A stretch of DNA of 64,000 nucleotides. It comes from Takakia lepidozioides. Taxonomy: Eukaryota; Plantae; Bryophyta. A program made the position numbers and the translations under genes. This document shows, one piece after another, positions 1 to 64,000 of this stretch; within the stretch, counting starts at the first letter, position 1, and every line of letters begins with the position of its first letter. Under the pieces are notes generated by a model. The model did not search any database. It worked only from the letters and a program-made list of their open reading frames with translations, and was not told the DNA's origin. The stretch is from NCBI GenBank assembly GCA_030704615.1, contig CM060732.1:38068001-38132000 (forward strand), given 5' to 3'.

Positions 1-216
1 CACTAAGTCCCACTAAGCTACCACCACCCCTCGTGGAACCACCCCCACCGCAACCCGGTGTGTGGGGCTCCACCTAGTGAGCGCCTCCGCCTCCTTGAGT
101 GCCTTGGGCACTCAAGGGTGCTTCAGCCCCCGCATCTATTGTTGTCGCTGCCCCCACCACAGGGGCAGCCCCTCTCGTTTCCCGACCCCCTGCCCTCAAG
201 GCAAAGGGCCGCGACA
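1..216 (-). mobile_element. Partial LTR of the same Ty3/gypsy family as 6548-7272 and 11100-11779, inserted into a copia element and cut by the window edge
   Basis: Close match to the right-hand part of the other two LTRs, ending ...GGGCCGCGACA at 216 and abutting the copia protease region. Confidence 0.9.
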
Positions 217-1334
217 TGTATACTGAGAACAGATTTCTACCAATGCCTGGTACATGCATGACATTCTCAAGAACCGCTGTCTCCCAGCTCTATCCATTGA
301 ATGTGCGAATGTTTATATCGCCAATGCCATAAACAAAAAGGTGAGTACCACCAATACCTTGAACATGCCTCCGATCCGCTGAAACATCCTTGTATTTGAC
401 AAACCAGTATTGTTTGTCTGTCATGTGGTCCGTGCAGCCGCTGTCTGCAATCCAAGATTCACAGTTGGTGTTGGGAGATCCACTAACGCCATGTATGCTC
501 TATGCGAATTCTTGGAATCTTTTGCAGATGTTGATGCAAGCTTCTTGCTATCTCCATCTGGACATTCCCTGGCCCAGCACTTCCCGACTTACCACATTTC
601 CGACACTCTATATACTTCTTCTTATCATTGATCTCTTTGCGGCGCTGTTGACGTTGCTCATACGTCATTTTGGACCGATCTGCTTTGGTCTTCCTTTTGG
701 CGTTTGCGATGTAAGCTGCAGCTGGCAAGCTCTACAGCTCCTTTTCTTGGATGTCCTTGATACGCATCTCCTCTCGAACCAAGCGAATCAACAAGTTGTT
801 CAGAGTCTTCTCTACAACGGCCGTGTTGTCCCAAGATCAGTGAAAATGACTGTAGCAGTCCCGAATGTTTCCAAGAACCTTGGCGATGACGTTAGTGTCT
901 GCAATACTAGTGTCACCTAAACGAGACAATTGACTCTTGATCAATTCGGCCTTGCTAATGAATGACGCTATAGTATCACTGCTCTCGAACTTACACTGGT
1001 AGAACTTGACCTGAAGATCATGAATGTTATCGTTCGCTCTCTAATCGTGCACCGTTTTAAGCAAGTCCCAAATGCCCTTAGACGATGTACATCCACTCAC
1101 AAGATCAAGAATAGTGTCATCGACAGTAGTGCAAGGCAAAGAGGTAGCTTGACCATCTTTCTTTGTCCACTCTACTCTCTCAGTTGCCTGTGCTTCTGAC
1201 GGTTTGACGTCTGTGCCGTCTACTACTCCCATAAGGTCTCTCCCTAAGAATAGTGCTCTCATCTGGAAGCTCCATAGGTGAAAGTTCTGTCCGTTGAACT
1301 TCTTGATGGCAGCTGTCTCTCGACTAGAATCCAT
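217..1334 (-). pseudogene. Ty1/copia gag-protease remnant
   Basis: The minus strand gives KFNGQNFHLWSFQMRALF (copia Gag N-terminus), a CRKCGKSG knuckle remnant, WIADSGCTDHM (copia protease) and LENVMHVPGIGRNLFSV. Several stops and frameshifts. Confidence 0.88.
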
Positions 1335-1422
1335 AACGAACAAGATACAGGTAAAGAACAGAGCTATGGTACTACATGACACTCTCTGACAACAGACGCA
1401 GCTTAAATAAAGCGAGAAATAA

Positions 1423-1433
1423 GGCCCATAACC
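1423..1433 (-). promoter_or_regulatory. Copia primer-binding site GGTTATGGGCC (half-tRNA-iMet type)
   Basis: The minus strand reads ...TTTAATA|GGTTATGGGCC, about 90 nt upstream of the gag ATG. It matches the PBS type of Drosophila copia. Confidence 0.7.
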
Positions 1434-2019
1434 TATTAAAAGCAGACAAAATACTCAGGGGCGTTGATTAAACTGATTGAACTTATTGATTTGAGATGCT
1501 TAGAACCACTTTATTGAACTAGGTGAATCTATTGAATGATGATAGGTATTTTGGCCACTCCTTTGCTAAAACAAAGTATTTAGGCACTGGGGTAGGAACC
1601 GTTGGCCCTTCCATTAGAGGTGACTTGAACTCAAGCACTCGGTGAAGGAGAGGCATTGGGAGAGGAAGATTTTCCCTTTTCTTCCTAGGCTCGGAAGGTG
1701 CTTGTGAAGGGATTAAAACATGCTATAAGCGGTTCGGGGGCCTATGCAATAGGAATTAGACAATAAAACACAAAGACTTGGAAGACAGTTACCGAGTAGA
1801 TTGTAGGATACCGTAGGACTTAGAAACGCAAACTCGCCTTGTGAAGAGGAGTATGTGACTTCTCTTTGCCGGTAGGACTTAGATACTGATCATAGCTATC
1901 ATGTACGACCACGGACCCCCTGCACTAACCGCAGTCGGGTAGGCAGTTCAGTGAGCCCAACCTACACCGCAACTTATCACGGACCTCCTAGACTAATATG
2001 CCGTCACCCTGACCGCGTG

Positions 2020-3588
2020 CGTTCAGGGCGTCATATAAATGGTGCGTCTGCCGGGAGGTAAGTAAATAGTCAGGACTCCTTGTATTCCGAATAGAAGAAT
2101 AATTGGACCTTTGTCATTCTCCGCTGGGATGTTTGTTCTTTCATTTTTACCTGACATTTTGTGTTTTGATTCGGACAGGAAAAGACCGAGTGAACCATTA
2201 GGTACATCTAGATAGATTTCTCGCATTTGAGTTAAGCACAAGGCTAACCACATGGAAAATTTTGAGTGGCAGTATGGCTGCACCCTTGGCACTCCCTCGC
2301 CGGGAGCATTCCTTTGAGTACCGGGTGATCGGACTCTACCGCATCATTTCCAGCACTAGGACTGGAGACGTACATGGCCCCGAGGCCACAATGATTTGCA
2401 GGCTGAGGACTCTACCACATCATTGTAGAGGAGTATCGAGAGTATTGGATCTCTACTCGAGTTGGACCCCGAGGCCCCGGAGCCCGGACGGCCCCTATTG
2501 CTACATTTTTTCGGTTCAACACTCATTGGCCAGGCTGTTGTTAACCACCCTTTCTTGCGTATATTCATTTTGATTTGGCCTTTGAGGTCCATCTTGTGTG
2601 GCAGGTGGCCTACTTGGCTTGTTGTGCGTTGTGTCGCACCATCACCGACACCTTGCTGTATGTAGGGTCGTTAGACGTTCCGCTCCGTTGAGGGAGTGTG
2701 CGGGGCGCACTATTTGCGGACATCGCCCCGCTTTCGTATACTGGTTGATTGGAGTCGGCCCAAGAGAGGACGGAGTCGAGAGTGAGCACCTCTCCCACCC
2801 GAGGAGGGCCTGCCGACCATTCTTGCCTCCTCGGTACTATCAATGGGGGACCACGCCATCAGCTCTTATTCGTGAGTTGATTTCATCTGGTTCATTAACC
2901 CTACTAGGCACAGTTAGAGATCGGCTAGCAGAGAGTTCTTTTGTTGCATCACCTGTTGTAGCTCGTAGGACACTGCCACCGGTCCCAGTTTGGTCAGTAG
3001 TTTTTCCTTTTGGTCTGAGAGTCCCTTTGGCGCAGTTGCCTCGTTTACCGCCCCTGGTGGTACATGCCACCTCTTCAGTAGAGAGTGCCTCGAGTGGACC
3101 TACTGAGTACACTTCCTCGGAGGAGGAAGGGGACGATCCTGCCACCAGTAGCCATCATAGGGAGTCAAATTAGAGGTTTTGTTTATGGATCCAAGAACTC
3201 CTACTAGAGGGGTCCGGACCTCATTTGCTTTAAGTGCTGAGGAGTATGGTAGTGGCATGCGGTTGAGTACCATTGTACCAAACCAGCACCGTTATATGGT
3301 ATAATTGCTTATGACATGACTAACACAAGTGTAGAAGTGGGTCAGTGATAAGCCAACGTAGAACACCATTTGGGATGTCATTTGATGAAAAAGTGAAACG
3401 CATCCAGCACTGGTTCTTCCATCAATCTTCCAAACACCACGGTCTACCCGAGAACGGATCGAAGAATTCGGTACCTGGGTGAAAAGAAGGTGCATAAGAA
3501 ACTGTAGTGTGAATGCACGGGAGTGACATTAAAATTTTTGTTACTTGCTCAGCTTCTGCATTTCTAGAAGACAGGGGCTCTGATACCA
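2020..3588 (-). mobile_element. Degenerate LTR-retrotransposon 5' internal region (PBS plus decayed gag-like ORF)
   Basis: GCTCTGATACCA (reverse complement of the tRNA-iMet PBS) at 3577-3588, followed by a TG LTR edge at 3590. Low-complexity ORFs and a frameshifted CxxC..GH knuckle-like stretch near 2360-2400. Confidence 0.5.
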
Positions 3589-5099
3589 GTGGGAAGGAAG
3601 TTGAGCTATCCCTGTGATTTTATTTCATTCATTGAATGGACGGATTTTATCCCTGATTTATCATCCCAACGATGGCGGAGTTCATCCATACTTGCCAGGT
3701 TATTTCAAGAGTTGAGAAAAGGATTTCCGCTTGGATGGAAGTAGGTAAGCTATGAAACAGTGGATTTTTCATCCGGCGGATAAATGAAGTTCATCAATGT
3801 TCTAGGAACATCATGGGAACATTGGGGAACACTCGGCCTGGATATAGCCCAAGTATCTGCGATTTTTCATCCATCAGATGAACGTGGTTCATCCGTGATT
3901 TACCATCCATGAGGATGAACGTATGGCCAGGTGTATTTTTCATCCGGGAGACGAATGAACTTCATCTGTGCGCGATGGCGGGGAATGCCCTACGGGATGC
4001 TATGCGCAGAAGAAGAACGAGCAGGAGAGGGTGTAGCAAGGAGCGTAAGTAGGAAAACGCTTGGTGGATTCTGCTGAGGGGCTGTGGAATGAGCAAGGGT
4101 TGAGTGTAGAAGGGAAATGAGCGTGTTCTGCGATCTTGATTTGTCTTGATGAGGGGCTGTGGAATAAGCAAGAGGTGGGAGTAGTAAGGAACATAGCGTA
4201 TTTTGCTGCCTTGTGGTGTCTTGATTAAACAGTAATTAGGGGATAAGGGAAGGCGAGCAGGGAGTAGCTAGGGATGTGGTACAGTTGTCAGTAAAATGCA
4301 AGCGGTGCCGCCATTCGTCTTTTCATTGAATGCTGGAGGATGAGCTTGCGTGGAGAAGCAGCTTGACGTGATGAACAGCTGCAGATGGGAAGAAATGGTG
4401 AGGGCGGTGGCTCATGAGTGATGACTTGGGTTATCCAAAGGGCAGGGAACAACTTGGCAAGGAACAACTTGGCATGTGTGCAGCTGCCATACAGAGGGAG
4501 GCGGTGCCGCCCTGGACGTTATGTTTATCACTTGGCAATGGCAATTAACTGAAAGATGAGCAGACGGGGGAAATTGGGGGCTTGAAGTGGAAGTACAGCG
4601 ACCAGTTAAGAGGAGGCAGTGAGGGACTGGCGTGATAAATGGTGACTTAGATCATCTGTGGAATATTGTTGGGGTATGAATGTACAGAGCAAAAAGGGGA
4701 GGGGCTTTTAGATGTTGGGGTTTCTTTGATGTAGCAAGATGTTTTCTTAGGGCAAGGTAGCAGAGCTGGTGGAAGGCAGAATAGATAGTTAGCGAACAGA
4801 CAAGGAAGCTGCCAGCAATTAAGACAGTGCGCCAAGGATTGATGGACTCTTTAAAACCTAGATTCTTTGGGGGATGGAGTTCCAAGGCGGCGAAGCGATC
4901 TGCTGAGTGGACTTTGTTTTTAGACAATATCGTAGCAAACAAGAGACAACCGGAGTTATGGTGTCTGCTGGCAGGAGGGGTCAGGTACCAGTTGGGGCAG
5001 GCAAGGCCACCGCTTCACTGGAAGTATAAAACAATTAAGTTCGAGTGTTTTCTCCTTCTTCTTACTTAGGATAGATGTTGTTGAAATTTCTGGTTGATG

Positions 5100-6100
5100 C
5101 TCTCAAGTTAGCATGAGGGAGATGATACATTTTTTAAAAATGGAATGGAGGGATTGTCTGAACTTCAAACCATGAGATATAGAAAGAAAGGGAGGTGATG
5201 GAAGTGTAGATTGGTATGCTGACTGAGGGGAAGTTCTCCAATCCCTCAGTCATAGAGTGTGTTGTCTTGATCTTGCTTTCCATATTCTGGTTCCAGCATT
5301 GTGAGTCTGGGATCAACTTTGCATTGAGGTTTAATGGCAATCAGATCTGCAGAGAACTTGCTGTAGGGTAGAAATAAGAGGGAGTTGCTGGATAGTATCA
5401 TGGATTGGGATCGAATGAGGGCTCTATCTGTCAAGAGTTAGGGTCTGGTACAGCACCAGCATGCACCAAGTAGTGGGATGCATTTGGTGAATACTTTACA
5501 ATCTGATGGTTATTCCTGCTTACATATAGTTGCAGTAGGGATTCTCTTGTTTGATGTTGGGTTATCAGACTGAGAGAGTATAGGGCCCTGGAAACTTGTC
5601 AACAGGTGCCTGAGTGCAAGCTAAGGTCTTAATTTGTTTGTGAGGTGCACACTTAGATAAAAAGGGGTAACTACTAACTGATAAGCTGATTGCTGCTGCA
5701 AATAATCAAGATAAGGAGGGACTCTATTTTGGTGAGGAGAGATGACTAAGGAGGGATGTGGTGTATGCTTGTGATTTCAAGGATGATTTCTGCAAAGGCC
5801 CCCACTGGATATCATGTCTCAATTGCACCTGCATTGCCTGTAGAAAGGGTGCATAGATAAACAAGGGCCAGGGGATCTGTTTGTCAGAGAAGGGTGAGAA
5901 AAATTCTGGAAAAGGGGAGAGCTGCACAGAAAAAGAAAGAATGAAGGGATAACCAGTTGTAAGCTGAGAGATAAAAATGGAGAAGCTTCCCAGTCCCATC
6001 CATGTTTTCTCTTCTGCTGCGGCATGGATGAGGGCATCTGGTATATGGTCATGAACAGTAAAGGGTCAATGATTGAGGATAGTGATTTAGGGTAGCAAAC
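5100..6100 (-). mobile_element. Possible highly degenerate LINE RT remnant
   Basis: Fragments RSPGP...FYRQC (cf. KSPGPDG) and FQGPILS (cf. YRPISL) in the expected order. Very decayed. Confidence 0.3.
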
Positions 6101-6547
6101 TTGTCTTCACTAGGATGTAGTAGGCTGGGGCAACAAGCTTCTTTGCACTACGAACCAGATTTAGATTTTTACAGAAGGGATTTATGCCCTTTTTTTTGGT
6201 ATCAGAGCATGCCGGTCTTTGATCTGGGAGTTGTAGGATTTCGTGTAGGAAGGTAGAGGAGTGATTTGCGAGCAATGGTGACTAACATTCCATTTTACGG
6301 GAGCAAGTGTCGCGCACCTCCCTTCGGTAAGCTCCCCCTCAAGAGCTCCTCCCACTCTTGAGCGGCCTCGTTTTCGGAAACATTCATCGCTTCCTCAAAC
6401 GGCCGCCTCGGTGACACGTCGCCCCCATCGGGCTCACCAGGATCATCATCTTTTGGGCCGTTCCGCTTTGGCTTTGGCTTGCCCGACCCAATGATGAGGC
6501 CAATCCCAAGGACGATCGCGTACTGAACTCTAAGCTCTGATACCAAG

Positions 6548-7272
6548 TGTCGCGCACCTCCCTTCGGTAAGCTCCCCCTCAAGTCATAGTTACTCGCTTT
6601 GATGCGCGCGCCTGACTCCCAACCTGGCCGCCGGGCCAACTTGGAGCTTCGGCTGCTCACCGGGGCATAACGGTCCCCCTTTGTTCTCCCAAAGAACCCT
6701 CCACCGATTTGGAACCAGCGGGAATTCCCTTTTGTAGTTGGCAGTCCGGAACAGCTCCCCACTCTTTGGTCGCTTTCCGGCTCGCTCGCTTACTCACTAG
6801 TTTTTGGTCACCAATGGGCTTGCACCGTTCTCGGGGTTACTACTCCCTATATATACTTCTGTAGCTGTCCGCGGGGGTTTCACAACCAGCCATGCCATTT
6901 TATGGCGAACCACCACGAAGACCCTCGATTCCCGGTGGTGAGTCGCGGTGAGTCTTGGCCCACTCACTGCGGCCCCAATGGACCGTGATGAGTCCCAAGA
7001 CTCCCCACGACTCCCACCTCGAGGTCTCCACCCATGGTGAGTCCTATGCCACCCCCACTAAGTCCCGCTAAGCTACCACCACCCCTTGTGGAGCCACCCC
7101 CACCGCAACCCGGTGTGCGGGGCTCCACCTAGTGAGCGCCTCCGCCTCCTTGAGTGCCTTGGGCACTCAAGGGTGCTTCAGCCCCCATACCTATCGCTGC
7201 TACTGCCCCCACCACAGGGGCAGCCCCTCTTGTGTCCCGACCCCCCTGCCCTCAAGGCAAAGGGCCGCGACA
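6548..7272 (-). repeat. Middle (shared) LTR, 725 bp
   Basis: TG...CA termini; near-identical to 11100-11779; PPT on one side and PBS on the other. Confidence 0.93.
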
Positions 7273-8178
7273 CACACCCCTACCAACAGGGAGTCGATGT
7301 CCTCATCGACTTGTCCATTTTGTAGAAACGAACATCCAAGTTGTGGCGTCCCACATCAAGGAGTTTGTTTCCGTACCATGGCGTCCCATGGCAAAGAACC
7401 AAACCCCACACTTGACTCTACTCTCCACTAGCTAGTTCGGCCGACTTCCTCCAAGTCCCGGCCAAGGGTGGAGCCTCTCCAGCTCCTCCAAGTGCACTCT
7501 TCTTGGCCTACTTCAAGGCCAAGGAACGATCCTCCTTGAGGATCGAATCGCCTTACTGCAACAACATTGCTTGCGACCGCTCATGATGCCGCTTTTGGCA
7601 TCACCTTGAGCAAGGGTTCACCTGGAACCCTCTTTGACTAGGAAGATAACCTTGAACCAACCGTGCGCCCCAATCACTACAATTGGGTCCGCCTTGGAAT
7701 GCTGGCCTGAGGTACGGGAACACGCCGAAGCCGCACTACGACTTCGTCCCGAGGCTACACGATTATAGTACGTGAACGGAAGCACGTAGCTTCCGCGTTA
7801 GCCCGCACTACAAGGCAACCCCCTCGGTAGCGCAGTTATAGTACGCGCACGCGCCAGGTGCGCACTAGCACGTGAACTCCCAAAGAAGTCGCAAGTTTCC
7901 TTGCCCCTTGGATGGGGGTCACCCGATTTCGGCACTACGCAAACACACGATTAACCCCATTTACCTCTCCCACTTTTATAAGCTAGCATGCATTCTACAC
8001 ACTAGCCAACCATACCATGCATCACCATTCCAAACAAAATAGGACGCACAACATTTGGAACCCATTTCCTTTATAACAAATTTTTGTACAATACAAGTTT
8101 TTGTAATCGGATTCCTAAGCTAGCTAAGCCGGGCTAAGCCTGCATTTCCTCCCCCACGCTCCAAGGTTGATGTCCCCA

Positions 8179-8495
8179 TCAACGTTTCTTCCGCTTTTGA
8201 GGTCGCCCTTCGAAAGCTGCAACCGCCTCGGATGCGTTTCCCATTTCTGAGGCACGCACCCAAGATGCCTCCACATGATGATAGCCCTTCCATTTGACGA
8301 GATACTCCGTTTCTCGGTTCTTGAACCTCCTCGACTTAAGTATTGCCTCCACCTCGTACTCAGGTTCATTTTCATGATCCAACAGCATAGGTGGCGGACG
8401 CAACACTTGATGTCGATTCGGACGCGCTTCATCTTTGAAGTAAGGCTTCAAAAAGGAGACATGGAATACTGGGTGCACCTTGCTGTTTGCTGGCA
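8179..8495 (-). pseudogene. Integrase C-terminus with chromodomain
   Basis: LPANSKVHPVFHVSFLKPY followed by EYEVEAIL...YLVKWKGY...SW. Confidence 0.9.
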
Positions 8496-8533
8496 GCAAA
8501 CAGCAAGCTGATCTGTTAGAACTGACCATTGTA

Positions 8534-10939
8534 TCACCCCTTGTTGCCACTGTTTGACAATGGTATTTCTGAGAACTTGAAAGTGCTTGGACACGCATTA
8601 TGCCCCAAGAACTCCACTTTCGTGACCCCGAATTCGCATTTTGAAGCTTTGGCGTACAGCTTCCCTTCCCGCAACTTTTGGAACACCCTTTTGAGGTGCT
8701 CCAGGTGTTCCTCCTTTGTTTTCGAGTACACCAAGATGTCGACGATGTACACGATCACAAAGTCATCCAACCATTCCTGAAAAAGGCTGTTCATCAGCGT
8801 GCTAAAGGTCGCCGGTGCATTAGTGAGCCCAAAAGGCATCACCAAGAACTCATATGAACCATACCTTGTCCTGCACGCGGTCTTCTCCTCATCTCCTTCC
8901 GCCACCCGAATTTGATGATAGCCGGAGTGCAAGTCGATCCGGCTGAAATACTTCGCTCCTGCCAACCAATCGAAGAGGTCGTCGATCCTTGGCAAAGGGT
9001 ACCGGTTTTTGATAGTCACCTTATTCAGAGCCCTGTAATCGACACACATCCGCAGCGTCCCATCCTTCTTGTCTGCGAATAGCACCGGGGCTCCGTAAGG
9101 TGACTTACTCGGCCGGATGTACCCCTTTGACATTAGATCCTTGAGCTGAGTCTTCAGCTCGACCAACTCCCTGTGGCTCAACCGGTAGGGTGCCTTGGCA
9201 GGCGGTTCCGATCCCGGTATCACCTCAATCTTGTGGTCAACTCCTCTTCGCGGTGGCAAGCCGCTTGGTAAATCCTCCGGCATCACATCCTGGTATTTCT
9301 CCAAAATCCCCTTGATCCAATCTGGGCTCGGCACCCCATCGCCTTCTCCTTTCACTTCTCTAATGTAAAGCAAAAACTGGGACTCGTGTGCCTCCTCCAC
9401 GGCCCACTCCTTTGCTGACAGAAGGTTTATTCGCCCTCCCACGGATTTGGGTGTTTCCGACACTCGTAAAACCTCGCCACCATTCCCACATGGCAGCGTG
9501 ACTACTCTCTTGCGGCCATCTATGACCGCTCCGGATTTGCTCAAAAAGGTCATCCCCAAAATGAGATCCACTAAATCAATCTCGCTGATGGTGAAGTTTT
9601 CACGTCCCTCCCAACTCCCCAGTTGAAGAGGAACATCAAACGCCAACCTTGTCGCCAACTGAGGTTCTCTTTTGGCAGAGCGCACCTCAATAGAGGCCCC
9701 CACGTCACTTGTCGGGAGTCCCAACTTTCGCGCCGCCGCCGGCGTCATGAAGGAGTGCGACGCTCCTGTGTCCACCAACAACGACACGTTAGTTCCGGAT
9801 ATTATCCCATCCACGAACAATAACTGACTCCCTTTACGCAGGGCGCCAGTTTCCTGATACAACTCACAAGAATAGTTGCCTACCTTGCAAGTCCTGGCGA
9901 CCACCGCTTCCACCAAGCGACTGATGGTATCTTCCGACAGCTCCGTGGTTGCCCGAGTCATGTTCAATTGTCGAGGTTTTGTGCACTTCTTGGCCATGTG
10001 CCCGGGCTCCCCGCAATTGAAACACACTCCATCAAAGGTTGCCTTCTGTCCGCCATAAGCCGCTCCACCCGCTTTTCCTTTCGAAGCACCGGGTGCCGCC
10101 TTGACGTGTAAAGGCCCTCCCTTCGATTTCCACGTGCCATTGTTGCCGCGTGGCCTATCCCACTTCTTTTCCGGTCGGAAGGAGTCACCTTCCCGCCGGG
10201 TCTTCTTGTGGTTCAGCTCCGTACGGCCTTGTCTCTCACCCCTAGGGACATCCGAGAAACATTCAGCTCTCTCAATTGCCTCGTTCAAAGTCTTGGGTGG
10301 CTTCTCCTCCAACTTCCGCCTGGCCCATGGGGCCAGTCCCGCCACAAAATTGAAAACCATTTCTGGTTCTGTCATGTCCGCGACTTCGAGCAACAGCACA
10401 TTGAAAGCCTGGACATACCCCCAAATGTCATCTGTTTGCTTCAAATTCCTCATCTTGTCCCGGGCAAGCCAGGATGCGTTGAGGGGCACAAACTGTCTCT
10501 TCATCAATTCCTTGAACCCACTCCAGTTCAAGGTTTCCGTGCTTGGGCCTCGGTCGTGAAGGCGTTTCTGCCACCATTGTTGAGCATAGCCCCTCAAATA
10601 GGTGGGAGCCACTTCCACCCGATCCTCGTCACTCAACTTGGCCGCCCGGAAGTACCGCTCTAGCTCCAGGAGCCAGGTGTTGAGTGCCTTCCGATTTCGA
10701 ACGCCCTCAAAGGTGCCGGGTTCCTTAGGCTTCACCTTAAACTTTGCCTTAGTCGAAGTGGCATTAGCCGCCTTCAACACGTCTTTCAACGTCCCGCCAA
10801 ACTGCGCCAACAACCCTTCCCAAAAGGCTGCCGGCATGGGAGGCATCTCTTGGTTTGTCGGAGCTCTCCAGGATTCCTCGGGCTCCGACTCCTCGGATTC
10901 CTCCCGCTCTTGAGCGGCCTTGTTTTCGGAAACATTCAT
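8534..10939 (-). pseudogene. Gag-protease-truncated RT polyprotein, inactive
   Basis: Gag [12 protein letters not shown]...ERYF, knuckle [14 protein letters not shown], protease [24 protein letters not shown]...[27 protein letters not shown]. The catalytic YxDD reads YIVD. The ORF breaks after VEFLGH, and RNase H and the integrase core are absent. Confidence 0.92.
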
Positions 10940-11099
10940 CGCTTCCTCAAACGGCCGCCTCGGTGACACGTCGCCCCCATCGGGCTCACCAGGATCATCA
11001 TCTTTTGGGCCGTTCCGCTTTGGCTTTGGCTTGCCCGACCCAATGATGAGGCCAATCCCAAGGACGATCGCGTACTGAACTCTAAGCTCTGATACCAAG

Positions 11100-11779
11100 T
11101 GTCGCGCACCTCCCTTCGGTAAGCTCCCCCTCAAGTCATAGTTACTCGCTTTGATGCGCGCGCCTGACTCCCAACCTGGCCGCCGGGCCAACTTGGAGCT
11201 TCGGCTGCTCACCGGGGCATAACGGTCCCCCTTTGTTCTCCCAAAGAACCCTCCACCGATTTGGAACCAGCGGGAATTCCCTTTTGTAGTTGGCAGTCCG
11301 GAACAGCTCCCCACTCTTTGGTCGCTTTCCGGCTCGCTCGCTTACTCACTAGTTTTTGGTCACCAACGGGCTTGCACCGTTCTCGGGGTTACTACTCCCT
11401 ATATATACTTCTGTAGCTGTCCGCGGGGGTTTCACAACCAGCCATGCCATTTTATGGCGAACCACCACGAAGACCCTCGATTCCCGGTGGTGAGTCGCGG
11501 TGAGTCTTGGCCCACTCACCGCGGCCCAATGGACCGTGATGAGTCCCAAGACTCCCCACGACTCCCACCTCGAGGTCTCCACCCATGGTGAGTCCTATGC
11601 CACCCCCACCGCAACCCGGTGTGCGGGGCTCCACCTAGTGAGCGCCTCCGCCTCCTTGAGTGCCTTGGGCACTCAAGGGTGCTTCAGCCCCCGTACCTAT
11701 CGCTGCTACTGCCCCCACCACAGGGGCAACCCCTCTTGTGTCCCGACCCCCCCTGCCCTCAAGGCAAAGGGCCGCGACA
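11100..11779 (-). repeat. 5' LTR, 680 bp, with a ~45-bp deletion between CCACCCCCAC direct repeats relative to the middle LTR
   Basis: TG...CA termini; PBS adjacent at 11086-11097. Confidence 0.93.
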
Positions 11780-12489
11780 GCAAGGATGAGGATGTTTACA
11801 GCTGGATCCAGAAACTGAAAATGGATGGCGAGGGCCGGAGCTTTGGCGAGCACAAACTATTTATATCGGCGAAGCTAAATCTCAAATCACGGGCTGATAC
11901 CTAGTATCGCATGCAAAAACCAAGACCCATGAACTGGAATGATTTTCAAGTAGCCATTGTGACCTTAAAATTTGGAGAAGAAGGTCAATCAAGAATGAGG
12001 AAAGTGATGTCAGCAAGGAAGTTTGATGGGGTAGATACAAATGTGGAAGAGTCTGCCACAGGGATAGAGGAGAGATTGTCTCTGATTGAAAAGGATAATC
12101 ACCAGGAATTCACATCGGTGAGTTCCATTGATTGTGAGCCCAGATCAGATCACAAAACAATCAAAAAGTGAGTGTCGCACTACATGTCCATCAAGACAGA
12201 ATCAGATCCGAAGTGAAAAGAATCACCGGCTGGGGCTGCAAGTGGAAACATGTGGAATGCATTATGCTTTTTGGCAAAGAAAGCGGAAGAAGGCTTGGGA
12301 GAGTCAACGTCCGAAAAAGGATGGAGTTCAAAAGTGCAAGCTCTCCTGGCACAAACTTTGTGAATGTGTTTTGTGATATGGAAAAAGAGATCTTGAAAGA
12401 CATATTTTGTTCAACGAAGAGTCAATCAGGTGTCAATGAAGAGTGTGACCTAGATTGCAAGTTCATGTGCAGATCCCAAGGTCTTCTAT

Positions 12490-12932
12490 AAGGGCACATG
12501 TAGATCAAGACAGATTTGGGGAGTTTGGGCATGGCATTGCCAACTCACCAAGGATTGGTGGTACAACCTGTGGAGTGAGTGTCATGAGAAAGGAAGATGA
12601 CAACGAGTCTTGGACAGATCTGATGGAATTGGTGGATGAAGAGTGTACGTTGCTTGCTCAAACCAGTCAGGATCTAGATCAAGATGCACACCTAGATCAA
12701 GACAGATTTGGGGAGTTTGGGCATGGCATTGCCAACTCACCAAGCCTTGGTGGTACAACCTGTGGAGTGAGTGTCATGAGAGAGGAAGATGACAACGAGT
12801 CTTGGACAGATCTGATGGAATGGGTGGAGGAAGAGTGTACGTTGCTTGCTTGAACTAGACAGAATCTAGATCAAGATGCATACCTAGATCAAGACATACT
12901 TGGGGAGTTTGGGCATAGCGTTGCCAACTCAT
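12490..12932. repeat. Tandem repeat, ~192-bp unit, about 2.3 copies
   Basis: AGATCAAGACA(G/T)A(T/C)TTGGGGAGTTTGGGCAT recurs at about 12501, 12694 and 12886. Confidence 0.85.
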
Positions 12933-15291
12933 GAAGGATGGTGGTTGAGTGCACAAGAGACATCAACGTGCATGACAACTTGGGATCAGATGTGAGTCCG
13001 TTGAAATCACCGGTTTGTGCCAAAAGCCAGAGTGTCTCTCCAGCTCTTGAAACTGTAGATGTTGATGCAAGGATACTTGAATTCCCACCCACGGAGCAAA
13101 AGATGGGAGATTTGAGTACCGTTCTCTTTCTCTTCCCAAAACTTTGACGCTATCCCTACATTCCAGATCAAGAATAAACACAACAAGAGTGTTGAAGAGT
13201 ACCCTGGCTGATCTGATAACATTCAGAGGGTAGCCAATGAACTGTGACAAGCAAAGGGCATGGGACCCGGGGACGCTAGGAGATGTGGAAATGCTCAATG
13301 CAAGCACAAGCATTGAAGCAAAATAGGGGGCGCATGTCTTGTGTGGGAGGCGCTCATGACAGTTCAGGTCTTTGTAGAGACTAATCTGCAGCCTATGGAG
13401 CTGGGAAGGCAAAGGCAGAGCAGCTCAAATACCCAGATCGGCAGCATGCCCTCATAAGTTCCTTCAGGGGCACTTGGGGCAGAAACGACATCATCTGCAC
13501 ATGCACGAGAGCGGGAGATTGTGTCTGGCCTGGGGAAATCCCCCCTCAATGGCAACACCACAGAGCCCTCCTCTTCCGCTTCCCCAGAGTTTGATAAATC
13601 GGATGTCAACTAGAAGCATGTGAAGATTGGCACAAGGACCAAGCTGCTCTATAGATAGATCTCCCCTCCTCTCCACTTCTGCACTTAGATTTTCTCTGCT
13701 CTCTACAATGGTTCTATGCAAGGAAAATCTTCTTCAAGGAGTGGTTGGTCCCCCATGTTTATCTATTATGCACAACATAACATCAGAGCCTCTTCAAGGC
13801 TACACGCATTGGGCTTGTCCCATGTTATTTCTGTTTTCTCGATACTGGTTTCGGTCATCGGTTTGTAATCCGTTTCCTGCTCGAAGGTTCTGCAGTACAG
13901 TCATAGTTCATCGGGATATCCGTTACGCCCTGTCATGTGTTAAACCTTATGGCAGCCTTCGGGCATAAAAGGTTTTTAAGTTTTTTCCCTTCAAATAATT
14001 CAAATAAAATTATGAGGCTCAGCACTCTTCTCTAATTTTTAAAAACAAAAAAAACAATATGCCCGTTATATACACCGGTACCATGGTATTACACGCTCGT
14101 GTAATGCACACCGGCGAAATTTCTTTATTTTTACCTCCAAGATCTTTTCTCACAAGAAGCTATTAGGGGGGAGAAAGGGGAAAGGAGCCGTGAAAAGAAA
14201 AGAAATCATCCTATTTCCTTACGCAGGGTAATGCCCCAGGGGAAGGCCCTAGAATCTGGGAATGCCCTCCACTCATGGCATTACCCTATACTTACAATTT
14301 ATACCCTTGTAAAGGACTGGCCTGGATTTCTTAGTTAGAGAGGATGGGGCGAGATTTTCCTCCGGGTAAGGCTGGCACTTTACGCCGGGTAAGGCTAGAG
14401 AGGAGGCACCTTGCCTCCTCGTGTCACCTAAGGTTCCTGCTCTCGTGAGCGGCCCGATCAAGGAGTCCCAGCCATCAAAATGCCGAAATCCTTGCTCAGG
14501 GTGAGGCCCCCATCCTGTCATGTGTTTTACATGCAATTCACCACTTTAGGTTCCATTGAGTCCAAAGAAAATGCCATCTTAGCCAGTTTTTTATGATCAT
14601 GTTTTACACATAGCTCCTTATATTCCGGGCCACCCATATATTTCCTTAAGCTACACCCAAAGGTTAGATCCCGGGACACGTTTCAAATTTTCATCTGGCC
14701 ACGTGGGCCAACCTGATGGGTGATGACCATGGGCTGATATTTTAGCAGCACCCATTGGTAGCGGCTGCAGGTGGACATTACCGAGCGGATGCAGGTGTCC
14801 CTGGCACTGTGCAGAGCAAGCACAGGCTTTGTGCCGGGCCCGATGTGGGCTGTGGCTGGGCTGCATGAAGACAAGTGGGTGAGCGATCGATCTTTGCTGG
14901 TGGGTGATGCAATTCTGAGAGATCTCGTAAAGAGAGAGCTTGGACACATGTGCATGGTGGTTGCACGCCAACAGAGGAGGGGGCCGCCTGCAGTATTCAT
15001 GGCGCTGCCACCTGTGATGGAGTCAGTGCCACGGTGCCCAAGTCCCTCTTCTGGAATTTTGATCCCGTTGTGGATTTCATTTCTCGCAAGAGTACAAATG
15101 AGAAGAATCGAATTCTTCAACTTGTGCGGTGCCTGTCTTGTCTTCTTTGGAGTCTCTGAATCACCGCCTTTGGGGTGTCAACCATAGACCCATGCTCTGT
15201 CTCCCTCCTCTTTCTCTGTCTCGGTGCCCTTGACGGTTACCTTTCAACTCAGATTTTCCCTCCCCTCTGTTATAACGTCTCGACACGCAAC

Positions 15292-16235
15292 ATGGTACGC
15301 TCACAGGCCCCACAAACCTCTCGGTCTGGGCACGCCCATGCAGCGCATGGAGCAAAGAGGGACTCTAGTAGCCGAGTGCCAAAGCCCTCGGGAATTTCTC
15401 GGGAAATTGGTGACAGCGTAGGGTGGTTGGAGGGGGGATCTGCGCACAGGGTGCCGCGTTCTGACCAGCCAAGGAGTGGTGAATCTCGACTTGCACCGGT
15501 TTCCCCACTCGCTCAGCTCCTCCAACAATCTCAGGTGAGCCCCATGGAACCTCTGGTGACCTGTGCAATAATCACGACAGCACGGTGATATGATGTATAA
15601 AGCACATTGTGATATTTCGAACTGAAGATTTTCACCTTGGAAACTTTCGTGTGAGATTTTGTGCACACTCCATTTTGAAAAGTGGAAGGATGCAGTCTTC
15701 AAAATCACAATCCAAACTGATCACAGATCTGGCAAGAGTTACTGAATAGTACTGGTTGTGCTGCCTGATGTAGGTCAGAACCGGGGAGAATAACAGAATG
15801 CTTGTCACCATCACAGTTTTAGGCAGCCCTGGCCCTCTCAAAGTGGTTGTCGATTCCAGTGCCTCAGTCCGAGACGTCATACGACTCGCCCTCGTGGCCT
15901 ATGATCGTGAAAGAAGGCTCCCATCCCTGCCCATTGTTAGCACACGGTTTGATCTATATTGTGGGTATGATGCATCCGAGCCCTTGGACGGGGCCCTGCG
16001 AATTGGACGCTTGGGGGTCAGACATTTCCTTATGTGCAAGAAAGTGGAAGAAGAAGCGCAGGAGTTCAAGCAATCGGAACAGTCCAATGTAGCGTCATGG
16101 CTGACCAAATTTTTGGTGTCGGCAGTGTCCAGCGTTTTTGTGGACATTGTGGAATGTAAGCGTCCAAATTGGGTTTTTGGAGGATTCTCCGTTGAGAGTT
16201 TGGAGCAGAACGCAGCCGTCATCAGATCAATCTAG
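15292..16235 (+). CDS. Plant DUF7054 / At4g22758-like protein; exons 15292-15534 and 15774-16235
   Basis: Family-like block VTITVLGSPGPLKVVV...ALVAYDRERRLP...FDLYC...IGRLGVRHFLMCKK. A phase-0 intron CAG|GTGAGC ... TGTAG|GTC joins the exons in frame. Confidence 0.8.
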
Positions 16236-17719
16236 TTTTATCTCTCCCTTTTACAAGTGCGAACATACCAGGTGACAAAATTCCAATTGGCTTGCAGAGA
16301 TTCTTGCAACACTGCCGTAGCATAGCTGAAGCTGTCAATGAGTAACATGGACGAGTGTGGAGCAGAATACGAGCAAAAGGCTTTCTGAAGTTGCCAGCTC
16401 TTTCTCCCACTACTAATCATCCCCTTCACCAAATCCCCTGCACCAATTATGTTTGCAGAGGTTGTATTATACAATGTGAAATGGGACCTGGCTAAATTTA
16501 GGAGTTGATGCCCTAGCGAATGCATTCCAGATCCTCCTAGTCATTACCCTACTGCAATGATTCTTGCGAGGAAGAAAGGTTCATGCCGGGGCAATCCCAC
16601 CTGGAGAAGAACAAGTTACTCCTATGGATTGACCTTGTACAATAATCTAGTGAATTACCATGAACTTTCTCCAGAAGCAGTACGATATGAGCACAGTAGT
16701 TGCCCAAATTGTGCAGGCAGTCTACATAGCACACAGAATGCTACCAGTCTTGTACTGATCTTTACTGTAGGTACCCTCAAGATGAGTGCGAGCCAATTCC
16801 ACAGGGTAAGACTGGTGAATTGTAGTGTAGTTCAGATTTAAGCCTATGCATCCTTTCGTGAGGAGAGGGTTCCAGTGAAGTTGGCGCTTTGTCGACCCAA
16901 ATACTGTATATTCCAATGTGCAGAGCAGTGACTGTATGATACTTTTTCGAATGTGTTTTGGTAGGTGTCTGTATATCCTTTTCTCCCTTCTGAACTTTTT
17001 CTAAGGTGAGCTGATCAAAGTGTAAATCATAAAGATAGGGCAGACACATGACGATGTGTACAGACAGCTTTCACCTTTGCACAAGCTGAAGTTTTGTAAG
17101 TGGGGATTGTGAATCAGGAAATTTGTCACTCAGGACAATGTGCAGACCTATGTTATATTATGCTGTTCCGAGTATGCCAGTTCTAACTTCCGCAACAAGA
17201 CTTGGACTTCATTAAGTGCTGACCACTTTGCTACTTACAAACCTGGCAACTTGTTATACTTTGTTTATGTGGTATCTAATGAGTCAACCATAGCACCTTG
17301 TTTGTCCCCAAAAACGTTGACAGCTAGAAAATATAAATGATAGAATGCCCTGGCTAGTCTGCCATGACCCTTCATGAGCAGATCAATTTGATCTAAGCCA
17401 TGACAAACCTTCCAACCCCGTGTGTATCTTCGTTGGCAAGATGTGCTTGCAACCATACTGTGAGTACCACTTCATGTTCAATTGGCAACTGTAGTTGGCA
17501 TTTGAGCAGCTTGCCAAATTTACCTGGCACAGCTTACGCTACTCAATCTGTCTCTAAACTGTCTATTCCAGATACCCAATCTTTCACTTATGGAACTGCA
17601 CGTCAGGGGCACATGGAAATTAGCCACTCAACAACAAAATTGTACTTCCATCTGGAGATATTCTTGATTCTCCGTGACACGAGACCTAATTACTAGTCTG
17701 CAGCTCTATCTCCCTCTCT

Positions 17720-18197
17720 TATGAGAGCACCGGGAGGTTCAGGGTGGGTTCCCACAGTCTGGATAGAGTGTACTCAAAGACGTTGTTTGCCGTAGCCTTG
17801 TGGCCATTGACCCGCGCCCAGTTTGTGCAGAACATGAAGGGACAGAAACTACCTTTATCAGGAGCTGACGTCGGTCTGCGGATAGAGACTGGTAGAAGGC
17901 ACAACTTGCAATCTGTGCACCGTCTGTGCCCTGCTTGCCATGGGAATAACAGGAACATCGGAAATGATCAAGAATAAAATTTCTTCTTTCACTGCCCTTT
18001 CTACTATGAGGGCCGTGGGATACCGGGATAGCTAATCTCTCATGGAGGTTTTCCAGCTGACCTGCCTCTATCGTTGACTCTTTAGACAATCCCATGAGCA
18101 ATAGTTGCTCTTGGGCTGGTGCCTATCTCTTTCTTGTTCTGCCTTCCTCTTGTCCCATAAGCTCTTTGAGCTTCCCGCGGATGTTATAAGATACCAT
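17720..18197 (-). mobile_element. Possible decayed LINE APE endonuclease 5' fragment
   Basis: MVSYNIRG resembles the APE start motif S(W/Y)N(V/I)RG. The rest is degenerate. Confidence 0.3.
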
Positions 18198-18334
18198 CTC
18201 ATTTCAGGTCATGGATGGGAAATTTAGTTTGTGTGAGCCTCTCTTTCCGGACTAGATCTCTAGATATAAAATTCCAAAATTTTGGGACTCAACTTGTTTA
18301 AGATTAGAAAGCAGACGGCAAATCTCACTTGTTT

Positions 18335-19057
18335 CTAGCTGAAAGGGTTCGTTCTCCGATAGAAGGTGTCCCTTATTACAGGCTTGCGAGCATGTGCTGG
18401 CTTGGCAAGGTTGGCATGTGATGTAGTACTTCCATACACACTCGGTGCCGTCTGGTATGCCCCACTTTCCTTTACTAAAGTAGGATTATTGTTGCAGTAG
18501 GCAATGCTATGTTTGCAGTAGTAAGTTTCTTTCGGACATTTTGAACAATGTGGAGTTACAGCGTTTCTTCCTATGTCATACTGAAATTGGGGTCCATCAA
18601 ATCGAGTCGGTATGCGTTGACCAATCTCAGCATATTTTTCCTTCATCTTCTTAATCTCATGGCCTGCCATTGCAAGAGCTGTCTTCAAATGTTTTCCTTC
18701 TTCCTTGATTTGGCTGCGGTATTGCTTAGTGCGGCACACGTTGCTACACTCATCGCGCTTTGAAAAATCTGAACTAAGAAGGCCTTTATTCTCTGTTTGA
18801 GACTTGGCATACGTGCTCTTGTCAATGTATCCATCGCCGTCTGAGACCCATGGATGCTCTTTTTGAAAGAATACATCGTTGGTCTGGAAACCTTGTCTGG
18901 CAGTGTGAGATTGCATCTGCTTCCCCTTGAAGGCACTTCGACTCTTGGGCAATCTATTGGTATATGGATTCGGGGAATCTGCTGTGCCCACATTGATGTA
19001 GCTTGTGGTGGCGAAAACTCCTTGAAGGGCACGCTCCGTCAGCTGATTGTTATTCAT
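18335..19057 (-). CDS. Probable cilia/flagella-associated protein with a CFAP96/UPF0602-like N-terminus; single coding exon
   Basis: Intact ~240-aa ORF from MNNNQ. GVF..TSYINVG..PY...KGKQM...FF.......DGDGYID resembles the CFAP96 N-terminus. SSDFSKRDE.SN..RT.QYR is recalled from algal and protist flagellar proteins. Confidence 0.6.
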   Translation of the reverse strand: MNNNQLTERALQGVFATTSYINVGTADSPNPYTNRLPKSRSAFKGKQMQSHTARQGFQTNDVFFQKEHPWVSDGDGYIDKSTYAKSQTENKGLLSSDFSKRDECSNVCRTKQYRSQIKEEGKHLKTALAMAGHEIKKMKEKYAEIGQRIPTRFDGPQFQYDIGRNAVTPHCSKCPKETYYCKHSIAYCNNNPTLVKESGAYQTAPSVYGSTTSHANLAKPAHARKPVIRDTFYRRTNPFS

Positions 19058-20388
19058 CTTAAATAACCTTGCTCCTGGAACTAATTGCCCAGGTGGGACC
19101 TCAACTATATTCTTCGAGCCATAAATGATCAAAACTGAAGTTTATGAGCTCTTAGCTCAATCTCTCAAGAGTTTCTTCCTTTCATTTCTCTAGAAACTGC
19201 GCCCACTCCCCACCCCAATCCCCCCCCCCCCCCCCTCCCCACCACCACCACCACCACCGTCTCCAAACACCTCGTGGAGTCGTCCACTCAAACCCAAGAT
19301 TTCTGAGCCAGATGCGAACCGAATATGATAGAACAAATAACAGGAGAGGTCGTATGTAATCAGATTGTGAACCTTGTCAATTCGTTGCTCTCTGTCAGGA
19401 CACAGTGTCATCGACACGAAAGGTTAACAGATGAGGTGGGAGACCCAACACCCTCCTAGCGTTTTGATGGAATGTGTAATTTACTTCCTGCAATATAGCA
19501 AGATTCACCTGAAGAGTTCTGTTTCAATGAGAAAACTAACTATGCAAAGTTCCCTTGAATTTCTAAGGTCAAAAGCATTAGTAGTGCCTGCTCAAGACAT
19601 GCAGACTGAGAGCCCTTCAAGCTTGAATTGCTTAAACAAGTTTGGCCTTGCCAGACGTCCCAGATGCTCTAAAGTCGGGCGAATACGCACTCCTATCACG
19701 TCTGTCCTGAAATGTTGGGGCAACCGCAGAATCCCGACGTTACATGCCCAATCTTTCAAAGCCAAAGCACTGGTTCCACACCTCATCCACTTGGCAGACA
19801 GGAGAGAAGTTGATTCACCTAAACTTTGTATGTTGGGGAGCTGGAAATCACATACCCATTTTGGAGGAACGAGGAATCGTCCAACCGTTTCGGGAGACCG
19901 CTGGACGTTTCTCTTCAACAGTAAAACGTCAGATGACCATACAGAGGAGACGAGGCGACACGCTGGAACCGGCGTGGCCGACGACAACTGTTGTGCTTGA
20001 GTTGAATCTCTTCGTGGTGACCCAAACCAATTTTTTCCTCACAGGGAAAGAAAGAAGAGACTTCAAATCGTCATAACGTCCACAGAGGGCCAGGAGAGTC
20101 TTCATCTGAATGATCTATACGTGTATTGGGCACCGGAACCTGGAGATATTGGAATGAGGTACGTGACCAACAGTAAGGTGATGGCCGTTTGAGTGAGATC
20201 ACATACCTTGGCGTTGAACTGCAACCCCACAAACTGCTCCGGTAGTTGTTATAATCTAGCGGAGACTACGCCCTGAAGGGTAAGTGATACAACTTAATTA
20301 CTTGCTCTAGCAATCTACCAATTTGAGTATAGTATGACATTGTTCTCTGACTCTTATTATTAGGACTTCTTCAGACTTTTGCAGAGTT

Positions 20389-21006
20389 ATGGCGGACTCA
20401 ACTTGGGACACAGATACCCCACTTACCCCACAACCGATAAGCCCACGATCGCTCGAAAACTCCCACACTAATACGCTGAGTCCAGAAATCCCAAGGACAG
20501 GGACAGGAGCAAGGGACCCTTTTAAAAGTGATCACGATTTTGAAGAGCGAACTATGCGCAAGCCAGCGGTCATGACCTGGATAGACCGACGATCTTTGCA
20601 CTGTGGCAAAGCGTGCGCAATTCCCCCCGACTAGCATCACCACCCAATCCTGAAGAATATAAGTCATTCGGACATGCAACCTTTCAGGCAGAGCAGGGTG
20701 GAAGAATGGCTTGTGCGTGCACATAAGAGAAACCCAAAGGAGAAATTCGGCCCCTATCTATGTAGAGCGGCTGCTCTGGCCTGTTCTGAACTCAAAAAAA
20801 GCAGGAAACAATGTTTTGGAGATGAATACAAAGACCACATTGATAAATTTGTTATGAGACTTTTCTATGGTATGAAACTAAAGCTCGAGCGCTCGGAGTC
20901 AGTGATCCTGGGAGTGGATGAGGAGACATTCATTTTACAACTTCTGATAGAAGAGTGTGAGACACAGTACAACTCTGGCGAACTTTATCCACAGCAAGGA
21001 CACTAG
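20389..21006 (+). pseudogene. Orphan ~205-codon ORF with one in-frame TAG (20632-20634)
   Basis: ORFs 20389-20634 and 20674-21006 share a frame. A canonical intron GTAAGT (20280) ... TTTTGCAG (20383) ends just before the ATG. Confidence 0.4.
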
Positions 21007-21279
21007 CACGGGCTTTCCGAGAAAATGTCGGCTCCTTAAGACTTACCAAGCTCAATAGGGGTTTCTGAGACTTTCATTGGGAGCTATGATCCGTGTAGAA
21101 ACACTAACCCTCTCAAATGTAGTACCACACACGTGATAAGAGAGAGATTTGCTTACATTAATATCCAAGAATTAACGATAGAGAGAGACAAAAGTCTCTC
21201 TTAATGTTAAGTGACATCTACTCTTGAGATTTCAAGAGCTGTAATGAATACATTTGGATGAATGTTCAATTATCATCCA

Positions 21280-21710
21280 ACCCTCCCCTTAATGAAAACA
21301 CTCAATCATCTACATCCAAATCCTAAGACCGGTCACTGATTAAAAAAAATCAAACAAGTCCAATGGAACCATAGCATAGAGAATGGTTGGGGGAATGGTG
21401 AGCAAGTCAGCCCACATATCTTCAGCTGAACAAAACTGTAAGCTCAATGTCCTTATTCTCAACTTTCTCACCAAGAAGTGATACAGTAATTCAATATGTT
21501 TGGCTCTGTCGTGAAATTGAGGATTCCATGTCAAGGCAATACAGGACTGTTTATCACTTGTAACAATAAAGACGTGTGGATTTAGGTTGTGGAAATCATA
21601 AATTTTTGAAGTAGTTTGCGGATCCAAATTCTCTCTTTAGCTGCTCATGCTGCAGCTACATACTGTGATTTCGTGGATTAAAGAGCAATCGTAGCTTGTT
21701 TCCTACATAG
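21280..21710 (-). mobile_element. Ty1/copia RNase H remnant plus PPT
   Basis: KQATIAL.STKSQYVAA and DKQSCIAL..NPQFHDRAKHIELLYHF...DMWADLLT. PPT TTAAGGGGAGGG on the minus strand near 21280. Confidence 0.8.
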
Positions 21711-21837
21711 CCTGAAGTAGACTTACTAGACTCAGGATCACCCACCCAATCACTATCTGTCCAGCCTTCAAATTGAAAGTGGGACTCTTGCTTGGATCGA
21801 GGAGCAATATATGTAATCCCCAATTTACTTGTAGATT

Positions 21838-22370
21838 TCTTATTTATTTTTTGGATAAAGGGGGAAATATTCTTTATTTCCCCGATATTTTATTTATGAG
21901 GTGAAAAATAAAACCCCATAGGGCCATATAGCAAACACACCACCTGGTGAGGGACCAACCCAGAGACTAAAATAGAGAGAGAACCATCCTGCTGGATGAA
22001 TGAAGGAGCTACCACCATAGACAGACCCCTATGGAAAAGCTAAGAAAGAAGCTAGAGCCTAGGGGCTGTGAGCTCCAGCGTCAGAGACCAGAACACGATT
22101 TGCAATGCGAAGGCGCCAGATCGAGCAACTGAGAGACAGGGCCCTAGCACACAATTCGGCCAGGGCAACCATCCGGGCCTAGAGGAGAAGAGAGAGCCAA
22201 GCCTGGACCGGTGGCGTAAAGGGATAGATAGAGTGTAAATGGACGATTTGAGACTCGGAAATGCAGGAGTTTGAGAGCCAGGCCCGGGGAGATGCTGGTG
22301 GAGTCTCCCTTTACGACGCCCCTGGAGGAAGATCGCAGCAGCAGGGCCATCACCCAGAGCCGAGTCCCAA
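21838..22370 (-). mobile_element. Possible LINE 3' end remnant
   Basis: The reverse complement resembles the 3' UTR and A-rich tail of the LINE at 24545-24670. Confidence 0.35.
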
Positions 22371-23144
22371 TCCTTAGATTTTAGGTATCAAAAAATGCGG
22401 TTAACAACATTCCCGGCAATGCAATATACTTGGATTGCCCAGATAATTTATATATTGTATCTGAGCTAGCTAGTGCTCAAACGATCCATAGAGATCTAAC
22501 AAGAGTCAACACTACCATAGTACATGGGCAATTTTGACACAAATTTTAATATTTCAAAGATTGTTGAAAATTTGGAAATTGAATTTGAGAAAGTAAATAA
22601 CTTGTGAATGGTAATAAAGCATCTTTGGGAATATTTCATATATCGAAATGGAATTCTCAAAATAAAATAAATATTCGATCTTGGTACTACATTAGTAGAT
22701 AGGCTAGTCAAACGACTATCAAAGAAGATCTAAAATATATTATATTTAAACGAAATTTTGCATCAATATAGTACACCATAAACACACATATGTTGAACAA
22801 TACTATTCCTAGGCATAAAAAGCCCATGAAAGAATATTCATGGTGAAAAAAAAACTCAAATAAGTCATGGAGACAGTTGAGTCAACATTTTAAAGTGTCA
22901 TTTAAGCATGTACATAACCATTTATGTTGTTAATGCTTGGATTCCAACAAACTTGTCTCATAAACTTTATAGAGTTATGTCATGCGGCATCAACTTAAGG
23001 ATGAGAATCTAAGGTGTCATCCTAACAGCACCACTATTGGTGCATTTGAACTTCAAATGAGTAGTTTCTCCAACAATAACTTTCTTTTGATAATCAGATT
23101 TCATGCGGCATCAACTTAAGCATCAACTTAAGGATGAGAATCTA

Positions 23145-24670
23145 CGATAAGGGTCTGCGGCTGGAGCTCCCCCACGAAAGACATGAACCCCGGGCCAGAT
23201 CCATCCATCCCTACTTGTACCGGGCTGGCACAGAGTTCCTTCCTATGGGTGCTGGGAAGACCCTTGGCAGAACTGCAATTCGACCCCAAGGAGTGGACTT
23301 GGACTTTCAAAAATTCGCCGGTCCCCTTTTTCGCTTACACCACTAGGAAGGCCTACAAGGCCTTGGCAGATCCTAAGCCTCTCCATGTCAAATGGAACAC
23401 CAAATGGCAATCCTTTGGCTTTCAAAATGAAAACTGGAAGGCAATTTGGAAATCCATATGGATAAAAACCAGGCCTGCAAAAATCTCTGCATTCCTATGG
23501 CAGATCGCGAATAGGGTACTTAAGGTAGGAGAATGGCTCCAATTCCACGATGCACTACTATGTTGTTGCTGTACCTCGGGATTGATAGAAACATTAGAGC
23601 ACTGCCTTCTAGGATGCCATGCTCCAATTAAAGTCTGGAACGCAGTTAAAGGGCTCTACAAAGATTGGAATCCGTAGCCCTGTTACCCATACACCTCTGC
23701 TTAATTATGATATGAACTCCAAAGGACAGGCTCATGAATGTCCGGTCTTCGAATGCTTGCGAGCCTCCACGCTATGGCACATATGGAAAGCGCGTTGTGC
23801 TTGGTCTTTCTCAGGGTCCACATGCTCTCTGTCAGTCTTGTTAGCTAGAATCTTCTGGGATCTGCAAATTGAGGCAAGAAAGGCTTGGATAAAGTTATGT
23901 GCAGACATTCAAAGAGCACCTCAATGTGCAGCAGCACTACATGCAGCCTTCAAGAACACCTGGGCCACCAACGGACATATCTGCAGTTCTCCCGATCAGT
24001 CAAGCTGCAACTGGACAACGATCCCCCCAGTCAGCTGGAGGAATCTCGGGTCGGCACTCCATGGCGGCATCCCCGGAATTCGATAGGGATATAAACTGGA
24101 GGCATATCAAGACAGCAGCCAGGCTGAGATTCCGATAGTCATCGTTCTTGCCACCTTCTCGCTCTCATAAATTTATATTCAGTTGATTTTGCATGCACAA
24201 TCACTCAACTACAAAGCCTTTGGCAGGCGAGGCTTGTCCGCCGCGACCCCCTAACAGCATAGCATAGGATTCTAGCCCTAGTTTTCCTTGCTGTATCTCT
24301 CCGAAACAGGGAAGAAAGCATCCGTGCAGGATGGAGGCCATAGGGCCGTTCTTTAGCACTTAGCTGCTTTTACACGATGCATCCACCCCATATGGATGAT
24401 CCATCTATATGATCCATCCACCCCATAGGTTTAAGGTTCCAATCAACTCTTCAAGAGAGGGTAGATCCATCTATCACTGATTACAGTGTGTGTCCTTCTC
24501 AAGCGAGGGTAGTTCAATCTATCACTGACTACAGTGTGTGTGCCTACATGGCGAGTCATAGGGGTTTTAATTTTTTTCCCCGACAAATAAACTTAATAAA
24601 TACCCAGGGCTACTACCCCTTTCCCTTAAAAATAATTTTTAAAATAAAATAAAAAATAAAAAATAAAAAA
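23145..24670 (+). mobile_element. 5'-truncated L1-like LINE (zf-RVT region, 3' UTR, A-rich tail)
   Basis: WKSIW...PAKISAFLWQ...C..C....ETLEHCLLGC..W and LWHIWKARC; (A)nT tail; AATCTA on both sides as a candidate TSD. Confidence 0.85.
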
Positions 24671-25041
24671 TCTAAGGTGTCATCCTAACAGCACCACTAT
24701 TGGTGCATTTGAACTTCAAATGAGTAGTTTCTCCAACAATAACTTTCTTTTGATAATCAGATTGTCTCTGATTTGATAGCAAGCTGGTCACAACAACGAC
24801 TTCCACTTTGATATGAACAAAGTCTCAATTCGACCAAGGGAGCACATGCTGGAGGCCACGACTGTATACATCTTCTTTAATCAAAAATTACTATTATATG
24901 AATATGCATTAATAGCATTGTTGGACTCTTGATTGTTTTCATTGAAGGAGGGTGTTAGAAACCAATTCTATATTCAACATATCATATGGTGAATCTTGAA
25001 AGGACACAACTCAGGACAAGAGTTATGATTTGTGCGACTTA

Positions 25042-25397
25042 GAGCGTCCTTCCATGTGGGGGGAGCCCGCCCGTTTGCCTACCGCATGGAGAAAATAGTC
25101 GGGCTCTCGAGCGCGTTTCCACTTCTATGTAGAGCTCGGCGACCGGGTGCTTCCTTTGGACTTTAGCATGAGGTGGTAGGGACACTGCAGGTAAGCGTGA
25201 CTTTTAAGTGATGTGGCACGCAAGTACATGCTACAATCAATTCGCGATACACGGCGGACGAGCTCTCTTCCCATTTTATGGGGCTGCGCTACCGACACCG
25301 GAACTCGTCCACCGGTCCCGCCGCCCCATGCATGGAAGTGAGAAGTGTACCCCGCCATTTTTGTCCAATAGTGGGCCGGGTACATGGAAGGCTGCTC
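25042..25397. mobile_element. Tourist/PIF-Harbinger-like MITE
   Basis: TIRs GAGCGTCCTTCCATGT / ACATGGAAGGCTGCTC (14/16 match); flanks TTA / TTG. Confidence 0.65.
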
Positions 25398-26718
25398 TTG
25401 ACCTATTGGTTGTGTCAGTCATGACTCTTCACATGTCCTAAAGTGAACAAAGGTTAATTATAAGTTACTCTCTCTTTCTCAAATTTCTACTAGCTAGAAC
25501 ACAGAGCTCTCCAAATCTTTATCTTTGCTTTTATAGCTTCCAAACATAATGTACCGAAAAATACTCTAACTTGCCTACATGGCAATTAATAAGCTCGGTC
25601 AAAACTTGGAGAAAATTGATAATACAAAGAAAAAATTATTTACTTGACCAGTGTGAGTATGTATGCTTATATTCTGATAATCTTGAGGAGTTTGATACGT
25701 TCAAATCTCTCAATTGTAGTGACAGTCCTATTCATCTTATGAATCACCATCTTTTAGGAGTCAAAACTTAAAAATTATGATGGGTCAAACTAGAGATTAC
25801 ACTAGAGATGGGTTACACCTTTTTTGTTAGATCAAGTAGAGGATGGGATCAGGACTAATTCTGTAGTTCAAGAAATTAGGCTTTATTAAAATATAATGGA
25901 ATAATAGAAGGTGGGTGGCCTTGCAAGTGCTTGTAGGACTTGTGGGGTCAAATCTATAAAGGTGCATGTTGGGTATCATGCATTATAGCCAAAAGGCTGA
26001 GAGCACATTGGATTTAAATCCAATGTTGTACGGTCATGACTCATGCCTAAGCTTTTCAGATTATAGCTACAAATTAACCCTTCAAGGACCAAGGGTCGCA
26101 AAAGTATTCTAGGTTTGCACAAAGGAGAAAGGGTGCGCCCAGTTGTGCACAACTGTTGGTCGGATCTATACATGTACCCCTTTACAAAAGGACACAAAGA
26201 GAAGTCAATAGTCAATAGTCCTACCACCATCCAACGCAACCTTTGAACATCTTTTGAATATAATCTCGAAATAAGAGCTTAAATGGGTTCCTTACCTTTT
26301 AGCCTTAAATGCAAATTCGCAAACTAATTCACGAACTCCACAAGCAAGTGAGAAGTCCAAGGGCACTGACTCATTATGGGGGTGGCTACATCCATTATAA
26401 TGAGAGACTAGAGATCATATGTCCTAGAAGGAAAACTGAAGAAATAATTAGTGTTACATATGTAAATTGAAGTATTTGTTTCAACATCCAGTTTGATGTG
26501 ACCTTGCTTTTGGGGACAGTGCCCGTTCACTTTAAGGGTTACTAGGTTTAACAATGCAGGTGGCACTTACAGCACCGAGTTGCAGTTCAATCATCTTCAA
26601 TCTTTCTCAATGGACCTAGCCGATAGCTAGAACCTACAACTATTTTCTCTAGGATGACGACACATATCATATTATTGCCAACACTGTCAGAAATATTCTC
26701 CATGGATGCATATATATA

Positions 26719-28356
26719 GTGAGTCTCAAAGTCCTGCTATCCAGGACTAACCAAATGCAATCCACAAATATGTCAACTGAGAATGCGATGCCAGAAGTAG
26801 AATTATTTCATGTACACACAGACACAAGAGAGCAATTTGTGAAAAGAAACTCAAGACTTCCCAGAACATCAAGGTCTTCACGCCGAGGATCTGCACATTG
26901 GTCAGAATATAAAATTCCTGGGAACCAACGTGTTCGTATAAATCGCCCAGGATTGGCACCCGCAACAAACTCTAGACTTACATATACTTCTCGGAGTGTG
27001 GCAGGGTCAAGGAGTAACTCATTCCGTGACATCGAGTCCAAGAAAAGCTCACAATGGTTGCCTCAGAAATTGTTATATTGCCTTCTTTGTGGGAGTCCAG
27101 GACACCTGGGGCAGGAATGCGACCGTAGTAATGGGTATAAATATTCCAGATCCAACAACAGAAATAGTCAAAGTGTTCGAATGGATGTCGTTGACACAAA
27201 TGGAATCATGGCCCGAAGTGATCATTCAGGCCAGGGACTTGATGAAGACTATAAACGATGGACCTTAAATGAGGACTTTATGATAGCAGCTACTTCGATG
27301 ATGGATCTAAAAGAGCTTGCCTCAATATGTGGTGAAGGTAATGGTGATCAAACCAACATCCTAGTCAGGACGTACTCAGACACTTGTAGAAAAACTAAGC
27401 CTTGTCAACTCGTAAGTAGAAGGAAATCTTTATCTACTCTTAGTCCAAATAGGTTTCGCAGTGTTAGACAGCTCGATCCGATCATACAGGGCGAAATCAA
27501 CGATTCGGAGTTGAGCCAACTACCGTACGGCTATAATTGCGGCAGCCCAACACGTCGTAGTGGGGATTGTCATACTAATCAAGCACATTGTGACTCCCAA
27601 GTGTTAAGACCTAGATCCACTCCAAGAGCATCCAAACAATGCGCACAAGTGCGTTTTCGCATCAGGACACCAAGGGAGGGATATCCTGCATATGAGGATG
27701 TTAACTTAAAAGGTGAACCCGGATTGGCTGTGGGGTCAAATAAGTTATCAACATCAGCTACTTCAGTTACGGATTCCGATGAGTCCGTAGCCATCATATG
27801 GGGAAAAGTAAACGATGTGGAAATAGCAATGTTACTGGACACAGGATCCTCCATCTCTGCAATTACAAAAAGCTTTGCACACAAGTTGAGGCTGAAGACA
27901 TGGTATACCAAAGATACTTTGGTAGTCACTCTAGCTAATACATATGTTGAGAAGTACCCAGAGCGCACATGCATGGTTCATCTGCAAATTGGGGACCATG
28001 AAACTTATGAGGAACTAAATGTTCTCCCTGGTCAAATATATAATGTTACTCTCGGAGAAAATTGGCTTAAGCGTCATAAGGCCATTTGTGACTATGGGTT
28101 GGACCTAATGCGATTGCCTGGCTCTCGTCCAATTAAGATGGGAACCCCTAGTGCACCCCTTTTACCTGTATGCATATGTTCATGTTCTTTGCGGGCTGAG
28201 AGATCTGCAATGGCAAAGAAGTCGGGTGGGAGAAAGACTACAAAACATGCGGCGCAGTGCACTGAGCTGCAGCCTTACACAAATCGTATCCCTCCCAGTC
28301 TCCGCACATCGCTTTGTCTTGGAGATTGGCTTCCACCCAACTTAAGAGCATACTGA
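26719..28356 (+). CDS. CCHC zinc-knuckle plus retroviral-type aspartyl protease (retropepsin) protein; first ATG at 26755
   Basis: Uninterrupted 545-codon ORF with CLLCGSPGHLGQEC, GKVNDVEIAMLLDTGSSISAI and YNVTLGENWLKRH. TATATATA lies just upstream at about 26711-26718. Confidence 0.75.
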   Translation: MSLKVLLSRTNQMQSTNMSTENAMPEVELFHVHTDTREQFVKRNSRLPRTSRSSRRGSAHWSEYKIPGNQRVRINRPGLAPATNSRLTYTSRSVAGSRSNSFRDIESKKSSQWLPQKLLYCLLCGSPGHLGQECDRSNGYKYSRSNNRNSQSVRMDVVDTNGIMARSDHSGQGLDEDYKRWTLNEDFMIAATSMMDLKELASICGEGNGDQTNILVRTYSDTCRKTKPCQLVSRRKSLSTLSPNRFRSVRQLDPIIQGEINDSELSQLPYGYNCGSPTRRSGDCHTNQAHCDSQVLRPRSTPRASKQCAQVRFRIRTPREGYPAYEDVNLKGEPGLAVGSNKLSTSATSVTDSDESVAIIWGKVNDVEIAMLLDTGSSISAITKSFAHKLRLKTWYTKDTLVVTLANTYVEKYPERTCMVHLQIGDHETYEELNVLPGQIYNVTLGENWLKRHKAICDYGLDLMRLPGSRPIKMGTPSAPLLPVCICSCSLRAERSAMAKKSGGRKTTKHAAQCTELQPYTNRIPPSLRTSLCLGDWLPPNLRAY

Positions 28357-28951
28357 ACAGACTTGTACACAATGAGTTGCATCACCACAGCTATGACGTC
28401 TTTGAGCTGTATGTCTTTTGTGATCATAACTCAGCAGTCTTCCTTCAAATTCGAAGTCATCTACCTACTTGAATCAATGATAGAGATCCAAACAAAGCTG
28501 AGATGTGGATGCTTAGAACTTAATTCGCATATGTACATGAGTAATTTTTTAGGACAATTGTGCAGTGGTTTTGTCCAGTCATATTTTTTACACATATGGA
28601 AAATAATTGTACCACAAACACAATGAGGCTTCCAAGTCCAACCCGCAAAATTCGTATGTAATTAGGGTGCCACTAATTCATGTTTTTTGCAAAGAATCAT
28701 GCATTCATTTGATGAAAATTATATGTCAGATTTCATGTGCACAACATGCAAATTGAATGTATAATCAGAATAAGAAAGAGAAAATCACAAATCTTTACAT
28801 ATTGTAAAGCAATTAATTAACCGTGCAACTGCATTATCATTACGAGTTGACAAACTAGCAAGGTACCACAATAATAAGATGCAGATTTTTATCCAATACA
28901 TGCATGTCTACAAGAATATGGGAAACTAATTAGGTTCCATTCAAGTCCTAA

Positions 28952-29410
28952 GAGCATCTCCAACGGTGGCCTCTAAATCTGCCCCGCTATTGAAGCTATG
29001 GCGGCCCACTTGGTGTGTCTCTGAAAATGAACCGTAGCTATGGCCCACCCATTCACATTAAGTTCTCCCCTCCATAACAAGCACAAGCCACGTGTTGGAC
29101 GTGGGTTGTGTGCACATACTGCGTGTTGCGCGCTGCCATGAGTGACACAATGACCTTGAGAATTTGGTCGAGCCCATGCCGCGTGTTGCCATCGCGAGCT
29201 CCTAGACAGTCAACATTCATTGACTTCCGTGTGCCGAGCATGTGCAGCCCTGCATCCTCCAAATTGGTGGTAATGTTTGGGATTTTACGGGGGGCTGGTG
29301 GCTTAAGTGCCGTGCATGGTGACCGCTGGGGTGCAACTTCGAGCAACTTCAGCGACGGCATCTGCAGCTTGTCGTTGCAGCGCGGCATGCCGTGACCGCT
29401 GGAGATGCTC
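28952..29410. mobile_element. Tourist (PIF/Harbinger) MITE
   Basis: TIRs GAGCATCTCCAACGG / CCGCTGGAGATGCTC, with a TAA TSD on both sides. Confidence 0.9.
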
Positions 29411-32400
29411 TAAGTTACCTGTATTGGGTCATTCATAGAGAAATTGCAGTCTACCCTCTATATATGTTATATCTCGGGAAGTAGAAAAAATGTAACACAT
29501 ATAGGTATTTAACATCATAATGTACTGTATATATAGAATAGCTACACAAAGCTTGAAAACCAAAACCTTTAACCACTTCTGGAAAAAAAGAAATTTGAGT
29601 TTGTATATAAAAAACTTAAAAGGCTCGTCAACAACAAAGTAAAAATCCCAATGTACATTTCATTAGCTGATTATTTTAATAATCTCTATACATTAGTGAA
29701 TTAAAGAGTTTGATGATCCCCATGTTAAGTAAGGGTTATAAATACCAAACACGTTTAATGATATATATCATGATCTTAGACTAAGTATCTTGTCATACAT
29801 CTATACATATATGCATTTGAAAGAAATTAATATTTATTATGAATTGAGTAAGAAAACATCGATCATAACACTTAATATGTACAACCAAATGGTAATTCAA
29901 CACTTTTATCACCAGACGAACACCTTCGCCCAATTCTCTTTTTCCGTACCATGCACTGCATAAGTGCAGGTTGGATCAAATGTTGGGTTTGTTTTACACC
30001 AGATCAGGATCTCTGACAACACCTCCATCCTCATTCTGCAGAGTTTTGAGGATGCCTATGTGGAGTTAAAGCATCCATGTGTCGCCTTAAAACCTACGCC
30101 CGGAAGGAAGTAAGGCCGACAGTCCATCGTCCATGCGTTGATGATGAGTTTCGGGACCTGAAACCCTTCCGTTGGCAGCGCAAATGCCTTGGCGATGTAT
30201 TCATCTATCAGCTCTATTGGCTGACCCTTCCAAAATACAGACTTTAACTCATCATTGCAGGAAGTAATCATCCTCACGATGTCTACAAGTTCCACTTTCT
30301 TCCAATCTACCTCGAGGACGAAAGCTCGCATCTGTCAAGCTCAAAAGTTTCCGTCTCATTTCTAGGACTTTGTCGTATCCGTGCATCCATGATTCTAACC
30401 AGAAACAATCTTGGCAATTTCTATCCCAACTCCTTACCTGACATTTCTATTCATTTGAAGATGGTTCAGGTTCCAAATTTACTTTTTTTAGGGGGCCCTG
30501 CTTGCATAGCCCACCAAAGTAAAAGCCCATTTTTTCTTTTCTTATAATGTCAGTTTAGATAATGCATTGGGTGCCAACTATGTGTGATTTTGGGCTTGAG
30601 TCCTGCTACCTTGAACTTGGGCGGTATTATAATATCCCATTTCATTAGGCTTTGCCCTTGAGCCTTGTGCTTGACACCTGTGTCATGTCACTTAAAATGA
30701 AGAGGGTAGTTTTTCATCTCACTGTAATTAAGGGCCTGATTAGTGAGCTGTCAATACTCTAGGTGGTTTTTTCTAAAAAATTCAAAAATGCTTGCTTTGT
30801 AAAATCTTCTAGAGTAAAACGTTGATAGCAATAAAGAGGATTAATAGATATGGATTAAACAAATGGAGGGTAGAAAACATATTTGTTTTTTTCTAACAAT
30901 GATGTTGTTTCATGTTGCCACACATTGTGGAAGTGGAATAGAACATCTTGAGAGCATCATAATCCTTGAAGAACATGTCAAGATTATAAATTTTACTAAG
31001 TATTAGTTTCTATTTCTAGATAGAGTTCTATAGTATCTGCATGCAGTTTCGTCCCACTATTAGGGTACTGCCTAACCCAATCCACATAACACATAAACAC
31101 CATTTTTGACTCACATCCTATGGACTGACCCTACCCACTCATATTCATGCATTGTCTGTAACCTCATGATTGCCTATCTCAACAAAGAAGCATAAAGACA
31201 GAGAAACTACACACCCAAATGTATATCCAATAATAAACAAAATGCAACATCTTGTCCACAATCTCTCTAACCACTTCTTGACCTCCAAAGTAATCCCATA
31301 TGTCCAATTAAATCTGACAAACGTTGCGATTACACTCAATACATAGAGAACCAACGAAAACATCTCTTTTGGTCTCAACTCTATCCATGTTTTGCCCCTT
31401 ACATACAACCAACCCCCGACCCACTCGAGACACATGGTAGGGGCGCCCCCACCCTTCATGACCCCCTCTGCTACACGCCTGCCGTAGGCACATGCGCGCG
31501 CATTGAAGATGCTATTATCTTTCAAAGAGAAGCGAAATTTGAAAAGTCATGATGGATATCAGTAAAACTCATCAAATACTCAACATGGGCTTCCCAAGTT
31601 ATTTTAATTGGACGATTTTTCATTTCGGTTATATCGATTCCAAAGGGAAATGACATTGAAAACATGCACGCAATTAGTTTTAACTTTTGGGTTTGCGTAT
31701 ATGTTTGTCATTTCGGTTTGTGCATTTCTCGGACAAGTCATTCAGATTGTTGGTGTGGGCACTGGGATCATTGTTCAAGCAGCATTATGCCAAGAGATTA
31801 AAATGACCGCTGAATTGGTGGACAAGGTGTCGAAAGAGGTGAATATTACAAGGGAAAAGCATCTCTCCCCTTATGTTGTCCTCAATGCGAAGGGGATAGA
31901 TGAGACGGTGGAGAAACATCAAGATCAAGGCAAAGATGTGGATGAAGGAGTTGAGCCAATAGACAGTGGAGTAATGATGGAGTTACGTGCAGGACATACA
32001 GCAACAGTCCAAGTCTAAGGAGTATTCTACGGCCCAACAATGCATACCCAAAACCAGCAGCAATCGCTGCGTATGAGCCGCAACACAACCTTCCGTATCA
32101 TGAGACATAACCAAGCAGTATGACATACATACACAAACCTTACGCACACTATGAAAACAGAAGGGTTTTCTTTCATAAACATAGGTACATGCCAAGGTCG
32201 TCCCATAAGGCCATACCACCCCACATTTGCTACTCCTCTGTGTGTATGCAGCTCCACACCATGCTAGTGCCCAAGGGGTGCCCAATTCAACTATGCTTTG
32301 ACACCATACTAATTATAGGTATTTTGGCCCCCACAGTGTTATAACTCCCATCATGCGCCCCACGCGCATTTGTACCATCTACTATGCAGAATCTACACAT

Positions 32401-33695
32401 TGTCACGAACCGATATCCAAAACTTAAATCTCTTAGGAACGAAATGAGAAATACGCCCATTTGACCCAAACCCTTTGATGACGAGGTTGACAAGTTGCCC
32501 GCATCCTCGTCATCACAGCTCGTACATGGTGACATTCAAACCTATAGCCTCAATCCTTCCACAATATCCTCAACTTACCAATCAGAGCTGCCACAAGCAC
32601 ATGCCTAAAAAACATCCATCCTGTGGCCATCCAGTCTCTCACAGCTATTATTATTAGCAAAAGCAAATTCGAGCACAACCACTAGTCTTTGAGCAATATG
32701 ACTGTATCTATCGGACCCACCCTCAAAAAAGGCAATAGTCGAAAGGCAAAGTGGCTCCCAATTACGCCGGTCTGGCTGACCCTTTTCTCTCTATTGTTTT
32801 GAAATGTAGTGTTTCTTATGGATATTGGTCATGATTGTGTGCGAATTTGATCTAGTATATGATAATCATTTGGGGCTGATGCTTGTACATCTTTGAAGCT
32901 AATCTACAAGTAAACGAGTTCGAAAACTATCTCAAGTGATTATATTGCTCAGCTTTAGGGGCTTTCATCTAAAGTGGTTAGGACTATTTCTTCATAGTTG
33001 TGGCATATTCACGAACGCCTCTCCAATGACAAACAATATGCATGTCATTTATTTGTTCATCACACTGGTGCCTCAATAATTTGGTTTTAATTCAACCATC
33101 TCTTAACACGATGGATCTTGCATTGGATTTTTTGTGCTTTTCAGCCTCTGGTTTCTTTGTCTCAAATTGAATTATGCACTTCGATTCATCTTCACATGAT
33201 AGTTGTGGTGGGCTAGAATATTAACCGTTAATCACTGTTGTTGACTTTTTTGAAAAATGATACCTCTAACATGAAAAATACCTATAAAATCCAGAAATAC
33301 ACGTCCAAAAATACAAATGACCGTATGATGTTGCACACTATGCATATGCTCACAAATTTGCAAAACCATTAGGCCTATCTAAAAATCCCACCGTTGGAAG
33401 TGAGGTTTTGTTTTACCAACTTCACCGTAGGATAAATTTAGGTTTATATAAGGTTTGGTGATTCCTCAATGCCATGGTGGTCCCACCCACTTTTCTCACT
33501 TGTATGGAGGGGAAGAGCTCCATATATATGGTGCATTTATAGCCTGAAAACCTGACCTCTATCTCCCTTCGCTTCACATTAGTTTTCATCTTATCCAATC
33601 AACTGTGCACTAAATGGTCCCATATAATGTCAGGGGCCTGTGATCCAATGTGCTAAAAATTATGTGAAACCATGATCCTGAATATATGAAAAATC

Positions 33696-34024
33696 CAGTG
33701 TTAGGCGGTTATTTGATTTCTTTTATAACCTCTGGTTCCGGTTTTTACAAAATCCTACGATCAAAGAACCTCCGGTTTCGGTTTTTTCATATCTTTTTTA
33801 TGGCCTCAAAGAACCTCAAAGAACCGGCGGTTTTCATCAAATAACCGGCGGGTCTTTGATGGATCTTTGACGGTTTTCAGGCTGGTTATTTCAAAACTAC
33901 ATAATCGGCGGATATGAACCTTTGCCGGTTCTTTGGTTTTTTGAGAACCGCGGTTATATATCCATATAACCTTCTTGATAACCTCCGGGGGTTGGTCGAT
34001 GAATCAAAGAACCTCCCAACACTG
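33696..34024. mobile_element. hAT-type MITE
   Basis: TIRs CAGTGTTAGGCGGTT / AACCTCCCAACACTG; 8-bp flanks GAAAAATC / GAAAAAAC; internal AACC(G/T) subrepeats. Confidence 0.8.
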
Positions 34025-37000
34025 GAAAAAACATCAATGGATTGAGCAACTGACGCAGCCCATTTTGGGCTTCATGGGCATTTAGAGATCAAAACCTTTG
34101 ACAAAATGCATGTGTTCTACACATACCATACTTGCCTATGTAGTTTGTCAAGCGTCTGCCGGAATAGTTATTTTTTCTTGAAAATGAGGTCCGGCAGTCT
34201 TTTTCGAAATTTTTGTATTTCCAGCAGTTTCAGTATATATACAATTCTAGCGACGACCGCAGGTCGGAAGCTAGTTTAGCGTAGAGCAGGAATAGGGTGC
34301 CATAGTGCCACGTTTTTGTTGCCAGGTCATCGTCGCCACGTTTTGTCGTCAAATTCTTTGGAATCTGCCCGAACTACCCGCCCGGAAAACGCCAATAGAA
34401 TTTCGCGCCAAGTGTTTCGAAACTGCCCAAACTGCCCCGTTTCTTGATTTCTTGAACCGCAGGAGGGGTTTCACAGGCTGATCGCGATTCGCAATGGAGA
34501 CGTTCAGAGATTATGAGTACGCAGCAGGACAACTGCAATCGCAAGGTGTGGCTTTTCTTAATGTATGATGTGAAGAAGTTTTGCCATCCTGCAAATAGGG
34601 GCTCTTAGTACCCTGATTTGGTATTCTTCCTGATGTTTACAAGGTTCGTGGGAGAATCAGCTTGGTCTTAGCAAGCCATTTTTCAATCTTTGCCTGCTCA
34701 GCTGCACCGTGGTGGTTCTCACATACAATCGGATTACCTGACTATAGACACAAGCAGCACACAAAGGTCCTTTTGGGTTGATGGTCGGCCAAATCCTCCA
34801 TGGGTCATGACACAAGGTCAAGGACAATGTGGTGATGGCACCTTCTTCTGCGACCTATTTCAGCCTGTTTTGCCCTCTCATCAGACTCGGCCCTGACAAG
34901 CTTTGGAATGAACACTTGTAGTGTGAATATATGGTTATTTTTATTTTTCTTTGCAGCTGTTTGGTGGGGCTAAGTACTTCAGATTTTACAACATTTAAGT
35001 AGTTGGATGAATGACCGTGATGGATGAATTATGGCTCACTGGATGAAAGCATCCATCTGCCAAACATCCCTGTGCCATAGATCGGCGAGATTTATAAGTT
35101 GTGGCGTTCTTCATGCAAGCACGCAAGCACGGGCATGGCGAGCTGCTGACACTTTGTATTCTGGAACAGACATCAGCCTGCAGTGCCTTAGTTCTTGGCT
35201 GCGATTTACCTTCATGTTGCTTAGTCAGTATCAGCTATGGCGGCTGGGTTAGTTTTCCAGTCAGGGCTAGTTCATGTTGTCGACTATAGGAGCTGCAGGT
35301 GTAGTAATTGCACAGGCAAGTGGGGTTTGGGTTTTACGGCAGTTTTTGTGAGAAGGCTGCTAGCTTTTTGGAGATAGTAGTGAGAGAAGCGGAGGTGGTG
35401 ATGGTGACATGAAGGAGAGACTTGGGCTTTAAGCTCCAGACTCGGTATTTGTAGAGAAGAAGGTTTATGCTGATGAAGAAGTAAAAATCGACTGTTTGGG
35501 TCACTGCTTGGTTTTTGTGTCTGGAATCACACTTGCATGATGCATTAGTTCATGTATTGTTGCCATGAGGGAAGTCTGATTGCAGCTATGGTCAGTTTGA
35601 GCATGTAAAGGGTGTGGGTGCAATAGCTGGGAAATCAGGGCATGTATGTAGTGCATCACTCAAACCACCTAGTGGGGAAACTTCACATTGCATAGATGGA
35701 ATATTAGAGTGTATCTATAAAATGGCGGCATTGTTATTTGTTTCCAGAAGATCAGTCGAACCCGCTGCTCGTGCATAACGGACGAGTGTATTTGGATCTG
35801 ACCCTTGGACTCGAGAGGTAAAAGATGAGAGAGAGTGACAGAAAATGAGCTGATGTCGGGTAGGCTCGGGTAGTTCGATTAGGTTGTTTGATGGGATACA
35901 AGAGGGTGACGGCTCTTCACGGGCAAGGCCCACCTTTCAAGGGGAAAATCTGTGAAGGCTATGCTGGGTGTTTTGCAGCATCCGTGATCACATGCAAGAC
36001 AGTTGATTATCTGTGACGGATGTGTGTCCTACCTATGTCTTCTCTTCCGCTGTGGCATGGGTGGGACAGAATGATACTCTGGTGACTTGAAGTGAATGTC
36101 GTGGGGAAATGCTTTGCCCCTTTCTTTCACACCACACACTTTTCCGACCCCAGTCAATGGTGGGACAATGGAGACAAAAAGGTGAATGCCAGTTGGACTA
36201 CAGAGAGAAGCAGATGCAATTCAAAATTGGGTTGGTCAGTGTCAGCTGCTAGCAGGTCTCCATGGGTCATGAAACAAGGTCAAGGACAATGTGGTGAGGG
36301 TACCTTCTTCTTCGACCTATTTCAGCCTGTTTTGCTCTCTCATCAGATTCGACCCTGAGATATGGGTCCATATTCATCCAAGAGGACCGGATTTCAAGCT
36401 CCAGATCACCTATGATTCCCTGTGGAAGGATAGCTACAAGAAACATGCATAGGTAGATGGTCAATTGGAAGCCGCAGCAGCACCGGTACAATTGACAAAT
36501 TCAAGCACTACTAATGAAAGCACCTTCTTCAAAACATTTCACCCTGTTTTTCCCTCTTATCACAATCGGCCCTAAATTTTCATGTTGAATTCTGCAAGTT
36601 AGCTGGTTGAGTGAACCGTTTGATAGTTAGGAGTGACTTTGATATGATACTGCCAATGTGACAACAGGGAAGTATCCATAAACAAGTAATAGAGACGAGG
36701 AGAGGTTGTGGAATGAATACTTTTTTGACCCCAGTCAATGGTGGGACAATGGAGGCAAAAGGTGAATGCCTGTTGGATTACAGAGAGTAGCAGATGCAAT
36801 TGAGGATAGGAACTAGAGTGATAAGTTGACTTGGGTATTTCCTAGAACAAATCTAGGCTGTCATTGTCAGCTGATAGCAACGAGGCAAGGATTTATGTAT
36901 GATTTGTGCAGAGGCATGGATAGCTAAGGAGTAGGGATAGTGTGTGGGTGGACAAGTTCATCCAAGAGGGCCGACTTCAAGCTCCAGATGACCTATGATT

Positions 37001-37098
37001 CCATGTGGATCAATAGCTACAATAAACCTACATGGGTAGATGGTCAACTAAAGGCAGCAGCTGCAGCGGCATAGTTGATAGAATCAGACACCTCAACC

Positions 37099-37898
37099 AT
37101 GACCACAGCTTCTGAAAGAGGATCAATAGAGGGAGTCCACAATGCCTCTTCTAGCACTTCTGGGCGTGTTAAGATACTTTGTGCGGCAAGCAGCCTGACA
37201 GAGGCTCTACAGACTTCAAACCAACGAGGCATTTCAGCAGATTCAGATACGTATGTCTATCTCTTGCTTAAGTGCATGAAGATGGAAGGTCTAGAAGCTG
37301 GAAAGCAGGTGCACACTCACATTATCCAAAGTGGATTCACACCAAATGTTTTTCTACTCAACACCCTTGTCCAGCCTGCAAATCTTAGTTCAATCTCTGC
37401 CTGCTCAGCTGCACCCTGGTGGTTCTTACATACCAATCCGACATTACCTGACTATAGACACAAGTAGCACACACAAGAGGTCATTTTGGGTTGATGGTCG
37501 GCCAAATCCTCCATGGGTCATGACACAAGGTCAAGGACAATGTGGTGAGGCCACCTTCTTCGACCTATTTCAGCCTATTTTGCCCTCTCATCAGACTCGG
37601 CCCCGAGATGCATATTGAAGTTAGCTCGTTGGGCACCATGATTTGGTATTCTTCATGATGTTTACAAGGTTTTTGGGAGAGTAAGCTTGGTCTTAGCAGG
37701 CCGTGCCCTCCAAGGTCACGTTCATTCTACTCACAAGGCATGTGCCAGCATAGGTGCCCTGGAAAAGGGAAAACAGGTCCAAGCTGACATTTTGAAAACT
37801 GGAATTGCACCGAATGTCATTCTAGAGACTGCCCTTGCTGCCATGTAGGCCAAGTGCGGGAGCATGAAGGAGGCCCGTCGAGTTTTCGACAATATGGC
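37099..37898 (+). pseudogene. PLS-class PPR pseudogene
   Basis: TYVYLLLKC....LEAGKQVHTHIIQSGFTPNVFLLNTLV and KACASIGALEKGKQV...ALAAM*AKCGSMKEARRVFDNM. Split by a ~350-bp insert and truncated by an LTR. Confidence 0.85.
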
Positions 37899-39080
37899 TG
37901 TCGAGCGGCTTTTACTCACCCATCCCTTCGTTATCCGAGGTGGGAACTCCAAGATAGAAGAGTTGGATATCTCTAAGCACTCAGCCCGCTCAGAACAATC
38001 AGTCATGACCTACAGCTAGTGAATCATGGTTGTGCTTCATGTTTGTATTTCTTCTTGCCTTCATGTTAGCAAATTACCTTACTGTGTATACTGAAGCATC
38101 AGATTGCTTCAGTATCTATTAGGTTCCATTCACTCATCCATTCATTCCACAGCTTCACTCAAGTCTCTCTACACAGTGTGATTGTATCGAATAAGTATCA
38201 GATTAAGATTTATCAGGTATCACGCCGAAGCCTTGGTGTCTCTAATCTGCTCTACAGTATCACTACAGCTTTGCATGTAACGAACATCTACTGATAATCT
38301 CTCCTCCTTCACCGTGCTCGCTGTATCGGGCTGTGACTGACTGTGCGAAGGTGTGTCGGGCTATGTCAGACTATGTCTGGCTGTGATAGACTATGACGGG
38401 CTGTGTAAAGCTGTGTCGGGCTGTGACTGGCTGTGCGAAGCTGTGTCAGGCTGTGTCAGACTGTGTCTGGCTGTGATAGACTGTGACGGGCTGTGTAAAG
38501 CTGTGTCGGGCTGTGACTGGCTGTGCGAAGCTGTGTCGGCTGTGTCACACTGTGTCTGGCTATGATAGACTGTGACGGGTTGTGTAAAGCTGTGTCGGGC
38601 TGTGACTGGCTATGCGAAGCTGTGTCGGGCTGTGTCTGGCTGTGATAGACTGTGACAAGCTGTCTACCCCCCCTAAAGCCTGCGCTTGCCACCCCTAAGG
38701 CTCCTGTTGGTCTCAGTCTACCATTTATAAGTCTGCGCAAAAATTAAGGGTACCCCACAGAACCCGTAAAAGCGTCCAAGTCCCAAGCAGCCCTCTAACA
38801 TTACCCCTTCCCCTCTCAAAAAGCCGTGTCCTCACGGTTTACTGTTTGGGATCAGCAAACCTTTGTGAGCGAGCACCCTTCTGTCGGTGAGAGTCTCGTG
38901 AAGGACTCCGTGTGCGAGCCTGAGTCCTATCACTGGCTGGAGGCGATGAGACCTGGAAATGTCTGACCCTCCTTTGGCTGATAACGAGGTAACCTCTCAG
39001 GCTCTGCCACCTGAAGTGCATAGTCCTCTGCCATGTCAAAAGAGTCCTCTGAAGAACCAGTAGTATCAGAATCCTCGTCC
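37899..39080 (-). mobile_element. Ty3/gypsy 3' LTR (37899-38800) with PPT and a short internal remnant
   Basis: The minus strand GAGGACACGGCTTTTTGAGAGGGGAAGGGGTAA|TGTTAG is a typical gypsy PPT/LTR junction. A TGTCG edge interrupts the PPR frame at 37899. Confidence 0.7.
38320..38663. repeat. CTGTG-based minisatellite inside the LTR
   Basis: Iterated CTGTGTCGGGCTGTGACTGGCTGTGCGAAG... with a higher-order period of about 90 bp. Confidence 0.9.
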
Positions 39081-39299
39081 CCCCTTAGGTGTTTTAACGG
39101 CCAAACTTTAAGTGGCTTCTCGGGAATCCTGCGTGGCATACAATGTGGGCCCACCATGTCTGGAAGTTTAAACTGTACGACTTGCTGTAAGCGCTTGCAA
39201 GCAAAATTAGTGAACGCCCTGAACTCCTTAGCCGTATAGGTGAGAGGTGTGTCAATGACTTTGGAACAGAGTAAGTATTTCCAGGCTTCATGTCCCTCA

Positions 39300-40068
39300 A
39301 CATAACGACGAGTCTTTGGCAGTTAAATTCCAACATGCGGGAGTCATTACATACTTTGCTGTGAATGCACATGAGCTAGAGGGTTACACTCGCTGGTGGA
39401 ATGGGGGAACAATACGCGACATGTTGAACCTTGACAAAAAATGGGGAAGTGATTGGAACAATAGGAAGATTCAAAGACAGCCGGGAACGAAAGAACATTA
39501 CCAGGAAATCGATCGCTTGATTCATTTCCGGAGAGAGCGCAGCAAACTTGCATGGGCACTAGTGAGCATTATGGATGTTGTCCATAAGAACCATGTCATG
39601 CACAACAACTTGTCCCCCGACATCATCTTGTTGCATTTTCCACATGACACCGATGAGGTTAAGATTGGAGTGTGTGATTGGGGGTTGGCCACCTCAATGG
39701 AGATACGCAAAACCTCGTCGTACCAGCTTGAAAACAAAGACAAAATGACACGGGCTCTCAAACATAGATGGTGGATGGAACCTGCAATTGTCATGGCTTT
39801 TAACAATGAAAACAGCCAGGTGGATGACACACCACACATGCACACCCGGGACATGACCTCGGAGGCCTTTGCAGTAGGGAAGATAGCGGTAAGAATAAAT
39901 GGCGACGATTCGTATGATGCCAGTCTTTTCAAGGATCAATACACGGGCCTATGTTGGGATTCCGCCCTACGAGGGTTATATAATAGCACGGTCCCGTCCG
40001 AGAGGCTCACATTAGCCCAAGTAGTGTTCCGCTTCATGAACAAACCATTCAGTTGGGTAGAGCCCTGA
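39300..40068 (+). CDS. Atypical protein-kinase-like ORF (5'-truncated, likely pseudogene or TE cargo)
   Basis: Catalytic-loop-like VHKNHVMHNNLSPDIILLH, DFG-like IGVCDWGLA, and C-terminal ERLTLAQV. The catalytic Asp and Asn positions are altered. Confidence 0.6.
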
Positions 40069-40477
40069 GACATCTATAGGATGGAATAGACCATAGTTGC
40101 ATACATACTAATTTTGCGGCCGTAGCATAGTACAGTTCAAAGACAAAAGTGAATTTTGATTGTGCATGTACTGTGTACTCTCTCACTGTTCCAATGTTCC
40201 AATGTTCCATGATATATAGAAAAGAAATAACTGTATGTTAATTAAAATTACAATAGAAGTTTTCCAACAAGTGATTCACAGCTCGTTCCGAATGGTTCGA
40301 CTCCTCCGCTAAAATATCTTTACTGTTTGACTTCTGATACATCTCTTGCTCCTTGGCAACCGCTCCTCAAATGATAAACTCAAAATTTGCATCATTTTAA
40401 AAGAAACTAGCCTTCCTTAGACATTTTATGTGTGAAAACTAATAGTTGCGGGGTGGGTTGATGATTCAGGCTCCAAC

Positions 40478-42010
40478 AATGGCGATTTTGAAACAATTTT
40501 TATCTGGGGACTCGAACTCTCTCCGAAGAGGGAGAGCGGGACGGGTTTGAAACCTTTATTATCTTTTCCTTTTTAGTTTTCCTCTCCCCTCCCGGAGACC
40601 CAAACTCCCTTCTATAAATAGAAGTAGTGTTTGTTTGGTCGGGTCTGATCCGAAGTCCTCTTTAGAAAAAACTAAAGAGACCCAAACTCCCTTCTATAAG
40701 TAGAAGTATTGTTTGTCAAGTCGGGTCCGATCCGAAGTCCTCTTTAGAAAAAGCCAAAGAGACCCAAACTCCCTTCTATAAGTAGAAGTAGTGTTTGTCT
40801 GGTCGGGTCCGATCCGAAGTCCTCTTTAGAAAAAGCCAAAGTGCGGTCCTCTGAGGTGCAGCAAGTATCCAATCTTTGCCCACCGATATGCCAACGCAGG
40901 CTCCAGGTCCTTCCAAGGCTTGTTAGATTAATAGAACAATCCACCTTGCACCGACCATACCTTGCAGCATCACTAGGGGATTCGAGCCCAATCCGGTGGG
41001 GGAGAATGGCGGATTTGAAAGAATTTTTATCTGGGCACTCGAACTCTCTCCGAAGAGCGAGAGGCGGACGGGTTTGAAACCTTTATTATTTTTTCCTCTT
41101 TATTTTTCTTCCCTCCCATATCTTGCAGCATCACTAGGGGATTCGAGCCCAGTCCGGTGGGGGAGAATGGCGGATTTGAAACAATTTTTATCTGGGGGCT
41201 CGAACTCTCTCCGAAGAGGGAGAGCGGGACGGGTTTGAAAAATTTATTGTCTTTTCTTTTTTAGTTTTCCTCTCTCCTCCCGGAGACCCAAACTCCCTTC
41301 TATAAGTAGAAGTAGTGTTTGTCTGGTCAGGTCCGATCCGAAGTCATCTTTAGAAAAAGCCAAAGTGCGGTCCTCTGAGGTGCAGCAAGTATCCAATCTT
41401 TGCCCACCGATATGCCAATGCAGGCTCAAGGTCCTTCCAAGGCTTGTTAGATTAATAGAACAATCCACCTTGCACCGACCATACCTTGCAACATCACTAG
41501 GGGATTCGAGTCCAGTCCGGTGGGGGAGAATGGCGGATTTGAAAGAATTTTTATCTGGGCACTCGAACTCTCTCCGAAGAGAGAGAGGTGGACGGGTTTG
41601 AAAAAATTATTATCTTTTCTTTTTTAGTTTCCCTCTCTCCCATATCTTGCAGCATCACTAGGGGATTCGAGCCCAGTCCGGTGGGGGAGAATGGCAGATT
41701 TGAAACAATTTTTATCTGGGGGCTCGAACTCTCTCCGAAGAGGGAGAGCGGGACGGGTTTGAAAATTTTATTATCTTTTTCTTTTCATTTTTCCTCTTTT
41801 CTCACGGAGACTTAAGCTCTTTTCTCCCTCCTGAATTTTTATCCTCATAGGCTCAAAGAATATAACAATCAACCTTGCACCAACCATATTTTTCAGCATC
41901 GCTAGGGGATTCGAACCCATCCAATGGGGGAGAATGACGGTTCTGAAACATCTTTTATCTAGGGACTCAAACTCTCTCCGAAGAGGGAGAGTATGACATG
42001 TTTGAAACTT
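40478..42010. repeat. Compound higher-order tandem repeat upstream of the Helitron ORF
   Basis: ~160-bp unit A x6, ~82-bp unit B x4 and ~115-bp unit C x2, forming a 524-bp higher-order duplication. Confidence 0.9.
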
Positions 42011-42198
42011 TTATTTTCTTTATCTATTTCTTTTTCATCGTTCTAGACAAATGATTTCCATCAAAGATAATTATTTTTATGAAAAAAACATCTAGACCTA
42101 TACAACAATTATCTATTTTATCAAAAGACCAATGTCCTATGCGAATACAATTATTTATTTGTAAACATATCTCTAGATGTCTATAACTTCAACTTAAC

Positions 42199-45100
42199 AT
42201 GACAAAAGAAACTGCTAATGATAAGAGACGAAGAAAGTATGCTTTAAATAAAGAAAAACTAAATGATGAATGACGGAAAAGATATAAATAACCGACTCCC
42301 CATCCAAAAGTTACAAATGCTAAGCGAAGAGAAAAATACAGATGTGAACATGCACCACAAACCACGGGAATAGAATCCCATCCGCCTCCCGATCCGGACG
42401 AAACAAATGCTAAACGAAGGGACAAATACAGATGTGACATCCACCACAAACCACTGGAATAGAATCCCATCCGCCTCCCAATCCGGACGAAACAAATGCT
42501 AAACGAAGGGACAAATACAAATCTGAACATCCACCACAAACCACGGGAATACAATCACATCCGCTTCCCGATCCGGACGAAACAAATGCTAAACGAAGGG
42601 ACATATACAGATCTGAACATCCACCACAAACCACGGAATACAATCCCATCCGCCTCCCGATCCAAACGAAGCAAATACTAAACGACGGGAAAAATACAGA
42701 TCCGAAATTCCACCACAAACCACGGAAATAGATCCAGACGAAACAAATGCTAAACGAAGGGGAAAATACAAATTCCAGAAAAAACAAGAACCACTGATCA
42801 AAAGATCAAACATGTGCTACAAAAACTCAAAAATATATCGCAATCGAAAATGACGAGAAAGAAAAACTCAAAAGAAAACGAGAACAAATGTATTGCACTC
42901 GTGCAAAAAAGCCAAAGCATAATCTGTTCCCACCAGAAATATGCTTGAAAAACAACTTGTTTTGCTTATCCAACTTCAACGAATACATCGGCAATGCGAC
43001 TTTCACCAATCAGTATTGTTGTGTTTGCAGCAGAGACGTAGCAACCTCTAATATGTTCAAATGGAGAATCGATGAATTACAAAGCGACGTCTTGAAACAC
43101 ATGAAAAAATGGCTAAACCTACAAGTAGAAAACCACTTCGAAGAACATGTTCTCTTAGAAGACGTTCCCCAAGAATTGATCAATGACACAAAACATCAAC
43201 TGGACGAATTAAATGGGTTGTTATTGTACAAACGAGAAGTATCAAATACTGCACGTACAATCTTCATTTGCAAAAAATGTAGTTCCACCTTGAAAAAGAA
43301 CAAGATGCCAAAATTTGCACTCACTAATGGTTTGTGGATTGAAAAAGTTCACGACATTTTGCCAAAGATAACCATGGTTGAAGAAGCATTAATAGCAAGA
43401 TATCGTTGTCGTGTCATGTTGTTCAAATTACGATATGTAAATAAGGGCGGAAAGGGACAACGCGCATTGAGAGGAAATTTGGTGAGTTTTGCTCAAAATC
43501 CAGGCCGTGCAGTCGAATTGTTGAACAAATTGTCACCTCCTTTAGATTCATTATCAGATATGGTCGCCGTCCACTTTGTCGGCACTTCACATCCACCCAT
43601 TAATGTCGTAAAAACATGTAATTTGCTATACGTACGTAGACTTGCTGTGACGACCTGGTTAACGTGGCTGAAAAACAATCACACGAGTTACAAGGACATT
43701 CAAATTGATAACGATATATTGGATGGACTACCAGAGAACAATATTCCACCATCAATCTTGAGATCGGTGTTTGAATCCACTGACATTGACTTCGTCAACG
43801 CTGAACATCGTACCAACATAACTGATTTGCACAACAAAAAAACACCAATTAACAAAGACGACGATACGATCCAGCCCGTCATAGATACCTCCGGACTCAT
43901 CGATTTTGACGGAATAGACATAAAGCACAACGACTTAATCTCCAACGCTTTAAATGGATTGCAACTACAACAAAACATGTACTTGTCATACACACACGAA
44001 ACCGAAATGGTGAACGAATACGCAAACCCAAAACTAATTGCGTGCATGTTTCCAACGTTATTTCCGTTTGGAATCGGCGTAACCGAAATGAAAAACCATC
44101 CAATCAAAGTAACTTTAGAGGCCCACGTTGAGTATTTGATGACTCTCATTGATATCCATCACGACTTTTCGAAACACCACCTATTTTCATTCTTCATGTT
44201 CAATCTGATGCAACGTAGACAAATATGCCTGGGCGCAAAACTGACAGTGTCGATATCATCATTTCAAAGTGAAGCACAACTCCTCAACAATATCCGTTCA
44301 GAAGACTTCAACGACATAATAGAGGACGTGACAACAATAAACAACAAACCGGAAATTCAAAAGTTATTGCGTCATTTGAAAGTATCAAGTAAACAAGTGA
44401 TGGCATCTGGGAGCAGCCGCGCAACACAGAGAAACGAAATATTCAGCATGATGCAACAGTTGGGAACACCAAACTTATTCTTCACTTAAAATCCAGCATT
44501 TGTACATCATCCTCTTGTGTCCCTGCTAAGTGGGAACGACATCGATCTTGACATTTTTTTCGACGAAAACCTCCCAGACCACAATGAAAGACGTGCAATT
44601 GCCACTACGAATCTGAGATCTCAAGCTAAATTTGTACACATCATCGTGAATGCAGTTTTTAAATACCTACTACGTGTCAGAGAGACCGCCAAAACTTCCA
44701 CAACAAATACGAGAGTATTTGGGAACATTAACGCATATTATGGTTGTTACGAAACGGCGAAAAATGGTTCACTTCACATACACGCATTCCTGTGGCTCGA
44801 AAATGCCCCAAATCCAAACGAACTCGTACAAAAACTGAAAGATGACGAAGAATTCAAACGAAAAATATTGGCATATTTGGACAACATCATAGTACGCGAC
44901 TTGATCCAATTCAAATCCGAAATACCGGTTGACGACGACATTCCAACCACTACCATTGACCCCGACATCAAAGAAAACAATGTAAACACTGAAATCCATC
45001 CATGCACTACCAGACCTCCCGATGTTCATTCTAAAACATTTCATGCCGACTTTGCGCGCAACGTCTCGAAACTATTGAATGTATGCAATCGCCATGTGTG

Positions 45101-48100
45101 CAATCCCGCGTGCTATAAAACCGACGAAGATGTTTTCAAAAATAATTGTAGATACAGATTTCCCGCTGTCTTGGTTAACGCATTGGGCTGCTGCACATAA
45201 AACGAACCGACAGATGGTTGAACAATGCAAATCCATGGATGTTAGTATTAGGAAGATGCAACCACGACTTGAAGTTCATCGGTGCTTCAGGGAAAGACGC
45301 AAATGCACTGATATACTACATCACGGATTACATCACAAAATCTTCTGTCTACACATTACACATGTATTCGCTCTTGCAAATAGCTGTAAAAAAAATCCAA
45401 ACGACTTATGACGATCTATATTCCGAACATTCAGTCGACAAGAGCCGAAAATTGTTGATTCGATGTTTGAACATGATCAGATCCCAACAAGAGATATCGG
45501 CAAACAAGGGGAGTCAGTTACCTGAGGAAATATCCAGACCATTTGACAGACCACCAGTTTGCATATCTGCCGTGGTATAGTTTATCAGCATGGATCCGTG
45601 AACAAGAACAATTTCGATCGAACAAAGATGGAAACAACGATCTGAACAACACACCTAACGATAACGACCCCGAAAACACCTTCGAAACGTTCAAAGTCGA
45701 ACAGAACGACAAGTTGATTATGTATAATTTCCGCATCGACTACCAAAGCAGGCCACACAAGTTCGGGGAAATGTCACCTTACGAGTTCTGCAGCAAATCG
45801 TGCAAGATGAAAAGCCCGTACTACTACAAATTCATGCATGAACATCTGCAAAATTACACCCACAGTGTATACGAATCCCAGGTAACCAAAATGCCGGTAA
45901 TACAGGGTTACAAAATACCTTCGAAAAAAAATGATGCGGCAACGTACGCTCGCGCTATTTGTATTCTGTTCATGCCATAGAGATCTATCCACGACTTAAA
46001 GCCAAGATCACAACAAAGTTGGGAAGACACTCTCGACGAACTATATCCAATATGTTCGGAATTCAACAGAAAAATCATCGCAAATATCGACATGCTCCAC
46101 GAATGCAAAGAATCACGAGACTCCGACAGACTGTTACTGAAGAACGAAAATCCAGATGATGATTACGAGAATCCAGAAGACATCAACATCGACCCCTTAT
46201 ACAATGAGATGCCAGACGAAATGCACGATGACGATGACGACGATATATATGTGGACGACAATTCAGCGTCGCAACAACATACAGAAGACATAGTCACAAA
46301 AGGCTAGAAATTACAAATCGAACATCTCATGTGCAATACAAGCGAAAATCAATATATGACCGAGGTTTTCCAACAAGCTCGTTACGGATGCCAACGGGAA
46401 AATATCACCACAACACCATACCGCACCAAAAAAAGGAATGATCCAAACTGCAACAAAAAAAATCAAATAGAACCCAAATCAATAAATGGTTAAAAACATT
46501 ACGTGAATCCAAAAATCCGCCCACCGGCATTGACAACGACATGTACGAGTTTGCAAATGCAACTCAGTCATCCAAAAACATTAACCTCCAACACAAAAAT
46601 CCAAAATTGAGAGAAATTCCAAAAACCGAATCAATGGATATCACAGATGATGATGTAGATCATGATATCGTGCACAATGGAGATCAACATCAAATAGCTA
46701 AATATTTTATGATAAAAAAATACAAGCTCAACACTTCGCAAGAATCAGCATTTGAACATTTCATAGATCCACAAAATCACCATCTCAATGGAAGTAAATA
46801 AACGTTAATGTATGTAGGAGGTGTTGCTGGAACGGGAAAGACAAAAATAATTAAAGCAACCCAAACGTACTTCATAAAAACCAAGAGACCCAAAATACTG
46901 AAAATCGGTGCCTACACAGCAAACGCCGCAACCCTCATAGGGGGATCAACCATCCACGCTCTATTGAGACTGAAAATCAGCCAGAGTGTCAACGAATCCG
47001 ACACAAAAAGTTTCATAAACGAATGGTCCGGGACAGACTATTTGATTATAGACGAAGTATCTATGGTCGGATGCAACATGATCGCCGATATCCTTCTGAA
47101 GTTACAAAAATTCAAATCGAACATGTTACCATTCGGAGGACTCAACATAATGTTCATGGGTGATTTCATGCAGTTTCCACCAGTCACTGACGCGCCTCTA
47201 TATTCAACGAACATACAACCCATATTCACATTCACAAAATACACCAAAAAAAAAATTATAGGCAAGAGCCTATAGGAAAATTACATACGGCCTAACACAA
47301 TCATTTTGACCCAGCAAATGAGACAAGCCCACGATCTACAATATGCAAAATTGCTACAGAATCTACGTCCAGATAACTTCACCCAAACAGACTTCGAACT
47401 ATTACAGACAAGATTCATGTCGAATATGAAAATCAACTCTTCAACGAACCATGAGATAAAGCAACGTACATTGCACCTCGAAACCAATTAAAGAACGTCA
47501 TCAATCACCAAATGATAGAATACTACACACTTAAATCTAATCACACGTCCTACACCAGAGTAGCCACAGACACCTATAAAAAACACGCACTCCGCGGCGA
47601 GTTCCAACTCGCAATCCGACAGACCGTACCCGGGAAAAGAAGCCACAATCTTCTTCCATTTTTGAGATTGTACAAAGGAATGACAGTCATGCTAACCGAC
47701 AATTTGTATCCTAGATTGGGGCTTGTAAACGGTGCAGTCGGACAAATAGTGGGGATCTCGACAATAGAAGATGATTGGATCATACGGGAAGATAATTTAA
47801 TGCACCCGCCAAATCACGTATTAATCGACTTCGGGGAATTCATCAGTCAACACCAAACATTGAGCAATATAAATTTAGAAAATCTCCCAGAAAACGTAGT
47901 GCCCATCACACCCGTTTCAAGAACGTTCGATTATCACCACACGGAGGATGAACTGAAAAAACCAAAGAAATTCAAAATTTGCAGACGTCAATTGCCTCTG
48001 ATACCCGCATACTGCCTAACCGACTACAAAGGCCAAGGCAAAACTTTCGAAAAGATAATCATTGACTTGCAAAAACCACCAGATGGACACCCATTGAACA

Positions 48101-49049
48101 TGCACAACATTTACGTCACACTGTCTCGTTTGTGTTCCCTACAAGGACTAGTAATACTTCGGGACATTAAGTTCGAAGACATCCAAGGAGCCAAATTCAA
48201 GACAGGCTCACTAGAGTTCATGACTCCACAAGCCGATTGTAATGTCCAAAAACAAAAATCACACAAGACCACGGAACACATCAGCACAGTGAATACAAAC
48301 CTTGCCGCCAAAACGCTCCAACCAAGACACACGTATAGAGAATTAAAAATGCCAACCAATTCTGAAGCCAAACATCCCACACCGATAGAATCAAATGAAA
48401 ACCAAACTTGCTCAAAATTGGCTCCCACACCGCTCGAAATCATAGATTTCAATTCCGAAGACGAACAATGCGACACAGAAAACACAGATTTGCGTCAAGA
48501 AACATATTGGCATGAAGATCTCATATTGACAGCGCACGACGAACAAATCATCTTGGATGACAATGGATGGTTGTGTGACCAGTATTTGGCGGCCGGGATG
48601 CAAATACTATTGATCAGGAACTGGAAACACAAAACTACCAGCAACATGCGTATTCGACTCTACTAGGCAGAATGAAATACACCAAGAAGTGTTTGCAGCA
48701 CGTGTTCGTCAACAACAACCATTGGATTCTAACAATGATAAATCCGAACGAAACGAATTGTCAATGTACGGTGTTTGATTCCAGCATGCCCGCGGATAAG
48801 CGGCTACTGAGCGAAATAGAACAACATCTCGCGAAATTAATCCCAGTCCCACAATTTAATTATATCTATGTCGATGTCATGCAACAGACTGACGGTTCAT
48901 CCTGTGGCGTATTTGCAATAGCTTATGCCATGGATATAGCATTCAGATTAAATCCCGCACATTCCCGATACGCAACATCCGCCATGAGAACCCACTTGAG
49001 AGATTGCATAAACAATCGAAGAATTGAGCCATTTCCAAAACAACATTAA
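42199..49049 (+). pseudogene. Helitron Rep/helicase polyprotein, disrupted: N-terminal repeats, DUF6570-like region, HUH Rep, PIF1 helicase, C-terminal Ulp1/C48-like peptidase
   Basis: PKFALTNGLW; YGCYETAKNGSLHIHAFLW (HUH); YITDYITK; GVAGTGKT; IIDEVSM; FGGLNIMFMGDFMQFPPV; RRQLPLIPAYCLTDYKGQGKT; YVTLSR; then WLCD, NNHW, VFDS and QQTDGSSCGVFAIA. Multiple stops and frameshifts. Confidence 0.92.
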
Positions 49050-49560
49050 ATTTAAAATGGTGTAGTGTGCGTGGTGCTGGTTTGCTATTGCGTGGGATCC
49101 AGCCCGATGTTGGGAGTGCCATAGGTGTGTGCGTCGGTATTTGTTGTTTCCTTCGAGGCTCAGTGTCGGGAAGCTATGGAGGGCTTGGGTTTCTCGATTT
49201 TTCTGGATGTTTTTTTTTCTTTCCTTATTTTGGGAGGGCGATCAGTGCAGCTACATGGGGTGGTTATTTGATGTGATGTCTGATGCTTGGGGACGGACTT
49301 GGGGACAGACGAACGGACGGAGGGAGGGAAGGGGAGGGAAGGGGAGGGGGGGGGGGGGGTGTCTGCATACCGGGCAGAAAAGGGGGTTCAACTCCCCCTC
49401 ACTTCTTGGGCATAGATAGGGATATGCCTATGACGGTTATACTTCTGCATAGTTCCTCATGTTTTCTGCATAGTATATATTTCCAATTTTCAAAAGAATC
49501 ACTGTATGCGTGGCGATGACCCACCCCTTTTTGTGCCAATTGAACGTAGTTCTCAGAAGT

Positions 49561-49595
49561 CGTCGCTAGCAGTGCGGAGCAACGTGAAGCCCTAG
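49561..49595 (+). mobile_element. Candidate Helitron 3' terminus
   Basis: Imperfect hairpin CGTCGCT...AGCAACG, then 8 nt, then CTAG followed by T. Confidence 0.5.
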
Positions 49596-51439
49596 TAAAA
49601 GTAGTCTTTAAGCACATGTGGATGGGTAGCACAGTGGTAGTGTGCTTGGGTTTGCAGGAGCTGGTCCAGCGTTCGAATATCCTAGAATTCTGTCTCAGGA
49701 AGGACAAAATTTATTGTTTTTCGACAACCCTTTTTTTTATTTAATTAATGTCGGACAACGTAGGCAGGTAGGGTAGTCATTCCACATGTAGATTTGACTA
49801 TATAGATTCACATCTATTTCCCTCAACATGAAATCTATACCAGTACATAAGTTGGATCACATTCCATTTTTTTGTCCCCCACAACTTCACACAATTACCA
49901 TACTTATACATTGCATTGTGAAGTATCCATTCGAGCGTCCAATCCTCACAGGTTATTCTTAGAAATGGGTGAAATGTAGCTAGAATGTGCGGTGTTGCTA
50001 TGCAAGATGTGAGGAGGGAATCCCCAGTAAGTTCCATTTTATCCATGGACACAAAAATGAACACCAAGTTGTACACCAAAAAACAAGACCCCGCTCCATT
50101 TGTCATCTTATGCAGAAAAATCTTGTTATGGATCTAGTCATGTGCATGAGAGCTATCCTTAAAATACTAAAGAGAATAGCCCTTTGTTCATATATTTGTC
50201 ATGACATCAAAGTTTAGTGGTAAGACAACATCGAGATCAAGTTGTAAATCTTCCCCTCTATGATTTCTTGAGATTTGTGTAGCTACAAATCTTCTGTCAG
50301 TATAAATTCATAGCTATAGTTTCTCCATGTATCTATAATTTGTTGCAAACTTTCTTTCTTGCAAACTCAATAATTGTAATACTTTTTATCCGCATGTAAT
50401 GGCTAATTAATTAGAAAATATTCTCAAAATTTAAAAGATTTTATGCATGTAGAGAGGCACCATCCATCACACTATCCCAATAGTAGTTCAACCCTCATTA
50501 TGGAAGTATGAGGCCCCACACATATAAACTCCATTGCAGTTGTTTAGAGAATCCTGAAGTACTCAAGAAAACAGATTTGAATAACCTAGAAAACTGAAAT
50601 CCATTTCTTAAGTGTGCTAAGTGGCAATCATAGGCCCTTTGATCTCACAAACCAATCCGCCACTTCACCAATATTATATTTTAGGAAAGCAACTGTCAAT
50701 AAAAGTGTGAATGTTTCCTAATTGAAAACAACTCACCTCTATGTGTAACGTATGTCAATTTCATAGATCCTTCAACCCCACAATGACAAAAACAGCTGTT
50801 GTATGTGTATAAATTCATCACATACAAACATATGTGAGGTTTGATCAGAAAGCTCAAAGCTTCACTCCCATAGTCTCCTACCCTTGGTATCATTTCCTGC
50901 AACAAAAAATGGTGGAATTATGACGTCACCTGGGCATGATGAGTCACATCTCTTGTTTTTCTTAGAGACCTTGAACATCATAGCCACTGCTTATTTTTTC
51001 TGGTGAAAACCCGATAGATTTCAACCTGGAAAATTGGTCAGTTACTTGTACAAAGGAATTTGAATACTAGGACTGACTTTTACCACATGCCACCTGTTTA
51101 AAAAGCTATTCTTCTAGCCCTGCCACCTCATTATTCTCACCACATCGGCACTCGGTAGAATTTACATGTGGCCATTTTTTGAAAAAAAAACACACACTGA
51201 TCAGAGCTTCCCATGGCTTTTTTTCCTTTTTCTTTTTCTTTTTCCCCATGGCTACTAGCTCTTGGTGAAGCATTATAAATGGGTGTTGTTAGTACTAATG
51301 ATCATTCAGTGAGTGGGAGTGGCAAGATTAATATTTCATATAAACTTTGACTTGTTCAAAAGTTAAGTGTGGCATTCAATCTAGAAGCATTCATGGGGCA
51401 GGTAAATTGAGATATGCAGAAGCAGCTACACTGAATAAA

Positions 51440-52250
51440 GTCCGAGTTCATGAATGCCTTTATATAAGCTAAGTTATTTCTCTCTCCCAAGAGCTGTGCG
51501 TAGGGCCAGGCAATACTCCTACGCAAAAGGGGAAGTCTTCTATGAGGGCATCAAGTACTTAGAGGTAATTACACAAAGGCGGGCGTACACGCGTTGGACG
51601 ACTTTCTTCAACCGACACCTCAATAATCTATCTCCTACCCACTTCGGAGAAGTACACCCCAGGGGGACCAGGGTGGGACCAAGGGGACCCCAATTGTGAG
51701 TCCAATGTGGGAAGAACATCTTGCAAGAAGGGATAAAGGAGGAAACTCGAAACACTCAAGGGACGCAATCCAGTTGGTGAAAAGGGTGATTCGAATGGCC
51801 TTCGAATGCGGTGTGGTTGCAACACAAGTAGGGGACCGTGGGGTGACGTGGTGTTCGACAGATTCCGAGATGGCGCCCGAGCACATGAGGAAGGAAATGA
51901 TCATGGAGAATCGGTTGTAGATTTGATGGGAGAAAGTGCCACGAGCGGGCCCCCACACTCTTGTCTCCTTCCGTGCCGTCCTTTCCACGACTTAGCCCGC
52001 CCCCTTTGGCACGACTGCATGTTTCCGTGGGGAGAGGGGGTTCAATGTAAGGATTGGCCCGCGATTATTAGGGATGGCAGGCCATACCATCTGCGTGTCT
52101 TGTATCTCTGCCACTAAGCAAGTTCGGTACCAAGTTCGTCGGGAGATGACTTCCACTTCAAAAGTTCTATATTCTTTTTGGGGTGAAAAAGTTGACAATC
52201 TGTGATAGGCGATCAACTGGTGATCCACTGACCATGGCAATTTTGAGATC
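51440..52250 (+). mobile_element. Degenerate LINE ORF2 (post-RT) fragment
   Basis: PLYKLSYFSLPRAV and WEEHLARRDKGG resemble the plant L1 motifs P.Y.MS.F.LP and W..V..PK..GG. Confidence 0.45.
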
Positions 52251-55200
52251 GGATAATAAACTCGAAAATTAGTTCACCAAATGATAGGATTTACTAGTAT
52301 CGACAAAGTTAAGAATTGGCAGTGGGAAATTGAAGACATTTGCGTGAATTCATTCACGGGGAGGGGAGCTGACTGGTTAGTTCTTCTCTCTGGGTCGGAT
52401 GATGCTCTCGTAAAGGTCTCGTTATCATTTCTGTGTTATCTATTTTGTTAGCAACAAGAGCAGGAATAACTGGGAAAGGAGGAAGCGCAATGTGTAGGGT
52501 AAGTCCCCCAACCGAGGGCGTGCCGCGGTGTGAAGGGAGGCGTAGCAGCCTGCTATAAAGGAAACGAAATCATTGGAAACACAGTTTATATGTCACGAAC
52601 CGTGTAGTACCTAATCGCTTTCTGCAGGCAACTTCTTCTGTACATTCAGCTCGGTGACAAAAACCCAACAATTTAGCTCTCTCCCACGTAAACATTCGCT
52701 GAGAGCTCGAACCTCTGTGTGTGCGCGATTGTGATATTGACAGATCCGTTCAGGACATAGTGCTACATATTAAAGTAAGTGGGTAACTCCATTATCACCG
52801 CTCGTTCTTCAAGTGCTGCTCGTCGTTCACATGTGACGTACCAACCAACGAGAAATCCGAAGAGAGCCTAGTTCGGGTTCATGAATATTCGTAGCTTACG
52901 GTACATTACATCTCTCGTGAATTCTCTCGTGTCGTGCAAATAATATAATTGAAAAAACTTCTTGCATGACTTCCGATAAGTTGGCGACCTTCCCAACTGA
53001 CCAGTGAATTCATCTTGTCTTGAGCAATGGAAGAGGCGAGCGAAGTTCTTGGTTGGTCATACATGATGTGTCCATATTTATACATCTGCAGCTTGTGAGG
53101 TAAGTCTGCTACTTCCTCAGCTGGGCAGGACCTCAGGCAAGTTCACTAAATGCAGACATGCACCCGAGTCCAGATGAAGAATTAAGTTTTGCACTGATGG
53201 GGAGGGCCTTGCCATTTATTTAACGGCTCTGGACGGTTGGGCCACTTAAATAAGTCGGAACATTTCATAAATCTTAGGGCTCTCTCACAAATTTATGTAC
53301 CAGTTGACGCCCCACTAACATGCTAGACTACTGTAAAGTTGATCTCAAACGTCTTGAGTTTATACAAATTTGTGAGGGCGTTTTGAGAGGAGTAATTCGG
53401 AGAGAGAGAGAGACTAGAGTGAACATTTTAAGTGTAAGGAAGAAGTCGATGAATACTTGTAGACTTAAACGTACAACTGGTCAACTTCAATTTCTTTTGG
53501 CCTGATTGGCAATGTATCTATGAAACGACTGACATGTTCATATCATCCGACCGATGCATGGTCCATTACCTACATTTCTTTTGGCCTGATTGGATCTTGC
53601 ATGAAGAACATCCAACTGATGCATGCCTAAGGGAGATTGTGCGCGTCAAATCAGGTATGAATAGGAAGAGATGAAGAGATAGTCCAAACCGGTCCACAAA
53701 CATCATGTATGAATATGAAGAGATGAAGAGATAGTCCAAACCATACTGCAATAGTCCACCAACATCTAACGCTCCATTGTCCATATGTGTGTGAATGGAT
53801 CGACAATTACCATGTTATTACTTGATAGAAACTCTACAACTTGTTCTGATCTTACAAGATAAACCAAAATCAAAGGATAAACTAAAACCGCAACCAAATT
53901 CGTCGAGTATGGCAGTAGAAGGCAAATACTTTCCAGCAAAGGCACATACCATATGAGTGTGTGTAAGACAGAAGTCTGTGTACCGCAGGAGCATCTAACA
54001 CACCCCTATGATATTCAAAGAGTGATAATTTTAACTGGACAGGTGACAATTCGACATGACATGGAGGAATATAGGTTGGCATTTAACATCTTCCTGAGAG
54101 GGTGTTGAAACTGGACTCTGCAGTTGCTTTTACCTGCAGCGATGGCATGATCACGTGCGCTGTTGCCTCGATATAGGCTACAACTCCGTAAATACGCCAA
54201 AAGTGTCGAGAAACTTAGCAAGGATGATCGTTGGAAGGCCTACATGATTTTGCGGTTGTCCCCCATGACGAGGAAGGGGAAGTCGACCCAAGGTCGGTGT
54301 CCTTACAAAGGCGCTCCGATGACGAGGAAGAAGAAGTCGGTGTGTCTTTGCAGAATTGGTGTGAGCTCCATGTGAGGTGGATCGCCAGTCCGTCCCCACC
54401 CCCGCCCTAACTTTCTGAGATCCTCTAGTCTGACCTGGCTGTTTGTGTTCGTGTTCCTGTTCGTGTTTTCGTTCCTGTAATGCTTGCTGAGGTGGTGGAT
54501 AGAAAGGTCTACACATGTACATTACACAGAGATCAAACTGTGCCTTCAGACCACGCACCCAGACTAGTCTGCATATGAGGAACTTGAGCAGGAAAGAGAC
54601 TGTGAACTCTCGTAATCAGTCTTTTATTCACCTCCAGTCTTTTGGGCGCCTTTTCTCCCCACATGATATTCATTATGAATATCTTGAAACAGACCCTTCA
54701 ACGGCAGACTTTATGATATTAACTGCGGATATTTATCACGAAACCGACAACTTCCTCCCAACTTTGACAGAAGCTCCCACAAATGTTATCCCCAACTTCC
54801 AAGAAGTCGAGACTAGGTACCACTAAAAAAACCCAGAGAAGAGATCATCGCGTGCAGTTGAGACAAAATTGATCCACCTGGAGATCCAAACCCACCTCCC
54901 AGAATATTTCTCTTGCTTCCCATTCGTGAAGGACACTCCTAAGGATCAGACATGAAGGCTTCCGATGAAGTGCTCAGAAGCAGACATGCATGTCGGTCAG
55001 GTCAGACTGGAGTCTGTGCATCCCTCTTTGACTACGCCACAAATCATGCTGACCCTCAACCCAGATCCCATGCAGATCAATACTATAATACACTATTGCT
55101 GAGATAAGTTAGTTAGCATTTACTTTTCCTGTGCTCTTTCCCGGAAGGGTGGCCAGATGGTTATGTCGTTTTGGGCCACGTGTGCCACCTATGTCCACAT

Positions 55201-55408
55201 GTCATTCTCCGACAAGCTGCTAACTGTAGGTCATGGCCACGTTCAATGTCATTGACTGCTTGACTTTTGGGTAAACCTCCCCAACAGTTTCGATAGTAAA
55301 AGGAGGAGGAAAAAACATGTTAGTTAGCGGAATGGATGTTGGGATGATGTCACTGTTACAGACTACTGGATTCCCGGACAAAAAAGGGACCGTCCCTGGG
55401 GATGTGTT

Positions 55409-55600
55409 GCCAATTGGTCGAGGGCACATGCTAATTTGCGATTTGGTTTCCGTACATTCCAATTGTTCGAGGGCACATGCTAATTCCCAATTTGGGTCTC
55501 GTACATTCCAATTGGTCGATGGCACACCGATCTGGGTTCCGTGCATTCCAATTGGTTGACGGCACATGCTAAGGGGTTACGTGTGCATCCCAATTGGTCA
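55409..55600. repeat. Short tandem repeat (~40-50 bp) built on the CCAATTGG palindrome
   Basis: CCAATTG(G)...GGCACA recurs about five times. Confidence 0.7.
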
Positions 55601-56704
55601 CAACGCCACATTTACCATTTGGGTACCACAACGACATTTAAAATGATAAAATTAGTGTTAGACAAAATAAGAGAGAGAGAGAGAGAGACATGACGCCAAC
55701 CCAAGTTACCGTAACTAAGTGCACAAAATAAAAGACAAATGTTGCCGTGTGCGATAAGCAACAAAAACACCAAAAGGACAAAGGCACTAAGTACTTATAA
55801 CTAACTTACTAACTAACGTAAGACAGCAAGCCAAGTCAACTGCTTATGGTAGTCCAAAAGTCCACTGTTGTGAACAAAAAGGTACAAATTTAGCGCCGCC
55901 GAGACAAAAGAGAGAGGGATCCGAAGGGGGCTCATTTTCATTTTCCCCTCCTTCAATAATATTAAAGAAATCCTGGAAAAAGGGACGCTGGTTTTTTCAT
56001 ACACCAGACATTTGTTGCAGCGGGGCAGTGGATGAAAAGTCTCCGAGACAGTGTCTGTCCACAATTCTGCTGCTGCCACCTGCCCTTCTGTCCACAAAGT
56101 GATCACACTCTCCGGCGCGGCGAATGGCTACGAGGGCAGCAAACATAAATAGCCCCGTTTGGATGAGTTCATGTTGGGTCCGACGGGAGCCACCACTACG
56201 TATGTACTGTGGAACGGGCATGGAAGGGTCCGTTCCACGTAGGGATGCGGTCAAGCCCGATAGGGCGAGCCTGCATTCCGCCAGGCGGAACGGGTGCCTA
56301 CCATGTGTTCCCCACTGTCGATTCTTAGGAGAATGTATGGCTTACATTATCCCTATGAAACCCTACAATCGAGAGCAGGCACCTGTTGATGCTGATTGAT
56401 CTTAAGGTCGAGAGGAGTTCTCTTTGTCTGTACGGTCTATGTACACATATTATGCTCTCTAGAGTATTCTTGGAATGCTTAGTGTGGGGTCCACACACCC
56501 CCCTTGTTTGTGCCCTGTCGTTAACGTACAGGAATGGGCCTCTTAAACACCCGGAATCAGACACCAGTTACGAATTGACTACAGTAAACGTGTGATGCGC
56601 CCGCGCAATTGCATAACGTTATCCCATAAGGGGGGTGCACATACCAGCTTCACTCATTTCTCATCCGTGATGCACCAATACTAGAGGCACCAGGCTACCT
56701 CTGA

Positions 56705-57300
56705 AAACCAATGTGAGTGGATCGATGACCAGCCGCCACCGAATCCATAAAAGATGAACTATCAACCTACAAAATATCAAATTCAGATAACCTGTGCGAG
56801 TCTATGGATGACCCCCCCAAGTTCATAATCATTCCGGGCAAAGATGAACTACCAACCTACAAATCGAATTCAGACATAACCAATGTGAGTGTATGGATGA
56901 CGACGAGCCATCAACAAGTTCATAATTCACAGCAAGGATGAACTACCAACCTACAAATATCGAATTCTGACATAACCAATATGTATGGACGACGAGCCAT
57001 CACCAAGTTCATAATTCACAGCAAGGATGAACTACCAACCTACAAATATTCAGACATAACCAATGTGTATGGACAACGAGCCGTCACCAAGTGCACAATC
57101 ATTCCGGCAAGGATGAACTACCAATCGACAATTACCGAAACCAGACATAACCAATGTGAGTCTATGGCTAACGAGCCGCATAATCATTCCAGGCAAGGAT
57201 GAACTACCAACCTACAAATATCGGAAAGAGACATAAGCAATGTGAGTGTATAGGTAACGAGCCGCATAATCATTCCTGGCAAGGATGAACTTGTACGCTA
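56705..57300. repeat. Tandem repeat, ~86-95-bp unit, about 7 copies, upstream of NCED
   Basis: GATGAACT core at about 56753, 56842, 56937, 57027, 57112, 57198 and 57284, mostly followed by CAGACATAACCAATGTG. Confidence 0.9.
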
Positions 57301-57614
57301 CATGTATCGAAATCAGAGAGATGTACGGCCGCACCACGAACAGTGCCTTTTCGGATGGGTAGAAAAGCGAAAGCGAACGACAGTGCATAGATTGAGTTTG
57401 GCTTTACGGCGGCGTAGGAGTGGGTGAAAATACAGGGGTGGCGAAACCTGGCGATAGTAATGGCGCGATGTTGGCGAGTGCGGATAGCGGGTGGGCCCGG
57501 AGGAGGCAGGGGCGGGCAGGGGGTAAAAATGGAAAAGGCGTGCGGCACGCGACGACGGCCGTTGGCAGTTGCTCGTCGCCCGCCTGCCCCTCGCCGGAGG
57601 CAACTTCTCTGCGG

Positions 57615-57735
57615 CGTGTGGGCCCTTCCCACGTGTCAAAAAAGTGTTTGCTGGCCGGGCGTGGCGCGGGCAGGCCTCGCCACGTTGGTGGTGCGGAGCG
57701 TGCTTACTGGGCGCGAGCGCTCGCCTATTTGAAGC
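57615..57735 (+). promoter_or_regulatory. Putative NCED proximal promoter with ABRE/G-box cluster
   Basis: CACGTGTC at 57630-57637, GCGTGGC at 57659-57665, GCCACGT at 57679-57685, TATA-like TATTTGAA at 57726, then a CT-rich leader. Confidence 0.55.
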
Positions 57736-58307
57736 CGGGCCTCCGCCCTCCTCCTCCATCGCCCTCTCTCTCCCTGCCTGCCTGCCTCGCACATTGCCTG
57801 TCTGCTTCCAAGGGTCAATTCAAACCTCGGACTTCGTCTCGAGTGTTTTGCAAGAGAAAAAATAGGGTTGTCGGTGAGGTTGGTCGGGGTGTACGGATTC
57901 GGAAGGTTTTGGTTCTTGGTTGAGGAAGTTGTAGATGTACGGGAGAGGGGCAAGAAAATTTGCGGAGAAGAATGTAGAAGGCAAGGATCGTGAGGAATTC
58001 TGCGGGTGAAGTTGTAGATGAAACAAAGAAAGTCTAGGTGTTAACTTGTTAATTTCTATACAAAACCTGAGGCCTTAACTCAAATTTATCAGCAAGCCTT
58101 GAAGAATAGAGATCGTAGAGGGTACCTAAGGCGCGGGAGGAATTCTGCATAGGTTTGAGATTGAAGGTGTTTACGTATGAGGAGGAGGAGGAGGGTAAAG
58201 CAGGAGCTTTCTGCAAGTGGGTTGATCGTGCAAATACGTTGAGGGTGCTGGGTGTTGGTCTGCGGAGTAGTCGTACAAGTGCAGAAGAATTTTGGCAGTG
58301 ATTTGAT

Positions 58308-60326
58308 ATGTGGGCTGTACAGAGCAGTAGAGCCGTAGCTATGGTTTCTGTTCCACGTGCTGACGGTCCCGCTGGTGGATTGCCAATGCAACAGCAAGGG
58401 CTCCATCTTGCATTCAATCCTTTCTTGACTGCTCGTACAGGCCGCGTCTCCGCAAGATCGAGTCCTCAATCTTCTCGGGAAAGTGTGTCCACCCGAAGTG
58501 GAGGCGATCCTTTCACACAGCCCTCGTTGCAACTGGCTGCCAGCCTGCATAGCACGCCCAGCTCCATCGACTCTTCTTTGCTTTCTGGCAATTCTCGAGT
58601 CGAGTACCTCTCTGCAGCCTGTCAAAATGGCCTGCAGGAGAGTGGTTGTCAGCAAATTGGTACCATTGTCACTCCAATCATTCATGAGGACGAGGTCTTT
58701 GGTGCCATAGTTACACCAGCCCAAGTTAACAATTTGGTTGCCGGAGTTAATGATGAATCTGCTCCAGGGCCAGCAACTACTGATGGACTCAATTTTGTTC
58801 AAAGAATTGCAGCGTCCGCTTTGGACATGGTAGAAAAGACAGTGGTAAAGCATCTGGAAAACAAGTTCCCCCTGCCGTCAACGGCGGACCCACGAGTGCA
58901 GCTGGAGGGAAACTATTCCCCCGTGCAGGAAAGGCCAGTGCAACACGAGCTGGAGGTGATTGGGAAGCTGCCGCAGTGCCTGGAAGGTGTGTACGTGCGC
59001 AACGGTGCGAATCCCCAGTTTATGCCAGCAGGAGGCCATCATCTGTTTGATGGGGATGGTATGCTGCATGCCGTGCGCTTCAAGCAAGGCATTGCCAGCT
59101 ACGCCTGCCGCTACACTCGCACGCACCGTCTAATTGAGGAGGAGAGAGCTGGGCGTGCAATTTTTCCGAAAGCCATCGGGGAGCTGCATGGCCATGGCGG
59201 AGTGGCCCGACTGTTGCTGTATTTGGGGCGGTCCTTGTGTGGACTTGTGGACGGTACGCAAGGAATGGGTGTTGCCAATGCAGGCCTGGTGTTTTTCAAT
59301 GGTCGCCTGCTTGCCATGTCAGAAGACGACCTCCCTTACGAAGTGCGCATCACGGATGCCGGAGACCTTGAGACAGTCGGCCGCTTCAGCTTTGATGGCC
59401 AGATTTCTTCTTCAATGATCGCGCACCCGAAGATAGATCCCAAGACGGGAGAGCTCTTCGCACTCAGTTACAACATTGTCATCGCCCCTTTCCTCAAGTA
59501 CTTCACGATCTCTCCCGACGGCACCAAAGGGCCGGAGGTATCCATCTCATTGAAGGAACCCACTATGATGCACGACTTTGCCATCACCGAGAACTACGTG
59601 GTGATACCTGACCAGCAGGTTGTGTTCCGAATGAAGGAAATGCTCACCGGTGGGTCCCCAGTCGTCTACGACAAGATGAAGATGGCCCGTTTTGGGGTTA
59701 TGCCGAGGTACGATGCAACCGAAACGCGGATGCAATGGATCGATGCTCCAGATTGCTTCTGTTTTCATCTCTGGAATTCCTGGGAGGAAGGGGAGGAAGT
59801 GGTCGTGCTTGGGTCTTGCATGACGCCCCCCGACAGCATCTTTAACGAGTCAGAGGAAGCTCTGAGGAGCACTCTCTCCGAAATCCGTCTGAACTTGAGA
59901 ACTGGTGAATCAAGGAGGCGGGAGTTGGTGAGCTTGAATTTGGAGGCTGGTCAACTCAACCGCAACTATTTGGGACGCAAAAGCCGGTATGTCTATCTAG
60001 CCATCGCCGAACCCTGGCCCAAGGTCTCCGGCATAGCCAAGGTGGATGTCCAAAACGGTGAGGTCCGGAAGCACATCTACGGACCGAACTGCTACGGTGG
60101 GGAGCCCTTCTTTGTCCCGCGCTCATCGGACCCCACTGCAGCGGAGGACGATGGTTTTCTCCTGGCATTCATGCACAATGAGCAATCAGGGCAGTCTGAA
60201 CTTGTTGTGCTCGATGCATCTTCTCCTAATCTTGAGAAAGTGGCGTCCGTCAAGCTGCTTTCCAGAGTGCCTTACGGGTTCCATGGTACCTATGTCAGCG
60301 CAGGCGAATTGGCCAAGCAGCGATAG
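58308..60326 (+). CDS. NCED: 9-cis-epoxycarotenoid dioxygenase (ABA biosynthesis), intronless, with a plastid-transit-like N-terminus
   Basis: [30 protein letters not shown] and EPWPKVSG. Four Fe-binding His motifs: IAHPK, MMHDF, FHLWN, GFHG. Confidence 0.95.
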
Positions 60327-61619
60327 TCCACAGTGTTCAATGCTCTTCTCTCCTGTACAGACAGTGTGCACCCGTCAGCATGTACCATATCTGCAGCAGT
60401 CTAGCTCTCGTCTATTGGCTAGGCAAGCTTGAGTGTAAATGTCAGGCTGTTCGGAGGTGTATCTAGAGCTAGGAACAAGTTAGTAAACCAAGTTCGAGAA
60501 GACTGAGAGCTTGGATTACATCTTTTTGTACAATAGTGCATCACTCTCACACATAGAAGTATACCAAAGATGCCCTATGAGGCACCTAGTGTACAATATG
60601 GACCAGGCTTGAATGATCATGCCCATTGCAATTTTCCATTGCTTACTGAGAGATAAGGTCGTGCAGACCAGAAGCTTCAACACAATCGAAGTGTCTGTTG
60701 TACCTTTCCCAATTGTAAAACTTCAGTGGAATCAATTTCACCTCTTCAGACCTGCTTCGGAGGGGATTGATATGATACCTCTTTGTCATCGTTATGTATC
60801 TTTTGAGGTTGTTCCTTCTTTTGGCTGTCTGCTGTGGTTGAACCCGGAGGAAGCTGCAAGTTTCTTTCAGGTTTTCAAGGGTTTACTCTCAACACTCAAA
60901 GAACGTTATGTCACAAGTCTTCGCTACCTGTCAGTGCAAGTATTAATGCTGGAGATAATATATGGTGTAACGACATATTCTTGAAGTATTTGGGAAAAGA
61001 AGCAGAATTCAATTCAGAGAACGGTTATTTTAATGTGAGATGCACCAGTCCCACCATGAATGACGCCAACTGCATCAATCTCTCCTTCACTTCATCTGCT
61101 CTCTTCTCTCTCGGGAAGTACAGAGCCCTTCATGTAAAACCTTAAAAAGGTGCAGTCAGATGTATACACCACACTTTTGACACTGAAGGCCAATGGAAGA
61201 GTAAGGACTGATTATAAAATTCTGATGCAAGTCCAACAGGTAGACATCATGCATGAAGGGAAGTAGGGGAAGCACAAGAATTTCAGTTGGATTGACTCTG
61301 CCAGAAGATGTGTTCCATCATCTGTCTACTGTCTCTACCCTTTTGATCTCTACAGTATACATCTCCTTTCCATCTCTAGTACAGCCAATCCTTCTCCTTC
61401 ATGAGGGGAGGCTTGTAGTCCCTTGCCTTCTGCTGGTTCTTCTAGACAAATTTGGACTGTACCTAGTCTTCCCATGGAGGCAGATTATTCACTTTGCATT
61501 GCAGCCTTTGACAGGCTATCGGATTTGGAAGTTTGATAATTGGCAGTTTGGACTATAGCGTAGAATCTCCTCCTCTTGTTCTACATAACTGAAACTTGGA
61601 GGGCTGCTACTGTTTTTCA

Positions 61620-62250
61620 TAAAAGACAATTCACTCTTCTAGCAGCCATATAGTACTGACTACATGACTGATTAAGCTCTCACTTTACATGGAAGCTGGA
61701 TGGCTCTCCACCAACTCTGAATCCATGTTCCATAACAAGCAAGCTACAAATGAAGTCTCCAATTTCTGAGCATCCGCACACACATCCCCTTCCGTAAGGA
61801 AGTTGGAGAAGAACAATATAGGTCTACAAGACACCATGTTTGTGACCAGATGAAAGCAAGAAAAACATGTGTAACACGTCATGATAAAAAGCACTGAAAA
61901 CCCATGTGATGAATTCTCAAGGAGGGACCAATAGGCCAGGCCAAGACACAACAAGTCTCCCATGCTCTTCATAGCATGCAAAACAAATTAACTCACAACA
62001 GCAAGGATGGATACCATCAAAGGCAACTGGCATCTGGGTTTGGTCGACAGCAGTAGGGTATCCCTTCTTGAAAAGTTCGTAGTATTTTTTGAGAGAGGCA
62101 TCTAATGAATGGTGGCCTTCTTCATGCCGACCAATGGGGACTTGGGCAGCCAGAGCCAAGAGCATTTGGAGATATTATACACATCCATAAGCACTTGACC
62201 AAAAGGAAACAGATGTGGTTGCCAATTACCTCAGTCCACCCATATGTTTG
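61620..62250 (-). pseudogene. Possible highly decayed PPR (E-domain-like) remnant
   Basis: Scattered PPR-like words (LMDVY..SKC, VSILA, HEEG) across several frames. Confidence 0.25.
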
Positions 62251-63292
62251 AATCTGCACTTTAAATGTCTTTTTGGCAGTTCCGCTACCTCCCCCTTATC
62301 CTGCGGTTGAAACGGCTGGCCAAAGTCATTCAATAAACAGATGTGGGGAAGAGAGATACTTAGCTGTCTCTCTCCCCCTCCAGCAGAGAATCCACCAGTC
62401 ATAATAGTCAAATTTAAGATTGATTTCCTCAGATTGTACTTAACAAAAATGATCTCTTTGCAAAGTGGAGCCGGTGGTTCTATCACTAGGGAAGTACTGA
62501 TATTAAACCTTAGAAGTTACCATAGATTTCAGTACGTCGGAGCGCAGCACTGCTCAAGGACAGTTGGACTAGAGACACCAGAATTGGAAACTTACTTCCA
62601 GAACCACCACAAGCAGCTACCGTAAATCATTACCTAGGTTTCATGTGGACCCAATTTGTAACTCGTAGTGCTCTTGACATAGCTATAACGGTAAGGAACA
62701 TCTTCCCTCACCACCATATAAATAGCGCCCCCACACTCAACAACTCGGGCCTCAATTGAGAACCCTCGATAAGTGCCAATTGTGTGGCGAAGGCAGGGCG
62801 ATGGACGACATCATGAGTCCTCAGGTTGTAAGTCCTCACACCCACCATTTCCACTTTCCCTTTGGCGTCTTCCTCCACCACCATATAGGGAAGCCCGTCT
62901 GCCTACGCACCTGGGAGAGAGAGAGTGGCAGCTATATGCCATTAACAACTGTGCTTGTCATTTCCTTTGGCAATAGACCCTGCACCCAGTGTAGACAGAG
63001 CATATAGGAGATGGTATGCCACTAGCTCACCAAGGCTCCACAGCGATGTTTCCTCTACAAACCTTGAACTCGGCATATACTTCAAAAACTCAAAACAAAG
63101 AGGGAATTATCTCCTGCAAAGTCAACGAGACAAACAATATCCACTTCCTGAGTCTTCCTAGAGCTCTTGAGCACACAAGCTCAAAGGATGGCTGGTAGAA
63201 CCCCTTACAGAATGGATGCTTCAAGGTGCAACACAACTAGTGTGGCGATGTAGTATAGATGGCTTCCCAATGGATTCAGACTCACCTATAGT

Positions 63293-63950
63293 CCAAGAGA
63301 CAAGAGCCTCTCATAGGCCGGTTGAATCTCGAAGTTCTCATTTAATACCAAGAGTCGTCATATCCTCAGCCATAATACATCAGAACTCAGATCTGCATGG
63401 ATAACACTCCATAGGTTCCCATGGGTCAAAGTCATAATGTATTCACTCTCAGAAATTATTTCTTGTCTAGATCGCTGACCCATCATCATCCATCATCCAA
63501 GTACAAGAGACAAGAGCCTCTCATAGGCTGGTTGAATCTCGAAGTTCTTGTTTAATACCTACATGATAACCAAGAGTCGTCCGATCCTCAGCGATAATAC
63601 ATCAGAATTGAGATCTGCATGGATAGCACGTTCTCGCCATCAATACTCTCAGAAATTATTTCTTTTCTAGATCGCTGACCCATCATCATCCATCATCCAA
63701 GTACAAGAGACAAGAGCCTCTCAGAGGCAGCCTCTCATAGGCTGGTTGAATCTCGAAGTTCTCGTTTAATACCTACCTGATAACCTACCTGATAACCAAG
63801 AGTCGTCCTATCCTCAACGATAATACATCGGAACTAAGATCTGCATGGATAACACTCAATAGGTTCCCCACCGTCAATGTCATAATGTATGCACTCTCAA
63901 AAATTATTTCTTTTCTAGATTGCTGACCCATCATCATCCATCATCCAAGT
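63293..63950. repeat. Tandem repeat, ~200-240-bp unit, 3 copies
   Basis: CAAGAGACAAGAGCCTCTCA at about 63293, 63504 and 63704; each unit ends CATCATCATCCATCATCCAAGTA. Confidence 0.88.
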
Positions 63951-64000
63951 AGTTTTCTAAAAGCCTGGTCGGTACCTTTTTCGAGGACGAAATCCCTAGT

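Follow-up and report, generated by a model that had tools for sequence, protein, structure and literature searches.

Open Reading Frame and Putative Protein

The window (the whole stretch of DNA analyzed, 64 kb in length) contains an open reading frame of 545 codons followed by a TGA stop codon (26719..28356, + strand), which was aligned with its homologues over the full length. The frame was open throughout, as the preliminary description of this DNA had claimed, and according to the ORF list of the window, no other ORF within 14–42 kb exceeded 165 aa. The first in-frame ATG (codon 13, position 26755) coincided in the alignment with the first methionine of the homologues; the frame counted from this ATG comprises 533 codons, and the product is therefore probably a protein of 533 aa. 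The GTG start given for the ORF is an artefact of the bacterial translation table. An A/T run, ATATATATA (26710..26718, + strand), was read directly 37 nt before the first ATG and is the candidate for a previously mentioned "TATA-like" element, a detail that has no weight for the domestication reading. A scan for bacterial-type promoters and terminators was irrelevant to a plant nuclear gene and was set aside. Expression was hinted at weakly, namely, by one homologous contig of mRNA size (1842 nt) ending in nine A residues.

The C-terminal part of the putative protein contains a retropepsin domain (aa 355–478; 27781..28152, + strand), which was delimited using Pfam, AlphaFold2, Foldseek, and hhalign. 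The Pfam model gag-asp_proteas (PF13975) matched aa 362–452 with an E-value of 1.5 × 10−10 (41.9 bits, cut-off 28.2), and the Asp_protease_2 (PF13650; 38.2 bits, cut-off 24.3) and RVP_2 (PF08284; 29.5 bits, cut-off 20.3) models were also above their cut-offs, whereas the Ddi1 model (PF09668) was below its own (15.6 bits, cut-off 26) and no UBL or UBA matches were found in the ORF. Of the RVP_2 and Ddi1 profiles suggested for comparison in the preliminary description, only the former was above its cut-off. A retropepsin profile was matched by all 34 aligned members of the family. The two motifs noticed earlier as intact are indeed present: the D374-T-G triplet of the predicted active site (27838-27846, + strand) and the second retropepsin motif T-L-G-E-N-W-L, i.e., T-L-G (T444) plus a helix (28048-28068, + strand); D374-T-G and T444-L-G were invariant or nearly so in the family alignment. 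In the AlphaFold2 model built from the alignment of 34 sequences, aa 355–478 adopted a retropepsin fold with a pLDDT of about 90–97, and a Foldseek search with this model returned the Ddi1, XMRV, M-PMV, EIAV, and HIV proteases (E-values from 3 × 10−8 to 5 × 10−4), so the structure prediction proposed in the preliminary description bore out the assignment. The best structural matches were Ddi1 domains (TM-score to target 0.73–0.80, E-value = 3 × 10−8, identity 13–21%), while a sequence search of the PDB with the protease domain gave a single match, the Rickettsia ApRick protease (E-value = 0.13). The profile, the catalytic and second motifs, and the predicted single-lobe beta-barrel fold all point to a retropepsin.

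A CCHC zinc knuckle of the C-X2-C-X4-H-X4-C type (aa 121–134; 27079..27120, + strand) lies N-terminal to the protease, its spacing being read directly from the sequence. Residues C121, C124, H129, and C134 were near-invariant in the family alignment, and the knuckle was predicted by AlphaFold2 to be folded (pLDDT 71–84). Taken alone, it was below the Pfam cut-offs (PF00098, 12.1 bits against 20.8; PF13696, 12.8 bits against 27), and only 5 of the 34 family members matched any knuckle model at an E-value ≤ 0.01. The presence of one exactly spaced knuckle, as originally reported, was thus upheld, but the count was incomplete, since the alignment revealed a second, decayed knuckle within the linker (aa 272–291; 27532..27591, + strand), in which the first cysteine is replaced by tyrosine and the histidine by arginine; this second knuckle is intact in some relatives, including P0005.

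The linker between the first knuckle and the protease comprises 219 aa, with serine (27 residues) and arginine (22) being the most common, compared with approximately 55 aa in the Ty3/gypsy element of the same window, in agreement with the earlier remark on its length and composition. According to the AlphaFold2 model, only the knuckle and the protease are folded; the rest, including the linker of approximately 220 residues, had pLDDT values below 50, which corresponds to predicted disorder. A "Myb-like" word, RWTLNED, had also been singled out in the linker; this reading is not tenable, as no Myb model was matched in Pfam at an E-value ≤ 1, only the tryptophan recurs in relatives, and the region is predicted to be disordered. 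The family alignment showed that the variable arms retain four features. Apart from the knuckle, these are an H-W-S motif (aa 60–62; 26896..26904, + strand) within an otherwise variable N-terminal region; a basic A-Q-V-R-F-R-I-R motif (aa 309–316; 27643..27666, + strand), which is found family-wide as A-Q-M/V-R-F-R approximately 45 residues before the protease and may be a processing or docking site; and a conserved C-terminal tail of the G-x-W-L-P-P-x-L-R type (28318..28353, + strand). The position of the stop codon after the tail was identical in the window copy, P0005, and the Ceratodon protein. A cysteine cluster, V-C-I-C-S-C-S (aa 484–490; 28168..28188, + strand), located right behind the protease, is shared with the clade B relatives described below.

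Extent, Phylogeny, and Conservation of the Family

The word-index protein search, which misses proteins of greatly differing length, yielded 30 proteins of 331–674 aa, in all of which the Pfam annotation was limited to the protease. Because the claim of domestication requires the absence of polyprotein relatives, a filter-free search of all 1.84 billion protein representatives was also performed; it produced 57 matches at an E-value ≤ 1 × 10−3, including 17 at an E-value ≤ 1 × 10−30. In these 17 strong relatives (143–713 aa), the protease occupied the C-terminal end and the protein stopped just after it, and no polyprotein was found among them. They were followed by two fragments (69 and 167 aa; E-values of 1 × 10−13/1 × 10−14) and then by a gap down to E-values of 4 × 10−9 and weaker; two proteins longer than 1000 aa occurred among the 57 matches, with E-values of about 4 × 10−4 to 1 × 10−3. 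The matches beyond the family were Ty3/gypsy elements and their fragments (identity 25–32%), with zf-CCHC, RVP_2, RT, Tf2-type SH3, integrase, chromodomain, and Ty3 capsid domains in Pfam. A comparison of the family profile with the protease of the Ty3/gypsy element of the window gave an hhalign probability of 91.8% at 25% identity. Taken together, the gap in the search results, the domains of the outside matches, and the hhalign match suggest that the family is a distinct low-copy offshoot with Ty3/gypsy proteases as its nearest kin.

The best relative of the window copy had an overall identity of 44%. All named members of the family belonged to mosses, and the remaining ones originated from other assemblies and peat-type metagenomes. 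One or two paralogues were present per named genome: Ceratodon purpureus contained KC19_10G023000, and Sphagnum troendelagicum, S. jensenii, and S. balticum contained two clusters of paralogues of about 615 and 455 aa, which are labeled in the database as "CCHC-type domain-containing" and "Peptidase A2 domain-containing", respectively; the database labels of family members are limited to these two and "hypothetical". The assignment of the window to a seed-free plant in the preliminary description agreed with its own gene content, since an NCED gene of the window was placed inside a bryophyte clade (SH-aLRT 93), though adjacent to no named species, and a flagellar CFAP96-like ORF, which implies flagellated cells, was present. 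The literature searches retrieved no report of a conserved bryophyte gene combining a knuckle and a protease; this is a previously undescribed small and old bryophyte family.

Phylogenetic analysis of the protease sequences revealed two clades. Clade A (SH-aLRT 99) included P0005, the Sphagnum 455-aa protein, and the Ceratodon protein, whereas clade B (SH-aLRT 91) included P0001–P0004 and the Sphagnum 615-aa protein. The window copy was located at the base of clades A and B, where, with a distant outgroup, its placement was without resolution, and its terminal branch was 0.22 compared with a median of 0.085. It combined a clade-B-like N-terminus and cysteine cluster with a clade-A-like tail and may be a single-exon orthologue predating the split of the A and B paralogues. 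Judging from the tree with this distant outgroup, the A/B duplication probably occurred before the divergence of Sphagnum and Bryopsida.

Nei–Gojobori estimates for three close pairs of family members gave dN/dS values of 0.06–0.17 in the protease and 0.34–0.72 elsewhere. The protease is thus under purifying selection in the family, and its values are well below the ratio near 1 that the preliminary description had named as evidence against a domesticated gene. In the comparison of the window copy with all other members, synonymous sites were saturated and dN of the protease was 0.13–0.19; as pairwise dS was saturated against every relative, dN/dS is not directly obtainable for the window branch. 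The protease of the window copy was 71–80% identical to those of distant members, i.e., the domain is nearly frozen between variable arms. Of the 39 protease columns that were near-invariant (conserved in the remaining members at a level of 95% or more), 36 were retained in the window copy, the three changes being G366D, K447E, and L464M; the same number of changes was found in P0001 and four were found in P0002. Saturated dS, the low dN, and the 36 retained columns suggest, indirectly, that purifying selection has also acted on the window lineage.

Genomic Context of the Window Copy and Its Homologues

No capsid, RT, RNase H, or integrase domain was detected in the ORF using Pfam, and no capsid-like fold was present in the N-terminal part of the AlphaFold2 model. 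Neither LTR-like nor terminal repeats were found around the ORF in the window, no direct repeat linked the 10.7 kb upstream (16000–26718) with the 11.6 kb downstream (28357–40000), and the 64 kb contained no second copy of the ORF. The Pfam and repeat searches of the window therefore agree with the reported absence of a capsid, RT, and LTRs near the ORF, and the dispersed LTR-flanked copies that had been named as an argument against domestication were not observed in the window. The window is rich in transposable elements: besides a Ty3/gypsy element, it contains a Helitron and a fragment of a LINE. The earlier statement that most of their ORFs are broken was exaggerated, as two intact ones are present, namely, a Ty3/gypsy gag-PR-RT ORF of 926 aa and a Helitron ORF of 533 aa.

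The named members from Sphagnum and Ceratodon are annotated as single-exon genes located amid ordinary host genes. One Sphagnum locus has a CLC channel gene on one side and a SAC9 phosphatase gene on the other, and these flanks recur on two homeologous chromosomes and in a second assembly; the other locus adjoins CHX and RibD genes, and the Ceratodon gene adjoins a protein kinase gene. No RT or integrase neighbors were found at any of the homologous loci examined. An unrelated gene was found upstream of the ORF on the same strand (20389..21006, + strand), and this neighbor was common to the window, loci L002 and L010 (clade B), and locus L003 (clade A). Since L010 and L003 are from one sample and both possess the neighbor, the two-gene block appears to have been duplicated as a unit. 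The neighbor contains an intron in the L003 copy and none in the L002 copy, which is the behavior of an ordinary gene. In addition, a downstream gene is common to L002 and L004. Thus, the synteny check suggested in the preliminary description revealed shared neighbors: the upstream gene in the window and two other genomes (L002, L010, and L003), the downstream gene at L002 and L004, and both flanks of the Sphagnum homeologues. The upstream neighbor was also considered as a split-off capsid, for which no support was found: it had no Pfam match and no Foldseek match below an E-value of 1, the latter with a poor AlphaFold2 model (mean pLDDT 46.6) that leaves such an origin conceivable. No synteny of the window with the kinase, CLC, SAC9, or CHX neighbors of Ceratodon and Sphagnum was found, and a kinase fragment at 39316–40068, considered as the counterpart of the Ceratodon kinase neighbor, was not the same gene.

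The distance between the upstream neighbor and the ORF was 1.4–1.5 kb at L002, L010, and L003 but 5.7 kb in the window, where a LINE-like insert of 1.7 kb, bracketed by perfect repeats of 95 nt, was located between the two genes. Moreover, in the window copy of the neighbor, a TAG codon (20632–20634) replaces a conserved tryptophan and forms a premature stop. These observations bear on the possibility that the family is real but that its copy in the window has recently been relaxed or is dying, i.e., that it is a young pseudogene still without a stop codon. Recent loss of constraint in the window lineage is conceivable given the nonsense codon of the neighbor and a closest relative of only 44% identity, and the LINE-like insert, the three changes at near-invariant protease positions, the decayed second knuckle, and the terminal branch above the median are in line with it. 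However, the full frame is uninterrupted, and none of the catalytic or structural motifs has been lost; three changes at 39 columns are on par with those in P0001 and P0002, both of which are under purifying selection, and a deep lineage from which only one member has been sampled should have a long branch. We therefore consider a young pseudogene quite unlikely.

Origin, Possible Role, and Comparison with Known Systems

Based on the above, the ORF is very probably a host gene and not a mobile element, derived from the knuckle-to-protease stretch of a Ty3/gypsy element and maintained by selection after its fixation at a chromosomal position. The domesticated Gag-protease proposed in the preliminary description is thus supported by the absence of LTRs, the tiny family devoid of polyproteins, synteny, and the low dN/dS of the protease; of the features expected of a domesticated gene, both syntenic orthologues and purifying selection were found, the latter indirectly for the window lineage. 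The retrotransposon origin is suggested by distant similarity (25–32%) and the order of domains.

As for the donor, an endogenous pararetrovirus (Caulimoviridae) or a cellular Ddi1-type protease in place of a Ty3/gypsy element would be consistent with the top structural matches, which were Ddi1 domains and several caulimovirid proteins, and with a weak Peptidase_A3 match in one distant relative. However, fold matches at 13–21% identity cannot distinguish retropepsins from each other, and in the viral structure library, the matches were generic for retropepsins, with caulimovirids and retroviruses not separable. The Ddi1 profile score below the cut-off and the lack of UBL/UBA domains argue against a Ddi1-type donor; the nearest outsiders by sequence carry RT, Tf2-type SH3, chromodomain integrase, and Ty3 capsid domains, and one or two CCHC knuckles N-terminal to the protease correspond to the Gag-NC arrangement. 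Such a donor is therefore very unlikely. That the ORF is what remains of the gag-protease region of an LTR retrotransposon, dead or non-autonomous, and is still open by chance is extremely improbable: although the window is rich in transposable elements, the knuckle precedes the protease as in Gag-Pol, and gag-only TR-GAG elements are known in plants (PMC4350172), the ORF has neither LTRs or flanking repeats nor a capsid domain, its 17 strong relatives in 1.84 billion representatives include no polyprotein, the stop position, the synteny across genomes, and the protease dN/dS speak for conservation, and chance cannot hold a frame of 545 codons open while synonymous sites become saturated.

If the gene is indeed a domesticated one, a segment of a Ty3/gypsy-type LTR retrotransposon would have lost the capsid, RT, RNase H, integrase, and LTRs, after which it would have been fixed and come under selection. 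By analogy with other retropepsins, the C-terminal domain of approximately 125 residues would homodimerize, with the two D-T-G loops forming one active site. The disordered Ser/Arg-rich N-terminal part and the intact knuckle may anchor the enzyme on partner proteins or single-stranded nucleic acid, and the basic motif upstream of the protease may serve for autoprocessing or docking. As the likeliest roles, we propose that it interferes with the maturation of retrotransposon Gag-Pol or acts in regulated proteolysis on ribonucleoprotein particles. A bolder suggestion is that the protease is ancient (present in the ancestor of Sphagnum and Bryopsida, and perhaps older), that it may have been kept with a lineage-specific partner gene as a two-gene module, given the occurrence of the upstream gene next to both paralogues in one genome and next to the window copy, and that, guided by nucleic acid, it controls retrotransposon particles or ribonucleoprotein granules. 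This suggestion is speculative and rather unlikely to be correct; if true, it would mean that a plant host has turned the retroelement's own protease against the retroelement. The contrast between the near-frozen protease and the fast-evolving disordered arms is unusually sharp, and since members of the family occur in Ceratodon and Sphagnum, the genomes of which have been sequenced, the function could be tested directly.

Among known proteins, Ddi1, a cellular dimeric retropepsin, was the closest to the moss protease in predicted fold (TM-score to target 0.73–0.80), but differs in its UBL/UBA domains, which are absent here, in its Pfam model, which was below the cut-off, and in sequence (13–21% identity). 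The Gag-Pol of Ty3/gypsy elements (Metaviridae) similarly contains one or more knuckles followed by a retropepsin, and these elements are indicated both by the top-scoring Pfam family (gag-asp_proteas) and by the closest sequences outside the moss family. Unlike Gag-Pol, to which its identity is 25–32%, the moss protein has a linker of approximately 220 aa instead of about 55 aa, ends after the protease, and is encoded without LTRs; its family is low-copy, syntenic, and selectively constrained.

Well-documented cases of co-opted gag and protease genes of retroelements are known from mammals (SASPase, PEG10, and RTL1). PEG10, like RTL1, is a domesticated Ty3/gypsy gag-pro gene that keeps a CCHC knuckle and an active D-S/T-G protease, and SASPase (ASPRV1) is a dimeric, autoprocessing aspartic protease of the skin. 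The moss gene resembles PEG10 in the combination of a knuckle and a D-T-G protease from Ty3/gypsy gag-pro; however, PEG10 has a capsid and a −1 gag/pro frameshift, whereas the moss gene has a single continuous frame and no capsid according to Pfam and structure prediction (for PEG10 and RTL1, see PMC3406341). With SASPase, whose family is discussed in PMC3670739, it has in common that it is a stand-alone, intronless host gene with a retropepsin from a Ty3/gypsy-type element and without RT or integrase, while the CCHC knuckle and the long Ser/Arg-rich disordered arms are both lacking in SASPase. Neither PEG10 nor SASPase nor any other animal protein was among the 57 matches at an E-value ≤ 1 × 10−3, and the mammalian genes were also absent from the results of the PDB sequence search; hence, no sequence relationship with SASPase was detectable. 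The independence from the mammalian genes proposed in the preliminary description follows from two results: the only outside relatives were of the Ty3/gypsy type (25–32% identity) and the named members were from mosses only, which argues for a domestication separate from that in mammals. Thus, the moss gene would represent a plant counterpart of SASPase and PEG10, in which the same evolutionary solution was reached a second time and independently.

Duplication of the two-gene block and the syntenic upstream gene

Both paralogues of the knuckle-protease family were found in a single sample (SRR36092047), namely, the clade A protein P0005 on contig L003 and the clade B protein P0001 on contig L010. 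Each of these contigs also carried a separate copy of the upstream gene ahead of the paralogue, indicating that duplication had involved the two-gene block as a whole. The syntenic upstream gene, located at 20389–21006 (+) in the window, is lineage-restricted, with only two matches obtained in the word search. The window copy contained a TAG codon at 20632–20634, at the position of a Trp conserved in the relatives; translation from an in-gene ATG at 20674 could nevertheless produce the conserved C-terminal helical domain. The spacer separating this gene from the knuckle-protease gene contained LINE-like ORFs, among which a zf-RVT domain was identified (23183–24086). These ORFs were enclosed by a perfect direct repeat pair of 95 nt (23006–23100 and 24669–24763), and the region 23006–24763 looks like an insertion that lengthened the spacer.

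Possible transcript of a relative

The contig of the homologous protein P0014 (L013, 1–1842) was mRNA-sized, with a leader of 217 nt, a trailer of 245 nt and nine A at the end, and may be a transcript. If so, it would give a weak hint of the expression of a family member in this relative, which was very AT-rich (GC = 29%).

Mobile elements and repeats in the window

The Ty3/gypsy element at 6295–11751 (−) contained an intact 926-aa gag-knuckle-protease-RT ORF (8534–11314). Its repeat blocks (6347–7245 and 10899–11751), spaced 4552 nt apart, overlapped the 5′ part of this ORF; the arrangement therefore points to copies in tandem or nested within one another and not to a simple pair of LTRs. Helitron remains (42888–48666, +), lying in a stretch with a strong AT skew, comprised DUF6570 and Helitron_like_N domains in ORFs of 533 and 227 aa and a separate ORF encoding a Pif1-type helicase. 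An array with a 10-nt period (38269–38703), a satellite with spacing of 161/363/527 nt (40465–42042) and an array in which a unit of roughly 90 nt occurs five times (42277–42730) were also identified.

Other genes and ORFs

A 250-aa ORF at 39316–40068 (+) had a weak protein-kinase match under the Pfam cut-off; it was rejected as the counterpart of the kinase gene adjoining the Ceratodon purpureus family member (KC19_10G023000), as the two were not homologous. The ORF at 18335–19132 (−) had a CFAP96-like (cilia/flagella-associated) match barely over the Pfam cut-off, which fits an organism producing flagellated sperm. An intronless gene at 58308–60326 (+) encoded a 9-cis-epoxycarotenoid dioxygenase (NCED) of 672 aa, which fell within a bryophyte clade of the tree and whose best named match was from Sphagnum (identity = 61% across 98% of the query).
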